64,000 nucleotides of DNA from Asaia bogorensis (GTDB lineage: Bacteria; Pseudomonadota; Alphaproteobacteria; Reyranellales; Reyranellaceae): contig CALRZP010000018.1 in the NCBI GenBank assembly GCA_943372655.1, positions 29,094-93,093 of the forward strand, written 5' to 3'. Position numbers and translations under genes: made by a program. The notes beneath the pieces are model-generated. The model saw only the letters and a list, made by a program, of their open reading frames with translations. It made no database searches and was not told the origin of the DNA. Position 1 is the stretch's first letter. Each line of letters opens with the position of its first letter. Positions 1 through 64,000 of this stretch are shown piece after piece.

Positions 1-13
1 GTGATCAGGTTCC

Positions 14-760
14 TCATGTCAGGAACTCGCCGCCGTTCACGTGGATCGTCTGGCCGGTGATGAAGGTGCCTTCCGGCCCGACCAGCAGCCGCACCATGGC
101 GGCGATCTCCTCGACCGTGCCGAAGCGCTTCAGCGGAATCGGACGGTTCACCGCCGGACGCGCGCCTGCCGCCGCGCCGCGCGTCGTGTCGATCGCGCCG
201 GGCGCCAGCGCGTTGCAGGTGATCCTGTGCGGCGCCAGCTCGACCGCCAGCGCCCGCATCAGCCCTTCGAGACCCGACTTCGAGGCCGACACGTGACAGC
301 GGTTGGGCGTGCCGACGTGGGTGGAAATGCCGGACAGCGCCACGAAGGCGCCGCCACCGCGCGCCACCATCTGGGGCACGATCGCCTTGCCCAGCAGGAA
401 GGCGCCGTCGAGCGCGACCGACATGATCTCGCGCCACTCCTCGAACGACATGTCGAGGAAAGAGGTCTGGCGACGCAGGCCTGCGTTGCTGACGAGAATG
501 TCGACGCCGCCGAACCTGGCGGCGGCCTCGGCCGCGAGACGTGGCGGCACTGACGGATCGGAGACATCGCCCATCGCGGCCATCGCCCGGCCCCCGGCGG
601 CCTCGATCTCGCCCACGACGGCATCGACCGCCGCTCTGTCCGAACGCCCGTTGACCACGATGGCCGCGCCGTCGCGCGCCAGGGTCAGCGCAATCGTGCG
701 GCCGATGTTCTTGCCCGCGCCCGTCACCAGCGCGACCTTGCCTTGCAGGGGTAATGACAT
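14..760 (-). CDS. SDR family oxidoreductase (FabG-like)
   Basis: 248-aa ORF. Rossmann motif VTGAGKNIG, NAG motif and SDR-type active-site region. The usual YxxxK reads HVSASK (see findings). Confidence 0.8.
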   Translation of the reverse strand: MSLPLQGKVALVTGAGKNIGRTIALTLARDGAAIVVNGRSDRAAVDAVVGEIEAAGGRAMAAMGDVSDPSVPPRLAAEAAARFGGVDILVSNAGLRRQTSFLDMSFEEWREIMSVALDGAFLLGKAIVPQMVARGGGAFVALSGISTHVGTPNRCHVSASKSGLEGLMRALAVELAPHRITCNALAPGAIDTTRGAAAGARPAVNRPIPLKRFGTVEEIAAMVRLLVGPEGTFITGQTIHVNGGEFLT

Positions 761-825
761 GCCTTCTCCGCCCAGGGTCCGGCCGGGACCCTAGCGGAGA
801 TCGGTTGCGAACTTAAGCGTTGCCG

Positions 826-1257
826 TCAGCCGGCGACGATATAGGCCCGCAGCGCCTCGGTTTCGTGCTGGGCTTCCTCGAGACGCGCCTTCACGACGTC
901 GCCGATGGAGACAAGGCCCAGCAGTTCGCCGTGACGCACGACCGGCAGGTGACGGAAGCGACCGCGCGTCATGACCTGCATGACATGCTCGATCGAATCG
1001 TCCGGATCGCAGGTCACGACATCGCGGGTCATGATGGCGCGCGCCTCGAAATCCAGGGCGGCGGCGCCGTGCCTGGCGAAGGCGTGCACGAGGTCGCGTT
1101 CGGAAACGATGCCGGCAATCGAATCGCCGGAATCGAGGATCAGCACCGAGCCGATGTGACGCGTGCTGAGCTGCTGGGAAATCTGGCCGACCGAGGTGCC
1201 CGGTGTGACCGTGTGAACGAGACCGCCCTTACGCGACAGGATATCGGAGACGAACAT
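826..1257 (-). CDS. CBS domain-containing protein
   Basis: ORF 826..1395 trimmed to the ATG at 1257, which is preceded by a GGAGGA SD. Two CBS-like repeats (GIVSERDLV, GLVSIGDVV). The upstream extension overlaps the divergent queC start. Confidence 0.8.
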   Translation of the reverse strand: MFVSDILSRKGGLVHTVTPGTSVGQISQQLSTRHIGSVLILDSGDSIAGIVSERDLVHAFARHGAAALDFEARAIMTRDVVTCDPDDSIEHVMQVMTRGRFRHLPVVRHGELLGLVSIGDVVKARLEEAQHETEALRAYIVAG

Positions 1258-1339
1258 GGGTTCCTCCTTCTGTGGTCGATGGGTCTGCTGAACGCCAACA
1301 CTGTAGCGCGGAGGGAGGTTGCGGGCGATAAAGCCCCTC

Positions 1340-2053
1340 ATGAACGATGCCCGATCTGCCCTCGTCCTCTTCTCCGGTGGACAGGACTCCACCACGTGTC
1401 TGGCCTGGGCGCTAGAGCGATTCGCGCATGTCGAGACGGTCGCTTTCGACTACCGCCAGAGGCACCGAATCGAGCTGGATCAAAGGCTTGTCGTCCTCGA
1501 CCAGATCCGGAGCCGCTTTCCGCATTGGGCGGAGCGGCTGGGCGAAGACCATTTCATCGACATGGGCGTGCTGGGACAAATCAGTGACACGTCTCTGACG
1601 CGTGACGTCGCCTTCGCGATGGAAAATGACGGGCTGCCCAACAGCTTCGTGCCAGGCCGCAACCTCCTCTTCTTCACCTTCGCCGCCGCCGTGGCCTGGC
1701 GGCGCAACATCCGCAACCTGATCGGCGGCATGTGCGAGACGGATTTCTCGGGCTATCCCGACTGCCGCGACAACACGATCAAGGCGCTGCAGGTGACGCT
1801 CAACCTCGGCATGGATCGCGCCTTCGTGCTCCACACGCCGCTGATGTGGCTCGACAAGGCCGAGACCTGGGGGCTTGCCCACGAGTTGGGTGGCACGCCG
1901 CTGGTCGATCTGGTCCTGGAGCACACCCACACCTGCTACGACAGCGTCCGGGGCGCACGGCATGACTGGGGGTATGGATGCGGCGAGTGCCCCGCCTGCG
2001 CCTTGCGCAAGCGGGGCTTCATCGCATGGCGCGAAGGCAAGGCCTCGCTGTAG
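1340..2053 (+). CDS. queC: 7-cyano-7-deazaguanine synthase
   Basis: N-terminal PP-loop [13 protein letters not shown] and C-terminal Zn-Cys cluster (CYD..CGECPAC) typical of QueC. Start trimmed to MNDARS. Confidence 0.9.
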
Positions 2054-2057
2054 GGGG

Positions 2058-2576
2058 CTAGCGGCCGCCGGCCAGCTGACGGGCGCCGGTCAGGTTCTCC
2101 TGGACCTTCGGAAACTGGCCCTGGGCGTAGCGGCGCAACGCGCCGTTCCCACCGTCCTGCGAGTAGGCGCCGTACTGCGCATTGGCATCGATGTGCGCGG
2201 CGAGCTGGGCGTTGGCATAGGCGGTATCGAACTCCACGCCTTCCAGCACCTGCAGCCGCTGCAGCGTAGCCGTCCAGCCCGGCGCATTGCTGGGATCGGG
2301 CGCGTAGGAGACACCCGCTTCCTGCCGCGCCTTGGAGAGGTACTGCGCCGCCTCGGTCTGATCAGCGACCATGCGGGCGGCAAAGCCGCGGACGTTCTCG
2401 TTCGTCGACTTGGCGAGCGCAAGCCGACCCGAGGCGATCTCGAAGTCGTTGAAGTCCTGGGCAAAGCCCACGAAGCGGGCGTCCGGCAGCGCATTGACGG
2501 CGAACGCGGCGGCGACAGGGAGGGCCGACAGGGCGGCGGCGCCGAACAGGACCGAGCGACGGGCGAGGGGCTGCAT
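2058..2576 (-). CDS. DUF4142 domain-containing secreted protein
   Basis: Signal peptide MQPLARRSVLFGAAALSALPVAAAFA after an AGGAGA SD. DUF4142-like FEIASGRLA..VRGFAARMV core. Confidence 0.7.
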   Translation of the reverse strand: MQPLARRSVLFGAAALSALPVAAAFAVNALPDARFVGFAQDFNDFEIASGRLALAKSTNENVRGFAARMVADQTEAAQYLSKARQEAGVSYAPDPSNAPGWTATLQRLQVLEGVEFDTAYANAQLAAHIDANAQYGAYSQDGGNGALRRYAQGQFPKVQENLTGARQLAGGR

Positions 2577-2671
2577 GAAATGTCTCCTGGATTGTGTGCG
2601 ACCTAACGCAACCACTGCGGTCGGGTTCCCCAGGGTTCCAGCGGCGCGGCGGACCTGCTAGGAGCGCGGGC

Positions 2672-3238
2672 ATGAATTCGACCAAGCAGGCAAGGTTCGC
2701 GGGCCTGGCCTTTTTCCTGGGCTTCATTGCCTGCATCCCGATCGCCAACTGGATGATCGGTAATGTCGGCGCCGTCTGCGTGCCGCAGGGACCGTGCCTG
2801 GTGCCGGTCTGGCCGTGGGGTCCCGGCGGCAAGCCCCTGATGGCACCCTCGGGCGTCCTGATGATCGGGCTGGCGCTGGTCCTGCGCGACCTCGTGCAGC
2901 GAAGGCTCGGGCGCGGCGTCGCCGTCGGCGCCATCGTGGCGGGCGCTGCCCTGTCGGGGGCCGTCGCACCGACGCAGCTTCTGATCGCCTCGGCGACGGC
3001 CTTCCTCCTGTCCGAACTCGCGGACTTCGCGGTCTATACGCCGCTGCAGTCGCGCGGCCTCGTGCTGGCCGTGCTGGCCAGCAGCGTCGTCGGGCTGATC
3101 GCCGACAGCGTCCTCTTCCTCTGGCTGGCCTTCGGCAGCCTCGACTATCTGGCCGGCCAGATCCTGGGCAAGCTCTGGATGGTCTTGCTGGCCCTTCCCT
3201 TCATCCATTGGATCCGCAAGCGGGAGTTGTCGACATGA
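2672..3238 (+). CDS. VUT family / YhhQ-like queuosine-precursor transporter (DUF165)
   Basis: Polytopic membrane protein, trimmed to the ATG at 2672 (MNSTKQARFAGLAFFLGF..). The IANWMI..G..L..PSGVLMIGL..RDLVQ pattern is recalled from the YhhQ family. Lies near queC. Confidence 0.7.
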   Translation: MNSTKQARFAGLAFFLGFIACIPIANWMIGNVGAVCVPQGPCLVPVWPWGPGGKPLMAPSGVLMIGLALVLRDLVQRRLGRGVAVGAIVAGAALSGAVAPTQLLIASATAFLLSELADFAVYTPLQSRGLVLAVLASSVVGLIADSVLFLWLAFGSLDYLAGQILGKLWMVLLALPFIHWIRKRELST

Positions 3239-3681
3239 GCCTTTCCCTGTTGCCGGTCGACGATCGTGTCTCGGTTTCCGGCCAGCTCGATCCGAGCGAC
3301 ATGAAGGAAGTCGCCGCTGCAGGCTTCACCGCCGTCGTGAACAACCGGCCGGATGGAGAGGCCTTCTTTGGCCAGCCGAAGACCGCGGACCTGCGTGCGG
3401 CCGCCGAAGCAGCCGGACTGCAATTCCTCGACCTGCCATTCTCCGGTCCACGCGCGACACCCGACCAGGTGCGTGCCTTCGCCGACCTGCTTGCAGAAGG
3501 CGACGGCCAGGTCGTCGCCTTCTGCAAGAGCGGCATGCGATCGGCGCTGCTCTGGGGCGCCGCGTCACTGGCCAACGGCCGCTCGATCGAAGAGGTCCTG
3601 CGCGGCGCACGCCATGCTGGCCAGCAGCTGGACGGCGTCGCAGAGCTTATGATCGGCCTCGCACAGGCGGCGCGACGCTGA
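3235..3681 (+). CDS. TIGR01244 (DUF442, PTP-like) family protein
   Basis: MSLSLLPVDDRVSVSGQL..NNRPDGE..CKSGMRS pattern. The ATG overlaps the transporter stop (ATGA at 3235-3238). The long N-terminal extension in the track is a shadow of the transporter gene. Confidence 0.7.
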   Translation: MSLSLLPVDDRVSVSGQLDPSDMKEVAAAGFTAVVNNRPDGEAFFGQPKTADLRAAAEAAGLQFLDLPFSGPRATPDQVRAFADLLAEGDGQVVAFCKSGMRSALLWGAASLANGRSIEEVLRGARHAGQQLDGVAELMIGLAQAARR

Positions 3682-3766
3682 GCCGCCGACCGAAAGACTT
3701 GGCTTGCACCTGAGGCGCCGCCGCTTCTTAATCGCGCGTCTTGAAGAATCCCTGGGGGAGTATTCC

Positions 3767-4597
3767 ATGTTGAAGTCGATTCTGGCCGTGTCCGAAGGCG
3801 GTCCCGACGCCGCGATGTCGTTCCGGCTGGCCGCCCGCGTCGCCGGCAACTTCGACGCCACCGTGGATGCGCTGCATCTGCCGGTCGGGCCGGCCGGCGG
3901 TGCCATCGGCGGGCTCGCCATGAGCGGCGAGGCGATGCCGCTGATCATGAACCTCGACGACGAGCGCCTCGAGGAGCGCAGCAAGGAATCGGAGCGCGCC
4001 TACAAGGAAGTGCTCGGCAGCAACGCCGGCTCGACCTACACCGCCGCCGAGACCGCGACGCTCGACACGCTGGTCGCCATGGGCCGCTGCTCGGACCTGC
4101 TGGTGCTCGGTCGCCCGGGCTCCGATCCGGAGAACGTGGCGCCCGCCACCGTCGAAGCCGCCATCCACGAATGCGCGCGCCCCGTCATGATCGCGCCGCC
4201 GAACGCCGGCACCGGCGGCTTCGGCTCGGTCATCGTTGCCTGGAACGGCAGCTTCCAGGCCGCCCGCGCCGTCGAATATTCCCTGCCGTTCCTCGCGAAG
4301 GCGAGCGCCATCACGATCCTGGTCGTCGGCTCCAAGGCCGACGATGTCGGCGCCTCGTATCTGTCACGCAATCTCGGCCGGCACGGCATCAAGACCACCA
4401 TCGACGCCATCGATCCCGGCGCGGTGTCGGGCCGCGCCCGCGGACGCGCCCTGCTCGACTACACGCACGGCAAGGGCGCCGACCTGCTGGTGATGGGCGC
4501 CTATGGCCGGGGCCAGGTCATGAGCTTCCTCGGCCTGGGCGGCGCCACCGGCAAGGTGATCTCGTCCTGCCGCGTGCCGCTGCTGCTGGCGCATTGA
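3767..4597 (+). CDS. universal stress protein (tandem Usp domains)
   Basis: Trimmed to MLKSILAVSEGG after a GGGGGAG SD. C-terminal Usp signature DLLVMGAYGRG..GLGGATGKVI. Confidence 0.8.
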   Translation: MLKSILAVSEGGPDAAMSFRLAARVAGNFDATVDALHLPVGPAGGAIGGLAMSGEAMPLIMNLDDERLEERSKESERAYKEVLGSNAGSTYTAAETATLDTLVAMGRCSDLLVLGRPGSDPENVAPATVEAAIHECARPVMIAPPNAGTGGFGSVIVAWNGSFQAARAVEYSLPFLAKASAITILVVGSKADDVGASYLSRNLGRHGIKTTIDAIDPGAVSGRARGRALLDYTHGKGADLLVMGAYGRGQVMSFLGLGGATGKVISSCRVPLLLAH

Positions 4598-4608
4598 GGG
4601 ATCAAATG

Positions 4609-4734
4609 CTTCCCCTTTGCGGGCTCCGCAAAGGGGAAGTGCCCTCGTCTTACGAGGGCGATGGGGTCATGACCCCTCCGGCCAAAAGGCGCTGTAAACA
4701 GCGCCGGGGCCACCTCCCCATTTGAATGGGGAGG
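4609..4734. repeat. Hairpin-array repeat, family C (copy 1)
   Basis: String of hairpins: cttcccctttgcgg..ccgcaaaggggaag, ccctcgtcttacgaggg, ggcc..ggcc, cctccccatttgaatggggagg. Same modules in reverse orientation at 27465..27584. Confidence 0.8.
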
Positions 4735-4776
4735 AACAAGATCGACGCTTGAATTGCCTCTCCGCCCCTAACAGAC

Positions 4777-6246
4777 TCAGGGGCAGGCGCCGGCACCCTG
4801 GGTCACGACCTGCGGATCGCTGCAGGCGGTACAGGCGTTGGCGTAGGTCTTGCGCGTTCCGTCGCGCAGCTGGCCGCAGGCGGGACGATAGTCCTTGGTG
4901 CACATCTTCGGCCGCGGATCGGCGCAGGGCCCACCCGCCACCGGCAGCGATTCCGGCGCCAGCTCGGCGCGGGTCAGGCGGAACAGGAACGGCTGGGTCC
5001 GGTACTCGCTCAACGTTCCGAACATGAAGATGGTCGAACCCACCGCGGGCAGCGGGCTGAGCGGTCGCATCATCGTCACGTCGAGCTCGACGAGATTGCG
5101 GGCCTGCGCCTCGTCGCTGATCGCGCCCTCGATGCGCTCGGGCGTGGCGGTGATCACCTTCATCGGCAGCTTCAGCCGCTGGCCGCCCTGTTGCCTGTCA
5201 CCGATCGCCTTCCATACCGCCTCGGCGGCCCGCTTGTTGGCCGGACTGACATCGCGATGGCGCAGCACGAGCACCCACTGCGGCGGCGTCAGCTTGGCCG
5301 GCTCGTTGTCCTCCAGGACTTCGAGCGCCCGCTCGGGGGGCGTCATGTTGCGCGGGATCGATTTCCTGAAGTTGGCGGGTGGCGCGCTCTCGTTGGCGAC
5401 GCGCGTCACGATCGCGTCCCATCCTTCCTCGCTGCCGCGATAGACGCTGTAGCGCGAGCGAACGTAGCGATCGATGTCCTGTGCCGCCGAGTCGTTCTTC
5501 GCCGCCCTGGCGATGGCGATGGCACGGGCGCCGTACCAGAAGCCCAGCGCATCGACCGGCGAGCCCTCGAGCTGGACCACCGAGTACTGATAGACATCCT
5601 GCAGGTTGGCCGGGTCGGCCGCCACGGCCACGCGATAGTATTCGCGCGCCTTGTCATAGTCCTTGGCCTGCAGCGCTGCGTAGCCCAGCACGCCGTTGAA
5701 GATGCCGGCCATCTGTTCCTTGAGCTGGGCGAAGCCGGCATCGTCGAGCAATGCGGGCTTCTGCCACCTGGGCATCACGGCAAGGCCGCGCTCGGAAGCC
5801 GTGACGGCCGCTGCCAGCGCCGCGGCGTCGCCGCCCGATGCCTTGAGGCGTCCGACATAGGCCCGGTTGGCCAGCGCGCGCACATTGTCGGGATCGACCT
5901 GCAGCAGGCGCGCAACGAGGAAGTCGGCCTTGGCCGGCTGGTTGGCGGCCTGCCAGGCCGAGATCGCCTGCTCATGGGCGTCCAGCCGCAGGACGCTGCC
6001 GGGATACCAGGCTATGAACACCTCCATGGCCTGCGCCCGCCGCGCCGGGTCCTTGGTGTTCAGCGCCGACATGTAGCTGTCGTATTCGGCAGGGTTGGCG
6101 AAGGAGCCGCGTTGAGCCGGGCTGCCGGCTGCCGAAGGGGCAGGCGTCTGCGGGGGTGTCTGCGGGGATGTCTGGGCGGCAGCGTTGAACGACGCGACGG
6201 CACACGCCGCCGCGAGAACGATAGCCAACCACCGCCATGCCGCCAT
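4777..6246 (-). CDS. Secreted TPR-like repeat protein with C-terminal Kazal-like six-Cys domain
   Basis: Trimmed to MAAWRWLAIVLAAACAVASFNAAAQ (signal peptide) after a GGAGAGGAG SD. Pro/Thr linker, TPR-like helices, C-terminal C..C-x7-C..TYxNxC-x2-C..C. Confidence 0.65.
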   Translation of the reverse strand: MAAWRWLAIVLAAACAVASFNAAAQTSPQTPPQTPAPSAAGSPAQRGSFANPAEYDSYMSALNTKDPARRAQAMEVFIAWYPGSVLRLDAHEQAISAWQAANQPAKADFLVARLLQVDPDNVRALANRAYVGRLKASGGDAAALAAAVTASERGLAVMPRWQKPALLDDAGFAQLKEQMAGIFNGVLGYAALQAKDYDKAREYYRVAVAADPANLQDVYQYSVVQLEGSPVDALGFWYGARAIAIARAAKNDSAAQDIDRYVRSRYSVYRGSEEGWDAIVTRVANESAPPANFRKSIPRNMTPPERALEVLEDNEPAKLTPPQWVLVLRHRDVSPANKRAAEAVWKAIGDRQQGGQRLKLPMKVITATPERIEGAISDEAQARNLVELDVTMMRPLSPLPAVGSTIFMFGTLSEYRTQPFLFRLTRAELAPESLPVAGGPCADPRPKMCTKDYRPACGQLRDGTRKTYANACTACSDPQVVTQGAGACP

Positions 6247-6364
6247 TCCCGACTCCTCTCCGATCACGCGCTGTGTTGCAAGGCCCATCTCGACTTGAAT
6301 TGCCGTGACCATTTGGGCGAATTAAGGCACTGTTCCGCCGATAGTTTTAAGCGGGGATTTCAGG

Positions 6365-7498
6365 ATGAAAGACCGACGTTCGACGGCTTCGATGCTCGTC
6401 GCTGCGGCGCTTTGGGTTGCCTGCAGCGCAGCACCGGCGCAGGCCCAGCAGCCGGGCGCCCCGCCCCCCGCCGTTCTCGTGCAGGCCGCCGAGCTGAAGC
6501 CGATCGCCGACCAGTCCGAGTTCATCGGCCGCGCCGCGGCGGTCGACAAGGTCGAGCTGCGCGCCCGGGTGAAGGGCTTCCTCGGTCCGCGCAAGTTCGC
6601 CGACGGCGACCAGGTCAAGAAGGACCAGATCGTCTTCACCATCGAGCCCGAGACCTACCAGGCGGCGGTCGACCAGAAGAAGGCCCAGCTCGACGCCACG
6701 CGGGCCGCGCTGGCGAATGCCGAGCTTCAGCTGAAGCGCGCCGCCGAGCTGCTGCGCACCAATACCGGCACCCAGGTCACCTACGACCAGCGGCTCTCCG
6801 AGCAGCTTCAGGCCAAGGCGCAGGTCGAGGACGCCAGCGCCCAGCTCCGCGACGCCGAACTCCAGCTCTCCTACACCGACATCAAGTCGCCGATCGACGG
6901 CCGCATCGGTCGCGCCGCCTTCTCGCCGGGCAATCTCGTCAGCCCCGAATCGGGGGTGCTGGCCACCGTCGTCAGCGAGAACCCGATCCGCGTGCTGTTC
7001 CCCGTAACGCAGCGCGAGCTGCTCGACGCGCGTCGCGACCAGGCCGCCGACCCGAACGGCATCGTGGTGCGCATCCGGCTTGCCGACGGCTCGATCTACA
7101 AGGAAATCGGCAAGATCGACTTCATCGACAACACGGTCGACGCCAAGACCGACGGCCAGATCGTGCGCGCCACCTTCCCGAACCCGGAAGGGATGCTGAC
7201 CGACGGCCAGACCCTGCGCGTGATCATCGAGGGCGAGACGGTGCCGACATCGGTGGCCGTGCCGCAGGCCGCCATCGCCCAGGACCAGACCGGCGCCTAC
7301 CTGTTCGTCGTGAACGACAAGAATGTGGTCGAGCAGAAGCGCGTCCGGACCGGCGTGTCGCGCGACGGCATGGTCGCCATCACCTCCGGCCTTCAGGCCG
7401 GCGAGAGGGTGATCGTGCAGGGCCAGCAGCGCGTGCGACCGGGCATGACGGTCAATCCCAGCGTGGCGCCGCCTTCGGCCTCGACGCAGAAGAAATAA
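6365..7498 (+). CDS. Efflux RND transporter periplasmic adaptor subunit
   Basis: Lipoprotein-like N-terminus (..LWVACSAAP), coiled-coil hairpin region and beta-barrel region typical of the AcrA/MexA family. Directly precedes the RND permease. Confidence 0.85.
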   Translation: MKDRRSTASMLVAAALWVACSAAPAQAQQPGAPPPAVLVQAAELKPIADQSEFIGRAAAVDKVELRARVKGFLGPRKFADGDQVKKDQIVFTIEPETYQAAVDQKKAQLDATRAALANAELQLKRAAELLRTNTGTQVTYDQRLSEQLQAKAQVEDASAQLRDAELQLSYTDIKSPIDGRIGRAAFSPGNLVSPESGVLATVVSENPIRVLFPVTQRELLDARRDQAADPNGIVVRIRLADGSIYKEIGKIDFIDNTVDAKTDGQIVRATFPNPEGMLTDGQTLRVIIEGETVPTSVAVPQAAIAQDQTGAYLFVVNDKNVVEQKRVRTGVSRDGMVAITSGLQAGERVIVQGQQRVRPGMTVNPSVAPPSASTQKK

Positions 7499-7501
7499 GT
7501 C

Positions 7502-10500
7502 ATGACGATCTCGTCGCTGTTCATCCGCCGGCCGCGGCTGGCGTTCGTCATCTCGACCGTCATCACCATCGCCGGCATCATCGCCATGACGGCAATGCCG
7601 GTGGCGCAGTTCCCCGACATCGTGCCGCCGCAGGTCCGCGTCACCGCGACCTATCCTGGCGCGTCGGCGCAGGCGGTCGAGGAAAGCGTGGCCCAGGTCA
7701 TCGAGGCGCAGGTCAACGGCGTCGAGCGCATGATCTACATGAAGTCGACGTCGGGCGGCGACGGCAGCTACGCACTCACCGTCAGCTTCGAGGTCGGCTC
7801 CGATCCCGACCTCAACACCGTCAACGTCAACAACAGGGTCAACCAGGCCATCGCCCTCCTGCCGCCCGAGGTTCAGCGGCTGGGCGTCACCACCAAGAAG
7901 CAATCCTCGGCGCTGCTGCAGGTCGTGGCCGTCTATTCGCCCAACGGCACGCGCGACGCGCTGTTCCTGTCGAACTTCACGACCATCACCCTGCTCGACA
8001 CGCTGCGCCGCGTGCCAGGCGTCGGCGAGGCCACGCTTTTCGGCGCGCTCGACTATTCCATGCGCATCTGGCTGAACCTCGAGCGCATGGCGAGCCTCGA
8101 CATCACGCCCAACGAGGTGGTGCAGTCGGTCCAGGCCCAGAACGTCCAGGCCGCCGTCGGTCTGGTGGGCGCGGCGCCGCTGCTCGACGATGTCAGCTTC
8201 CAGCTCAACATCACCACCCAGGGCCGCCTCGTCACGGTCGAGGAATTCGAGAACATCGTGGTGCGGGCCAAGTCCGACGGTGCGCTGGTTCGGGTCAAGG
8301 ACATCGCCCGGGTCGAGCTGGGCGCCAAGACCAGCGACCAGCTCGGCCGCTACAACGGCCAGGCCGCGGCCGGCATCCAGATCTACCAGCTGCCGGGCGC
8401 CAATGCGCTGGCCACGGCCCAGGGCGTGCGCAACGCGATCAAGGCGCTGGAGCCGCGCTTCCCCGAGGATGTCGCCTACAACGTGATGTACGACACGACG
8501 GTCTTCGTGAAGGCCACGATCGAGAGCGTGATCCACACGCTGATCGAGGCCTTCGTGCTGGTCGCGATCGTCGTCTTCATCTTCCTCGGCAACCTGCGCG
8601 CCACTCTGATTCCCATCATCGCGGTGCCGGTGGCCCTGATCGGCACCTTCGCCGTCATGCTGGCGCTCGGCTACTCGGCCAACACGATCTCGCTGCTGGC
8701 GCTGGTGCTGGCGATCGGCATCGTGGTCGACGACGCCATCGTCGTGGTCGAGGCGGTCGAGCACATCCTCGAGCACGAGCCGGAGCTCACGGTCGCCCAG
8801 GCGACCGAGAAGGCCATGGGCCAGGTCACCGGACCGATCATCGCCATCACCCTGGTGCTGCTGTCGGTGTTCATCCCGACCGCCTTCATCCCCGGCATCT
8901 CGGGCCAGCTCTACTCCCAGTTCGCCGTGGCCGTGTCGGTCTCGATGATCATCTCGGCGATCAATGCGCTCTCGCTGTCGCCGGCGCTCTGCTCGCTGAT
9001 CCTGCGCCACCGCAAGAAGCCGACCGGAATCATGGGCTGGATGCAGGGCCGCATCGACAGGACGCGCGACGGCTACACGAAGGTCGTGACGCCGCTGGCG
9101 CGGCGCGGAATCATCGCGCTCCTGCTCGTCGTGGGCTTCGCCGCCGCGACCGGCGGCATCGGCTCCATCGTCCCCTCGGGCTTCCTGCCCGACGAGGACC
9201 AGGGCGCCTTCATGGCCGAAGTGCAGCTCCCCGATGCGGCGTCGACCAACCGCACGCTCGCCGCGGTCGAGGAAGTCGAGAAGACCATCGCGAACAAGCC
9301 GTGGAAGCAGAGCGTCTTCACCGTGTCGGGCTACAGCCTGATCGACGGCCTGGCGCTGCCCAACCGTGCCCTGGTCGTTGTCGAGCTGAAGCCGTTCGAC
9401 CAGAGAAAGGACGCCTCGCTTTCGGTGTTCCAGGCGCTGAAGGAGCTGAACATCGCCTTCAGCCAGATCGCCTCCGCCAACGTCTTCGCCTTCAACCTGC
9501 CGCCCATCATGGGTCTGGGCAATTCGTCGGGCTTCGAGTTCGTGGTGCAGTCGCTGGCCGGCGCCTCGCCCACCGATCTCGCCGCCGTGGCGCGTGGCGT
9601 GATGATCTCGGCGCAGGAAGTGCCGGAGCTCGCCGGGGTCTACACGACCTACAGCGCCTCGACACCGCAGATCAACCTGAAGCTCGACCGCGAACGCGCC
9701 CAGGCGCTGGGCATATCGATCGCCGACATCTTCTCGGCGATGCAGACGGCGCTCGGCGGCGCCTACACCAACGACTTCAACCTGTTCGGCCGAACCTGGC
9801 AGGTGAAGGTGCAGGCCGATGCCTCGGACCGCAGCAAGGTGAACGACGTTTTCCGAGTGCGGGTGCGGGCGGCGAGCGGCGAGCTCGTGCCGCTGCAGGC
9901 GGTGGCGAACATCGAGATGGTCACCGCCCCCTCCTCGGTCGTGCGCTACAACAACCTGCGCTCGGTCGTGGTGAACGGGGCGCCCGCGCCGGGCTATTCC
10001 TCGGGCGACGCCATCGCCGCCATGGAAAAGCTCGCGACCCGCACCCTGCCCGCCGGCTACGGCTTCGAATGGACGGGCACGGCGCTGCAGGAAAAGGCGG
10101 CCAGCGGCCAGACCGGATTCATCCTGGGCCTCGCCGTCGTCTTCGCCTACCTGTTCCTGGTCGGCCTGTACGAGAGCACGGCGATCCCGGTGGCGGCGCT
10201 GCTGTCGGTCATCGTCGGCCTGTTCGGCGCCGTGACAGCGCTGCTCATCGCCGGGCTCGACAACAACATCTTCGCCCAGATCGGCATCGTGGTGTTGATC
10301 GCGCTCGCCGCCAAGAACGCGATCCTCATCATCGAGTTCGCGATGGCGGAGCGCGCAAAGGGTGCCGACGTCGTGACTGCGGCGACGACGGCCGCCAGCC
10401 TGCGGTTCCGCGCCGTCATGATGACCTCGTTCGCCTTCATCCTGGGCCTGGTACCGCTGGTCATCTCCTCGGGCGCCGGCGCCGCCACCCAGCGCGCCGT

Positions 10501-10663
10501 CGGTACCGCGGTGTTCGGCGGCATGATCGCCGCCTCGTTCCTCGGCATCTTCGTGATCCCGGGCCTGTACGTCGCCTTCCAGCGCTTCCGCGAGACGGTG
10601 AAGGGCTGGATGGGCGTCAAGCCGGCGGTGCCGACGGAGACACCAGCCAAGTCAGAGCACTGA
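7502..10663 (+). CDS. Efflux RND transporter permease (AcrB/MexB family)
   Basis: 1053-aa ORF. N-terminus FIRRPRLAFVISTVITIAG and 12-TM architecture typical of hydrophobe/amphiphile efflux-1 pumps. Confidence 0.9.
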   Translation: MTISSLFIRRPRLAFVISTVITIAGIIAMTAMPVAQFPDIVPPQVRVTATYPGASAQAVEESVAQVIEAQVNGVERMIYMKSTSGGDGSYALTVSFEVGSDPDLNTVNVNNRVNQAIALLPPEVQRLGVTTKKQSSALLQVVAVYSPNGTRDALFLSNFTTITLLDTLRRVPGVGEATLFGALDYSMRIWLNLERMASLDITPNEVVQSVQAQNVQAAVGLVGAAPLLDDVSFQLNITTQGRLVTVEEFENIVVRAKSDGALVRVKDIARVELGAKTSDQLGRYNGQAAAGIQIYQLPGANALATAQGVRNAIKALEPRFPEDVAYNVMYDTTVFVKATIESVIHTLIEAFVLVAIVVFIFLGNLRATLIPIIAVPVALIGTFAVMLALGYSANTISLLALVLAIGIVVDDAIVVVEAVEHILEHEPELTVAQATEKAMGQVTGPIIAITLVLLSVFIPTAFIPGISGQLYSQFAVAVSVSMIISAINALSLSPALCSLILRHRKKPTGIMGWMQGRIDRTRDGYTKVVTPLARRGIIALLLVVGFAAATGGIGSIVPSGFLPDEDQGAFMAEVQLPDAASTNRTLAAVEEVEKTIANKPWKQSVFTVSGYSLIDGLALPNRALVVVELKPFDQRKDASLSVFQALKELNIAFSQIASANVFAFNLPPIMGLGNSSGFEFVVQSLAGASPTDLAAVARGVMISAQEVPELAGVYTTYSASTPQINLKLDRERAQALGISIADIFSAMQTALGGAYTNDFNLFGRTWQVKVQADASDRSKVNDVFRVRVRAASGELVPLQAVANIEMVTAPSSVVRYNNLRSVVVNGAPAPGYSSGDAIAAMEKLATRTLPAGYGFEWTGTALQEKAASGQTGFILGLAVVFAYLFLVGLYESTAIPVAALLSVIVGLFGAVTALLIAGLDNNIFAQIGIVVLIALAAKNAILIIEFAMAERAKGADVVTAATTAASLRFRAVMMTSFAFILGLVPLVISSGAGAATQRAVGTAVFGGMIAASFLGIFVIPGLYVAFQRFRETVKGWMGVKPAVPTETPAKSEH

Positions 10664-10686
10664 GATAAAGTCGGCCAAACAGACTA

Positions 10687-10794
10687 CCTCACCCTGAGGA
10701 GGCGCGAAGCGCCGTCTCGAAGGGTGGGATACAGACGTGGTGCTCGTGCCCACCCTTCGAGACGCGCTCCTGCGGAGCGCTCCTCAGGGTGAGG
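10687..10794. repeat. Long-arm palindromic repeat, family B (copy 1)
   Basis: About 45-nt arms cctcaccctgaggagg..gtctcgaagggtggg / cccacccttcgagac..ctcctcagggtgagg. Second copy at 16747..16857. Confidence 0.8.
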
Positions 10795-10832
10795 TTGTTG
10801 CTTGAATGCAGCACCACTGGAGTGGCGCGCTC

Positions 10833-11654
10833 CTATGACTCCTTACCCGCGAGCCAGGGCGGAAGCGGTTCCGCCGTCGGCTTCTCCGGATGGGCGGCGA
10901 TTTCGTCGGCCTCGGCGCACTCGCTCTCCGACAAGATGCGGTGGGCGGCAGTCGCCTGCCGCCACGTGTCCCAGTCGGACGTCTCGCGTCCGTTCACCGA
11001 GTGGTGGTCGCGCACGACGTTGACGCGCACGAACCACAGGCCGCTCGCCTGCGAGCCATGCCCGAAGGCCATCGGATCGGCCTCTCCTGATCGGCAGCGC
11101 CTCCAGGCCTCACCGGCGGTGATGAACATGTCGTCCGGCAGGTCCGCGAGATCGAAGCCGATGCCCAGACGCGGCGCGATGATGCGATCGAGCTGGGCGT
11201 CCGCACGGCGCCAGCGCCCCTCGTGCCAGTACTCGCAGATCCAGTGATCCTCCCAGTCCCCCTTGAAGTAGGCCGCGAAGCCGCAGCGCACGCGTGCCGG
11301 CACGCCTTGCTGGCGCAGCATGCCGCACAGCATCAACGCATAGTCGCGACAGGTGCCGACCGCGCGCCGCTCCGGAGTCCGCTCCGCCGTCAGGGCGGAG
11401 CCGTCGAGATCGGCGATCTGCTCCAGCCGGCCGGCCATCGGCAAGGTCTCGCGCGACACGGTCCGGAACTGTACTTCGCCGACTCCGTAGGCCGCGAGCC
11501 AGTCGGAATGGATCAGGACGCCCTGCACGATCCGGCAGAGGGCTGCGACATCGACGGGCAATCCGTCGAAGGTCAATGAGCCAGCGCCGGGCGCCGACAT
11601 CGGGCCGTGATGTCGCCAGCGGTCGGAGTTTTCCATGGTCGTCATGGCGACCAT
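10833..11654 (-). CDS. Transglutaminase-like cysteine peptidase superfamily protein
   Basis: Cys-His-Asp core pattern (GTCRDYA .. EDHWICEYW .. RRADAQLD). Start uncertain among three nearby ATGs. Confidence 0.65.
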   Translation of the reverse strand: MVAMTTMENSDRWRHHGPMSAPGAGSLTFDGLPVDVAALCRIVQGVLIHSDWLAAYGVGEVQFRTVSRETLPMAGRLEQIADLDGSALTAERTPERRAVGTCRDYALMLCGMLRQQGVPARVRCGFAAYFKGDWEDHWICEYWHEGRWRRADAQLDRIIAPRLGIGFDLADLPDDMFITAGEAWRRCRSGEADPMAFGHGSQASGLWFVRVNVVRDHHSVNGRETSDWDTWRQATAAHRILSESECAEADEIAAHPEKPTAEPLPPWLAGKES

Positions 11655-11681
11655 GGTAACAGGTCTGCCGGGAAACCTCCC

Positions 11682-12767
<1,086 letters not shown>

Positions 12768-12894
12768 GGAGCCTCCTCTTGTATGGACTCCCGACAGCAA
12801 GCGGCATGCCAGCCGGCGCGCCGGGCACGGGCTACCCTTCCGTCCGCCGCTCGGTCATCATGCCGGGCACGAGCTGAAAAGGGGGAACGAGCGA

Positions 12895-14169
12895 ATGGCG
12901 AAATCGCCGAACAGGCTGTCGGCCAGCGAGGCCGTGCGACGGATGGGCGAGAAGCGGCTGAAGGCGCGCGACCTCGTCGAGGCCTGCCTGGAGCGCATCG
13001 ACCAGCGCGAGGGCCAGGTCCATGCCTGGGAAGCGCTCGATCCCGAGGGTGCCCGCAAACGTGCCGACCTGCTCGACAAGCGAGCCAAACCGGTCGGCCC
13101 GCTGCACGGCGTGCCGCTCGCCGTGAAGGACATCATCTCGACCAGGACGATGCCCACGACCTGCGGCTCGCCGATCTATCGCGACCATGTCGCGGGCTTC
13201 GACGCGGCCTGCGTCACACAGCTCGTGAAGGCCGGCGCCATCGTGCTCGGCAAGGCGGTCACCACCGAATTCGCCGGCGCCCATGCCGGCAAGACCCACA
13301 ATCCGCACAATCTGCGCCACACGCCGGCGGGTTCCTCTTCCGGCTCGGCGGCCGCGGTCGCCGACTTCATGGCGCCGGTCGGCTACGGCACGCAGACCGC
13401 GGGCTCGGTCATCCGGCCCGGCGCCTTCAACGGCGTGGTCGCCTACAAGGGCACCTATGGCTGGGCCGACATGACCGGCGTGAAGACCTACGCCACGTCG
13501 CTCGATACGCTGGGCTTCTTCGCCCGCGAGGCCAACGACCTCGCGCTGATCCGCGCGGCCTACGGCCACGAAGCGGCGGACCCGGTGCGTGAAGGCCCGC
13601 GCATCGGCCTGATCCGCACCCCGTGGTGGGACCTGGCCGAGCCGTACAATCAGAAGAACATCCTCGAAGCCGTCCGCACGCTGCGCGCCGCCGGCGCCAA
13701 GGTGCGCGAGTGGCAGGCGCCGGCGGACTGGGCCGGTCTGATGGAAGCGCAGCATCGCATCATGACCAAGGAGGCCACGCAGTCCTATGCCCCGGAGCGC
13801 AAGCGCTTCCCGCATCTCCTCTCCCCGGTGATGCAGCAGGGCATGATCGACGGCGACGCGGTGACGGCGAAGCAATATGCCGACGCGAAGAAGCGCAAGA
13901 AGGTTGCGGTGGCCCAGCTCGACGATGCCTGGGAGAAGTTCGACCTCCTGCTGGCGCCGTCAGCCAAGGGCGAAGCGCCGGCCGGCCTCGGCAATACGGG
14001 CGACCCGGTCTTCAACCGCTTCTGGACCCTGCTCGGTACGCCGTGCATCGCGTTGCCCTTCAACACCGGACCGTTCGGCCTGCCGCTCTCCGTACAGCTC
14101 ATCGGCAAGCATGGCAGCGACGACCAGCTCATCTCCTGGGCACGCTGGGTGGAGAGTCGTCTCTCGTGA
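12895..14169 (+). CDS. Amidase (amidase-signature family)
   Basis: Trimmed to MAKSPNRLSA. AS-family core GVPLAVKD .. GGSSSGSAAAVA-like (PAGSSSGSAAAVA) .. GTQTAGSVIRP. Confidence 0.85.
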   Translation: MAKSPNRLSASEAVRRMGEKRLKARDLVEACLERIDQREGQVHAWEALDPEGARKRADLLDKRAKPVGPLHGVPLAVKDIISTRTMPTTCGSPIYRDHVAGFDAACVTQLVKAGAIVLGKAVTTEFAGAHAGKTHNPHNLRHTPAGSSSGSAAAVADFMAPVGYGTQTAGSVIRPGAFNGVVAYKGTYGWADMTGVKTYATSLDTLGFFAREANDLALIRAAYGHEAADPVREGPRIGLIRTPWWDLAEPYNQKNILEAVRTLRAAGAKVREWQAPADWAGLMEAQHRIMTKEATQSYAPERKRFPHLLSPVMQQGMIDGDAVTAKQYADAKKRKKVAVAQLDDAWEKFDLLLAPSAKGEAPAGLGNTGDPVFNRFWTLLGTPCIALPFNTGPFGLPLSVQLIGKHGSDDQLISWARWVESRLS

Positions 14170-14969
14170 CGACCAGAGCCGCGGTCCGGCTGGGCATGAT
14201 CGGCTACGGCGCCATCGGCAAGCATGTCGAGGCGGCACTGAAGGCTGGCAGCATCGAGAACCTCGACCTTGTCGCGGCGCTGGTGAAGCGGCCGCGGCCT
14301 GAAGGAGGCTTGCTGACGCACGACCCGGATCGGTTCTTTGCCCACGCCTTCGACGCCGTGGCCGAATGCGCCGGCCATGAGGCCGTCCGCGCGCACGGGC
14401 AACGCGTGCTGGAAGGCGGCGCGGATTTCCTCGTGACATCGGTTGGCGCCTTCACCGACACGGTCCTGTTCGAGCGGCTGCTGGCGATCGCGAAGGCCAA
14501 CGGCGTGCGGCTCATCCTGCCGTCGGCCGGCATCGGCGCGCTCGACATATTGAGCAGCGCCGCGGTCGGCGGGCTGGAGAGTGTCACCGTCACGGTGCGC
14601 AAGGACCCGTCGGCCTGGAAAGGCACGATTGCGGAAACGCTGGTCGATCTCGACGGGCTGAAAGCCCCGCACACCGTCTTCGACGGGCCGGTGCGCGAGG
14701 GCGCCCGGCTCTATCCACAGAACGTCAACATCTCGGCGGCCGCGGCCATTGCCGGGCTCGGCCTCGACAGGACGCGCGTCGTCATCGTCGCCGATCCCAC
14801 CATCTCCACGCACATCGTCGAGCTCGAAGCCAGGGGCACGTTCGGCCGCTTCACCTTCATGGAAGACGTGGCCGTCAGCGAAGAGAACCGCAAGACCGGC
14901 AAGCTCGTCGCCATGGCGATGGTGAAGTCGGTGCGCCAGCTGGCATCGACCCTCGTGGTCGCCGCCTGA
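14166..14969 (+). CDS. Aspartate dehydrogenase domain protein (NadX-like)
   Basis: GTG at 14166 overlaps the amidase stop (GTGA). Rossmann motif GMIGYGAIG. C-terminal ..QNVNISAAAAIAG.. pattern of L-aspartate dehydrogenase. Confidence 0.7.
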   Translation: MTTRAAVRLGMIGYGAIGKHVEAALKAGSIENLDLVAALVKRPRPEGGLLTHDPDRFFAHAFDAVAECAGHEAVRAHGQRVLEGGADFLVTSVGAFTDTVLFERLLAIAKANGVRLILPSAGIGALDILSSAAVGGLESVTVTVRKDPSAWKGTIAETLVDLDGLKAPHTVFDGPVREGARLYPQNVNISAAAAIAGLGLDRTRVVIVADPTISTHIVELEARGTFGRFTFMEDVAVSEENRKTGKLVAMAMVKSVRQLASTLVVAA

Positions 14970-14985
14970 AGAGACGCGCTCTTAT

Positions 14986-15086
14986 GTCATCCTGAGCGCA
15001 GCGAAGGATCTCGCGCCCGACCGGGACTAGCTATCGCCAACTGTGTCTGATCGCTCGGTGAAGTCCTTCGCTGCGCTCAGGACGAC
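14986..15086. repeat. TIR-hairpin repeat, family A (copy 1)
   Basis: gtcatcctgagcgcagcgaagga ... tccttcgctgcgctcaggacgac inverted termini around a variable core. Ends 17 nt before the GMC start codon. Confidence 0.85.
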
Positions 15087-15102
15087 AAGAGGGAGAATAA
15101 AA

Positions 15103-16701
15103 ATGGAAGAGTTCGACTATGTCGTCGTCGGTGCCGGCGCCGCGGGCTGCGTGCTGGCCAATCGCCTGTCGGCCTCGGGCAAGAACACCGTCGCGGTGAT
15201 CGAGGCCGGCGGCAAGGACAACCATATCTGGATCAAGGTGCCGGCCGGCTTCAACAAGACGGTCTACAACGACAATCTCAACTGGGGCTACGAGACCGCG
15301 CCCGGCCCGCACATCGACGGTCGGAAGATCAGATTTCCGCGTGGAAAAGTGCTGGGCGGCTCGGGGTCGATCAACGGCCATCTCTATGTGCGCGGCCAGT
15401 CGGCCGACTACGACACCTGGGCACAGCTCGGCTGCCGCGGCTGGTCGTGGGACGACCTGCTGCCCTACTTCAAGCGCGCCGAGAGCCGGGTCGGCGGCAG
15501 CGACGAGGTGCGCGGCCGCTCGGGCCCGCTCAGCATCGAGGACCAGGGCGATCCGCACGACCTGTCAGATGCCTTCATGGCGGCCAACGAGGCGCTCGGG
15601 CTGAAGCGCTCGCCCGACTACAACGGCGGCGACCAGGAAGGCACGATGCTCTATCAGCAGATGATGAAGCGCGGCCGGCGATGGAGCCCCGTCGACGCCT
15701 ATCTGCGCCCCGCCATGGGCCGGCAGAACCTGAAGGTGATCACCCGCGCACTGGTCGAGCGGGTCGACCTCGAGGGCCGGAAGGCGGTCGGTGTCACCTA
15801 TCGCCAGGACGGCCAGACGAAGACGATCCGCGCGCGCCGCGACGTGATCCTGAGCGGCGGCGCCATCAACACGCCGCAGCTCCTGCAGATCTCCGGCATC
15901 GGCAACCCCGAGGACCTGAACGCCATCGGCGTCGCGGTGAAGCACGCTCTGCCCGGTGTCGGCCGCAACCTGCGCGACCACTATGCCGTGCGCGTCTCGG
16001 CGCTGGTGAAGGGCGCGGGCTCGCTGAACGAGCGCAGCCACGGGCTACGGCTGGTCGGCGAGGTGATCCGCTACGCCTTCACGCGCAAGGGCCTGCTGGC
16101 GGCCAGCCCCAGCCATGCCGGCGGATACTTCAAGACGCGGCCGGGCCTCGAGACGCCCGACATGCAGCTCTATTTCGCGCCGGCCAGCTACGCGCCCGGC
16201 AGCTATGGCACGTCTGTGCTGGATTCGGTGCCCGGCATGACGCTGGGCTGCTCGCAACTGCGGCCCGAGAGCACCGGGCATGTGAAGGCGCTGAGTTCGG
16301 ATCCCGCGGCCAAGCCCGAGATCCAGCCGAACTATCTGGCGGTCCAGCACGATCGCGACGCGCTGCTGGCGGCGATGAAGTATCTGCGCAAGCTGATCAA
16401 CACCTCGCCCCTCAAGGAGCATGTGGTCGAGGAGAACCTGCCCGGCCCCGGCGTGCAGACCGACGAACAGTGGATGGCGCATGCCCGTGCCACCGGCTCG
16501 ACGACCTATCACCCCGTGGGCACGGCGAAACTCGGCACCGATCCGATGGCCGTCGTCGATCCGCTCAGCATGCGCGTGCTCGGCCTGGAGGGGCTGCGCG
16601 TCGCCGACGCCTCCTGCATGCCCACGATGGTCTCGGGCAACACCTACGCCGCGACCAACGCCATCGCGGAAAAGGCGTCGGACTTGATTCCTGTGACGTA
16701 A
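15103..16701 (+). CDS. GMC family oxidoreductase (choline-dehydrogenase-like)
   Basis: Trimmed to MEEFDYVVVGAGAAGCVLANRLS (FAD GxGxxG). GMC signatures ..GGSGSINGHLY.. and C-terminal ..HPVGTAKLG.. Confidence 0.9.
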   Translation: MEEFDYVVVGAGAAGCVLANRLSASGKNTVAVIEAGGKDNHIWIKVPAGFNKTVYNDNLNWGYETAPGPHIDGRKIRFPRGKVLGGSGSINGHLYVRGQSADYDTWAQLGCRGWSWDDLLPYFKRAESRVGGSDEVRGRSGPLSIEDQGDPHDLSDAFMAANEALGLKRSPDYNGGDQEGTMLYQQMMKRGRRWSPVDAYLRPAMGRQNLKVITRALVERVDLEGRKAVGVTYRQDGQTKTIRARRDVILSGGAINTPQLLQISGIGNPEDLNAIGVAVKHALPGVGRNLRDHYAVRVSALVKGAGSLNERSHGLRLVGEVIRYAFTRKGLLAASPSHAGGYFKTRPGLETPDMQLYFAPASYAPGSYGTSVLDSVPGMTLGCSQLRPESTGHVKALSSDPAAKPEIQPNYLAVQHDRDALLAAMKYLRKLINTSPLKEHVVEENLPGPGVQTDEQWMAHARATGSTTYHPVGTAKLGTDPMAVVDPLSMRVLGLEGLRVADASCMPTMVSGNTYAATNAIAEKASDLIPVT

Positions 16702-16746
16702 GGGTGTTGAGGCAAGGCTTGAATCAAAGCGAACCTCCAACCACCA

Positions 16747-16857
16747 CCTCACTGAGGAGCGGTCCGCAGGACCGCGTCTCGACGGGTGGGCGCGAGCACC
16801 GCGTTTGTTGCCCATCCTTCGAGACGCCGCACTGCGTGCGGCTCCTCAGGATGAGGG
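16747..16857. repeat. Long-arm palindromic repeat, family B (copy 2)
   Basis: cctcactgaggagc..gtctcgacgggtggg / cccatccttcgagac..ctcctcaggatgagg. Related to 10687..10794. Confidence 0.8.
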
Positions 16858-16892
16858 TATGGGTCTGACTCGCGCTGGAAAGACTCTTCAGC

Positions 16893-18032
16893 TCAGACGT
16901 AGCCCGGCCCCTCGATCACCGGGTGGGCGATCAGGAACTTCTCGTCGATCTCGACGCCGATGCCGGGCTTGTCGAGCGGACGGACGTTTCCGTCCTTGCC
17001 GATCTCCCACGGCGCGCTGCCCAGCTCGTCGCGGAACTTGTTGGCCACCGAGAGGTCGGCCTCGAAGTAGCCGCCATTGTCGATCGACGCCAGGAAGTGG
17101 ATCGACACGGCGTGATTGAGGCCCGTCATCGAACTGTGCGGGTGGATCGGCAGCTTCCACATCGAAGCGGCGGCCGCGATGCGCTGGACCTCGGTGATGC
17201 CGCCGCTCTTGGAAAGATCCGGCTGCAGGATGGTGATGTTGCCGTCCTCGATGATGCGGTGGAACTCGAAGCGCGTGTAGTGGTTCTCGCCGGCCGCGAG
17301 CGGCGTCACGCCCCAGCCCTTGGCCATGGCATAGGAGCGATGGTCGTGAGCCGGAAACGGCTCTTCCAGCCAGGAGATGCCGAGCTCGTCCATCGCCGGC
17401 ATCACGCGCCGCACATCCTCGACCGTATAGCCGGTGTTGGCGTCGGTCAGCAGGACCATGTCGTCGCCGAAGCGCTTGCGCACCGCGGTCATGCGCGCGA
17501 TGTCGTTCTTGACGCTGTCGCCGACCCTGAGCTTCAGCGCCTTGTAGCCCGCCGCGACCATGGGCTCGGCCTCGTCGGCCAGCGACTCCGGCGCCTGGTA
17601 GCCCAGCGAGATGCCGCCGGCATAGGCCGGCACCGGTTTGTTGGAGCCGCCCAGCAGCTTGTAGAGCGGCCAGCCGACGGCCTTGCCCTTGATGTCCCAC
17701 AGCGCCTGGTCGAGGCCGCTCATCGCCATGGCGGTGGCGGCGCCCATGCCGTGGCTGCCGAGCTGAAACTTGTAGATCTTGGCCCAGATGCCGACCGTGT
17801 CGGTGGCGTCCATGCCGACCACGAAGCCCTTCAGGGTCGTGTTGATCAGATGCCCGATGCTGCCGGGCGAGCGCGCATGGTGGCTTTCGCCCCAGCCCAC
17901 GATCCCGTCCTCGGTCGTGACCTTGACCATCACGCAGTCGCGCTTGGTCATGGTGCCGATGCCCAGTGAAACCTGCAGCTCCTTGGGCACGCGATAGCTG
18001 GTCGGATAGGCCTTTACGTCGACGATTTTCAT
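16893..18032 (-). CDS. Enolase-superfamily enzyme (mandelate racemase/muconate lactonizing family)
   Basis: 379 aa. Metal ligands in DAN / EEP / GEN contexts, KxR (LKLRVG), and QPD..H His-Asp dyad context. Confidence 0.85.
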   Translation of the reverse strand: MKIVDVKAYPTSYRVPKELQVSLGIGTMTKRDCVMVKVTTEDGIVGWGESHHARSPGSIGHLINTTLKGFVVGMDATDTVGIWAKIYKFQLGSHGMGAATAMAMSGLDQALWDIKGKAVGWPLYKLLGGSNKPVPAYAGGISLGYQAPESLADEAEPMVAAGYKALKLRVGDSVKNDIARMTAVRKRFGDDMVLLTDANTGYTVEDVRRVMPAMDELGISWLEEPFPAHDHRSYAMAKGWGVTPLAAGENHYTRFEFHRIIEDGNITILQPDLSKSGGITEVQRIAAAASMWKLPIHPHSSMTGLNHAVSIHFLASIDNGGYFEADLSVANKFRDELGSAPWEIGKDGNVRPLDKPGIGVEIDEKFLIAHPVIEGPGYV

Positions 18033-18044
18033 ATCGGCTCCATT

Positions 18045-18133
18045 GTCATCCTGAGCGCAGCGAAGGATCTCACCGAACGATCAGGCAAGTCCTATGCGGC
18101 TGGCGCAAGGTCCTTCGCTGCGCTCAGGACGAC
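18045..18133. repeat. TIR-hairpin repeat, family A (copy 2)
   Basis: Same termini as 14986..15086 (gtcatcctgagcgcagcgaaggatc / ggtccttcgctgcgctcaggacgac). Fills the gap between the two enolase-superfamily genes. Confidence 0.85.
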
Positions 18134-18138
18134 AGAGA

Positions 18139-19278
18139 TCACGCCACCTTGTATTTCTTCAGGACCTCGCGATCGATCTCGATACCGAGGCCAGGTCCCG
18201 TCGGGACCTTCACGATGCCCTTCTTCTGCTCGATCGGCTCCTGCGCCAGGTGATCGCGCAAGGGATTGGGCGTCTGCTCGAATTCGAGCATTGGCGGCAT
18301 CGGGCGGAAGGCCGGCGGCTGGTCCGGCAGGGCCGCGAGGAACTGCACCGTGGCCGCGAGGCCGATGGCCGAACCCCAGGCGTGCGGTACGCATTCGACG
18401 CCGAAGGCCGAGGCGAGCGTTGCGATCTTGCGGCATTCCGAGAAACCGCCGGCGGCGCAAAGGTCGGGCTGCACGATGTCCATCGCCTTGCGGGCGATGA
18501 CGTCGCGAAAGCCCCAGCGCGTGAAATCGTTCTCGCCACCGGCCACCGCCATGTCGAGCGCGCGCGTCACTTCGATATAACCGTCATGATCCTCGGGGCT
18601 GATCGGCTCCTCGAACCAGAGGATGTCCTGCTCCTCCAGCATGCGGCCAAGCTTGATGGCATTGGGGACCGAGAAGCAGTGGTTGGCGTCGACCGCGAGC
18701 TTCACGTCCGGCCCGATCGCCTCGCGCACCGCCGTGACCCGCTTCGCATCGAGTTTCAGGTCGCCCAGCCCGATCTTCATCTTGATCGCCTGGAAGCCGG
18801 CGTGCTTGAACTCCAGCGCCTCCTCGACCGCCTCGTCGATCAGGCGGTTCATGTCGATGAAGTAGAGCCCGGTCGCGTAGGGAATCACCTCGGTGCGATA
18901 GGCGCCGCCGATCAGCTTGTGCACCGGCTTGTTCACGGCGCGGCCCATGATGTCCCACAGCGCGATGTCGATGCCGGAGATGGCCGAGATCGCCATGCCG
19001 GTCGTGCCGTAGTCCTTGATCCTGTTGTAGAGGTCTTCCCAGATCGCCTCGACGTCGAACGGATCGCGGCCGATCACCCGCGCCTTGTACTGCGTCTCGA
19101 CGAAGGTCTTGGCGACGGCCGCCGGGCCGTAGCACTCGCCCCAGCCCGTGATGCCCTCGTCGGTCGAGATCTCGACCAGGCAGGTCGAGCGCGTGCCGTA
19201 GACCCAGCCGCGCGCCGAGACGAAAGGCTTGTCGACCTTGCAGCTCAGGATGTGGCAGACGACGTCCGTCACCTTCAT
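18139..19278 (-). CDS. Enolase-superfamily enzyme (mandelate racemase/muconate lactonizing family)
   Basis: 379 aa after a GGAGGA SD. KxK (IKMKIG), DAN / EEP / GEN ligands, QPD..H dyad. Confidence 0.85.
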   Translation of the reverse strand: MKVTDVVCHILSCKVDKPFVSARGWVYGTRSTCLVEISTDEGITGWGECYGPAAVAKTFVETQYKARVIGRDPFDVEAIWEDLYNRIKDYGTTGMAISAISGIDIALWDIMGRAVNKPVHKLIGGAYRTEVIPYATGLYFIDMNRLIDEAVEEALEFKHAGFQAIKMKIGLGDLKLDAKRVTAVREAIGPDVKLAVDANHCFSVPNAIKLGRMLEEQDILWFEEPISPEDHDGYIEVTRALDMAVAGGENDFTRWGFRDVIARKAMDIVQPDLCAAGGFSECRKIATLASAFGVECVPHAWGSAIGLAATVQFLAALPDQPPAFRPMPPMLEFEQTPNPLRDHLAQEPIEQKKGIVKVPTGPGLGIEIDREVLKKYKVA

Positions 19279-19302
19279 CTTCGTTTCCTCCGGATTTATT
19301 CG

Positions 19303-21348
19303 TTAGCCGACTGATATCAGCAAATTGCCGAGACTGTCCTGCCGGACCGTGTCGCCCGGTTCGACGACGGTGGTGCAGTCGAGCTGCTCGAGGATCGCCG
19401 GACCTTCGAGCGTGGCGTCGAGCGGCAGCTTCTCGCGGGCATAGACGGGCGTCTCGTGCCAGCCGTCGCTGAACCAGACGCGGCGGGTGCCGAGCTTGGC
19501 GGCTTCGAGCGTCGGCGCGCGATCGGTGGCGGCCAGCGCGGCCAGCGAGATTTCCGGGCGCACACCGATCACCGCGGTGTGCAGATTGACGAGGACCGGC
19601 GGGATTTCCGGCAGCTCGATGCCGAAGCGCCGCCAGTAGGCGGCGGCGAAGGCCTTGTGCAGGCCGGCGACGCCGATGTCGGCGCTGTCGACGCCGACCG
19701 ACAGGATGTGGCTCTGCCCCTGGAACTGCATGTCGGCCGAGAGCACGCGGCGCAGCTCGCGCACCGGCACGCCCTCGCGCGCGATCGTGGCCTCGCCCTC
19801 GGCTGCCTGCTCGGCATAGATGCGCGCCACCGTGGCGTCGTCGACCGCCGACAGCGGCTTGTTCACGGTGCGCACATAGTCGTGGCGCAGGTCGGCCACG
19901 ACGCAGCCCAGCGCATTGGTGATGCCGGGCCGCACGGGCACCAGCACCGTCGGAATGCCAAGCTCGCGCGCCAAGGCCGTCGCATGCAGCGGACCGGCAC
20001 CGCCGAAAGCAAAGAGTGCGAAGTCGCGCGGATCGTGGCCGCGCGACAGCGACACGAGACGCACGGCACCGGCCATGCGATCGTTGGCGATGCGCAGGAT
20101 GGCCGCGGCCGCCGCCTCGGCATCGAGACCGAGCCGCTGGCCCACCTTCTCCAGCACCAGCCCGCGCACATGGTCGAGCGTCACCGGATGATCGACGCCC
20201 AGCAACTTGTCGGGATTGAGCCGGCCCAGCACCAGGTTGGCGTCTGTGATGGTGGGCTCAGAGCCGCCGCGGCCGTAGCAGATCGGACCGGGTCGCGCGC
20301 CGGCGCTTTCGGGTCCGACCCGGAGCATGCCGGCCGCATCGACCGACGCGATGGAGCCGCCGCCGGCGCCGATCGTGTGGACGTCGACCATCGGCACGTG
20401 GATGGGCATCGCGTATTCGAGTTCGAGCTCGCCCGAGACCTGCGGCACGGCATTCTCGATCAGACCGACATCGGTCGAGGTGCCGCCCATGTCGTAGGTG
20501 ATCAGGTTGGGATGGCCCGAGGCGCGGCCGGTATAGGCGGCCGCCATCACGCCCGAGGCCGGGCCGGACATCACCGTGTTCACCGCCGCCTCGGCGATGA
20601 GCTGCGACGAGATCGTGCCGCCATTGCCCTGCATCACCAGCAGGTCGCGATCGTAGCCCTTGGCCTTCAGCTCGGTGCGCAGGCGCGAGAGATAGCGATC
20701 GAGCACCGGCTGCACGGAAGCATTCACCGCCGCCGTCACGCCACGCTCGTACTCGCGATACTCAGACAGGATGGCATGGCCCGCCGTGACATAGGCGTTT
20801 GGCCACAGGCCGCGCACGATCTCGGCGGCGCGGCGCTCGTGCGCCGGGTTGATGTAGCTGTGCAGGAAATGGATGACGACCGCCTCGCAGCCCGCCGCCA
20901 GCAGCGCCTTCGCGGCCTCCGCGACCGCGGCCTCGTCGAGCGCCGTCAGCACCTTGCCGTCGGCATCCATGCGCTCGGGCACTTCGAGCCGCACCTCGCG
21001 GTCGATCAGCGGCGTGAAGGTGCCGCGCAACCCGTAAGCCTGAGGGCGCGTGCGGCGGCCCAGTTCCAGCACGTCCCGAAAGCCCTTGGTGGTGATCAGC
21101 CCGACCTTGGCGATCTTGCGTTCGAGCACCGCATTCGTGGTCGTCGTCGTGCCGTGCACGACCGCCTGCAGCAGCGCCGGATCGAGACCGGCCGCCGCCA
21201 GCGCCGCCATGAAGCCGATCGCCTGGTTGTCGACGGTAGTCGGCACCTTGGCGAGCCGCACCTCATTCGTGGCCGGATCGATCGCCAGCAGGTCGGTGAA
21301 GGTGCCGCCGACATCGATGCCGACGGTAAATGAGCTCTTGGCGGACAT
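19303..21348 (-). CDS. Hydantoinase/oxoprolinase family protein, A-type (HyuA-like)
   Basis: 681 aa. N-terminus VGIDVGGTFTDL and a second ASKHA-type ATPase motif (MGGTSTDV). No HyuB-type partner in the window. Confidence 0.85.
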   Translation of the reverse strand: MSAKSSFTVGIDVGGTFTDLLAIDPATNEVRLAKVPTTVDNQAIGFMAALAAAGLDPALLQAVVHGTTTTTNAVLERKIAKVGLITTKGFRDVLELGRRTRPQAYGLRGTFTPLIDREVRLEVPERMDADGKVLTALDEAAVAEAAKALLAAGCEAVVIHFLHSYINPAHERRAAEIVRGLWPNAYVTAGHAILSEYREYERGVTAAVNASVQPVLDRYLSRLRTELKAKGYDRDLLVMQGNGGTISSQLIAEAAVNTVMSGPASGVMAAAYTGRASGHPNLITYDMGGTSTDVGLIENAVPQVSGELELEYAMPIHVPMVDVHTIGAGGGSIASVDAAGMLRVGPESAGARPGPICYGRGGSEPTITDANLVLGRLNPDKLLGVDHPVTLDHVRGLVLEKVGQRLGLDAEAAAAAILRIANDRMAGAVRLVSLSRGHDPRDFALFAFGGAGPLHATALARELGIPTVLVPVRPGITNALGCVVADLRHDYVRTVNKPLSAVDDATVARIYAEQAAEGEATIAREGVPVRELRRVLSADMQFQGQSHILSVGVDSADIGVAGLHKAFAAAYWRRFGIELPEIPPVLVNLHTAVIGVRPEISLAALAATDRAPTLEAAKLGTRRVWFSDGWHETPVYAREKLPLDATLEGPAILEQLDCTTVVEPGDTVRQDSLGNLLISVG

Positions 21349-21352
21349 GGGT

Positions 21353-22069
21353 TCAAACCGAAAGATATTGTTCGCGGAGGGAGTCGTTGGCCGCCAGCTC
21401 GGCCATGGAACCGCCGAAGCGGATCTGGCCCTTCTCGATGATGTAGGCGCGGTCGGCGACGCCCAGCGCGAAATGCAGGTTCTGTTCGCACAAAATGACC
21501 GACACGCCCTCGCCCTTCAGCGCCCGGATGGAATTGGCCATCTCCTCGACGATGATAGGGGCCAGTCCCTCCGACGGCTCGTCGAGCAGGACGCAGCTCG
21601 GATTGCCCATCAGGGTCCGGGCAATGGTGAGCATCTGCTGCTCGCCGCCGGACATGCGCCCGCCCGGCCGCTCGCGCATGCGGGCGAGATTGGGGAACAG
21701 CGCGAAGAGCTTGTCTTCCGTCCAGAGCGGAACGCCGGCCCGCGCCGCCTGGCGTCCGACTTCGAGATTCTCCATCACCGACAGCTCGGTGAAGATGCGC
21801 CGCTCCTCGGGCACGTAACCCAGGCCGAGACGCGCAATACGGTACGGCGCCAGGCGCTCGATGCGCTGGCCGGCGAAGCTCACCTCGCCGCGGGTCGGCG
21901 GCACCAGGCCCATGATCGCCTTCATCGCCGTCGACTTGCCCGCGCCGTTGCGGCCCAGCAGGGCCACGACCTCGCCAGCACGCACCTCCAGCGAAATGCC
22001 GTGCAGGATATGGGCGCGGCCGTAGAAGGCGTGCAGGTCCTTCACCTCGAGCATCGGTGGCGCCGTCAA
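21353..22069 (-). CDS. ABC transporter ATP-binding protein (LivF-like)
   Basis: Walker A GRNGAGKST, signature SGGEQQML, Walker B LLDEPS. The start is either the TTG at 22069 (TTGA overlap with the upstream stop) or the ATG at 22054. Confidence 0.85.
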   Translation of the reverse strand: MTAPPMLEVKDLHAFYGRAHILHGISLEVRAGEVVALLGRNGAGKSTAMKAIMGLVPPTRGEVSFAGQRIERLAPYRIARLGLGYVPEERRIFTELSVMENLEVGRQAARAGVPLWTEDKLFALFPNLARMRERPGGRMSGGEQQMLTIARTLMGNPSCVLLDEPSEGLAPIIVEEMANSIRALKGEGVSVILCEQNLHFALGVADRAYIIEKGQIRFGGSMAELAANDSLREQYLSV

Positions 22070-22815
22070 TGCGCGCTCCCGAGATAGACCGCGCGCACGT
22101 TGGGGTTGGCGCGCACTTCGGGCGGCGTGCCGCCGGCGATGAGCACGCCGCGGTCGAGCACGATGATTCGGTCGGCCTGGGTGAAGACCACGTCCATGTC
22201 ATGCTCAGTGAACAGGACCGCGATGTTGCGCGCCCGGGCCAGCCGCGCCGTCAGCTCCATCAGCGCGACCCTCTCCTTGGGCGCCATGCCGGCGGTCGGC
22301 TCGTCCATGAGGAGGAGGCGCGGTTCGTTGGCCAGTGCGATGGCGAGCTCGACCCGCTTCAGGTCGCCATAGGCCAGCACGCCGCAGGTCCGCTCCGCCT
22401 GGTCGAGCATGCCGACCTGGTCGAGCAGCGCATCGGCTTCGGCAGCGAACGCCGCGCCAAAGCGCGACAGCAGCGAGCGCAGCCGGCCGGCATGGGAATA
22501 GAGCGCCATCTGCACATTCTCGCGGACGCTGAGCGAGGCGAAGGTGGCGGTGATCTGGAAGGTGCGGCCGACGCCCAGTCGCCAGATGGCGCGCGGACGG
22601 AGGCCCACGATGTCGCGGCCCTCGAGGCGCACGATGCCGGAGTCGGGCGTCAGTTGGCCGTTCAGCATGTTGAAGCAGGTGCTCTTGCCCGCCCCGTTCG
22701 GCCCGATCAGCGCCAGCATCTCGCCGGCCGAGACGGCGAAGGAGACGTCGGCCACGGCCTGGACGCCGCCGAAGGCCTTGTGCAGCCCTTCGACCTGGAG
22801 GATCGCGTGGCTCAT
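22066..22815 (-). CDS. ABC transporter ATP-binding protein (LivG-like)
   Basis: Trimmed to MSHAILQVEGLHKAFGG. Walker A GPNGAGKST, Walker B LLMDEPTAG. The ATG overlaps the permease stop (ATGA at 22812-22815). Confidence 0.9.
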   Translation of the reverse strand: MSHAILQVEGLHKAFGGVQAVADVSFAVSAGEMLALIGPNGAGKSTCFNMLNGQLTPDSGIVRLEGRDIVGLRPRAIWRLGVGRTFQITATFASLSVRENVQMALYSHAGRLRSLLSRFGAAFAAEADALLDQVGMLDQAERTCGVLAYGDLKRVELAIALANEPRLLLMDEPTAGMAPKERVALMELTARLARARNIAVLFTEHDMDVVFTQADRIIVLDRGVLIAGGTPPEVRANPNVRAVYLGSAH

Positions 22816-24686
22816 GCCCGCTGCTCCCGCCAGCGCGCGACCAACGCCTTCAGGCCGCCGACGAGTCCTTGCGGGAACAGCAGCACGATCAGCAGGATCA
22901 CGCCGCCCATCACGGCGCGCCAGAATTCGGTGTTGCGGGCCACGACGTCGCGCAGCCAGGTGAAGATCGCCGCGCCGACCACCGGACCGGTCAGGGTTTC
23001 GACACCACCCAGCAGCACCATGATGAGCCCATCGGTCGACTGCGCGATCGAGATGCTGGACGGCGAGATGCTGCCCTTGGAGAAGGCGTAGACCGCGCCC
23101 GCGAGACCGGCCAGCGCCCCGACCAGCACGAAGGCCGCCCACTGGAAGCCGCGCAGGTCGATGCCGATCGCCTCGGCGCGCAGCGGCGAATCGCGGCCGG
23201 CCCGCAGGGCATAGCCGAAGGGCGAGAACAGCACGCGCCACAGGAAGACGATGCCGGCGCCGCACAGGACGAGCGCGAGATAGTAATAGGTCGTCTTGTC
23301 GGCGAGCCACGGCGACGGCCAGACGCCGAACACACCGTTGCTGCCGCCCGTCATCGAATCCCACTGGAAGACGATCGACCAGCTGATCTGCGCGAAGGCG
23401 AGCGTCAGCATGGCGAGGTAGACGCCCGACAGGCGCACGCAGAACCAGCCGTAGACGATGGCGAAGGCGCCAGCGACCAGCGGCGCCAGCAGGAGCGCGG
23501 CTTCCATTGGCAGGCCGAAGCGCTTCATCAGCAGGCCCGCCGCATAGGCGCCGATGCCGAAATAGGCGGCGTGGCCGAACGAAACCATGCCGGCCGGCCC
23601 CATGATGAAGTGGAGGGAGACGGAGAACAGCGCGAAGCAGACGATGTCGGTCAGCAGGATCGTGGTGTAGCGATCGGCGGCCAGCGGCACGAGGGCGAGC
23701 AGCGCCAGCCAGACGAGCGCGAATGTCCAGGACGGCACCTGCAGTCGCGGCGCCGGTTCGGCCGCCCGCTGCGCGGCCTGCGGCTTGCCCAGCAGCCCGA
23801 AGGGCCGCACGACCAGCACCAGCGCCATGATCAGGAACTCGACCACCAGCGTGAGCTTGGAGAAGGAAACCTCGAAGCCGAACCAGGTCACGGTGCCGAT
23901 GCCGATGCAGAAGGCCTTGGCGACGCCGATGATGATGGCGGCCAGGAAGGCGCCACCGATGCTGCCCAGCCCGCCCACCACCGTCACAACGAACGCGTCT
24001 GCGATGATGGCGAGGTCAAGTTCGAGATTGGCCGGCTCGCGCGGGATCTGCAGCGCGCCGCCCAGCCCTGCGAGGACGGAGCCCACGAAGAAAACGGAGG
24101 TGAAGAGCTTGGCCTGGTCGACGCCCAGCGCGCCCACCATCTCGCGGTCCTGCGTCGCCGCCCGCACCAACGCGCCCCAGCGCGTTCGCGTCAGCAGCAG
24201 CCAGATGGCCCCCAGCACGACCGGGCCGATGGCGATCAGCACCAGGTCGTAGGCCGGAATGCGCCGCCCCATGATCTCGACCGCCATAGAAAGACCGGGC
24301 GCACGCGGCCCGACCAGATCCTCGGCGCCCCAGGTGAAGAGTGCGATGTCCTTGATCACCAGCACGACCGCGAAGGTCGCCAGCAGCTGGAACAGCTCCG
24401 GCGCGCGATAGATGCGCCGCAGGATCAGCACCTCGATCAGGATGCCGACCAGGCCCACCGCGAGCGCCGACAGCACGACGGCGCCCCAGAAGCCGAGCGG
24501 CGTCCGACCGAAGAACTCGATCAGCGAATAGGCGCCGTAGAGCCCCAGCATGTAGAGCGAGCCGTGCGCGAAATTCACGATCCGCGTGACGCCGAAGATC
24601 AGCGACAGGCCGGCGGACACCAGGAACAGCGACGCGGCAGCCGCCAGCCCGTTCAGCAGCTGGATGAGGATGGAAGCGAGAGTCAC
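22812..24686 (-). CDS. Fused branched-chain-amino-acid-type ABC permease (LivH-like + LivM-like)
   Basis: 624-aa polytopic protein. The N-terminal half resembles LivH (..INFAHGSLYMLG..) and the C-terminal half resembles LivM (..VSFGHAAYFGIGAY..). GTG start. Confidence 0.8.
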   Translation of the reverse strand: MTLASILIQLLNGLAAAASLFLVSAGLSLIFGVTRIVNFAHGSLYMLGLYGAYSLIEFFGRTPLGFWGAVVLSALAVGLVGILIEVLILRRIYRAPELFQLLATFAVVLVIKDIALFTWGAEDLVGPRAPGLSMAVEIMGRRIPAYDLVLIAIGPVVLGAIWLLLTRTRWGALVRAATQDREMVGALGVDQAKLFTSVFFVGSVLAGLGGALQIPREPANLELDLAIIADAFVVTVVGGLGSIGGAFLAAIIIGVAKAFCIGIGTVTWFGFEVSFSKLTLVVEFLIMALVLVVRPFGLLGKPQAAQRAAEPAPRLQVPSWTFALVWLALLALVPLAADRYTTILLTDIVCFALFSVSLHFIMGPAGMVSFGHAAYFGIGAYAAGLLMKRFGLPMEAALLLAPLVAGAFAIVYGWFCVRLSGVYLAMLTLAFAQISWSIVFQWDSMTGGSNGVFGVWPSPWLADKTTYYYLALVLCGAGIVFLWRVLFSPFGYALRAGRDSPLRAEAIGIDLRGFQWAAFVLVGALAGLAGAVYAFSKGSISPSSISIAQSTDGLIMVLLGGVETLTGPVVGAAIFTWLRDVVARNTEFWRAVMGGVILLIVLLFPQGLVGGLKALVARWREQRA

Positions 24687-24710
24687 GCGATGGCCGAGGA
24701 GAGAGAAGGT

Positions 24711-24777
24711 GTCATCCCGAGCACAGCGAGGGACCTTTCACGATGCCTCAAAGGTCCCTCACTTCGTTCGGGATGAC
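24711..24777. repeat. TIR-hairpin repeat, family A-related (short diverged copy 3)
   Basis: gtcatcccgagcacagcgagggacc .. ggtccctcacttcgttcgggatgac. Sits between the binding-protein gene and the permease gene. Confidence 0.75.
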
Positions 24778-24787
24778 AGCTGCGCCG

Positions 24788-25993
24788 TCAGTTCTTCGGC
24801 CGCATCTTCTGGACGTCGGCGTCGCTCGGCAGGGCGTCCCTGCCGTCGACGAAACGCCAGTTCTTCATGTAGCCCTTGCCGTCCTTCACGCCGATCTGGC
24901 CGACATAGGCGCCCATGGTCGACTGATGGTCGATCGGCCGGTACTCGATCATGCCGAAGGGCGTGATCAGCGTGAGGCCTTTCATCGCCGCGACGAGCTT
25001 CTCCTGGTCGAGCGAGCCCGCCTTCTTGATCGCCTCGGCCGCCGACATCACGGTCGCGTAACCGACCACCGAACCCAGCCGCGGATAGTCCTTGAACTTG
25101 GCCTGGTAGGCGTTGAGGAACTTGGTGTGCTCGGGCGTCTTGAGCTCGCTCCACGGATAGCCGGTGACGTACCAGCCGTCGGGCGACTCCTCCTTCAGCG
25201 GATCGAGATACTCGGGCTCGCCGGCCAGCAGATTGAAGACCTCCACGCCCTTGAACAGGCCACGGGTCTGGCCCTCGCGCACGAACTTGGCGAGGTCGGG
25301 CCCGAACAGCGAGGAGAAGATCGCGTCGGGCTTGGCGTCGGCCAGGGCTTGCGCCACGGCGCCCGCATCGATCTTGCCCAGCGGCGTCGCCTGCTCGGCG
25401 ACGAATTCGACATCGGGCTGCTTCTCCTTCAGGAGCTTCTTGAAGGCGGCCGTCGCCGACTGGCCGTACTCATAGTTCGGATAGACGATCGCCCAGCGCT
25501 TCTTCTTCAGCTTGACGGCATCGGGAATGAGCATCGCCGTCTGCATGTAGGTCGAGGTGCGCAGGCGGAACGTGTAGGCATTGCCCTGGTCCCAGACGAT
25601 CTTGTCGGTCAGCGGCTCGGCGGCGATGAACAGGACCTTGCGCTGCTTGGCGAAGTCGGCGACGGCGAGGCCGACATTCGACGGGAAGGTGCCGATCAGG
25701 AACGCGGCGCCCTCGCGGCTCAGCAGCTCCTCGGCGACGCGCACGGCATCGCCGGGATTGCCGTTGTCGTCGCGACTCACGACCTCGATCTTGCGGCCGA
25801 GCACGCCGCCGGCCGCGTTGACCTCTTCCACCGCCAGCTCGATGCCCTTCTTGTAGGGTTCGAGGAAGGCCGGGAAGACCTTGTAGCTGTTGAGTTCGCC
25901 GATCTTGATCGGTGCCTGTGCGGCAGCCGGTCCGACGAGCGACAGCGCCACGAGCGCGGCGGTGCCGGCAAGCAGGCGATTGCGGGTCAGCAT
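24788..25993 (-). CDS. ABC transporter substrate-binding protein (Leu/Ile/Val-binding-protein family)
   Basis: Signal peptide ..LVGPAAAQA after a GGAGGGGGA SD. IKIGELNSY..AVEEVNAAGGVLGRKIEVV pattern of the Peripla_BP_6 family. Confidence 0.9.
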   Translation of the reverse strand: MLTRNRLLAGTAALVALSLVGPAAAQAPIKIGELNSYKVFPAFLEPYKKGIELAVEEVNAAGGVLGRKIEVVSRDDNGNPGDAVRVAEELLSREGAAFLIGTFPSNVGLAVADFAKQRKVLFIAAEPLTDKIVWDQGNAYTFRLRTSTYMQTAMLIPDAVKLKKKRWAIVYPNYEYGQSATAAFKKLLKEKQPDVEFVAEQATPLGKIDAGAVAQALADAKPDAIFSSLFGPDLAKFVREGQTRGLFKGVEVFNLLAGEPEYLDPLKEESPDGWYVTGYPWSELKTPEHTKFLNAYQAKFKDYPRLGSVVGYATVMSAAEAIKKAGSLDQEKLVAAMKGLTLITPFGMIEYRPIDHQSTMGAYVGQIGVKDGKGYMKNWRFVDGRDALPSDADVQKMRPKN

Positions 25994-26069
25994 GACATCC
26001 CCCTCCTGAATAAGTGAAACATTCCCTGTGAACCGACCCTAGCGAGGCCGGCCCCTCTCCCACAAGCGC

Positions 26070-26450
26070 TCAGTCGGCAAAGCTCGACCGTGCCTGTATT
26101 CCCCAATGACCGTCCTGCAGGGTCACGATGTAGATCGTCTCGAAGACGCCGAGCAGCGAGCCATCCTCGCGCCAGCGGCTGAACTTCACCTTGAGATGGA
26201 CCTTGTCGCGGCCGACATGGATCGGCGTGCGCTCGTCCCACTTGCTGTGATGCCAGCCGTCGCCGGCGCGGGCAACGAAGTCACCCAGCTTGTAGTCGCC
26301 GTGGTTGGGCCAGACGACGACCTTGCCGCCGGCCAGTCGCACATGCGGGAAATTGCAGGCGTCGTTGACGGCCGGCTCGTCGCCGCGATTGAGGCCGTCG
26401 ATATAGGCGTCCATCACCTTCAGGGCCGCGGCGAGCGCCTCGTCGTTCAT
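26070..26450 (-). CDS. NTF2/SnoaL-like fold protein
   Basis: 126 aa (MNDEALAAALKVMDAYIDGLNRGD..). The ATG overlaps the upstream stop (ATGA at 26447-26450). The 334-aa ORF in the track is a shadow extension. Confidence 0.6.
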   Translation of the reverse strand: MNDEALAAALKVMDAYIDGLNRGDEPAVNDACNFPHVRLAGGKVVVWPNHGDYKLGDFVARAGDGWHHSKWDERTPIHVGRDKVHLKVKFSRWREDGSLLGVFETIYIVTLQDGHWGIQARSSFAD

Positions 26451-27034
26451 CGTTGCCCGTCCCCCAGCTTGATCTCGGCAGGGGTCAGCCCGCCGACTCT
26501 TGCGTGAGGCCGGCCCCCGATCGAGGCGGCGACGATGAACACGATCTCGTCCGGACGCGGCCCATCGGGCACGCAGAACTCGATGGCATCGAAATGGCTG
26601 CGCACATAGGCCGCCGTCACGTGATGCAGCGGAATGTCGATGCGCGCACCGGCCGTCGCGACCTTCACGGTCGAGGGCACGATCGACTTGGCGCCGCCCA
26701 TGGCGTGGCGGATACCGAAGCCGCTGGGCTGGTGCCACAGCGCGGCATGTTCCAGCTCGCCGTTCAGTCCGACGATGGCGCCCTTGCCGTAGGCTTCCAG
26801 CTCGGAGCCCTGGGCACCCAGGATCTTCATCACCCGCTCGGTGAGATCGACCGCGAGCGGTTCCAGCGCCTTCATCATCGGCTGGATGTCGGCCACGTGG
26901 CGACCGGCATAGGGATTGGCGATGACGCTGCCGACCACGGCCTTCGTGACCGGGCGAGCGAGCGCCGGCCCGAAGTCGTGGAGAGTCTCCTCGACCGTCG
27001 CCACGTATTTCCGCACCTTCACCAGATCGCTCAT
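26447..27034 (-). CDS. Amino acid synthesis family protein (DUF1185 / AA_synth)
   Basis: 195 aa (MSDLVKVRKYVATVEETLHDFG..). Recalled as the AA_synth family that co-occurs with UPF0280 and Hnr-like genes. ATGA overlap at 27031-27034. Confidence 0.65.
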   Translation of the reverse strand: MSDLVKVRKYVATVEETLHDFGPALARPVTKAVVGSVIANPYAGRHVADIQPMMKALEPLAVDLTERVMKILGAQGSELEAYGKGAIVGLNGELEHAALWHQPSGFGIRHAMGGAKSIVPSTVKVATAGARIDIPLHHVTAAYVRSHFDAIEFCVPDGPRPDEIVFIVAASIGGRPHARVGGLTPAEIKLGDGQR

Positions 27035-28014
27035 CCCGCCTCCGACAGAGCAAGCGGCGTGCCGCCCGCTTCAATTCTCCATTGTCCGCACAACGACAAG
27101 GCCGCGCTGTCGATCAGACCGCAGAGCCTCAGCCGCCGCGCTTCCGCCGCGCCGCGGTCAAGGGCTGCCGCCACGATCGCCGGCGGCAAGTCACCGACCG
27201 CCACCGTCACGAGCAGCTCGCCGAGATCGCTGTCCGGATCGAGCGAGCACGCGGGCCGACGCTCGATGGAAGAATGGTCGGCATTCACTTCGTTGGCGAT
27301 CATGGTCGCCGCGGCATCGGCCACCGCCGCGGTGGCGGCGAGCACGGTCACGGACTCCGCGATACCCAGCGAGAAGGACCGCCCGCCCCGGCCCGAGGTC
27401 GCGATGCCTCGCACCGGCCGCTCATGCGTGAGAAGAGCCACGCCATCCAGTGTCTTGCCGCCTGCCTCCCCATTCAAATGGGGAGGTGTCGACGTAACCG
27501 TCGACGGAGGGGTCGGACTATGCTGCGCCGCGCATGACCCCATCGCCCCGTATGACGGGGCACTTCCCCATCTGAATGGGGAAGAGGCTGAATCCGCGAC
27601 AATGCCGGCGCGCAGCGAATGCCCCGGCGTCAGATGGATCGCGATGTCGCCGCCATCGTTCACATAGGCCTTGGTGAGCGTGCGGCCACGCACGAGCGCC
27701 TGCAGCATCTCGTCGGCGACGGCGCCGGCAACGGCGGCCATCGGCGTGATGAAGGCGGCGCGATGCGGCCATACGGCTTCGGCCATGCGGCGGGCCGCAG
27801 GACCCTGCAGCAGCGGATAGGCCTCTCCGACCGGCCGGCGCAGTACCTGAAGTTCGCCGACCAGGGTCGGCAGGATATCGCCGAAGCGTTCCATTGCCTG
27901 ACCATAGGCACGCTCGACTTCGTCTGCCGCCCCGAAGGCCTCGACGATGAGATCGATCGGACCGTGCTGCAGGTGCAGCCGTCCGTCATCGAGGCGGGCG
28001 GCGACGGCGCTCAT
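27031..28014 (-). CDS. UPF0280 family protein (ApbE-like fold) carrying an in-frame repeat insertion
   Basis: N-terminus ..DGRLHLQHGPIDLIVEAFG.. is typical of UPF0280. ATGA overlap at 28011-28014. Residues SSPFRWGS...PHLNGEAGG are encoded by the family C repeat. Confidence 0.65.
   Translation of the reverse strand: MSAVAARLDDGRLHLQHGPIDLIVEAFGAADEVERAYGQAMERFGDILPTLVGELQVLRRPVGEAYPLLQGPAARRMAEAVWPHRAAFITPMAAVAGAVADEMLQALVRGRTLTKAYVNDGGDIAIHLTPGHSLRAGIVADSASSPFRWGSAPSYGAMGSCAAQHSPTPPSTVTSTPPHLNGEAGGKTLDGVALLTHERPVRGIATSGRGGRSFSLGIAESVTVLAATAAVADAAATMIANEVNADHSSIERRPACSLDPDSDLGELLVTVAVGDLPPAIVAAALDRGAAEARRLRLCGLIDSAALSLCGQWRIEAGGTPLALSEAG
27465..27584. repeat. Hairpin-array repeat, family C (copy 2), inside a CDS
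   Basis: cctccccattcaaatggggagg .. tcgacgtaaccgtcga .. ccccgtatgacgggg .. cttccccatctgaatggggaag. Shares modules with 4609..4734 in reverse orientation. About 120 nt, so it preserves the frame. Confidence 0.75.
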
Positions 28015-29441
28015 TCGATCCGCACCTTGTGCCGCGCGATCACGTCTTCCAGCGTGACCGCGCGCGAGGCGTAGCCGCCCAACGCCACGTAGTCGTCGGC
28101 GCGCAGGGTGAACTCGATGGGCGCGACCAGTGCCGGCGTCGGCACATAGCCGAAGGATTTCTCCGGCATGCGCGCCACGTCGACCATCAGGGTGATGCCG
28201 CCGCCCGGCCAGATGAAGGCCGGTGCGCCGCCCAGCGTGACCTTAGTGAGCGTGTCGCGCACCGAGCGCGTGAGCCGCACCGGGTTCTCGGTGACGCCGG
28301 CGCGCAGCGAACCGCCGGCGCCGGCCATGAACAGCACGGTGCAGAGCGCGGGCTCGCAATTCTCGGCGATGCGCTCAACGACATGGCGCACCGGCGGGGG
28401 CATCTCGGCGGGCTGCGGTTTCAAGTCACCGTCGAGCGTGAACCAGGCCGAATGCTCGCCGGTCGTCGAGACCATCAGCAGCTTGAGCCCCGGCCAGGCC
28501 TGCTTGGGATCGATCCTCTCGATGATCTCCAGCGGGTCGCTGACATTGGTGCCGCCCCAGCCCAGCCCCGGCTCGGCCACCTGGAAATAGCGGCCCGGCG
28601 TCGAGCGGCGGCCGCGCACGCGGATGCCGGCCGGCTTCATGTCGAGGAAGGCGCCGCCCTGATGCTCGCTCAGCACGCCGGTGATGTGGTCGTCGACCAC
28701 GATCACCTCGTCGACATGGTCCTTCCATTGCGGCGCGAACATGCCGATCGCCGCGGAGCCGCAGCCGACCCGCATGCGCTCCTCGAGCGTGCCGTTCACC
28801 ACCGGCGGCCTGTCGGCCTGCACCACCACCGTCGAGCCGCCGTCGATGGTGAGTTCGACGGCCTCGCGATTGCACAGCGCCAGCAGGGCATCGCAGGTGA
28901 CGACGCCCTCCTTCTTGCTGCCGCCGGTGAGGTGGTGGACGCCGCCCAGCGACAGCATCTGCGAGCCGTACTCGGCCGTGGTGACATGGCCCACCGCCTC
29001 GCCCTTCACCCTCACCGTCGCCTGCTCGGGCCCGAGATAGCGGTCGGTGTCGATCTTCACCTTGACGCCGCAGTAGCTGAAGATCCCCTCGGTCACGACC
29101 GTCACCATGTCGACGCCTTCATGCTTCGACGAGACGATGAAGGGCGCGGGCTTGTAGTCGGGATAGGTCGTGGTGGCGCCGATGCCGGTGACGAAGGCGC
29201 CCTCGCCTTTGCCCAGTTCGCCGCGCCACGCGTCGCTGCCTTCGATGAAGGCGACGCGGGCGAGATCGGGCTTGGCCAGCAGCACCAGCGGATCGACCCG
29301 CACCAGAGCGCCGTTCTCGTTGGCGTAGCGGTCGCAGGCGCCGGCGCGGCCGGGGCGGATGCGGCACAGGACGGGACAGGCGTCGCAGCGCACGATGCCG
29401 GCGCTGCGTTCGGCCTCCGAGAGCGAGATGTCGTCGCTCAT
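28011..29441 (-). CDS. 6-hydroxynicotinate reductase (Hnr)-like iron-sulfur protein
   Basis: 476 aa from MSDDISLSEAERSAGIVRCDACPVLCRIRPGRAGACDRY (Cys cluster). Family call is from memory of Hnr-like annotations. The ATG overlaps the upstream stop (ATGA at 29438-29441). Confidence 0.6.
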   Translation of the reverse strand: MSDDISLSEAERSAGIVRCDACPVLCRIRPGRAGACDRYANENGALVRVDPLVLLAKPDLARVAFIEGSDAWRGELGKGEGAFVTGIGATTTYPDYKPAPFIVSSKHEGVDMVTVVTEGIFSYCGVKVKIDTDRYLGPEQATVRVKGEAVGHVTTAEYGSQMLSLGGVHHLTGGSKKEGVVTCDALLALCNREAVELTIDGGSTVVVQADRPPVVNGTLEERMRVGCGSAAIGMFAPQWKDHVDEVIVVDDHITGVLSEHQGGAFLDMKPAGIRVRGRRSTPGRYFQVAEPGLGWGGTNVSDPLEIIERIDPKQAWPGLKLLMVSTTGEHSAWFTLDGDLKPQPAEMPPPVRHVVERIAENCEPALCTVLFMAGAGGSLRAGVTENPVRLTRSVRDTLTKVTLGGAPAFIWPGGGITLMVDVARMPEKSFGYVPTPALVAPIEFTLRADDYVALGGYASRAVTLEDVIARHKVRIE

Positions 29442-32146
29442 GCTCGCTTCCTTTCCAGGGCGACGATGGCCTCGCGCAGGCGATGCGGCAGCAGCGGGAC
29501 GCGCTGGACGCGCACGCCGGTCGCGTGATGGACCGCGCCCAGGATGGCCGGCGCCGTCGGCACCAGCGCGGGCTCGCCAATACCCTTGGCGCCCGAGGGA
29601 CCGAGCGGCTCGCGATCCTCGATCAGGAGGCACTCGATCTCCGGCACGTCGCCCACGGTCGGAATGAGATAGTCGTGCAGGTTCTCGGTGCGTCCGGGCA
29701 GGTATTCCTCCATCAGCGCGAGACCCAGCCCCTGCGCCACGCCGCCCTGGATCTGACCCTCCACGAGGGTCGGGTTGATCGCCCGGCCGACATCGTGCGC
29801 GGCCACGATGCGCAAGACCTTCACCGTGCCCAGTTCGACATCGACCTCGACCTCGGCCAGTTGCGCGGCGAAAGCATAGGTCGCATAGGGCACGCCCTGC
29901 CCGTCGGCATCGAGCGGCGTGGTCGGCGGGTCGAACACCCCCTCGCCCATCAGCGGCCCTGATGTGGCGAGATCGATCGTCCGGACCTCGCCGCCATCGC
30001 GCACGGAAAGTGTTGCACCTTCGAGCGACAGGATCGCGTCGGGACCGGCATTGGCCAGCCGCAGGATCTGCTGGCGCAGATCCTGTCCCGCCTTCTCCGC
30101 CGCCTTGCCCGACACGAAAGTCTGGCGCGAGGCTGAGGTCTTGCCGGCATCGGCGGTGAGATCGGTGTCGCCCGTCACCAGCGTGAACTGATCGGCCGGC
30201 AGCCCCACCGCATCGGCGGCGATCTGTACCATGATGGTGTTGCTGCCCTGTCCGATGTCGAGCGCGCCGCTGTAGAGCGTCAGCGTCCCGGCCGGCGATA
30301 GACCCACGCGCATGCGTGAGGGATTGGACATCGAAGTATTGCCGATCCCGTACCACATGCAGCCGATGCCGATGCCGCGGCGGCGCACACCGCCCGTCGC
30401 GTTGAACGCCGCAATTTCCTCGTGCGCCTTTCGCCAATGCGGTCGCAGCGCGTCGAGGCACTGCGCGAGCCCGGCGGAATGGGCGAGCGTCTGGCCAGTT
30501 GCCGTGGTGTCGCCGGCGCGCAAGGCATTGCGATGGCGGAACTCCAGCCGGTCGATGCCCAGCCTGTCTGCGAGTTCATCCATCATCGCCTCGTGGGCGA
30601 TGGCGGCCTGCGGCACGCCGAAGCCGCGGAAGGCGCCGGCCGGCGGTCCGTTGGTGAAATAGGCCTCGCCCCAGGTCCGCACGTTGGGAATGGCATAAGG
30701 CCCCATCGCATGCACCGGCACGCGATTGGCGACGGTCGGGCCCCAGGATGCGTAGGCGCCGGTGTCAAAGAGGGCAGTCACGTCGCAGGCAAGCAGCTTG
30801 CCGTTGGCATCGCAGCCGAACCGCGCGCTCACGCGTGCCGGATGACGCTTGGTGCTGGCCGCCATGCTTTCGGGTCGCGTGTAGGCCAGCGCCACGGGGC
30901 GCCCCAGCGTCCAGGCCGCGATGGCGATCAGCGGCTGCACCGAGAGATCGAGCTTGCCGCCGAAGCCGCCGCCGCAGGCGGTCGGCACGATGCGTACGGC
31001 CTCCGGCTTCAGTCGCATCAGGTTGGCGATCTCGTCGCGGTCCATATAGGGCGTCTGGGTGGTGGCGTGGATTTCGATCCGGTCGCCGACCCGGCGCGCC
31101 CAGCCGGCCTCGGGTTCGATGTAGGCATGCTCGACGAACGCCGTCTCGAACGTGCCTTCGGCCACGGCGGCGCAATCCTCGAACGCGGCCATCGCGTCGC
31201 CACGCTTCACCCCGCCCTTCAGCAGCAGGTTGCCCGGTCTGTCGGCCTGCACCAGCGCCGCATCCTCCGCCATCGCGGCATCGACGCCGAACAGGGGCGG
31301 CTCGGGCATCCAGGTGATCGGCACCTCATCGTCACGGATCGCCAGCACCTCGGCGTGTTCGCCGACCAGTGCCACGACGGCCTCGCCGCGATAGCGGACC
31401 TGTCCGTCCGCGAGGACCGGCTGATCCTTGATATCGGGATAGATGCCGTAGCCGTTGAACGGCACGTCCGCCGCCGTCAGCACCGCCGCGAGACGCCGGC
31501 GCAGCGGTTCGAGATCGCCCAGTTCGAAGCGTGCCCGTGCGTGCGGCGAGCGGATGACGCGGATCCAGAGTGCGTCCTTGGGAATGGCATCGGCACCGAA
31601 CAGGTCGCGGCCCGTGACCTTGGCCGGACCGTCGACCCGCACGATTCGCGACCCGACGGCTCCACCGGCCGCCGGTGCGGTCGCGGGCGCCGGCGCGACG
31701 ACATCCATCACCGCATCGACGATCTTGCCGTAGCCGGTACAGCGGCAGAGCACGCCCCCCAGGAAATCCTCGACCTCGGCCCGGCTCGGCTTGGTTTTCC
31801 GGCGCACGAGTTCCTGCGCGGCCATCAGCATGCCGGGCGTGCAGATGCCGCACTGGGCGGCGCCATGATCGAGAAACGATTGCTGGAGCGCGGCCATCGT
31901 GTCCGGGCCGGCTTCAAGACCTTCGACCGTCTCGACGCTCCTTCCCTCGATCTGGCCCATGGCGACGAGACAGGAGCAGACCTGGCGGCCATCGAGCAGA
32001 ACCGTGCAGGCGCCGCAATCGCCCGCATCGCAGCCAATCTTGGTCCCGGTAACGCCGAGGTCATCGCGCAGGGCCGACGCCAGTCGCGTGACCGGCGCGC
32101 CGTCCCAGCTTGCTGCGCGTCCGTTGAGTGTGAATTCGAGCTTCAT
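29438..32146 (-). CDS. Xanthine-dehydrogenase-family enzyme, fused [2Fe-2S] and molybdopterin-binding subunits
   Basis: N-terminus CDAGDCGACTV..C.C and CGICTPGM..CRCTGY (two 2Fe-2S sites), followed by a Moco domain with GGGFGGK. 902 aa. ATGA overlap at 32143-32146. Confidence 0.9.
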   Translation of the reverse strand: MKLEFTLNGRAASWDGAPVTRLASALRDDLGVTGTKIGCDAGDCGACTVLLDGRQVCSCLVAMGQIEGRSVETVEGLEAGPDTMAALQQSFLDHGAAQCGICTPGMLMAAQELVRRKTKPSRAEVEDFLGGVLCRCTGYGKIVDAVMDVVAPAPATAPAAGGAVGSRIVRVDGPAKVTGRDLFGADAIPKDALWIRVIRSPHARARFELGDLEPLRRRLAAVLTAADVPFNGYGIYPDIKDQPVLADGQVRYRGEAVVALVGEHAEVLAIRDDEVPITWMPEPPLFGVDAAMAEDAALVQADRPGNLLLKGGVKRGDAMAAFEDCAAVAEGTFETAFVEHAYIEPEAGWARRVGDRIEIHATTQTPYMDRDEIANLMRLKPEAVRIVPTACGGGFGGKLDLSVQPLIAIAAWTLGRPVALAYTRPESMAASTKRHPARVSARFGCDANGKLLACDVTALFDTGAYASWGPTVANRVPVHAMGPYAIPNVRTWGEAYFTNGPPAGAFRGFGVPQAAIAHEAMMDELADRLGIDRLEFRHRNALRAGDTTATGQTLAHSAGLAQCLDALRPHWRKAHEEIAAFNATGGVRRRGIGIGCMWYGIGNTSMSNPSRMRVGLSPAGTLTLYSGALDIGQGSNTIMVQIAADAVGLPADQFTLVTGDTDLTADAGKTSASRQTFVSGKAAEKAGQDLRQQILRLANAGPDAILSLEGATLSVRDGGEVRTIDLATSGPLMGEGVFDPPTTPLDADGQGVPYATYAFAAQLAEVEVDVELGTVKVLRIVAAHDVGRAINPTLVEGQIQGGVAQGLGLALMEEYLPGRTENLHDYLIPTVGDVPEIECLLIEDREPLGPSGAKGIGEPALVPTAPAILGAVHHATGVRVQRVPLLPHRLREAIVALERKRA

Positions 32147-32973
32147 GCGGCGACCTTCGACAACAGCCGGCGCAGCAGGACCATGGCCACCTCGCGGCGA
32201 TAGCCTGCACTGCCGCGCACATCGTCGATCGGCGACAGCGGCGCCAGATGGGATGGAGCGACCCGTTCGCCGAGACGCGCATCGACCGCCGCGCCAACCA
32301 GCGCCTGCTCCAGGGCCGGCAAGCGTTGCGCAACGGGAGAGCAGGCCCCCACGGCAACGCGCGCCGCCTTGACCTTTCCGTCCTCGACTTCGACCAAGGT
32401 CGAAGCCATGGCGATCGAGATCACGAGGTAGCGCCGCGCCCCGAGCTTCAGGAAGGCGCTCCTCGCCTCGGCTTGCGGGCGCGGTACATGGAGCGCCACG
32501 ACCAGCTCGCCGGGCTGCCGCGCCGTCATACGGACACCGGTGATGAAGGAGGCGAGCGGGAGCCGACGCGCGCCTTCGCGGCTCGCGAGCTCGACCTCCG
32601 CGTCGAGTGCCAGCAGGGCCGGCACGCCATCGGCCGCGGGCGAGGCGTTGCAGATGTTCCCCGCGATCGTTCCGCTATTCTGGATCTGACGGCCGCCGAC
32701 CTCGCGCGCCGCCTGCTTCAGCCCATCGAACAGCGGCGGCAGGTCCACTTCAACCAGTTCGCTCCACGTCGTGGTGGCGCCCAGCCGCCAGCCGGCGGGT
32801 GTCTCGGAAGTACCGCGCAGAGCGGCGATTCCCGCGATGTCGAGCACGTCTTCGGTGACGGCACGGCCGACCCGCGCCGGATAGAAGTCGGTGCCACCGG
32901 CCAGCACCGTGAAAGGCCGGGTCAGTGCCTGGAGCGCCTCTTCAAGGCCACGGGGTCGGAGATAGTCGCCCAT
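32143..32973 (-). CDS. Xanthine-dehydrogenase-family FAD-binding subunit (CoxM-like)
   Basis: 276 aa. ..LAGGTDFYP.. and ..IQNSGTIAGNICNASPAAD.. motifs of the FAD_binding_5 / CO dehydrogenase flavoprotein family. Confidence 0.9.
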   Translation of the reverse strand: MGDYLRPRGLEEALQALTRPFTVLAGGTDFYPARVGRAVTEDVLDIAGIAALRGTSETPAGWRLGATTTWSELVEVDLPPLFDGLKQAAREVGGRQIQNSGTIAGNICNASPAADGVPALLALDAEVELASREGARRLPLASFITGVRMTARQPGELVVALHVPRPQAEARSAFLKLGARRYLVISIAMASTLVEVEDGKVKAARVAVGACSPVAQRLPALEQALVGAAVDARLGERVAPSHLAPLSPIDDVRGSAGYRREVAMVLLRRLLSKVAA

Positions 32974-33031
32974 ATCGTTCGTGTACGTACGATGACACAG
33001 GCCACGTGCGAGTCAAACGAATGAGTCGGAT

Positions 33032-33505
33032 TCAGATGATCCGCGACAGAAGATCGAGGAGCTGCTTCTGCTCCTGGGCATTGAGCGGCTTCAGGGTCTC
33101 GCGCGAAACCGCCGGACCGTTCACCAGCAGCCGGTTGACCAGCCGCTGCCCCTCGGTCGTCAGGCTGAGCAGTGTGCGGCGCGCATCGCCCGGGTCGGGC
33201 CGTGAATCGACGAGGCCGCGTTCCTTCAACCGGCGCACCACGCCCTGCATCGTGGCCTTGTCCATGCCGACGAGACGGCCCAGCAGGTTCTGCGACAGCT
33301 CGGTATACTCGTCGAGCTTCGCCAGGCTCGAATACTGGGTCGGCGTGATATTGGGATCGCCGATACCGGTCTGGAAGATGGCACTCGCGCGCTGATGGGC
33401 GCGTCGCAGCAGGTAGCCGATCTGATCTTCGATGCGATAGGGCCTGGATGCCGCAGTCGACGCAGTCTTCGACTCAAGCTGCTTCTTTGCAACGTTGCTT
33501 CGCAT
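33032..33505 (-). CDS. MarR family transcriptional regulator
   Basis: Trimmed to MRSNVAKKQ. Winged-helix core ..ITPTQYSSLAKL..LSQNLLGRLVGMDKATMQGVVRRLKERGLV..D..D.R. Confidence 0.85.
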   Translation of the reverse strand: MRSNVAKKQLESKTASTAASRPYRIEDQIGYLLRRAHQRASAIFQTGIGDPNITPTQYSSLAKLDEYTELSQNLLGRLVGMDKATMQGVVRRLKERGLVDSRPDPGDARRTLLSLTTEGQRLVNRLLVNGPAVSRETLKPLNAQEQKQLLDLLSRII

Positions 33506-33812
33506 CGCCCCCCCGGCTTGCTGCCCCTTCGCTACACCGGCCAAGCGCGTCGCACAACGGTCACATAACACTCTTTGTCGAAGGTGAATGCGCGAGCCCT
33601 TGAGTCAGCGGCGCGGAATCGGAAAGCGCGCATTGCTCGACCTGTTGCAACCAGTCGGCTCGATGATTGGGGAGCTCTTCCCGGCTGCCCGGCATTATCC
33701 TCGCGCCTTCAAGGATTTCCGCCCGAGTTCTGCGACGCAATGGCAAGGACGATGACGCGTGGGCAAGGCGATGGCAGTGTGATCCGACACAGCCATCACA
33801 CAGGACAAGACC

Positions 33813-35012
33813 ATGCCCGGCGCGCTCGAAGGCATCAGGATCGTCGACCTCACCAACATCATCCTCGGCCCCTATGGCACGATGCTGCTGGCCGACCAGG
33901 GCGCCGACGTCATCAAGGTCGAAGCACCGGAAGGCGATGCGGTGCGTCACATCGGCAAGCCCGGCAAGACCCCGGGCATGGGACCGACCTACCTGTATGT
34001 GAACCGCAACAAGCGCTCGCTCTGCCTCGACCTCAAGAACAAGGACGCGCGTGCCGCCCTGCTCAAGGTCGTGGCGACCGCCGATGCCTTCGTCCATGCC
34101 TTGCGCCCCCAGGCCATCGAGGCGCTGGGTCTGGGCTACGAGGAGATCCGCAAGGTGAAGCCCGACATCGTCTATGTCGGCGCCTATGGCTATTCGGCAG
34201 AGGGTCCTTACGGAAAACTGCCGGCGTACGACGATGCCATCCAGGCCCGCTTCGGTATCGCCGACCTGATGGGCCGCGCCGCCGGCGACGACGTCCCGCG
34301 CTATCCTCCGACCATCATTGCCGACAAGACGGTCGGTCTCACCTTCGCTTTCTCGACCCTTTCAGCCCTGATGCATCGTCAACGCACCGGCGAGGGCCAG
34401 TTCGTCGAGGTGCCGATGTTCGAGACCATGTCGGCCTGGCTGATGGTCGAGCATCTGTGGGAGCGGACCTTCAGCGACGAGGGCGAGGTCGGCTACACCC
34501 GCCTGCTCGCCCGCACCCGCAAGCCCTATCGTACCCTGGACGGCTGGATGGCGATCCTTCCCTACAACGACAAGCACTGGCGCAACTTCTTCGAGCTGAT
34601 CGGCCGGTCGGAGGTGCTGCAGGACCCGCGCTATTCGACCATGAACGCCCGCTCGATGCACATCGGGGACATGTACGCCATGGTCGAGGCGCTCGCGCCC
34701 TCGAAGACCACGGCCGAATGGGTCAGGCTGCTCGACCAGGCGCAAATCCCGAACGCCCCGGTGTCGAAGCCCGCCGACCTTTTCGAGGATCCGCACCTCG
34801 TCTGGCGCAAGCTCTTCAAGAAGTATCCGCACCCGTCGGAGGGCGAGATCATGATGGTCGAGCCGCCGATGACCATGAGCCGGACACCGCCCGCCATCCG
34901 CACCATGGCGCCCCTGCAAGGACAGGACTCGCGCGCCGTGCTGGCCGAGGCCGGCGTCAGCGCCATCGACATCGAAGCCCTGAAGACGTCGGGCGCGCTT
35001 ATCGAGCCGTAG
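33813..35012 (+). CDS. CaiB/BaiF family (class III) CoA-transferase
   Basis: N-terminus LEGIRIVDLTNIILGPYGTMLLADQGADVIKVE is typical of family III CoA-transferases. 399 aa. Confidence 0.9.
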   Translation: MPGALEGIRIVDLTNIILGPYGTMLLADQGADVIKVEAPEGDAVRHIGKPGKTPGMGPTYLYVNRNKRSLCLDLKNKDARAALLKVVATADAFVHALRPQAIEALGLGYEEIRKVKPDIVYVGAYGYSAEGPYGKLPAYDDAIQARFGIADLMGRAAGDDVPRYPPTIIADKTVGLTFAFSTLSALMHRQRTGEGQFVEVPMFETMSAWLMVEHLWERTFSDEGEVGYTRLLARTRKPYRTLDGWMAILPYNDKHWRNFFELIGRSEVLQDPRYSTMNARSMHIGDMYAMVEALAPSKTTAEWVRLLDQAQIPNAPVSKPADLFEDPHLVWRKLFKKYPHPSEGEIMMVEPPMTMSRTPPAIRTMAPLQGQDSRAVLAEAGVSAIDIEALKTSGALIEP

Positions 35013-35994
35013 CTTCGCCGGCCATTTCCACGGCCAGCTCGGCGGCGGCAAGATCCTCGAGCGCCGCGCCGACCGACTTGAACAGCGTGATCGAACTGGT
35101 GTCACCGGCCGCACGGCCGGTCCGCAGTCCACGCGCCAGCTCGAACAGGTCGGCGAGCACGTCGGGCTCCCCGATGGCGCCGCTGGCGATCGGCTGGACG
35201 ATGTCGCCGCCCTCCTTCAGCGCGCCGGCACGGGTATCGACATAGAGGCGGGCCCGCTGCACGGCCCGATCGTCGCTCTCGCGCATCTGCGGCGTGAAGG
35301 CGCCCACCAGGTCGACATGCTGCCCGTCGCGCAACCAGTCACCCTCGACCAGGGGAGTCGTGGCGAGCGTGGCGCAGGAGATGATGTCGGCATCCCGAAC
35401 GGCGGCCTCGCGGTCGCCGACGGCACGGACGGTCACGGGACGGCCGATCGCCGCCGGCAGGGAAACGGAGAGTCTCGCGGCAAGCGCTTCGGCCTGGGCG
35501 GCCGTGCGTCCCCAGATCGCCACGTCCTCGATGGGCCGGACCTTGGCATGGACGCGGATCAGCTCGGGCGCCAGCGCACCGGTGCCGATCATCAGCAACC
35601 GTGCGGCGTCGGGCCGCGACAGGTAGCGCGCGGCGAGACCCGAGGCGCAGGCGGTGCGCCGCTTGGTCAGCATCGTGCCATCGAGCAGCGCCAAGGTCGC
35701 GCCCGTGCTGCCGTCGAGCAGCAGGTACTGGCCGTAGATCGAGGGCAGCGACCGCTTTCCGTTGTCGGGGAACACCGTCACGACCTTGACGCCGACGCGG
35801 CCCGAGGCTCCTGTGGTCCAGGCCGGCATGAGCAACAGCATCGCATCGGCCGAACCGGGACCGAGCGGCTCCCGGATCGGATGATGATGCCTCACCGGCA
35901 TCTCGCAGCCCGCCCGGAACAGGCCGTCGAGCCGGTCGATCAGCGCGAGGTCGTCCAGGGCGGCGTCGATCTCGGCCGCCGACAGGACCTTCAT
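34999..35994 (-). CDS. Ornithine cyclodeaminase / mu-crystallin family protein
   Basis: 331 aa. ..LLLMPAW.. and Rossmann motif MIGTGALA are typical of the family. The 3' end overlaps the convergent CoA-transferase gene by 14 nt. Confidence 0.85.
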   Translation of the reverse strand: MKVLSAAEIDAALDDLALIDRLDGLFRAGCEMPVRHHHPIREPLGPGSADAMLLLMPAWTTGASGRVGVKVVTVFPDNGKRSLPSIYGQYLLLDGSTGATLALLDGTMLTKRRTACASGLAARYLSRPDAARLLMIGTGALAPELIRVHAKVRPIEDVAIWGRTAAQAEALAARLSVSLPAAIGRPVTVRAVGDREAAVRDADIISCATLATTPLVEGDWLRDGQHVDLVGAFTPQMRESDDRAVQRARLYVDTRAGALKEGGDIVQPIASGAIGEPDVLADLFELARGLRTGRAAGDTSSITLFKSVGAALEDLAAAELAVEMAGEATAR

Positions 35995-36392
35995 GAAAAC
36001 GGGCCCCGGGTGGCACGCGTGCCAAGCTCGGGTGCTACTAGGGCGCTCTGCCGCTCGAGGGCCCGCTGGTCACGCGGGGCCGGGCCGGCGGACGCCGCCG
36101 GCTGTGCCGCAGCATGTGCGGCCCTGAGGCGCGCGACTTCCCGATCCAGCCGGGCGGCCTCGCCGCGGGCTTCCCGGGCGCGACGCCGGTGATGACGGCC
36201 GGCCCACCAGCCCATGCTGAGCCCCGCCAGGACGCCCAGCATCAGCATGGCGATGACCAGAAGATAGACCGGCATCACGATGATATGCGGCAACGGCCAC
36301 AGCGCGAGCTGGACAGGCTGCGGATTGCTGACCGCGACCAGGACGCCGATCAGGATGAAGAGCAGGAAAAGGACGCGGGAGAGGATCTTCAT
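35991..36392 (-). CDS. LapA/DUF1049 family inner-membrane protein
   Basis: Trimmed to MKILSRVLFLLFILIGVLVAVSN. Two TM helices then a basic coiled tail. Conserved position downstream of ihfB. Confidence 0.7.
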   Translation of the reverse strand: MKILSRVLFLLFILIGVLVAVSNPQPVQLALWPLPHIIVMPVYLLVIAMLMLGVLAGLSMGWWAGRHHRRRAREARGEAARLDREVARLRAAHAAAQPAASAGPAPRDQRALERQSALVAPELGTRATRGPFS

Positions 36393-36453
36393 GCGGGGCG
36401 GAGCATGCCACACCACGCCCCCGCGACGCGAGGCGGACGATCAGTCCGGCGCG

Positions 36454-36789
36454 CTACTTCTTTTCGTCGTCCGTGGGTTCCGGCGGCAGCAGGCCGGCTG
36501 CGCGAGCGGCCTCCTTGTTCAGGCGGTCGCGCAGGTCCTTGCCGGTCTTGAAGTAGGGCACGCGCTTGGAGGCGACGGACACCTGCTCGCCGGTGCGCGG
36601 GTTGCGACCGGTGCGCGGATCGCGCTTCTTCACGGAGAACGCGCCGAAACCGCGCAGCTCGACCCTGTGACCGGACGCCAGAGCCTTGGAAATCTCATCG
36701 AACACGGTCGCGACGATCCGCTCGACATCTCTCTGGTAGAGATGCGGATTCCGGGCCGCCAGGCGCGCAATCAGCTCGGACTTGGTCAT
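36454..36789 (-). CDS. ihfB: Integration host factor subunit beta
   Basis: [35 protein letters not shown] is the classic IHF-beta/HU fold sequence. Confidence 0.95.
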
Positions 36790-36841
36790 CGCGGTTCCAT
36801 GGCGGGCCGTTCAGGCCCAGAGAAAAGTCGTTAAGTCCTTG

Positions 36842-36869
36842 ATATTAAACTGGATAACGGTGTCGTCAA
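36842..36869 (-). promoter_or_regulatory. Candidate sigma70-type promoter for ihfB
   Basis: Minus strand reads TTGACG - 16 nt - TAATAT, about 50 nt upstream of the ihfB ATG, in a locally AT-rich stretch. Confidence 0.35.
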
Positions 36870-36883
36870 GTCTAAGCCCTTGA

Positions 36884-36920
36884 AAGCAAAAGAAAAGGCC
36901 GACCCTTGCGGGTCGGCCTT
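36884..36920 (-). terminator. Intrinsic terminator downstream of rpsA
   Basis: Minus strand: AAGGCCGACCC-GCAA-GGGTCGGCCTT followed by TTCTTTTGCTTTC. Confidence 0.8.
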
Positions 36921-36944
36921 GCCGTAAACCATGATGAAAACGGC

Positions 36945-38672
36945 TTACTTTTCTTCGTCGTCGGCCTCGGCCCTCTTCTTGAGAGCCGCACCCAGGATGT
37001 CGCCCAGGCTGGCGCCCGAGTCGGACGAACCGAAGTCGGCCATCGCCTTCTTCTCTTCGTCGAGTTCGCGGGCCTTGACCGACAGCACGACCCGACGCGA
37101 GGCCTTGTCGATGTTGGTGATCTTGGCGTCGAGCTTGTCGCCGATCGCGTAGCGGTCGGGACGCTGCTCGGAGCGGTCGCGGCTGAGCTCCGTCTTGCGG
37201 ATGAAGCCGGGGATGCCGTCCTGCACCGTGACGTCGATGCCGTTGTCCTGGATGCCGGCCACGATGACGGTGACGACGTCGCCCTTCTTGGCGACCGCGC
37301 CGACCTTCTCGAACGGATCGTTGGCCAGCTGCTTGATGCCGAGCGAGATGCGCTCCTTGTCCATGTCGACGTCGAGGACCTTGACCTGGACCTGGTCGCC
37401 CTTCTTGTAGTCGCGGATCGCCTCTTCGCCGGCCTTGTCCCAGCTCAGGTCGCTGAGATGGACCATGCCGTCGATGTCGCCGGGCAGGCCCACGAACAGG
37501 CCGAACTCGGTGATGTTGCGAACCTCGCCCTCGATCTCGGTGCCGGCCGGGTACTGGTCGGCGAAGCTTTCCCACGGGTTGGCCATGCACTGCTTGAGGC
37601 CGAGCGAGATGCGGCGCTTGGACATGTCGACGTCCAGCACCATCACTTCGACTTCCTGGGAGGTCGACACGATCTTGCCGGGGTGCACGTTCTTCTTGGT
37701 CCAGCTCATCTCGGAGACGTGGACCAGACCCTCGACGCCCGGCTCCAGCTCGACGAACGCGCCGTAGTCGGTGATGTTGGTGACGCGGCCCTTGAGCTTG
37801 AGGCCGACCGGGTACTTGGCACCCGCGCCGTCCCACGGATCGCTCATCAGCTGCTTCATGCCCAGCGAGATGCGCTGCGTCTCGGGGTTGAAGCGGACGA
37901 CCTGCACCTTGACCTGCTGGCCGATGGTGAGGGCTTCAGACGGATGGTTGATGCGCTTCCAGGCGATGTCGGTGACATGGAGCAGGCCGTCGACGCCGCC
38001 CAGATCCACGAACGCGCCGTAGTCGGTGATGTTTTTCACGACGCCGTCGAGCACCTGGCCCTCCGACAGCGCGCCCATCAGGCGCGTGCGGTCCTCGGCG
38101 CGGGTCTCTTCCATGACGGCGCGGCGCGACACGACGATGTTGCCGCGGCGGCGGTCCATCTTGAGGATGGCGAACTGCTGGGCCTGACCCATCAGCGGGC
38201 CGACATCGCGCACCGGACGCACGTCGACCTGGCTGCCCGGCAGGAAGGCCACGGCGCCCGACAGGTCGACCGTGAAGCCACCCTTCACGCGGCCGAAGAT
38301 CGTGCCCATGACGCGTTCCTGGTCGGTGAACGCCTTCTCGAGAACGGTCCAGGCCTCCTCGCGGCGAGCCTTGTCGCGCGACAGGACGGCCTCGCCCTCC
38401 TTGTTCTCCATGCGATCGACGAAGATGTCGACCACGTCGCCTTCCTTGACTTCCGGGGAGGCGCCGCCGTTGGAGAACTCACGCAGTGCGACGCGGCCCT
38501 CGGACTTGAGGCCGACATCCACCACGACGAAATCGTTGGCAATGCGAATGACGCGGCCCTTGACGACCGTGCCTTCGAAGCTCGACGAACCGCCCAGCGA
38601 TTCATCGAGGAGTGCTGCGAACTCTGCGCTGGCGGCATCGTTCGGGGTACGCAGGGCGCTGCCCTTGGCCAT
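36945..38672 (-). CDS. rpsA: 30S ribosomal protein S1
   Basis: 575 aa with six S1 (OB-fold) repeats and an AAGGAGA SD. Conserved cmk-rpsA-ihfB order. Confidence 0.95.
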
Positions 38673-38823
38673 TCAAACTCTCCTTCATCGATCCCGGGCG
38701 AAACGCTGCCGCCCGTCGGCCAACCGGTTAAGTCCGGCGGATCCACTGCCTTGAAACACCGGCGCAGGAACGACACGTTCCGGCGCAGTCGCCGCTGGAA
38801 GTCTTCGATCCGCCGGCGGCGAC

Positions 38824-39456
38824 TTACGGCCCGGAGGATCGAAAGCCCTTGCACTCGATGAACGCCAAAGCGGCGGCGAAGGCCGCGTCGGCATCCATGT
38901 CGCTGGTATCGAGGTGGTAAGCATCGGGTGCGGCTTTGAGTGGTGCTGCCGCCCGTTCGCTATCGCGACGGTCCCGCTCCGCCATCTCGGCAAGAACGCG
39001 CGGCTTTATAGTGTCGACACCCTTGGTGCGCAACTCCCGGTACCGCCGTTCGGCCCGTGCCTCGACGCTGGCGGTGACAAATAATTTTACGGGCGCATCG
39101 GGGCAAATGACGGTGCCAGTATCCCGCCCGTCGAGAACCGCACCCGTCGCCTGGGTCGCGAATTTCCGCTGGAAATCCAGAAGGTTGGCCCGAACCTCTG
39201 GAATCGCGGCGACTTTCGACGCGGCCTGGCCCGCCACGTCGGTGCGCAGCTCGGGATCGGCCAGGTCCGACGGATCGAGGCTGCCAGCAATCTCGACCGG
39301 CGAACGGCCGGTCTTTTCCGCCTTCAGCCCGACCGCGCGATAGAGCAGCCCGGTGTCGAGGTGCGGCAGGCCGAAATGGTCGGCCAGCCGGCGGGCGAGC
39401 GTGCCCTTTCCGGCGCCTGCGGGCCCGTCGATCGTGATGACCGGCCCTGTCGTCAC
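38824..39456 (-). CDS. cmk: (d)CMP kinase
   Basis: P-loop [13 protein letters not shown]. The GTG start overlaps the aroA stop (GTGA). Confidence 0.9.
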
Positions 39457-40895
39457 GCCGACTCGATCCGGGCCCCGAGCGCGCCCATCAGCCGGGCGAA
39501 GCCGGGGAAGCTGGTATCGATCGGCGAGCCATCGTCGACCGCCACCCCATCGCGTGAGGCCAACCCCAGCACGAGAAAGGCCATGGCGATCCGATGGTCG
39601 AGGTGGGTGACCACCGTCCCGCCGCCGACCGGCGCCGCGCCGGTGCCGTGCACGAACAGCGTATCGGCACCCATTTCGTGGCGAACGCCGTTGACCGCGA
39701 GTCCGGCCGACACGCTGGCCAGCCGGTCGCTCTCCTTGGCGCGCAGCTCGGCCAGACCCAGCATGCGGGTGGTGCCGCGGGCGCAGGCCGCCGCCACGGC
39801 GAGGATCGGATACTCGTCGATCATCGACGGCGCCCGCTCGGGCGGGACCTCGACCCCGTTCAGCTCACCGCCCTTGACCCGGAGGTCGGCCACCGGCTCG
39901 CCGCCGACCTCGCGCGCGTTCTCGGCCGTGATGTCGGCGCCCATTTCGCGCAGCGTGTCGTAGAGGCCGGCGCGCAGAGGGTTGAGGCCGACATTCTCGA
40001 CCGTGACGTCGCTGCCCGGCCGGATCGCCGCCGCCACGACGGCGAAGGCCGCCGACGAGGGATCGCCCGGCACCACGATGTCGCGCGCCTTGAGTTCGGG
40101 CCAGCCGACGACGGTGATTCGCTTGCCGCCACCGTCCGCCGGCCCCACCTGCACCTCGGCGCCGAAATGGCGCAGCATGCGCTCGGTATGGTCGCGCGTG
40201 GCCTCGAGTTCGATCACGGTGGTCTCGCCCGCGGTATTCAGGCCGGCCAGCAGGATGGCGCTCTTCACCTGTGCTGAGGCGACCGGAAGGCGGTACTCGA
40301 TCGGCACCATCTCGTCGGTACCGACGATGGCGAGCGGCATGCGACCGCCCTCGCGTGCCTCGAAGCGGGCGCCCATCTGTGACAGCGGCCCGATGACCCG
40401 CTGCATTGGCCGGCGGCGCAGCGAGGCGTCGCCGGTCATAAAGCTGGTGAAGCGATGGCTGGCCAGGATGCCGGAAAGCAGGCGCGCCGACGTCCCGGAA
40501 TTGCCGAGGTCGAGCACATTGTCGGGCTCGCGTGCACCACCGACACCAAATCCTCGCACGCGCCACGCACCGCCGCCTTCGTGCTCGACCTGGGCGCCCA
40601 ACGCCCGCAGGGCGGCGGCCGTCGCCAGCACGTCCTCACCCTCCAGGAGGCCGGTGATTCGGGTTTCGCCCAGAGCGAGGGCGCCGAACATCAGGGAGCG
40701 ATGGGAAACCGACTTGTCGCCGGGAGCCCGGACGCGGCCCTGCAACCGGTCCACGGGGCGGGCGATGAGCTTCGCCGGAGCGGCATGAGCGGACAGGGCG
40801 GTCTCCACGGCGAAAGTGGGCGGAAGGCAGTTGCGGCGCGGCGCCCTCCTAGCATGCCCGAATTTGGTTTTGACAGGGTGAAAGACGCGTGACAT
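39453..40895 (-). CDS. aroA: 3-phosphoshikimate 1-carboxyvinyltransferase (EPSP synthase, CP4-like class II type)
   Basis: ..[17 protein letters not shown].., ..RPMQRV.., ..VKESDRL.. motifs. The ATG at 40895 has a GAGGGAG SD. An alternative GTG at 40808 is possible. Confidence 0.9.
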
Positions 40896-40951
40896 ACGCG
40901 CTCCCTCGCGGCCCGTTCGGCCGATTCCAGCTTATTTGCAGGAGATTCAGC

Positions 40952-41308
40952 GTGGTCAAAGCGAGCTGGGGCACCAAACGCACCTGCCAGAGCTGTGCAG
41001 CGCGCTTTTACGACCTGGGGAAGAGCCCGATCAAATGCCCGAAGTGCGGGCGTGAGCATGATCGCGAGGACTTCGTGAAGGTTCGCCGGGGCCGCGGTGC
41101 GGCCGCCGCGACGGCCGCAGCGGCCGCGGCCGCCGCCGCAGCGGCTGCCAAGGCGGCAGCAGCGAAGAAGAAGGTGGACGACCTGGACGGCGACGAGTTG
41201 CCCGACGTGGACGGCGACGAGGCGCTGGCAGCGGACGATCTCGACGACGACGAGGACGATATCGAAGTCGAAGTCGAGGTTGATGACAAGGAGGAGGGCC
41301 ACCGCTAG
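40952..41308 (+). CDS. TIGR02300 (FYDLN_acid) family protein
   Basis: GTG at 40952 after an AGGAGA SD. ..WGTKRTCQSCAARFYDLGKSPIKCPKCG.. zinc-ribbon, then a poly-Ala and acidic tail. Confidence 0.8.
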   Translation: MVKASWGTKRTCQSCAARFYDLGKSPIKCPKCGREHDREDFVKVRRGRGAAAATAAAAAAAAAAAAKAAAAKKKVDDLDGDELPDVDGDEALAADDLDDDEDDIEVEVEVDDKEEGHR

Positions 41309-41365
41309 AGGCTGTTGCCAGCGCGCGAGGCAGGACTTATAACCTCGCGCCTTCCCAAGGATTTC

Positions 41366-41441
<76 letters not shown>

Positions 41442-41450
41442 ACTAAAACA

Positions 41451-41486
41451 AGGGCCTAGCCGGCAACGGCTAGGCCCTTCGTTTTG
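41451..41486 (+). terminator. Intrinsic terminator after tRNA-Ala
   Basis: AGGGCCTAGCC-GGCAA-CGGCTAGGCCCT followed by TCGTTTT. Confidence 0.8.
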
Positions 41487-41610
41487 GCAGGTAAGCAATC
41501 GATAGGCGCATTGCCGGTGTAAAGCCCTGAGAAGGTCGCGCTCGGCGGACGCCTCAATGAGCTGCAAGACTCGGTCGACAGAATTGCTTCCAGCCTCTCG
41601 AACCGGGAGG

Positions 41611-42402
41611 CTAGGTCGTCGCGCAGGCTTGCGCTTGAGACCTCGAGGATGTGGTCAGGCTTTCGATCCAGTGATCGCCATTCTCGTATCCAAGCGTCTG
41701 CAGGGCGTCGGGAAAGCGGTACAGGAAAGCCCGCGCCAACTCAGGCGTGAACTCGCGCTTCCACTGCGCGACCTCGCCGGAACGAGCATGACGCCGATTG
41801 ACCCTGGCCGCCTTGCCGAACAGGCTGTGCTCCCAGAAGCACTGCCGGCACACTTCCTGTTCGGCACCTTCGAATCCCAGGAAAGATGCAATGTCCGACC
41901 AGAGGGATAGCGATCGGTCGGCCCATAGATCTTCGTAACGGACCTCCAGGCAGTTCGGCCTTTCATAATTCCAATCGAGCATGCCTTCGATGGTGCTGCT
42001 GGTCGCGTTCTCCAACTCGAACAGATATTGCTCGTGGAGTGTGGTGAGCGAATTGAGCCTCTGCTGATAAGGCGCCTCTCTGCTGCCCGATACCTTTTCA
42101 AGAAGCCACGGTTCGTCAGCCTTCTTGTGGTAGTGCATGGCCGAGATCAGCACGTCACGCGGGTCGCGAATCAGATGAAGGATCCGGACGTCCTCTCGGC
42201 GAAGCTCGCTCGCATGCTGCGAGAAGATTGAGTTGTGGTTCAGAAGTATGAACGGCGTCTTCAGAACGCGATCCAGACGTCCATAGTGCGACCAGAAGTC
42301 GACGTAGTTTAAGTCCAGTCTGCGAGCGATCGCCCTGAACACCGTGGACATCCAGACGGTGCCGGTCTTGTGATGCGTCGCGACAACAATGTTCTGCTTC
42401 AC
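41611..42402 (-). CDS. Sulfotransferase domain protein
   Basis: 5'-PSB-like loop THHKTGTVW and 3'-PB-like LIRDPRDVLIS. The GTG at 42402 is preceded by a GGGAGGA SD. The track ORF extends to 42495. Confidence 0.75.
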   Translation of the reverse strand: MKQNIVVATHHKTGTVWMSTVFRAIARRLDLNYVDFWSHYGRLDRVLKTPFILLNHNSIFSQHASELRREDVRILHLIRDPRDVLISAMHYHKKADEPWLLEKVSGSREAPYQQRLNSLTTLHEQYLFELENATSSTIEGMLDWNYERPNCLEVRYEDLWADRSLSLWSDIASFLGFEGAEQEVCRQCFWEHSLFGKAARVNRRHARSGEVAQWKREFTPELARAFLYRFPDALQTLGYENGDHWIESLTTSSRSQAQACATT

Positions 42403-42558
42403 GGCATCCTCCCAACTCGGGCGACCAATCCAAGTATACGCAAGCGAAGGCCATGCCAGATCGCGGCAGCAACCGCGCCAACATACGATGGTCACGGATG
42501 TCCTGCCTAGAGGCCGCGGATCCGTTCGACGATGCCGTGGTAAGCGTCTTGAAGGGGA

Positions 42559-43596
42559 CTACGCGCGACCAGAGGCGGCGACACCTGCCTGGAACGGCGC
42601 TGCCTGGAAGTACGCCGTGTCCACGCCCATCGAGGCAAGGCAGGTCAAGGCTTCGCGCCGCAGGCCCGGATCCCTGGCGGCCATGAAAACCGCCTCCGGC
42701 ACAGACCTCGTCGCCGTCTTTCGGCTGCCGCGGGAACTGGTCAGCCTTCGCCCGATCTCCCTCTCGATGGCCATGACGTGCTCGCGCCGCGACAGGTTGA
42801 CGACGTAATCAATCATGGCCGATTGCCAGCGGCCGAGGTTCAGGTGCGACAGGACAGACGACAGGACCTGAGCAGGCGTGGCTCGTAACGCGTCTTCTGA
42901 AACGATGTGGACCGAGCCTGGCACTGCCTGCGCCATTGCCTGATAGGAAACGAATATTTTGGCATAGGAAGGTAGTGCATGCTGGAACAAGTACTCGTCG
43001 AACGGCCAGTCTGCCAGCCGTCGTTCGCCGAGTTGGCTGTAGGCCGGGCGCACCTGTTGCCGACAGTAGTCGAAATAGCCCACGGCCTGTTCGATGGGGT
43101 CGCCGTAGACGAAGACCATGCGCTGTCCGGAGCTGGTCCAGGCGGCGGCATCCACATCGCCGACAGACACCGAAACGAAGGCATGGGGCGCCAGATCGAC
43201 CGGCACATGTCCGTAGTTCATTCCCTCGTGGAGATAGTCATACCCCGGTGCGGAAAACGGTGTGCTGGCCCACCAGTCAAATTGCGAGGAAATTCTGTCG
43301 AATCCGGGACAAACCGTATGACCGATAAACAGGTGACGAGAGGGTAAGAGATCGGGTGCCCAGAGAAGAGGTCCCCCGTTCATGTGGTCGAAGTTGAACG
43401 ACGGACCTGCAGCATTGCCGATACACTGTCCGCTGAGCCGGTCGACGACATGGCCACCCTGCTGAAGATGCGACAGGAACGCGAACGCAAAGCGAAGAAA
43501 CCAAACATCGGTGCCGGGCACGAAGGCCACGACCGGAAGTATCTTGACAGGGCGATGAGCATGTCGCGTCAGGGCTCGCAGCATCCGTTCGAACAT
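42559..43596 (-). CDS. Hypothetical protein (possible degenerate sulfotransferase-like fold)
   Basis: 345-aa ORF with a GGAG SD and lower GC. Weak echoes of sulfotransferase loops (FVPGTDVWF, VYGDPIEQAVGYF) but lacking the key Lys/Arg. Confidence 0.5.
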   Translation of the reverse strand: MFERMLRALTRHAHRPVKILPVVAFVPGTDVWFLRFAFAFLSHLQQGGHVVDRLSGQCIGNAAGPSFNFDHMNGGPLLWAPDLLPSRHLFIGHTVCPGFDRISSQFDWWASTPFSAPGYDYLHEGMNYGHVPVDLAPHAFVSVSVGDVDAAAWTSSGQRMVFVYGDPIEQAVGYFDYCRQQVRPAYSQLGERRLADWPFDEYLFQHALPSYAKIFVSYQAMAQAVPGSVHIVSEDALRATPAQVLSSVLSHLNLGRWQSAMIDYVVNLSRREHVMAIEREIGRRLTSSRGSRKTATRSVPEAVFMAARDPGLRREALTCLASMGVDTAYFQAAPFQAGVAASGRA

Positions 43597-43906
43597 TTAC
43601 TCCGGCCACTACTTGTCAGAAATCAAAGCATTGCGGGATGTTGGCTAGGCTATTCATAAAAGCCACATCATGGGGGCGGCTGCAATCGCGAACAGCCCTC
43701 ATCTTTTTCGAGATCGGGAGGCTTCCGGCAGCCTTGAGCTCAAGGGCGGGAGCGGCACTCTGCTTTTTCGCCCCCAAGAGTACACCCTTGGGCCCGGGGC
43801 AACCGATACCGGGTGCCGCGACTGCCCGCTCAGGAAGTGGCTTTTTGCATTCCTTCAGTCTGAGAACAGGAACCCAACGCAGGTCCTTTCGTCGACGCGC
43901 GCAGCC

Positions 43907-45040
43907 TCAACGGTCCGCCGTCTGCGTCAGGAGCCGCCGGTTGACGAGTTCGCGCATCACGAGGTCCGCCACCACACGATTGCCCTCGGCCGAATGGTGG
44001 TCGGAGCGGTAGAGCGCGTCGGCGCCGCGGGCGTCAACGACCCCCTTCAACGTCTCGGAAAGATCGACCGGGATGAGTCCGGCGGCGGCCGCACAGCCCA
44101 GCACCGTCCGGACGGCATGGTGTTCTGCCGTGCCGTACAGCCCGTTGTCCTTCCAGTAGCCGCGGCTGTATTGCGCCATGACCACCACCGGTACGCCCAA
44201 GGCGGCGAGCCTCGGCATCAACAGGCAGGCGATCGCCTCGCCGGCGCCGGCCGGGGCGCCCCGGACCTCGCTGAAGTACCAGCCCCGCTGGATACCGAGC
44301 CGTTCGACCACGAATTCAGCCAGGGCAAAGCGCCCCAGCCACTCGGCCGCCGCGGGGAAGCGGATCGGCTCGCCCGGCTTTCCGGGGACCGGCACATTAT
44401 GCAGATCGAGCGTCCCGTCCTTCACCGTGAAATAAGGCTTCTCGCGGCTCCACGCGACCCGCAGTTCGGCCCGCCTGATATCGCCGGGCGTGAAACTCGC
44501 AATGACGAAAAGCGGCTTCACCTTGGGGACGAGTTGCTCGGTGCTGATCACCATCTGGTCGAACGCATATCCGCTGACGCCCGCGTTCACGACCTTCCGG
44601 CCGACCATGTCCTGCAGATAGGCGGGCCACGCTTCGTCATCCTTCACCTCGTCGCCCTTGGCGAAGGACGAGCCGGTGACGAGGATTGGAGGTTCGGCGA
44701 GGGACGCCTGGGGGGTTGAGCGCCGGAAACCGCCGGCATCGGAATTGTAGGCGCCCGACACGCAGTTCGCCGGAGCCGTCCAACCGATCGCCGCGTTGTA
44801 GACGTACTGGCATCTTTCTCCGCCCGGGCCTGCTCCCATGCGCTGGCGGGCGAGGTTGGGCCAGTTCACGAGCCCCTCGTGGCCCCACAGCACCAGCCGG
44901 TATCCGACTTCGAGCAGCGCCAGCGACACCAGAAGCGATGCCGTCACCAGGGCGATGCGCGCCACCCAACCTGTCGTTTTCGAACGGAGCTCTCGCTCGC
45001 CTTTCGGGGCAGCACCGGCTGCCTCTCGATCGACGTTCAT
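43907..45040 (-). CDS. Membrane-anchored SGNH/AlgX-AlgJ-like hydrolase or O-acyltransferase
   Basis: N-terminal TM anchor (IALVTASLLVSLALL). Block-I-like ILVTGSSFAKG, NAGVSGY, and C-terminal SDHHSAEGN (Asp/His motif). Strong GGAGGTGAGGGA SD. Confidence 0.6.
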   Translation of the reverse strand: MNVDREAAGAAPKGERELRSKTTGWVARIALVTASLLVSLALLEVGYRLVLWGHEGLVNWPNLARQRMGAGPGGERCQYVYNAAIGWTAPANCVSGAYNSDAGGFRRSTPQASLAEPPILVTGSSFAKGDEVKDDEAWPAYLQDMVGRKVVNAGVSGYAFDQMVISTEQLVPKVKPLFVIASFTPGDIRRAELRVAWSREKPYFTVKDGTLDLHNVPVPGKPGEPIRFPAAAEWLGRFALAEFVVERLGIQRGWYFSEVRGAPAGAGEAIACLLMPRLAALGVPVVVMAQYSRGYWKDNGLYGTAEHHAVRTVLGCAAAAGLIPVDLSETLKGVVDARGADALYRSDHHSAEGNRVVADLVMRELVNRRLLTQTADR

Positions 45041-45155
45041 TCCCTCACCTCCAGAGCGATCAAACTAACATTCGACCGCCGGGGAAGGGAATGTGTCGCC
45101 GCGCCGTAGGCTCCGGCGCGAAACGCATGGCCGCCTGAAAAACTCCTCGCTTTCG

Positions 45156-45998
45156 TCAGGAAGCGGACGGAAACGCGAGACCTGCGGCCGCCCGAGCGAG
45201 CGCCCCATCGCGCGCCTCGAGTTCATCCATTATGGAGAAGTGGTTGAGTCCGCCAAGCGGCAACAACTCACTCGCGAGTCCCGCCGCACGACGCGCCTCG
45301 TGATACGCGATCGACTGGCGCTGCAGTTCCGGCAGCTCGGCGGTGCCATAGGCCAGCACGACGGGGGCGCTCTTTTTCGGCAGATGCAGGAGCGGGCTCG
45401 TCCGCGCCGCTTCCTCCGCCGTGAGATTCAGTTTTTCGTTGAGATAGTTCAGGCGGCAGGGCTCGACGTCGTAGATGCCGCTGATGGCGAGGCCGGCATC
45501 GACCTCGTCCATGGCCAGCGTCGTCGCCGTCAGGTGGCCACCCGCAGACCAGCCCGACACGACCAGCCGATCCTGCGCCACCCCGTGACGCGGCCCTTCC
45601 CGGCGCAGCCAGCGCACCGCTTCAGCGATCTCCTCGACGATGGCCGACAGGGTGGCCTCGGGCGCCAGCGTGTAGCCCAGGAACGCGACGTCCATCCCGT
45701 TCGCGAGCGGCCCTTCGGCCATGCAGGCGAAAATCTCCTTGGCGTTGCGCTGCCAGTAGCCGCCGTGGATGAAGGCGAACAGCGGCGCCTTCGCACGGCC
45801 GCAGCGGTACAGGTCGAGCTTGTTGCGCGGCCGCGGGCCGTAGGCGAGATCGAGCCGCTCGGCATGGAGCGCCCGGAAGCGTTCGCTGCGCGCGATCCAG
45901 CCGTCGCGGCGCGGGCCCGAATCGGCCACGGCGTTGGTATTGTCGTAGGCCTTGTCGAGCTCAGCCCGCGTCATGCCGCACCACACGATCTCACTCAT
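45156..45998 (-). CDS. Alpha/beta hydrolase (fold-3 esterase/arylformamidase-like)
   Basis: Oxyanion HGGYW and nucleophile elbow GWSAGGH. Trimmed to MSEIVWCG. Confidence 0.8.
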   Translation of the reverse strand: MSEIVWCGMTRAELDKAYDNTNAVADSGPRRDGWIARSERFRALHAERLDLAYGPRPRNKLDLYRCGRAKAPLFAFIHGGYWQRNAKEIFACMAEGPLANGMDVAFLGYTLAPEATLSAIVEEIAEAVRWLRREGPRHGVAQDRLVVSGWSAGGHLTATTLAMDEVDAGLAISGIYDVEPCRLNYLNEKLNLTAEEAARTSPLLHLPKKSAPVVLAYGTAELPELQRQSIAYHEARRAAGLASELLPLGGLNHFSIMDELEARDGALARAAAGLAFPSAS

Positions 45999-46075
45999 CG
46001 CCAAATCTCCCGTTGCAGGCGTCTCCTGTAGCACAGCCCTTCCCCGCTCTTCCGTTCGGTGCGAACGTCGCCTGG

Positions 46076-47395
46076 ATGTCTTCTGCCGCCCGACCGACCG
46101 CCATACGCGGCCCCGCCCTCAGCTTCACCGGCGATCCGTTCCGCGACGGACTCGAGCGGACCCTCGTCCACGAGCCCGATGCGATCGTGGCGATGCAGGA
46201 CGGGCGCATCACGCACTTCGGACCGGCCGCGCGCGTCGCCCCGCTGCTGCCGGCCGGCACGGAGATCCGGGACTTCGGCGGGGACGCCCTGATCTCCGCG
46301 GGCTTCATCGACACCCACGTGCATTTCCCGCAGACGCCGATGATCGCGAGCCACGGCGCCCAGCTCCTCGACTGGCTCGAACGCTACACCTTTCCGGCCG
46401 AGCTGAAGTTCGCCGACCGAGCCTACACGCGGCGCGTTGCCCGCGCCTTCCTGCAGGAGAACCTGCGCAACGGTATCACGACGAGCTGCGTCTATTGCTC
46501 CGTGCATCCCCATTCGGCCGACATCCTGTTCGAGGAGGCGGAAGCGCTGGGCCTGCGGCTCGCGGCCGGCAAGGTGCTGATGGACCGCAATGCGCCGGAC
46601 GGGCTGCGCGACAGCGCCCAGTCCGCCTACGACGACTCGCTGGCCCTGATCCGCAAATGGCACGGGCGCGGGCGACTGCTCTATGCCATCACGCCGCGCT
46701 TTGCCGGCACGAGTTCACCCGAGCAGCTCGCCGCCGCCGGCGCGTTGTGGCGCGAACACCCCGACTGCCTGATGCAGACTCACATCGCGGAGACTGAGGC
46801 CGAGGTCGCCTGGATCAGGGAACTGTTCCCCGACCGCGGCAGCTATCTCGACGTCTACGATCATCACGGACTTTGCGGCAAGCGCGCCGTGTTCGGTCAT
46901 GGCATCTGGCTGGGCGACGACGAACTGCAGCGCCTGCATGCGGCCGATGCCGCGATCTCCCACTGCCCGACCTCGAACTTCTTCCTGGGCAGCGGCATGT
47001 TCGACATTGCGCGTGTCAAGCGCGCCGACCGCCCCGTCCGCGTCGGGCTCGGGACCGATATCGGTGCCGGCACCTCCTTCTCGATCCTGCAGACGCTCAA
47101 CGAGGCGTACAAGGCCGCGCAGCTCAACCGCTATCCCCTCTCAGCCGCCCATGCCTACTATCTCGCCACGCGCGGTTCGGCGGCGGCGATGCATCTCGAA
47201 GACAAGGTCGGCAGCATCGCCCCTGGCATGGAAGCCGACCTCGTGGTGCTCGACATGCGCTCCACGCCCCTGATCGCCTTCCGCATGGACGAGGCTCGCG
47301 ACTTCGCCGAGCAGCTCTTCATCCAGATGATCCTGGGCGACGACCGGGCGGTCCAGGCGACCTACGTCGCCGGCCGGCTGGCCCATGACCGGTGA
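46076..47395 (+). CDS. guaD: Guanine deaminase
   Basis: ..GFIDTHVHFPQ.. metal site, ..LDWLE.YTFP.E.. and ..HIAE...E.. patterns of guanine deaminase. Trimmed to MSSAARPTAIRG. Confidence 0.85.
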   Translation: MSSAARPTAIRGPALSFTGDPFRDGLERTLVHEPDAIVAMQDGRITHFGPAARVAPLLPAGTEIRDFGGDALISAGFIDTHVHFPQTPMIASHGAQLLDWLERYTFPAELKFADRAYTRRVARAFLQENLRNGITTSCVYCSVHPHSADILFEEAEALGLRLAAGKVLMDRNAPDGLRDSAQSAYDDSLALIRKWHGRGRLLYAITPRFAGTSSPEQLAAAGALWREHPDCLMQTHIAETEAEVAWIRELFPDRGSYLDVYDHHGLCGKRAVFGHGIWLGDDELQRLHAADAAISHCPTSNFFLGSGMFDIARVKRADRPVRVGLGTDIGAGTSFSILQTLNEAYKAAQLNRYPLSAAHAYYLATRGSAAAMHLEDKVGSIAPGMEADLVVLDMRSTPLIAFRMDEARDFAEQLFIQMILGDDRAVQATYVAGRLAHDR

Positions 47396-47604
47396 AGACG
47401 GATTGCTTTCCCTAGGGTTAATTTTCGGCGACAGACCATAAATATGGTGGTCGAGGGGCAGGTTTGGGGCTAGGCTTTCTTCGGTAACTGAGGGAGGGTT
47501 TTTATCCGTTCGAGGACATGTCCCCCGACGGAAACTGGTTCACCGGTGGCACTTCCACCGCGTGCCCTATCGACCTCACCCTTCAGTCAGACCATCGATC
47601 GCCA

Positions 47605-47636
47605 ACGCCTCCGCTCGCCGGGGGCGTTTTTGTTTT
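47605..47636 (+). terminator. Intrinsic terminator-like hairpin upstream of phoH
   Basis: ACGCCTCCG-CTCGC-CGGGGGCGT followed by TTTTGTTTT, nested between GATCGCC (47596) and GGCGATC (47638) inverted repeats, 45 nt before the phoH ATG. Confidence 0.6.
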
Positions 47637-47681
47637 GGGCGATCGATCCCGCTCCCCTGACCATGACACCGGAGTACGAAC

Positions 47682-48407
47682 ATGGCCAAACGCGCCGCAC
47701 GCCGAGCCAAGCTGCACGCCATCGACAGCGCCCGTATTCACAGCGTCGTCTTCGACCACACTCCGGCCAATGACCGAGACCAGAGCTACATCAAGAAGAT
47801 CCGGCCGAGGAGCGACAATCAGCGGGTCCTGATGGAGGCGATCGACAGCAAACCCCTCACCGTAGCGCTCGGGCCCGCGGGCACCGGCAAGACCTACCTG
47901 GCGATCGCCGCTGCCGTCGAAGCCCTGGATAGCGGCACGGTCTCGCGGATCGTGCTGTCGCGGCCGGCCGTGGAAGCCGGCGAGAACCTGGGATTTCTCC
48001 CCGGCGACATGCGCGAGAAACTCGATCCCTATCTGCGCCCGCTGTGGGATGCGCTGAACGACCGGATGGGGCCCAAGCGTCTCGCCCAGCACCTCGAAGA
48101 TGGGACGATCGAGATCGCCCCGGTGGCCTTCATGCGCGGACGGACGCTGAACAATGCCTTCGTCCTGATCGACGAAGCCCAGAACTGCACCTACGGCCAG
48201 CTCAAGATGCTTCTGACCCGGCTCGGCTGGCATTCGACGATGGTGATGACCGGCGATCCGGACCAGACCGACCTGCTGCCGGAACTGTCCGGACTGGCGT
48301 CGATCGGCACCCGGCTCGAGGGACTGGACGACGTCGCCGTCGTACGGCTGACGCAGGAAGACGTGGTCCGCCACCCCCTCGTCGGACGCATGCTCTCGGT
48401 GCTGTAA
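47682..48407 (+). CDS. PhoH family ATPase (short, stand-alone)
   Basis: Walker A GPAGTGKTY, ..LSRPAVEAGE.LGFLPGD..EK..PYLRPL.DAL.., Walker B VLIDEAQN. GGAG SD. Confidence 0.9.
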   Translation: MAKRAARRAKLHAIDSARIHSVVFDHTPANDRDQSYIKKIRPRSDNQRVLMEAIDSKPLTVALGPAGTGKTYLAIAAAVEALDSGTVSRIVLSRPAVEAGENLGFLPGDMREKLDPYLRPLWDALNDRMGPKRLAQHLEDGTIEIAPVAFMRGRTLNNAFVLIDEAQNCTYGQLKMLLTRLGWHSTMVMTGDPDQTDLLPELSGLASIGTRLEGLDDVAVVRLTQEDVVRHPLVGRMLSVL

Positions 48408-48691
48408 AGCCACCGAGTTTATCCACACATCGAAGCATGTCGGCCGATTGGATCAAAAAAAGAACAAAACGGTTAGCCAGCTTTTTCTGACCGACGGCTA
48501 AACGGCAAAAAACCAAATCAGAACATTGAGTTAAACCAGGGGTGGCGGGCGACTGCCACCCCTCCTACATTGAGTCAATACAGTGACGCTGACGTAACAG
48601 CGATAGGACGTACGGCTTCTGCACAGACTTCCCCACATGCTCCCGATTGCCTTGTGCAGAGGGCCGGGCAGGGCCATTTTCCGCGTCCCAG

Positions 48692-50578
48692 ATGACCGAC
48701 GAAATCGACATCGACCTGCCCCCCAGCGAAGGCTCGCTCGCCGACGGAATGCGGATCATCGCGGAGTTCGTGCGGACCTTGCCACGCAAGCCGGGCGTCT
48801 ACCGCATGATCGCGGTCGACGGCGAGGTTCTGTATGTCGGAAAGGCGCGCTCGCTGCGCAGCCGGGTGGCCGCCTACACCCAGCCGACCCGGCTGGCCAC
48901 GCGCCTGATCCGCATGGTCTCGGCGACGCGGACCATGGAATTCGCCGTCACCGACAGCGAAGCCGAGGCGCTGCTCCTCGAGAACAACCTGATCAAGCGC
49001 TTCATGCCGCGCTTCAACGTGCTGCTGCGCGACGACAAGTCGTTCCCCTACATCGTCATACGTCGCGACACTCAATGGCCGCAGCTCGCCAAGCATCGCG
49101 GCACGCGCGGGCCGACCAACGAGTATTTCGGGCCGTTCGCGTCGGCCACCGCGGTCAACCGCACGCTATACGCGCTGCAGCGCGCCTTCCCGCTGCGCTC
49201 CTGCTCGGATGGCGTCTTCTCGACCCGCACACGACCCTGCCTGCAATACCAGATCAAACGCTGTACGGCGCCGTGCGTCGGCCGCATCGACAAGCCGGAA
49301 TACGACGCCATCGTCGACGACGTCCGCGGGTTCCTGGGCGGGCGCAACCGCGAGGTCCAGCAGACCCTGTCGAAGCGCATGGAGCAGGCCTCGGCCAATC
49401 TCGAATTCGAGGGCGCCGCCATTCTGCGCGACCGCATTCGCGCGCTGTCCCAGATCCAGTCGCACCAGTCGATCAGCCTCCCGTCGATCGACGAAGCCGA
49501 TATCTTCGCCGCCCACGCCGAAGGTGGGCAGGTCTGCGTCCAGGTCTTCTTCCTGCGTGCCGGCCAGAATCTCGGCAACCGCGCCTACTTCCCCAGCCAC
49601 GCCAAGGAACTCGACGAGGGCCCGGTGCTGGAGGCGTTCATGGGGCAGTTCTATCAGGACCGGCAGGCCCCGAAGCTGATCCTGACCAGCCACGATATCC
49701 CCGAGCGCGAACTCATGGAAAGCGCGCTGGCCCTGTCGGCCGGCCACAAGATCGAGATCCGTCAGCCCAAGCGCGGCGACCAGAAGGATGCGCTCGACCA
49801 GGCGGTGAACAATGCCCGCGAAGCGCTGGGCCGCCGCATGGCCGAACGCGGCACGCAGCGCACCCTGCTCGAGGGCGTGGCCCGCGTGTTCGGGCTCGAT
49901 GCGCCACCCGAGCGCATCGAGGTCTATGACAACAGCCACATCCAGGGCACGGCGGCGATCGGCGCCATGATCGTGGCGGGTCCCGAGGGCTTCACCAAGA
50001 ACGCCTACCGCAAGTTCAACATCAAGACCGAGGGTGCGGCGGGCGACGACTTCGCCATGATGCGCGAGGTGATGACCCGCCGCTTCGGTCGCGCGCTAAA
50101 GGAGAATCCCGAGCGCGACGACGAGCACTGGCCGGACCTGCTGCTGATCGACGGCGGCCAGGGCCAGCTCGAAGCCGTTCGCGGCGTGATGGCCGAACTC
50201 GGCCTCGAGGACATTCCTCTGGTCGGCATCGCCAAGGGGCCTGACCGCGATGCCGGCCGCGAGCGCTTCTTCATGACGGGCAAGCCACCCTTCTCGCTCG
50301 AGCCGCGCGATCCCGTCCTCTATTTCCTGCAACGGCTGCGGGACGAGGCGCATCGCTTCGCGATCGGCACTCACCGCACGCGCCGTGCGGCAGACATGAC
50401 GCGCTCGGCGCTCGACGAGGTGCCGGGCATCGGCGCCGGCCGCAAGCGTGCACTGCTCAATCATTTCGGCAGCGCCCGCGCCGTTTCAGGCGCGACCCTG
50501 GAGGACATCAAGTCGGTACCGGGAATCTCCGGCGCGCTGGCCCAGAAAATCCATGACCACTTCCGGGGCGGCCGGTAA
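48692..50578 (+). CDS. uvrC: Excinuclease ABC subunit C
   Basis: GIY-YIG (PGVYRM..GEVLYVGKA), UVR domain, Endo-V-like domain and C-terminal (HhH)2. Trimmed to MTDEIDID. Confidence 0.95.
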   Translation: MTDEIDIDLPPSEGSLADGMRIIAEFVRTLPRKPGVYRMIAVDGEVLYVGKARSLRSRVAAYTQPTRLATRLIRMVSATRTMEFAVTDSEAEALLLENNLIKRFMPRFNVLLRDDKSFPYIVIRRDTQWPQLAKHRGTRGPTNEYFGPFASATAVNRTLYALQRAFPLRSCSDGVFSTRTRPCLQYQIKRCTAPCVGRIDKPEYDAIVDDVRGFLGGRNREVQQTLSKRMEQASANLEFEGAAILRDRIRALSQIQSHQSISLPSIDEADIFAAHAEGGQVCVQVFFLRAGQNLGNRAYFPSHAKELDEGPVLEAFMGQFYQDRQAPKLILTSHDIPERELMESALALSAGHKIEIRQPKRGDQKDALDQAVNNAREALGRRMAERGTQRTLLEGVARVFGLDAPPERIEVYDNSHIQGTAAIGAMIVAGPEGFTKNAYRKFNIKTEGAAGDDFAMMREVMTRRFGRALKENPERDDEHWPDLLLIDGGQGQLEAVRGVMAELGLEDIPLVGIAKGPDRDAGRERFFMTGKPPFSLEPRDPVLYFLQRLRDEAHRFAIGTHRTRRAADMTRSALDEVPGIGAGRKRALLNHFGSARAVSGATLEDIKSVPGISGALAQKIHDHFRGGR

Positions 50579-51165
50579 TGTCCGGGTCGATGCTGTTCAA
50601 CCTTCCCAACATGCTCACCCTGTCGCGCATCGTCGCGATCCCGCTGGTCGTGGCCTGCTTCTGGCTCGATCGTGGCTGGGCGCAGTGGCTGTCGATGGCG
50701 CTGTTCGTGGCCGCCGCGGTGACCGATTGGTTCGATGGCTATTTCGCGCGGCGCTATCACCAGATCTCGCGCTTCGGCCGTTTCCTCGATCCGATCGCCG
50801 ACAAGCTGCTGGTCGCCGCCGCCCTGGTCATGTTGGTCGACAACAGCACGCTGACGGGCGTGAACGTGCTGGCAGCCCTCATCATCCTGGCACGCGAGAT
50901 CCTGGTCTCGGGCCTGCGCGAGTTCCTCGCGGAGCTGCGGGTCGGCCTGCCGGTCAGCGCGCTCGCCAAGTGGAAGACGGCGGTGCAGATGGTGGCGATC
51001 GCCGCGCTGCTGGTCGGAGACTCCGCCGCTCACTGGGTTACCCAGGCCGGCATCGTCCTGATCTGGATCGCCGCGGCGCTGACGCTCATCACCGGCTACG
51101 ACTATCTCCGCACCGGCCTGCGCCACATGGCGGAAGACCCCCCATCCTCGGGTGGGCAGAAGTGA
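50578..51165 (+). CDS. pgsA: CDP-diacylglycerol--glycerol-3-phosphate 3-phosphatidyltransferase
   Basis: CDP-alcohol phosphatidyltransferase motif D.(x)DG....R......G...D...D (TDWFDGYFARR..FGRFLDPIADK). TAATG junction with uvrC. Confidence 0.9.
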   Translation: MSGSMLFNLPNMLTLSRIVAIPLVVACFWLDRGWAQWLSMALFVAAAVTDWFDGYFARRYHQISRFGRFLDPIADKLLVAAALVMLVDNSTLTGVNVLAALIILAREILVSGLREFLAELRVGLPVSALAKWKTAVQMVAIAALLVGDSAAHWVTQAGIVLIWIAAALTLITGYDYLRTGLRHMAEDPPSSGGQK

Positions 51166-51413
51166 AGATCCGCTATTTCGCCTGGATGAAGCGCACCGTC
51201 GGCGTTCCCGAGGAGGAGGTGACTCCACCGGACGGCACCGACACGGTCGGCGACCTCATCGTCTGGTTGCGCAGCCGCAGCCCCGGCCATGCCGAGGCGC
51301 TGGCCGAAGGCGCGGCCTTCGGCGCCGCCGTCGACCAGCGCACCGCGACCTTCGACGTGAAGCTCGCCGGCGCGCGCGAAGTCGCCTTCTTTCCCCCGTT
51401 CACCGGCGGATGA
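51162..51413 (+). CDS. moaD: Molybdopterin synthase sulfur-carrier subunit
   Basis: 83 aa ending ..FPPFTGG (C-terminal Gly-Gly). The GTG overlaps the pgsA stop (GTGA). Confidence 0.85.
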   Translation: MKIRYFAWMKRTVGVPEEEVTPPDGTDTVGDLIVWLRSRSPGHAEALAEGAAFGAAVDQRTATFDVKLAGAREVAFFPPFTGG

Positions 51414-51414
51414 C

Positions 51415-51885
51415 ATGACGGTGCGCGTCCAGGAAGCCGATTTCGATGTCAGCGCCGAGCTGACCCGCCTCACCGACGGCAACAAGCGGATCGGCGGGCT
51501 CGCAGTCTTCGTCGGCCTCGTGCGCGAGATGCATGTGCGCGAAGGCTATCACCGCGACAGGATCGATGCGCTGACGCTCGAACACTATCCCGGCATGACC
51601 GAGACCGCGCTGCAGGAGATCGAGGCCGAGGCGAACCGGCGGTGGCCGCTCGAAGAGACCCTGATCGTGCATCGTTACGGTCGCATGGAGCCGGGTGAAC
51701 GGATCGTGCTGGTGGCCGTCGGCTCGCCCCATCGCGAAGCCGCCTTCGAGGCCTGCGAGTTCCTGGTCGACTGGCTGAAGACCAAGGCGCCGTTCTGGAA
51801 GCTGGAAGACACGCCGAAGGGCGAGCAATGGGTCGGCGCCCATGAAGACGATGGCGCGGCCGCCGCACGCTGGGAGAAGACGTAA
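51415..51885 (+). CDS. moaE: Molybdopterin synthase catalytic subunit
   Basis: ..GGLAVFVGLVRE.. ..LEHYPGM.. ..SPHR..AF.A..FL.D.LK..APFWK.E pattern of MoaE. Confidence 0.9.
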   Translation: MTVRVQEADFDVSAELTRLTDGNKRIGGLAVFVGLVREMHVREGYHRDRIDALTLEHYPGMTETALQEIEAEANRRWPLEETLIVHRYGRMEPGERIVLVAVGSPHREAAFEACEFLVDWLKTKAPFWKLEDTPKGEQWVGAHEDDGAAAARWEKT

Positions 51886-51982
51886 ATCACGTCGACGTCG
51901 ACGCCGCTCTCATCGGATAGATCTGGTGACGACGGGCTTCCTCCATTGTCGGTGGAACGGGATTGGCCACGCCGGAACTCCT

Positions 51983-52942
51983 TCAGCCCAGCGCCACCAA
52001 TACGAGGTTCGTGACACCGCGCTCGCGCAAGCGGTCCGCGGCCATCAGCGCCCGCTGGCCGCTGCGGCAGGCCAGCACAACCCTGCCGTCGGGCGTCCCG
52101 AGCTCATCGATCGTGTCGACGACCAGCCGCCGCGCGCCGGCGAAAGGCGACACCGGCGCCTCGTCGAGGCCGCGCAGGTCGACGACGAGGTCGTCGGATC
52201 GCACCTGATCGGGCGCGATGAACGCCACCTGATCGTCGGGCTCCGGACTGCCGGCAAAATCGAAGCCGCCGAAGGCGACGCGCTTGGCGTCGAACGTGAC
52301 GACGCGGCCCAGCACACCGGGTTCGAGGCCGAGCAGATGATGCAGCGTGAGGTGGGCCTGCAGGCTGCCCATCATGGCCACCGCGGTGCCGATCACGCCC
52401 ACCGTGGCGCAGGTGCCGCCGTCGACCGAGACTTCCGGGAACACCGCGCGATAGCTGGGGCCGCCGCCGCAGAAGACGCCGGCATAGCCGGTCATGCCGA
52501 TGACCGAGGCGCTCACCAGCGGCTTCGCCGCCGCGAAGCAGACGTCGCTCAGCATGTAGGTGACGGCGAAACTGTCGGCGGCGTCGACCACGATGTCGGC
52601 CTCGGCGACCAGTCGTGCCGCGTTCTGCGGCGTCAGCCGCTCGGCCACCGCGTCGATGCGAACATGAGGGTTGAACCGCTGAAGCGTGGCGCGCGCCGCC
52701 TCGGCCTTCGGCTTGCCGATGTCGGGCATGCCGTAGAGCGGCTGACGATGCAGGTTCGTCTCCTCGACCGTGTCGTGATCGACGATCGTGAGCCGGCCGA
52801 CGCCGGCGCCGGCGAGATACTGCAGCACCGGACAGCCGAGGCCGCCCGCGCCGACCACCAGCACCGAGGCGGCCGCGAGACGCGCCTGCCCCGCTTCGCC
52901 GATCTCGGGCAGCACGGCCTGGCGGGCGTAGCGGTCGGTCAC
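51983..52942 (-). CDS. thiF: ThiF/MoeB-type adenylyltransferase fused to a C-terminal rhodanese-like domain
   Basis: The GTG at 52942 overlaps the thiE stop (GTGA). RYARQ..VVGAGGLGCP nucleotide loop. C-terminal ..VLACRSGQRA.. rhodanese active-site loop. Confidence 0.8.
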   Translation of the reverse strand: MTDRYARQAVLPEIGEAGQARLAAASVLVVGAGGLGCPVLQYLAGAGVGRLTIVDHDTVEETNLHRQPLYGMPDIGKPKAEAARATLQRFNPHVRIDAVAERLTPQNAARLVAEADIVVDAADSFAVTYMLSDVCFAAAKPLVSASVIGMTGYAGVFCGGGPSYRAVFPEVSVDGGTCATVGVIGTAVAMMGSLQAHLTLHHLLGLEPGVLGRVVTFDAKRVAFGGFDFAGSPEPDDQVAFIAPDQVRSDDLVVDLRGLDEAPVSPFAGARRLVVDTIDELGTPDGRVVLACRSGQRALMAADRLRERGVTNLVLVALG

Positions 52943-53538
52943 GGCTTTCTCGTCGCCGCGATCCAGGCCCTGGCCTGACCGATCGGATCGGCATGGTTCA
53001 CGATGTCGCCCACCACCGAGGCGATGTCCGCGCCCGACTTCAGGCACAGCAGCGCACGTTCAAGGGTGAGGCCGCCGATCGCAACCAGCGGCCGGTTGCC
53101 TACAAGCTTCTTCCATTCGGCCAGCCGCTCGGTGCCCTGCGGCGCCCACGGCATCTGCTTCAGCTTGGTCGGCCAGATCGGCCCCAGCGCGACATAGTCG
53201 GGATCGATGGCGAGGCCCTTGTCGAGCTCGGCATGATCGTGCGTGCTGACGCCGATCCTGAGCCCGGCACGGCGCAGCGCCTTCACGTCGGCATCGACCA
53301 GGTCCTCCTGGCCGAGATGCACCCAGGCGCAGCCTTCGTCGATCGCGACTTGCCAGTAGTCGTTCACGACCAGGTCGGCACCGTGCTGCGCGCAGACCGC
53401 CTTGGCCTCGCGCACCTGGCGGCGGATCTCGGCCTCGGGCTGGTCCTTGATGCGCAACTGGATGAGCTTCGTGCCGACCGGCACCAGCTTCAGCACCCAG
53501 TTCGAATCAGGCACCACGGGATAGAACGGATCGAGCAT
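52939..53538 (-). CDS. thiE: Thiamine phosphate synthase
   Basis: ..IQLRIKD.. ..LVVND.. ..HLGQED.. ..GVSTH.. ..YVALGPI..T.. pattern. Lies in the thi operon. Confidence 0.9.
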   Translation of the reverse strand: MLDPFYPVVPDSNWVLKLVPVGTKLIQLRIKDQPEAEIRRQVREAKAVCAQHGADLVVNDYWQVAIDEGCAWVHLGQEDLVDADVKALRRAGLRIGVSTHDHAELDKGLAIDPDYVALGPIWPTKLKQMPWAPQGTERLAEWKKLVGNRPLVAIGGLTLERALLCLKSGADIASVVGDIVNHADPIGQARAWIAATRKP

Positions 53539-53542
53539 CTCT

Positions 53543-54325
53543 TTAATCTCCCAGTGCCGCTTTACCGATCACCGGTGTCGACGGCACGGCCATGTCGCGC
53601 GGCTCCATCGGGCGCGCAAGATAGGCGGCGCGACCGGCCTCGACGCCGAGCGCGAAGGCGCGCGCCATCTCGACCGGATCACCCGCTTCGGCCACCGCCG
53701 TGTTCAGCAGCACCGCGTCGTAGCCCAGCTCCATCGCCGCCGCCGCGTGCGAGGGCACACCCAGTCCGGCATCGACCACCAGCGGGATCTCGGGGAAGTG
53801 AGCGCGCATCGAGCGCAGGCCGTAGACGTTGTTCAGGCCGCGCGCGGACCCGATCGGCGCGCCCCACGGCATCAGCACCCGGCAACCCGCCTCGACCAGC
53901 CGCTCGGCAACCACCAGATCCTCGGTCGTGTAGGGGAAGACCTCGAACCCATCCTCGGAGAGAATGCGCGCGGCTTCCACGAGACCGAACACGTCGGGCT
54001 GCAAAGTGTCAGCCTCGCCGATCACCTCGAGCTTGATCCAGGGCGTGTCGAACAGCTCGCGCGCCATGTGGGCGGTCGTCACCGCCTCCTTCACCGAATG
54101 GCAGCCCGCCGTGTTGGGCAACACGCGCACGCCCATCGACTGGATGAGCGACCAGAAGGCCTGACCGGCCCGGCCCGCACCGCTCTCGCGGCGCAGCGAC
54201 ACGGTCACGACTTCCGCACCCGACGCCTTGACCGCACGTTCGAGGACCGCCGGCGAGGGATAACGCGAGGTGCCGAGCAGCAGCCGCGACGTCAGCTCGA
54301 CGCCGTAGAACGACGACATGGTCAT
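53543..54325 (-). CDS. thiG: Thiazole synthase
   Basis: ..LLGTSRYPS.. ..LPNTAGC.. ..KLEVIGD-like.. ..[11 protein letters not shown].. classic ThiG sequence. Confidence 0.95.
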
Positions 54326-54519
54326 CCTCCCTGCATCGGTGCGACGACTTCGATCTTGTCGCCGTCGGCCAGCTCGGTGCGCGGCCGCGCGACGGCGGCG
54401 ACGAAGCGGCCGTTCACCGCGGTCGCGATCTTGCGGCCGCCGAAGCCCAGCGTTTCGAGCGCCGCCGCGAGCGTGCCGGGCGCAACCTCATGCATGTCGT
54501 CGTTCAGGAATATCCGCAT
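54322..54519 (-). CDS. thiS: Sulfur carrier protein ThiS
   Basis: 65 aa, MRIFLNDD...[10 protein letters not shown] (C-terminal Gly-Gly). The stop overlaps the thiG start (ATGA). The longer ORF in the track is a shadow of the thiO 3' end. Confidence 0.9.
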
Positions 54520-55492
54520 CTCTCGTCTCCAGAAGAACGGCATCGGCAACCTGCTGCGCCAGCCAGGGCGCCAGCAGGAAACCATGCCGGAAAAGCCCGT
54601 TGGCGTGCAGCATGCGGCCGTTGCGCCGGATGCACGGCAGATTGTCGGGAAAGGTCGGCCGCAGGTCGGCGCCCAGCTCGACGATCTCGGCCTCGCCGAA
54701 GGCCGGGTGCAGCGTGTAGGCCGCGTTCAGCAACTCCATGGCCGAACGCACGCTGACGGCGCGGCGTTCCTCGCTCTCGATCATGGTGGCGCCGATCATG
54801 AAGACGCCGTCGCCGCGCGGCACGATGTAGAGCGGGATGCGCGGATGCAGCAGCCGCACCGGGCGCGACAGCGACACGTCGCGGGTCCGCACCACGAGCA
54901 TCTCGCCGCGCACGCCGCGCAGGTCGGGAAGCTCGTCTCGCGCCGCAAGGCCCCGGCAATCGACTACGAACCTCGAATCGACTTCCGATGGCTTGCCCGC
55001 CACGCCCAACCGGATCGGAACGCCGCGCGCTTCGAGGCCGGCGGCGAGCGACGCCAGCGCCTTGCGCGGCTCGAGATGGGCCTCGTCGGCGAAGAACAAC
55101 GCACGGCGGAAGCGGCCGGCGAGATCGGGTTCGAGGGAAGCGATGCGGTCGCCGTCGATCCATTCGTAGCGCTCGGTCCGGGCCGCAAAGCGCGTGAGAT
55201 CGGCCGCATCGCGCGGCGGCGTGAGGACCAGGCTGCCCTGGCTGACGGTGCCGGGATAGTGGCGGCGCCACCAGTCGATCGACGGCTCGCCCAGACGGGC
55301 GACGATCTCGTCGGTGGTCGCCCGCTCGCACCACGGCGCCAGCATGCCGCCCGCCATCCACGAGCACGCGCCCTCGCCCACCCGGCCGCTGCGCTCCAGC
55401 AGGTCGACGGCGACACCGCGGTCGGCAAGCTCGGTCGCGCAGGCCAGGCCCGCGACGCCAGCTCCGATGATCGTTACGACAGGTGAACCCAC
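54488..55492 (-). CDS. thiO: Glycine oxidase ThiO (FAD-dependent)
   Basis: The GTG at 55492 follows a GGGAG SD. N-terminus VVTIIGAGVAGLACA (FAD). The upstream ATGs at 55537/55519 lie inside the TPP aptamer. Confidence 0.85.
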   Translation of the reverse strand: MGSPVVTIIGAGVAGLACATELADRGVAVDLLERSGRVGEGACSWMAGGMLAPWCERATTDEIVARLGEPSIDWWRRHYPGTVSQGSLVLTPPRDAADLTRFAARTERYEWIDGDRIASLEPDLAGRFRRALFFADEAHLEPRKALASLAAGLEARGVPIRLGVAGKPSEVDSRFVVDCRGLAARDELPDLRGVRGEMLVVRTRDVSLSRPVRLLHPRIPLYIVPRGDGVFMIGATMIESEERRAVSVRSAMELLNAAYTLHPAFGEAEIVELGADLRPTFPDNLPCIRRNGRMLHANGLFRHGFLLAPWLAQQVADAVLLETRDADIPERRHA

Positions 55493-55501
55493 AGCTGACT
55501 C

Positions 55502-55598
55502 CCGTTCCTTCGCCGGCATGACCCGGATCAGGTTCAAAGGGTTCAGCCGTTAAGGCTGTCTCAGCCCGCTTCCTACACGGAGGTCAGGCACCCCTCGG
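55502..55598 (-). promoter_or_regulatory. TPP (THI-box) riboswitch
   Basis: Minus strand reads CCGAGGGGUGCC..GGGCUGAGA..ACCCUUUGAACCUGAUCCGGGUCAUGCCGGCGAAGGAACGG, matching the conserved TPP aptamer core. Directly upstream of thiO. Confidence 0.9.
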
Positions 55599-55646
55599 AC
55601 GTCATCGAGAAAAGGGGATCGCAGGCCCCGATGTCAAGCCGTCCGA

Positions 55647-56579
55647 TCACGCCGCCAGCGACGATGCCGGCGTCATCAGATGCGTGGCCTCGCCGAAGCC
55701 TTCGCTATCGGGCGCGCGTACCAGCTTCTGGAAGTCGGCCATCAGCGTCTTGGCGACGGGCCCCGCCTGGAAATGGTGCTGGTCGATCGAACCGACCGGC
55801 ACGATCTCGGCGGCGCTGCCGCAGAGGAAGACCTCGCTCGCGTTGCTCAGTTCGTCCGGCATGACGTCGCGTTCCTCCACCGTCCAGCCGCGCGTCCGCG
55901 CCATGCCCATCACCGCACGGCGCGTGATTCCATCGAGGAAATTGTGCGGCGTCGGCGTGACCAGCCTGCCGTCGATCACCAGGAAGATGTTGGCGCCGGT
56001 CGTCTCGGCGATGCGGCCCTGCCAGTCGAGCATCAGCGCGTCGTCGAAGCCGGCCTTCAGGGCGCGATCCTTCTCGATGCCGCAGATCACGTAGAGGCCC
56101 GCCACCTTGGCGTGACCGGGTGCGGTCTCGGGCGAGGGACGGCGGTACTTCGCCATGGTGACGTTGATGCCGGCGTCGCGCGCCTGCACCGAGAGGCGGC
56201 CTTCCTGGGCCCAGGGGGCGATGGCGAGGTGGACCGTCGTGCCGATCGCCGACACACCCAGAACTTCCGAGCCCCGCCAGGCGATGGGACGGATATAGCC
56301 GGCGGTGAGGTCGTTGGCCTTCACGACGGCGCGGGTCGCCTCGTCGATCTGCTCGCGCGACCACGGCAGGTCGTAGTCGAGCAGGTTGGCCGAGCGGATC
56401 AGGCGGGCGCTGTGGGCGGACAGGCGGAATACGCGGCCGTCATAGATGCGCTCGCCCTCGAAGACGGCGGAACCGTAGTGCAGCGCGTGGGTGAGCACGT
56501 GCATGCGGCTGTCGCGCCACGGGACCAGCTTGCCGTCCAGCCAGATGAACCCGTCCCGATCGTCCATGGTTAAGGACAT
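55647..56579 (-). CDS. ilvE: Branched-chain amino acid aminotransferase (class IV, short form)
   Basis: Trimmed to MSLTMDDRDGFIWLDGKLVPW. ..HYGSAVFEGER.Y.. ..ETTGANIF.. ..TP....LDGITR.. motifs. Confidence 0.9.
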   Translation of the reverse strand: MSLTMDDRDGFIWLDGKLVPWRDSRMHVLTHALHYGSAVFEGERIYDGRVFRLSAHSARLIRSANLLDYDLPWSREQIDEATRAVVKANDLTAGYIRPIAWRGSEVLGVSAIGTTVHLAIAPWAQEGRLSVQARDAGINVTMAKYRRPSPETAPGHAKVAGLYVICGIEKDRALKAGFDDALMLDWQGRIAETTGANIFLVIDGRLVTPTPHNFLDGITRRAVMGMARTRGWTVEERDVMPDELSNASEVFLCGSAAEIVPVGSIDQHHFQAGPVAKTLMADFQKLVRAPDSEGFGEATHLMTPASSLAA

Positions 56580-56710
56580 TGCGATATCCTTCCTCGATTG
56601 ATTCCAAATAGGTCTCTGAGGCCACCCCCAGAACAACTATTGATCCCAATAGGTCAATAATACTGACCTTGTCAATCACACTGACCCTGCGTGTCTTTCG
56701 CCCATGAATT

Positions 56711-57352
56711 TCAGGTCAGAAGGAGAGGCATCCCCGGATCGCCCTTGCCCATCGCCCTCTGGTAGGCGGGCCGGGCGGCAATGCGCTGTAGATAGGCGCG
56801 GATCGCCGGATAGGGCGCGAGGTCGAACGGCAGGAAGTAGCGCATGGTCGTCAAGGAGAAGACGGCCATGATGTCGGCCGTCGTGAGCTCCGCCCCGGCC
56901 AGGTAATCGGCCTTCCCGAGCCGCGCCTCGACGAGGCCGAGGGCAAGTTCGAGGCGGGCCTTCATGGCCTTGATCAGCGGATTGTCCGCCGGAAGATCGA
57001 GCCGTCCCAGGATCATGTTGCGGCCCGTCGCCGGCTGGAGCGTGCCGTTGGCGAAGTGGAACCAGTAGAGGAACTCAGCGAAGTCGGGATGGTCGGGCCC
57101 CCGCACGAGCCGGCCGTTGCCGTACTTTGCGACGATGTACTCGACGATGGCGCCGGACTCGGCCAGCAGCACGTCGCCGTCCTGGATCACCGGTGCCGCG
57201 CCGATCGGATGCAGGGCCTTGTACTCGGGCGGCGCGAGCCGTGTGACCGCGTCACGGTCGTAGACCTTCAGCTCGTAGGGAACGCCCAGTTCCTCGCACA
57301 GCCAGACGATCCGTTCCGACTGCGATACGCCAAGATGGTGAACGGTCAGCAT
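56711..57352 (-). CDS. Glutathione S-transferase family protein
   Basis: 213 aa. N-terminal thioredoxin-like domain (..SQSERIVWLCEELG.PYE..) and a helical C-terminal domain. Confidence 0.85.
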   Translation of the reverse strand: MLTVHHLGVSQSERIVWLCEELGVPYELKVYDRDAVTRLAPPEYKALHPIGAAPVIQDGDVLLAESGAIVEYIVAKYGNGRLVRGPDHPDFAEFLYWFHFANGTLQPATGRNMILGRLDLPADNPLIKAMKARLELALGLVEARLGKADYLAGAELTTADIMAVFSLTTMRYFLPFDLAPYPAIRAYLQRIAARPAYQRAMGKGDPGMPLLLT

Positions 57353-57452
57353 GGCGCCCTCTTGCGGCTTCGGAAGGGTTCAGGATGGAGGGTCGCGCTA
57401 ACATCCGCTTGCGCGGGGTGTCAACGCAGCCCACCCGCACTATAAAGACAGC

Positions 57453-57950
57453 GTGGAATCCAGAGCCCCCGCCAACCCCCTTTTCCTCCGCGACGAAGAG
57501 CTGCGCCAGGGCATCGAGCTGATGTTCTATGCCTATCGCGACTTCACCTTCGAATCCGACCAGCAGCTCCGGCACTACCAGCTCGGCCGGGCTCATCATC
57601 GCGCCCTCTACTTCATCGGCAGGCATCCCGGCCAGACCGTTGGTCACCTCCTGTCGATCCTGAAGGTGACCAAGCAGTCGATCAGCCGCGTGCTGAAGGA
57701 CCTGATCGAACAGGGCTACGTCGAGCAGAAGAGCGGCGCGCGCGATCGCCGCGAGCGCCTGCTGTGGCTCACCCCCAGGGGCCAGGAACTCGAGCGCGAC
57801 CTCACGGACCGCCAGAGCCAGCGCTTCGCGCGGGCCTATCGCGAGACCGGTGCCGAGGCGGTCGAAGGGTTCCGCAAGGTGCTGCTCGGCCTGCTCGACC
57901 CGCCCGAACGCCTCGTGGTCGACAAGCGGATACGCGGCGGCGGCCGCTAG
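57453..57950 (+). CDS. MarR family transcriptional regulator
   Basis: GTG start. ..GRAHHRALYFIGRHPGQTVGHLLSILKVTKQSISRVLKDLIEQGYVEQK.G..DRR.. winged-helix core. Confidence 0.85.
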   Translation: MESRAPANPLFLRDEELRQGIELMFYAYRDFTFESDQQLRHYQLGRAHHRALYFIGRHPGQTVGHLLSILKVTKQSISRVLKDLIEQGYVEQKSGARDRRERLLWLTPRGQELERDLTDRQSQRFARAYRETGAEAVEGFRKVLLGLLDPPERLVVDKRIRGGGR

Positions 57951-57956
57951 CGCATC

Positions 57957-58657
57957 ATGGATGCGTCGTCCGACAAGCCGCACATCCTGGTCGTCGACGA
58001 CGATACGCGCCTGCGCGAACTGCTGAAGTCGTTCCTGTCGCGCAATGACTTCCGCGTCTCGACCGCCGCCAACACGGCGGAAGCCCGCCAGCAGATCAGC
58101 TCCTTCGACTTCGACCTGATCGTGCTCGACGTCATGATGCCGGGCGAGACCGGCCTCGAGTTTGCCGCCGAGCTGCGCCGCACCGACGACGTGCCGATCC
58201 TGATGCTGACGGCGATGGTCGAGACCAAGGACCGCATCGCCGGCCTCGAGAAGGGCGTCGACGACTATCTCGGCAAGCCGTTCGAGCCGCGCGAGCTTCT
58301 GCTGCGCATCCAGAGCGTGCTGCGGCGCGGCCGAAACGCCACCGTCGTGGGCCCGCAGGAACTGCCGCAGCAGGTGGCGTTCGGCCCCATGCTGTTCGAC
58401 CTCGAACTGGGCGAGCTCACGCACAAGGGCAAGCGCGTGGCGCTGACCGACGCGGAGATCGCGCTGATGCGCGCCTTCACCGGCCGCATCGGCGAGGTGC
58501 TGAGCCGCGAGACGTTGTGCAGGACGGTGGGCGCCAACGTGAACGAGCGGGCCATCGACGTGCAGGTGACGAGGCTGCGACGCAAGATCGAGCCCGACCC
58601 GTCGTTTCCACGCTACCTGCGCACGGTGCGCGGCCAGGGCTACCGGCTGGTCGACGC

Positions 58658-58661
<4 letters not shown>
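57957..58661 (+). CDS. OmpR-family response regulator
   Basis: Receiver domain (ILVVDDD..DLIVLDVMMPG..) plus a winged-helix output domain (..VQVTRLRRKIE..IRTVRGQGYRL). Confidence 0.9.
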
Positions 58662-60013
<1,352 letters not shown>

Positions 60014-60077
60014 GCGGCGCTCCGGCACTTGCGGCGCGGCCGCCTGTGATAGAGTGAAGGAAATACTTCAGAGAGAA

Positions 60078-61181
60078 ATGCCCAAGACAATGTCCAAGAC
60101 ACCGCTTCAGTTCACGCACGTCGCCCATCCGTCGCCGCTTCCCGCCGAGAAGCGCGCGGAGCTGCTCAAGAATCCGGGCTTCGGCCGCGTCTTCTCCGAT
60201 CACATGGTGACCATCCGGTATCACGAGTCCAAGGGCTGGCATGATGCGAAGGTCGAACCGCGCGCGCCGATCCCGATGGATCCGGCCGCGGCCGTCCTGC
60301 ACTACGCCCAGGAGATCTTCGAGGGGCTGAAGGCCTATCGCACGGCCGATGGCGGTGCGACGCTGTTCCGCCCGCTGGAGAATGCCCGCCGCTTCCAGCA
60401 GTCGGCCGAGCGGCTCGCCATGCCGGTCCTGCCGGAGGACGTGTTCCTCGAGTCCGTCGACCAGCTGGTCAAGATCGACAGGGCATGGATCCCGGAGGGC
60501 GACGGCAGCCTCTACATCCGGCCCTTCATGTTCGCGAACGAGATCTTCCTCGGCGTGAAGCCCTCGTCGGACTACCTCTTCATCGTCATCGCCTCGTCGG
60601 TCGGCGCCTACTTCAAGACCGATGCGCCGGCGGTGTCGGTCTGGGTCTCCGACGATTTCACCCGCGCGGCCCCCGGCGGCACCGGCGCCGCCAAGTGCGG
60701 CGGCAACTATGCCGCCAGCCTGCAGGCGCAGGCCGAAGCGACGCGCCACGGCTGCGACCAGGTCGTGTTCCTTGATGCCGTCGAACAGCGCTGGATCGAG
60801 GAGCTGGGCGGCATGAACATCTTCTTCGTGTTCGACGACGGCTCGATGATCACGCCGCCGCTCGGCGGCACGATCCTGCCCGGCATCACGCGCAGCTCGC
60901 TGCTCACGCTGGCCAAGGACAAGGGCATCAAGGTGAGCGAGGAGCGCTACTCGATCGAGCAGTGGCGCAAGGATGCCGCCAGCGGCCGCCTGCGCGAGGC
61001 CTTCGCCTGCGGCACCGCCGCGGTCGTGACGCCGATCGGCACGGTGCGCAGCAAGGACGGCGAATTCCGGATCGGCAATGGCGGCTCGGGCGCCAAGACC
61101 GAGGAGCTGAAGGCCGCCCTCGTCGGCATTCAACGTGGCCGCACGGCCGACCCGCACGGCTGGATCCACAAGGTTTTCTAG
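60078..61181 (+). CDS. Branched-chain amino acid aminotransferase (class IV, long form)
   Basis: ..FGRVFSDHM.. ..LHYAQEIFEGLKAYR.. ..GGTGAAKCGGNYAAS.. pattern of the about 365-aa IlvE type. Start uncertain (60054 GTG, 60078 or 60090 ATG). Confidence 0.85.
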   Translation: MPKTMSKTPLQFTHVAHPSPLPAEKRAELLKNPGFGRVFSDHMVTIRYHESKGWHDAKVEPRAPIPMDPAAAVLHYAQEIFEGLKAYRTADGGATLFRPLENARRFQQSAERLAMPVLPEDVFLESVDQLVKIDRAWIPEGDGSLYIRPFMFANEIFLGVKPSSDYLFIVIASSVGAYFKTDAPAVSVWVSDDFTRAAPGGTGAAKCGGNYAASLQAQAEATRHGCDQVVFLDAVEQRWIEELGGMNIFFVFDDGSMITPPLGGTILPGITRSSLLTLAKDKGIKVSEERYSIEQWRKDAASGRLREAFACGTAAVVTPIGTVRSKDGEFRIGNGGSGAKTEELKAALVGIQRGRTADPHGWIHKVF

Positions 61182-61188
61182 GCCGCGC

Positions 61189-61527
61189 CTAGAAAAGCTT
61201 GCCGCCGTTCGGCACGGGCCTGGTTGGCGCGATCAGCACGACGCTGCCGTCGGCGGACGGGAAGCCGAGCGTCAGGACTTCGGACATGAACCTGCCGATC
61301 TGACGCGGCGGGAAGTTCACGACCGCTGCGACCTGACGGCCGACCAGCTCCTCCGGAGTGTAGTGCACGGTGATTTGCGCCGAGGACTTCTTCGTCCCGA
61401 TCTCGCCGCCGAAATCGATCAGCAGGCGGTAGGCGGGCTTGCGCGCGCCTTCGAGCGGCGCCGCCTCGACGATGGTGCCGACACGGATGTCGACACGCTC
61501 GAAATCTTCATAGGTGATGGTCGTCAT
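61189..61527 (-). CDS. tRNA-binding protein (CsaA/YgjH family)
   Basis: 112 aa. ..FERVDIRVG.I.. ..KPAY.L.IDFG.. ..VAAVVNFPPRQIG.. OB-fold tRNA-binding domain. Confidence 0.85.
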   Translation of the reverse strand: MTTITYEDFERVDIRVGTIVEAAPLEGARKPAYRLLIDFGGEIGTKKSSAQITVHYTPEELVGRQVAAVVNFPPRQIGRFMSEVLTLGFPSADGSVVLIAPTRPVPNGGKLF

Positions 61528-61573
61528 GCTGCCCCGAAACTAGAGCGGCGCGATCAAAAGACAAAGAGTGGGC

Positions 61574-61606
61574 AAAAGAAAAGGGGCCACGTACGCGGCC
61601 CCTTTC
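61574..61606 (-). terminator. Intrinsic terminator downstream of the phasin gene
   Basis: Minus strand: GGGGCC-GCGTACGT-GGCCCC followed by TTTTCTTTTGCCC. Confidence 0.8.
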
Positions 61607-61647
61607 CCGGATCGGCGACAGGCCGACCCACGCTTACTCTAAAACGC

Positions 61648-62082
61648 TTACTTCTTGGCGATCGCGGCCTTGACCTCTTCGGTCAGCTCGGCGACGCGGG
61701 CGCTCAGCGCCGTCACGGCGTCGGCCTGGCCCTTGGTGTAGAGGTCGGCCAGTTCCTTGGAGTTGGTGATCGCCGACTCGTAGGTCTTCTTCATGAAGTC
61801 GATCTGCTTGGCGGCCTTCTCCTCGACGGTCGCGGCGGCGAGCACTTCGCTGCCGTGCTTGGAGAAGTCTTCCATCGCGGTGCGGACCATGTCGCCCTGG
61901 CGCTGCGCGATCGTCTTCATCTGCTCGACGGCGGCGGTGTTGAGCGAGGTCATGGTCGCGAAGTTCTTGCGAGCGGTCTCGACGAACGTCTCGACGTTCA
62001 TCGTCGGGAGCTTGAACTCACCGGAGATCTTGCTGAAGTCGAAGTCGGCGAAGGGGTTCTTGAAGGCACCGTTGGCGTACAT
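61648..62082 (-). CDS. Phasin family protein (PHA granule-associated)
   Basis: Trimmed to MYANGAFKNPFADFDFSK after an AGGAGA SD. Helical, Ala/Lys/Glu-rich 144-aa protein of the alphaproteobacterial phasin type. Confidence 0.8.
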   Translation of the reverse strand: MYANGAFKNPFADFDFSKISGEFKLPTMNVETFVETARKNFATMTSLNTAAVEQMKTIAQRQGDMVRTAMEDFSKHGSEVLAAATVEEKAAKQIDFMKKTYESAITNSKELADLYTKGQADAVTALSARVAELTEEVKAAIAKK

Positions 62083-62133
62083 GGAAATCTCCTGAGGGAC
62101 GAAGCAAGGCTGAGCTGGGGTGCCCCGCTTTGC

Positions 62134-62202
62134 TGCGGTGCACAATGAAACTCAATTTAGGGATGCATTGCAGCGAGTCAAGGGATGTTTTTGTGCACTG
62201 CA
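62134..62202 (-). promoter_or_regulatory. Three TGC-N3-GCA palindromes in the phasin promoter (candidate PhaR-type operators)
   Basis: tgcggtgca (62134-62142), tgcattgca (62164-62172), tgcactgca (62194-62202), spaced 30 nt apart, 50-120 nt upstream of the phasin ATG. Confidence 0.35.
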
Positions 62203-62210
62203 CAAAATAT

Positions 62211-62846
62211 TCACGCCTCGGGCGAAACCGAAGCGCCCGGCGGAACGCCACCATCCGGAGATTTCACATATCTGTCAAAGAGTTGCGACCAGCGCTCCGC
62301 CGTCTTTAGGCGGTTGTCCAGGGCTGCCATGGTCTTGGAAAGATCCTGGGATTCATCGCGGTCGAACACCCGCGACACGGCGTAGTGGATGGCCAGCAGC
62401 CCGTTCTGCCGCAGCGCACCGGGCAAGCCGTCGCTGGCGACCGACGCGGCTTCCAGCATCGCCGCCATGGAGCGACGGAGGGGCGGGCCCATCGCGATCG
62501 CCAGCATCGGGTCGCGCGTGCCCGCACGGCGCAGCGCGCGCAGAGCCGCGCGATGGGGCCTCAGCGCGTCGTAGCGGCGCATCATCACGTCGAACAGGCG
62601 GTCGCGCGGCGTCTCCTCCGGGTCGGTCGAAGACGGCGTCCCGGCCATCACTTCCGCATCGATGCGGGCCATGAAGGCCGCCGCCAGCGAGAGCTTGTTG
62701 GGATAGAAGCGATAGACATCGGCAAAGCCCAGCCCCGCCGCCTCGGCCACCTCGCGTAGCGAGACGTCGACATAGCCCTTCTCGGCGATCAGGCCGAGGA
62801 AGGCCTCGAGAGCCTTCTCCCGCGCCTGGATGGGAGCTTCACTCAC
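62211..62846 (-). CDS. TetR/AcrR family transcriptional regulator
   Basis: N-terminal HTH ..GYVDVSLREVAEAAGLGFADVYRFYPNK... The GTG overlaps the proC stop (GTGA). Confidence 0.85.
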   Translation of the reverse strand: MSEAPIQAREKALEAFLGLIAEKGYVDVSLREVAEAAGLGFADVYRFYPNKLSLAAAFMARIDAEVMAGTPSSTDPEETPRDRLFDVMMRRYDALRPHRAALRALRRAGTRDPMLAIAMGPPLRRSMAAMLEAASVASDGLPGALRQNGLLAIHYAVSRVFDRDESQDLSKTMAALDNRLKTAERWSQLFDRYVKSPDGGVPPGASVSPEA

Positions 62847-63640
62847 CCTGCCAACTCCTTCGAACGGTGCGAGGCGGCCGCCAGGGCCTTGTCGAAAACC
62901 GGTTGGATGCCGTCGGTTGCCATCAGGACCTGCAAGGCTGCGGCGGTCGTGCCGCCGGGACTGGTGACGTTAACGCGCAGCTGCGACGCCGGCTCCGGGG
63001 ACTGCTTCAGAAGTTCGCCGCTTCCCACCACCGTCGCGCGGGCAAGCTGCATGGCCATGTCGGCCGGCAACCCGGCCTTCACACCCGCTTCCGCCATCGC
63101 CTCGACCAGCAGGAAGACATAGGCCGGGCCGCTGCCGGACAGGGCGGTGACGGGATCGATCAGCGCCTCGTCGTCGGCCCACAGAACCTGGCCGACCGCC
63201 TCCAGCAACTCGTGACAGCGCTTCTTTTCCGCCGCCGTCACGCTCGCCGCCGCGGTGGCGACGGTGATGCCCTGCCGCACCGCCGCCGGCGTGTTGGGCA
63301 TGGAGCGGACGATCTTTGCCGCATGGCCGAGACGGGCGGCGAAATAGCCCAGGGTCTTGCCGGCCGCGATCGACAGGAAGACCGACCCCTGTCCGGCAAA
63401 CCGCCGGAGATCGACCAGCGTCTCGTCCATCGACTGCGGCTTGACCGCCAGCACAACGATCCCGGGCGTCTCCTGCATTTCGGCCGAGGACGAGACCACG
63501 CGGACGCCGGCGTGCCGCGGACGGATCGCCTCGACCGGCTCGGCGACGACGATGTCGGCAGCCGGGAGGCCGCGCGCCAGCCAGCCGTCCAGCATGGCAC
63601 CGCCCATCTTCCCGCAACCGACCAGCAGCAGCTTGCCCAT
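62843..63640 (-). CDS. proC: Pyrroline-5-carboxylate reductase
   Basis: N-terminus LLLVGCGKMGGAML and C-terminal ..VTSPGGTTAAAL.. signature. Confidence 0.9.
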   Translation of the reverse strand: MGKLLLVGCGKMGGAMLDGWLARGLPAADIVVAEPVEAIRPRHAGVRVVSSSAEMQETPGIVVLAVKPQSMDETLVDLRRFAGQGSVFLSIAAGKTLGYFAARLGHAAKIVRSMPNTPAAVRQGITVATAAASVTAAEKKRCHELLEAVGQVLWADDEALIDPVTALSGSGPAYVFLLVEAMAEAGVKAGLPADMAMQLARATVVGSGELLKQSPEPASQLRVNVTSPGGTTAAALQVLMATDGIQPVFDKALAAASHRSKELAG

Positions 63641-63645
63641 GGCGG

Positions 63646-64000
63646 TCAGCGTCCCTTGAACCGGGGCGTCCGCTTCTCGCGGAAGGCCGCGGCGCCCTCC
63701 TTGCGATCCTCGGAATTGGCGATGGTCTCGAGCTTGTAGCGCTCCGGCACGAAGACCTCGGCGGGCCCGCGCGGCAGCGTCTGGTTGGCGAAGTCGCGCA
63801 GGGTGCGGATCACGAGCGGCGCGGACTCGGCAATGACCTTGGCCATGCGGCGCGCCTCGGCACGCTCCTGACCGAGCGGCACGACCTTGTTCACGAAGCC
63901 CACGTCGTAGGCGCGCTTCACCGAGATTTCCTCGCCGAGCAGCAGAAGCTCCATCGCAACCTTGTGCGGCATGCGCGAGACGATGCCCGGCATCAGCCCA
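63646..64000 (-). CDS. Enoyl-CoA hydratase/isomerase (crotonase) family protein, 3' part only
   Basis: C-terminal crotonase pattern ..A.ELLLLGE.ISV.RAYD.GFVNKVVP.. ..SED..EG..AF.EKR.P.F.G. The ORF runs off the window end. Confidence 0.75.
   Translation of the reverse strand, partial: GLMPGIVSRMPHKVAMELLLLGEEISVKRAYDVGFVNKVVPLGQERAEARRMAKVIAESAPLVIRTLRDFANQTLPRGPAEVFVPERYKLETIANSEDRKEGAAAFREKRTPRFKGR

Follow-up and report, generated by a model that had tools for sequence, protein, structure and literature searches.

The degradation of nicotinate by way of 1,4,5,6-tetrahydro-6-oxonicotinate (THON) has already been assigned to a proteobacterial gene cluster, and strain SG-6C grows on nicotinate as well as on 6-hydroxynicotinate (Shettigar 2012); the transporter of this cluster has been termed a "putative nicotinate ABC transporter" (PMC3511419). 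The locus in the window, i.e., the whole 64-kb stretch of DNA analyzed here, had been regarded in an initial annotation as an unassigned pathway of the nicotinate type. The nicotinate/THON reading was supported, whereas "unassigned" was superseded by the published description: on the basis of sequence comparison, the locus is probably the Reyranella version of this cluster, with putative lactamase (HyuA) and UPF0280 steps included. For comparison, 80 related loci were used with flanks limited to 10 kb, 46 of them having full flanks, and a core of FAD, Moco, Hnr, and UPF0280 genes was nearly universal among the 80.

Layout and extent of the gene cluster

As summarized in Table 1, six minus-strand genes lie between 26070 and 32973, all with open frames, an ATG start, and a TGA stop. 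In agreement with the initial annotation, they are chained by five overlaps at exactly the coordinates described (32143-46, 29438-41, 28011-14, 27031-34, and 26447-50), each of which reads ATGA on the coding strand, and a MarR gene is located 58 nt upstream of the first gene. Since remote orthologous loci are just as tightly coupled, such as L048 with its overlaps of 4-8 nt at FAD/Moco, Hnr/UPF0280, and tandem DUF1185 genes, the coupling exceeds what chance would give. While the right-hand limits given earlier were right, 26070 is not the end of the unit, which extends on the same strand into an overlooked ABC transporter and HyuA gene, down to 19303, with successive junctions of 76 nt, 101 nt, a 4-nt overlap, another 4-nt overlap, and 4 nt. 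No intrinsic-terminator-like site was found in any intergenic gap of the unit; the stem-loop listed in Table 1 (-51.1 kcal/mol, z-score -4.8) was stronger than the folds of all 200 shuffled sequences. Together with the six coupled genes at its front, the whole forms an operon-like unit of approximately 14 kb from MarR to HyuA (33505 to 19303).

Table 1. Features of the locus and the evidence for each (positions within the window).
Feature	Position	Strand	Evidence or remark
Family III CoA-transferase	33813..35012	+	PF02515, 355 bits; divergent from MarR
MarR-family regulator	33032..33505	-	PF12802/PF01047, E about 1e-11
Candidate operator, 20-nt imperfect palindrome ATCGTACGTACACGAACGAT	32974..32993	-	Abuts ATG of FAD-subunit gene
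NdhF/CoxM-like FAD-binding subunit of molybdenum hydroxylase, 276 aa	32143..32973	-	PF00941, 137 bits; PF03450, 68 bits
Fused 2x[2Fe-2S] + molybdopterin subunit (Moco protein), 902 aa	29438..32146	-	Fer2, Fer2_2, Ald_Xan_dh_C, MoCoBD_1, MoCoBD_2 (Pfam)
Hnr-like protein, 476 aa	28011..29441	-	Homologues named 6-hydroxynicotinate reductase
UPF0280 (ApbE-like) protein, 327 aa	27031..28014	-	NF003322, 350.8 bits (cut-off 290)
In-frame 138-nt insertion in UPF0280 gene, REP/MITE-like	27458..27595		Bounded by inverted 22-nt palindromic hairpin copies
DUF1185/AA_synth protein, 195 aa	26447..27034	-	PF06684, 224.8 bits
NTF2-like small protein, 126 aa, lineage-restricted orphan family	26070..26450	-	AF2 pLDDT 94.4 and Foldseek
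LIV/urea-type periplasmic substrate-binding protein	24788..25993	-	PF13458, 254 bits
Strong RNA stem-loop	24702..24779	-	Gap between binding-protein and permease genes
Fused LivH/LivM-type ABC permease, 624 aa	22812..24686	-	PF02653, two stretches; UrtB/UrtC-like
ABC ATPase 1	22066..22815	-	PF00005, PF12399; start ATG at 22815 overlaps permease stop
ABC ATPase 2	21353..22069	-	PF00005; 4-nt overlap with ATPase 1
HyuA, hydantoinase/oxoprolinase A-type, caprolactamase-alpha-like, 681 aa	19303..21348	-	PF05378, PF01968, PF19278

The MarR homologue keeps its position throughout the Reyranella clade and in many other loci (34/80). Alignment of eight Reyranella-clade intergenic regions revealed that the region of the candidate operator is conserved, together with TTTGACTC about 20 nt upstream of ATCGTACGTACACGAACGAT, and MarR would probably repress the unit through this palindrome at the first start codon. 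The divergent CoA-transferase is linked to the cluster in the Reyranella clade only (86-93% identity), and its best NCBIfam matches include succinate-glutarate CoA-transferase (177 bits, short of the 750-bit cut-off). It may tentatively be viewed as the glutarate CoA-transferase of the lower pathway, a role that we presume from the pathway of Azorhizobium.

Candidate hydroxylase, reductase, and flavin maturase

Pfam domains bore out the earlier assignments of a CoxM-like FAD subunit and a fused 2x[2Fe-2S]-Moco hydroxylase, the latter having the GGGFGGK motif in its translation (within ACGGGFGGKLD). The FAD gene lies upstream of Hnr in 61/80 loci, and the Moco gene is directly adjacent to Hnr in 57 of 70. 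Nicotinate dehydrogenase of E. barkeri (Ndh, 3HRD) was found to tile the Moco protein with three of its chains, namely chain D (115 bits, residues 3-150), chain A (270 bits, 164-568), and chain B (229 bits, 588-898), amounting to 614 bits in sum versus 402 for the best single chain. The protein is best explained by the E. barkeri Ndh chains, as a candidate nicotinate 6-hydroxylase that would combine NdhS, NdhL, and NdhM in one chain.

Although no Pfam or NCBIfam model matched the 476-aa protein, its earlier recognition as Hnr-like agreed with the names of its homologues at NCBI and JGI and with a full-length alignment, at about 42% identity, with the ferredoxin-domain forms of ~510 aa. All four Cys residues of its N-terminal C19-x2-C22-x3-C26-x9-C36 motif are invariant across the family (1278 representatives), the distant members of which have either an additional ferredoxin domain or a fusion of GltD-like type. 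The link to E. barkeri Hnr was drawn from the database names and from the published value of 42% identity for the homologue in SG-6C, and the AF2 model (pLDDT 53) was too poor for a flavin site to show. The protein is a candidate 6-hydroxynicotinate reductase.

The UPF0280 gene, identified as such by the initial annotation and placed above the NF003322 cut-off here, directly follows Hnr in 60/71 loci with enough flank. While the PDB held no direct ApbE match for the protein, the profile of its homologues matched PDB 2o34 (E 4.4e-11), hhalign against E. coli Ftp/ApbE aligned the GGD, ATSG, and ADAxxT motifs (E 5e-4, probability 30%), and the member in L082, an anaerobe-type locus with a ferredoxin-domain Hnr, matched Pfam ApbE (E 1e-4). 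Our best guess from these weak similarities is an ApbE-like maturase for the covalent flavin of Hnr. The insertion in the window gene, with inverted hairpin arms at 27467-27488 and 27561-27582, was seen in none of the 31 aligned homologues and in none of four close DNA relatives, and a further copy of its hairpin occurs at 4713-4734, where none would be expected by chance. These 46 additional codons might inactivate the UPF0280 protein of the window.

Proposed opening of the lactam ring

Consistent with the initial annotation, no enamidase match was found anywhere in the 64-kb window. Its absence beside Hnr-like homologues is not general, however, as 20/80 loci have a true enamidase orthologue (PDB 2VUN, E 2.5e-109). 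Since every one of these 20 also holds UPF0280 or DUF1185, neither family substitutes for enamidase, contrary to the earlier view that these two and the NTF2-like protein are present in its stead. Of the three, UPF0280 alone was nearly universal, the DUF1185 and NTF2-like genes being found in 49/80 and 7/80 loci, respectively. The sole component anti-correlated with enamidase was HyuA, present in 24/80 loci and together with enamidase in none (Fisher p = 5e-5 for the 46 full-flank loci and 4e-4 for all 80, phylogeny ignored).

The HyuA protein is intact, with both DxGGT (ATP-binding) motifs and 229 invariant columns in common with HyuB-partnered HyuA proteins. It matched N-methylhydantoinase 7hk5 (456 bits), 6yra deposited as "5-oxoprolinase" (384 bits), and NCBIfam CapA (507 bits, short of the 1000-bit cut-off), and is a candidate for opening the THON lactam ring at the expense of ATP. 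A HyuB match was not detected anywhere in the 64-kb window, and since all solved relatives function as A+B pairs or fusions, a lactamase role for HyuA alone would be without precedent.

This lack of the usual B partner also speaks for a different reading of the same THON-route operon, in which the ring is opened by an ordinary enamidase from another part of the genome, and HyuA is unrelated or serves another lactam. Enamidase can indeed be unlinked, as other loci often have it several kb away from the core or encoded on the other strand (e.g., L020, L032, L060, and L068), and twelve full-flank loci have neither enamidase nor HyuA. Nevertheless, we consider this reading unlikely, given the strict exclusion described above and the fact that HyuA, with which the conserved part of the unit ends, is kept in place in all Reyranella-clade loci whose flanks reach far enough, in Desertibaculum, and in a betaproteobacterial MAG, while the next gene varies. 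Moreover, HyuAB stands immediately beside the core in at least 11 loci and directly abuts the UPF0280 or FAD gene in other lineages.

The initial annotation had instead sought a new ring-opening or deaminating enzyme among the small proteins, both of whose family calls were confirmed. DUF1185 matched PDB 3byq (E 2.4e-51) and 2qtp (E 1.8e-42) and has a fold resembling Bacillus chorismate mutase and YjgF (PMC2954203), and this fold, as well as the reported stimulation of a trigonelline breakdown step by its homologue TgnF (PMC7913881), would be compatible with such a function. The NTF2-like protein had no sequence match in Pfam, NCBIfam, or the PDB, and its predicted fold gave only NTF2-like, SnoaL, ketosteroid-isomerase-like, or CaMKII-hub matches in Foldseek (probability 1.0); in Rhodococcus and Arthrobacter, the C-N bond of 2,3,6-trihydroxypyridine is reportedly opened by SnoaL/polyketide-cyclase-type enzymes (PMC9304392), and the NTF2-like gene occurs only in the clade without enamidase and HyuB. 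Yet every one of the 14 enamidase loci with full flanks has DUF1185, often twice, as does L082 (45% identity to the window protein), whereas about a third of the HyuA loci lack it, as does the close relative L004. The NTF2-like family has only 457 homologues, the few with source names being from Reyranella/Reyranellales or unclassified Alphaproteobacteria MAGs, and its gene, an addition confined to Reyranellales, was not found in the close relatives L006 and L007, where the rest of the unit is retained. As neither distribution fits an essential replacement of enamidase, we regard this proposal as improbable. Least probable, in our estimation, is a cluster for another N-heterocyclic acid, with the Hnr-like and Moco proteins as paralogues of different specificity. 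The Moco and FAD proteins reached no NCBIfam equivalog cut-off, and Hnr-family members occur in other contexts, such as L084 with a TctABC transporter, a Peptidase_M19 protein, and an ornithine-cyclodeaminase-family protein. However, most loci holding true enamidase or nicotinamidase genes encode Hnr and Moco proteins with 65-74% and 51-69% identity, respectively, to their counterparts in the window, and SG-6C, the grower on nicotinate and 6-hydroxynicotinate, is of the same lineage as the Afipia-type locus L060. Nicotinamidase genes lie inside four loci, of both the enamidase and the HyuA type (NF008623, 179 and 175 bits; cut-off 174).

Predicted pathway and comparison with known systems

In the preferred THON route, nicotinate would be imported by the LIV-type ABC transporter, whose binding-protein orthologues lie inside the cluster in 34/80 loci, and converted to 6-hydroxynicotinate by the FAD and fused [2Fe-2S]-Moco subunits, as suggested by homology to E. 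barkeri Ndh. The Hnr-like protein, judged likewise from homology, would then yield THON, with UPF0280 presumably installing on this protein the covalent flavin that E. barkeri Hnr is reported to carry. With no enamidase at hand, the best candidate for opening the lactam, judging from gene co-occurrence, is an ATP-dependent lactamase of the caprolactamase/N-methylhydantoinase type, of which HyuA would be the alpha-type subunit; the beta subunit would necessarily be encoded elsewhere. DUF1185 and the Reyranellales-specific NTF2-like protein would be accessory and may, speculatively, act on the enamine or 2-formylglutarate products.

The nicotinate hydroxylase of Azorhizobium is reportedly membrane-bound and cytochrome-linked and has no obvious match to the soluble-type enzyme of the window. 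The window Hnr differs from the anaerobe forms in lacking their N-terminal 2x[4Fe-4S] ferredoxin domain, while retaining the four-Cys cluster; in L082, the trio Hnr-UPF0280-DUF1185 is followed by an Hgd-like dehydrogenase. Compared with the described proteobacterial cluster, the only oddity is that the known ring-opening enzyme is replaced by half of an ATP-driven lactam-opening enzyme.

Organization of the operon-like unit

The six reading frames proposed on the minus strand, the five ATGA junctions linking them, and the spacing to the upstream MarR gene were exact on the coding strand, and the six family assignments made by eye in the initial annotation were all verified by Pfam, NCBIfam, the names of homologues, or AF2 modeling with Foldseek. 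The unit was found to run on the same strand beyond position 26070 into a LIV-type ABC transporter and a HyuA gene, which encodes the A-type subunit of the hydantoinase/oxoprolinase family, and no intrinsic-terminator-like site was detected in the gaps downstream of 26070 down to HyuA. Overlaps of 4-8 nt between the same genes recur in orthologous loci of distant Alphaproteobacteria, and thus the coupling is no local accident. Scans of this GC-rich region for sigma-70 promoters and terminators yielded nothing useful.

Features in and around the nicotinate-type cluster of the window
Feature	Position	Strand	Remarks
Hairpin copy, 22 nt	4713-4734		between convergent genes
GMC oxidoreductase gene	15043-16701
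Enolase-superfamily dehydratase gene	16893-18032	-	tandem with the following
Enolase-superfamily dehydratase gene	18139-19278	-	24 nt after HyuA
HyuA gene, 681 aa	19303-21348	-	4-nt gap after ATPase 2
ABC ATPase 2 gene	21353-22069	-	4-nt overlap with preceding gene
ABC ATPase 1 gene	22066-22815	-	4-nt overlap with preceding gene
Fused permease gene	22812-24686	-	101-nt gap before it
Stem-loop	24702-24779		between binding-protein and permease genes
LIV-type binding protein gene	24788-25993	-	76-nt gap after NTF2-like gene
NTF2-like gene, 126 aa	26070-26450	-	ATG start, TGA stop; AF2 + Foldseek
DUF1185 gene	26447-27034	-	ATG start, TGA stop; PF06684
UPF0280 gene	27031-28014	-	ATG start, TGA stop; NF003322
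Insertion in UPF0280 gene, 138 nt	27458-27595		in frame
Hnr-like gene, 476 aa	28011-29441	-	ATG start, TGA stop; homologue names
FeS-Moco gene, 902 aa	29438-32146	-	ATG start, TGA stop; Fer2, Fer2_2, Ald_Xan_dh_C (hammerhead), MoCoBD_1/2
FAD subunit gene	32143-32973	-	ATG start, TGA stop; PF00941 + PF03450
MarR gene	33032-33505		58 nt upstream of FAD gene
Family III CoA-transferase gene	33813-35012	+	14-nt convergent overlap with the following
Pyr2C/Pip2C reductase gene	34999-35994	-	NF004793, 392 bits (cut-off 322)

Between the MarR and FAD genes, the gap contains TTTGACTC and, abutting the ATG, the 20-nt imperfect palindrome ATCGTACGTACACGAACGAT. In the Reyranella clade both sequences are conserved, and they constitute a plausible candidate for the MarR operator. 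The stem-loop within the transporter genes (-51 kcal/mol, z-score -4.8) has no U-tract and no second copy was found in the window; it may be an mRNA-stabilizing or attenuating element. Inverted copies of a 22-nt palindromic hairpin, CCTCCCCATTCAAATGGGGAGG, delimit the insertion in the UPF0280 gene, which occurs only in this genome's copy; the hairpin recurs once more elsewhere in the window. The insertion has the look of a REP/MITE-like element that inserted into a variable loop of the UPF0280 protein, whose function it may affect.

Membership in the unit was rejected for the two enolase-superfamily dehydratase genes, the GMC oxidoreductase gene, and the Pyr2C/Pip2C reductase gene, none of which is found with the cluster beyond the closest relatives, if at all. 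The enolase-superfamily genes are of the acid-sugar dehydratase type, and since the first of them is kept in place after HyuA only in three loci (L002, L008, and L011), they probably belong to another pathway. Linkage of the Pyr2C/Pip2C reductase and CoA-transferase genes to the nicotinate cluster is confined to the Reyranella clade.

By Pfam, all the parts of a nicotinate dehydrogenase, namely the FAD subunit, two [2Fe-2S] domains, and the Moco-binding domain, were present. The chains of the Eubacterium barkeri enzyme (PDB 3HRD) tile the 902-aa protein end to end (D 115, A 270, and B 229 bits; sum 614), and the top single chain was that of a D. gigas-type aldehyde oxidoreductase (402 bits); the protein reaches no NCBIfam equivalog cut-off. 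The S, L, and M subunits are thus spanned by one chain, and the split L/M arrangement, which along with a Se-containing active site is a hallmark of the E. barkeri enzyme, is missing.

The 476-aa product matched no Pfam or NCBIfam model, and its designation as Hnr-like has strong but indirect support: close and distant homologues are named 6-hydroxynicotinate reductase (Hnr; EC 1.3.7.1) by both NCBI and JGI, its full-length alignment with the ~510-aa forms that have a ferredoxin domain shows 37-44% identity, and it carries the motif C-x2-C-x3-C-x9-C, whose four cysteines (C19, C22, C26, and C36) do not vary among 17 diverse family members (1278 representatives in an exhaustive search). It is 95% identical to the Hnr of a Reyranella massiliensis 521 MAG, which marks the window as Reyranella DNA, and 71% identical to an Afipia homologue (L060); for comparison, 42% identity has been given for E. 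barkeri Hnr and the SG-6C homologue (Shettigar 2012, PMC3511419). The window protein and all 80 proteobacterial homologues compared here begin just before the four-Cys motif and lack the N-terminal 2x[4Fe-4S] domain, and the CxxCxxCxxxCP pairs were confined to the ~510-aa forms, e.g. the family representatives P0126 and P0128. Given the homology and the missing N-terminal domain, the window protein is very probably a member of the Hnr family without a built-in ferredoxin module; two [4Fe-4S] clusters have been reported for E. barkeri Hnr, and the matching domain is not in the window protein. Further marks of the Hnr family are a covalently bound flavin and a ferredoxin-dependent reduction of 6-hydroxynicotinate. 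The AF2 model (pLDDT 53; 26 sequences, all at least 71% identical) was too poor to locate the flavin site.

Two family members of ~970-980 aa, P0127 and P0134, contain a GltD-like NAD(P)H/FAD module, as a mid-sequence insert in the former and as an N-terminal fusion in the latter, and look self-sufficient in electron supply. In five loci (L024, L032, L035, L041, and L053), Hnr is adjoined by the alpha- and beta-subunit genes of a 2-oxoacid:ferredoxin oxidoreductase, which replace the FAD/Moco genes in L024 and L032; this is a hint that Hnr, though ferredoxin-less, may still depend on a low-potential donor. The tight gene coupling leaves room for the electrons taken from nicotinate to be handed directly from the dehydrogenase to Hnr, as might possibly occur.

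Gene neighborhoods and the ring-opening step

The best 80 loci around Hnr homologues, all from Proteobacteria (E. barkeri was not among them), were compared by mapping the window genes onto them and clustering the remaining ORFs de novo; more than 592 species hold a homologue. In the 46 full-flank loci (9 kb or more to either side of Hnr), UPF0280 was present in 44, the FAD and Moco genes in 40, DUF1185 in 33, the ABC transporter in 23, HyuA in 20, an enamidase-like gene in 14, HyuB (the B-type subunit of the HyuA family) in 12, and the NTF2-like gene in 4. UPF0280 directly follows Hnr in 60 of the 71 loci with enough flank, and the Moco gene directly precedes it in 57 of 70. An apparent conserved 178-aa family (c17) was discarded as a shadow ORF on the opposite strand of the enamidase gene.

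The enamidase-like family proved to be a true orthologue of the E. barkeri enamidase (PDB 2VUN; E 2.5e-109, full length), the known opener of the 1,4,5,6-tetrahydro-6-oxonicotinate (THON) ring. The initial annotation had noted the lack of this enzyme in the operon, and tblastn with the 2VUN-like enamidase of locus L027 found nothing in the 64-kb window at E <= 1e-3. The enzyme is encoded in 20 of the 80 loci, and the view of the initial annotation that UPF0280, DUF1185, and the NTF2-like protein stand in its place is not supported. Since DUF1185, often as a tandem pair, and UPF0280 both occur in every full-flank enamidase locus (14/14), these two accompany enamidase and are not replacements for it, and the NTF2-like gene is restricted to the Reyranella clade.

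The gene that does alternate with enamidase is HyuA. Among the 80 loci, enamidase (20 loci) and HyuA (24 loci) were never found together (Fisher p 5e-5 for full-flank loci and 4e-4 for all, in a test that ignores kinship). The window HyuA consists of PF05378, PF01968, and PF19278 and retains both DxGGT motifs (DVGGTFTD at residue 12 and DMGGTSTD at residue 286). Its best NCBIfam match was caprolactamase alpha (CapA; 507 bits against a cut-off of 1000), and its closest solved relatives were an N-methylhydantoinase (7hk5, 456 bits) and 6yra (384 bits), which is deposited as '5-oxoprolinase' and is the caprolactamase of Pseudomonas jessenii. Enzymes of the caprolactamase/hydantoinase type open cyclic amides at the cost of ATP, and THON is a delta-lactam; we know of no report of activity on THON in this family. 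These relationships, together with the exclusivity toward enamidase, suggest that HyuA, as an ATP-dependent THON lactamase, would be the best ring-opening candidate in the enamidase-less clusters. The three A-type domains and the nucleotide-binding motifs are common to HyuA and the ATP-dependent cyclic-amide hydrolases (CapAB 6yra, 7hk5, and 5-oxoprolinase), whereas the window encodes the alpha/A component alone and its score lies under the CapA equivalog cut-off.

With regard to the partner subunit, HyuA-HyuB directly follows UPF0280 in L041, L053, L065, L071, and L075 and directly precedes the FAD gene in L039, L050, L057, L062, L070, and L079; outside the window, HyuB follows HyuA in 14 loci. 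No match to HyuB (PF02538) was found anywhere in the 64-kb window, in which the next gene after HyuA is an enolase-superfamily dehydratase gene; the gene at this position varies between relatives. Across 23 HyuA orthologues, 229 columns are invariant and there are no fixed differences from HyuB-neighbored HyuA. Since the window HyuA is intact and resembles the HyuB-partnered proteins, the simplest assumption would be that its HyuB is encoded elsewhere.

The two cluster types might represent either two pathways or alternative ring-openers for one substrate. Four clusters contain an embedded nicotinamidase gene (NF008623; 179 and 175 bits, just over the cut-off of 174), which links both types to nicotinamide and nicotinate: L014 and L016, with the gene between Hnr and UPF0280, are of the HyuA type, and L026 and L047 are of the enamidase type. 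The window Hnr and Moco proteins resemble those of the two types to about the same degree. The occurrence of nicotinamidase in both types and this equal similarity argue, at the level of sequence, for one substrate with alternative ring-openers rather than for two pathways.

Candidate roles of UPF0280, DUF1185, and the NTF2-like protein

The window UPF0280 protein scored 350.8 bits with NF003322 (cut-off 290), the model of the UPF0280 family (PRK04334). In an hhalign comparison with E. coli Ftp (E 5e-4, probability 30%), its GGD, ATSG, and ADAxxT motifs were aligned, and the Pfam ApbE model matched the window protein at E 3.2 and the UPF0280 member in the metagenome locus L082 at 1e-4. The UPF0280 profile matched only PDB 2o34 (E 4.4e-11) and no ApbE structures, and no ApbE target motif was evident in Hnr. 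The constant place of UPF0280 beside Hnr and the covalent flavin that E. barkeri Hnr reportedly carries suggest that UPF0280, as a putative ApbE-like protein, would flavinylate Hnr. In comparison with the ApbE/Ftp FAD:protein FMN transferases, the core motifs align and the Hnr partner is said to hold a covalent flavin, but UPF0280 is a separate family (structure 2o34) of weak similarity, and its transferase activity is hypothetical.

The DUF1185 protein matched PF06684 over profile positions 1-175 of 175 (224.8 bits against 27), with 3byq (E 2.4e-51) and 2qtp as close structures; the gene is absent from L004. The trigonelline pathway reportedly also passes through a 2-formyl-dicarboxylate-type intermediate. 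The DUF1185 fold is chorismate-mutase/YjgF-like (PMC2954203), and TgnF, a DUF1185 member in trigonelline breakdown, reportedly stimulates a downstream semialdehyde dehydrogenase step (PMC7913881). TgnF of Acinetobacter baylyi, likened here by family and not by sequence, is another member of this Pfam family, and its gene too lies in an operon for pyridine-carboxylate catabolism. Speculatively, the fold and TgnF point to DUF1185 as a protein that would act on the enamine or 2-formyl-dicarboxylate products.

A Rieske/VanA-type oxygenase gene lies between the DUF1185 and transporter genes in seven loci (L029:13561-14727, L021, L048, L051, L055, L067, and L076) and was not found in the window; its product could be an N-demethylase that feeds a methylated pyridine, e.g. 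trigonelline, into the pathway.

The 126-aa protein had no sequence family match (Pfam, NCBIfam, and PDB sequences), and its AF2 model (pLDDT 94.4, pTM 0.88) adopts an NTF2-like cone. Foldseek returned 385 PDB matches at E <= 0.001, the best 50 of which were nearly all NTF2-like, SnoaL, ketosteroid-isomerase-like, or CaMKII-hub proteins (TM 0.6-0.77). A search of 5.8 billion proteins gave 457 homologues, the few named ones being from Reyranella/Reyranellales or unclassified Alphaproteobacteria MAGs; the gene occurs only in the Reyranella clade, yet is absent from the close relatives L006 and L007. SnoaL-type enzymes reportedly open a pyridine C-N bond in other pathways (PMC9304392). The NTF2-like protein may, speculatively, be a clade-specific helper.

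A metagenome scan with the ferredoxin-type Hnr gave mostly generic 4Fe-4S ferredoxin matches, and only the loci L082, L083, and L084 were real. L082 encodes a ferredoxin-domain Hnr followed by UPF0280 (NF003322, 195 bits; 30% identical to the window protein), DUF1185 (259 bits; 45% identical), and a member of the 3-hydroxyisobutyrate-dehydrogenase family, to which the E. barkeri 2-(hydroxymethyl)glutarate dehydrogenase belongs. Because the Hnr-UPF0280-DUF1185 trio is also found in L082, it is older than the split between the proteobacterial and anaerobe types, and it is independent of the later fate of 2-formylglutarate. In L084 (metagenome contig Ga0209777_10000401), a ferredoxin-domain Hnr gene lies in a different context, with genes for an ornithine-cyclodeaminase-family protein, a stand-alone Moco subunit, a TctCBA transporter, and a Peptidase_M19 dipeptidase, and UPF0280 is absent; this locus may represent a different substrate or another ring-opening solution.

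Taken as a whole, the proposal that the metal-dependent enamidase is displaced in many clusters by an ATP-dependent HyuA lactamase with or without HyuB, that UPF0280 is the flavin transferase of Hnr, and that DUF1185 handles the enamine or 2-formyl-dicarboxylate product, a role it would have in the trigonelline pathway as well, is a tentative one, which we regard as rather doubtful in this full form. If true, it would provide the first functions for two orphan families and a new ring-opening step. A real lactamase form would mean non-orthologous displacement at the nitrogen-releasing step and would bring a new substrate to enzymes that are of biocatalytic interest for lactam hydrolysis. The near-universal Hnr-UPF0280 pairing offers a concrete and cheap experimental handle on the widespread UPF0280 family.

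Relation to known nicotinate systems

From homology and context, the ABC transporter would take up nicotinate, the FAD/FeS/Moco enzyme would hydroxylate it at position 6, and Hnr would reduce the resulting 6-hydroxynicotinate to THON. To our knowledge, nicotinate breakdown by ring reduction has been biochemically established only in E. barkeri and Azorhizobium; the gene assignments in Proteobacteria were made by homology, and genes for the first three E. barkeri enzymes are said to occur in nine Proteobacteria. A nicotinate cluster has been described in Azorhizobium caulinodans (AZC_2790-2804), Bradyrhizobium japonicum (blr3818-3830), Rhodopseudomonas palustris (RPB_1658-1671), and SG-6C, in a figure of Shettigar 2012 that follows Alhapel et al. 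2006 (PMC3511419). The window belongs to this Shettigar-type cluster, and thus the cluster is not unassigned, contrary to the initial annotation; its gene order agrees with most of the 80 loci and with the published description, in which UPF0280 and DUF1185 correspond to the 'two conserved unknowns'. A paper from 2026 on root bacteria and vitamin B3 was rejected as a match, its Pseudomonas-type nicAB cluster belonging to another route.

The window thus holds a known, homology-assigned nicotinate cluster in a form that lacks enamidase, and not a new pathway. At least two forms of the published cluster exist, which exclude each other: one has enamidase and the other HyuA or HyuAB. The residual novelty is this alternative together with the testable roles of UPF0280 and DUF1185. 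The overall pathway picture is unchanged, and the value of the findings is incremental.

In common with the proteobacterial nicotinate cluster, the window has the FAD subunit and fused FeS-Moco hydroxylase, the Hnr homologue, the LIV-type ABC transporter, UPF0280 and DUF1185, a MarR-type regulator, and tight gene coupling. It differs in the lack of enamidase in 64 kb, the extra NTF2-like gene, and the terminal HyuA, and it has a single DUF1185 gene in contrast to the tandem pair common in enamidase loci. The nicotinate fermentation of E. barkeri (NdhFSLM, Hnr, and enamidase; 3HRD and 2VUN) shares with it the proposed first two steps and the four-Cys motif of Hnr, whereas in the window the Moco subunits are joined in a single chain instead of being split, Hnr is without the 2x[4Fe-4S] domain, and enamidase and the B12-dependent lower-pathway genes are absent, the host being aerobic.
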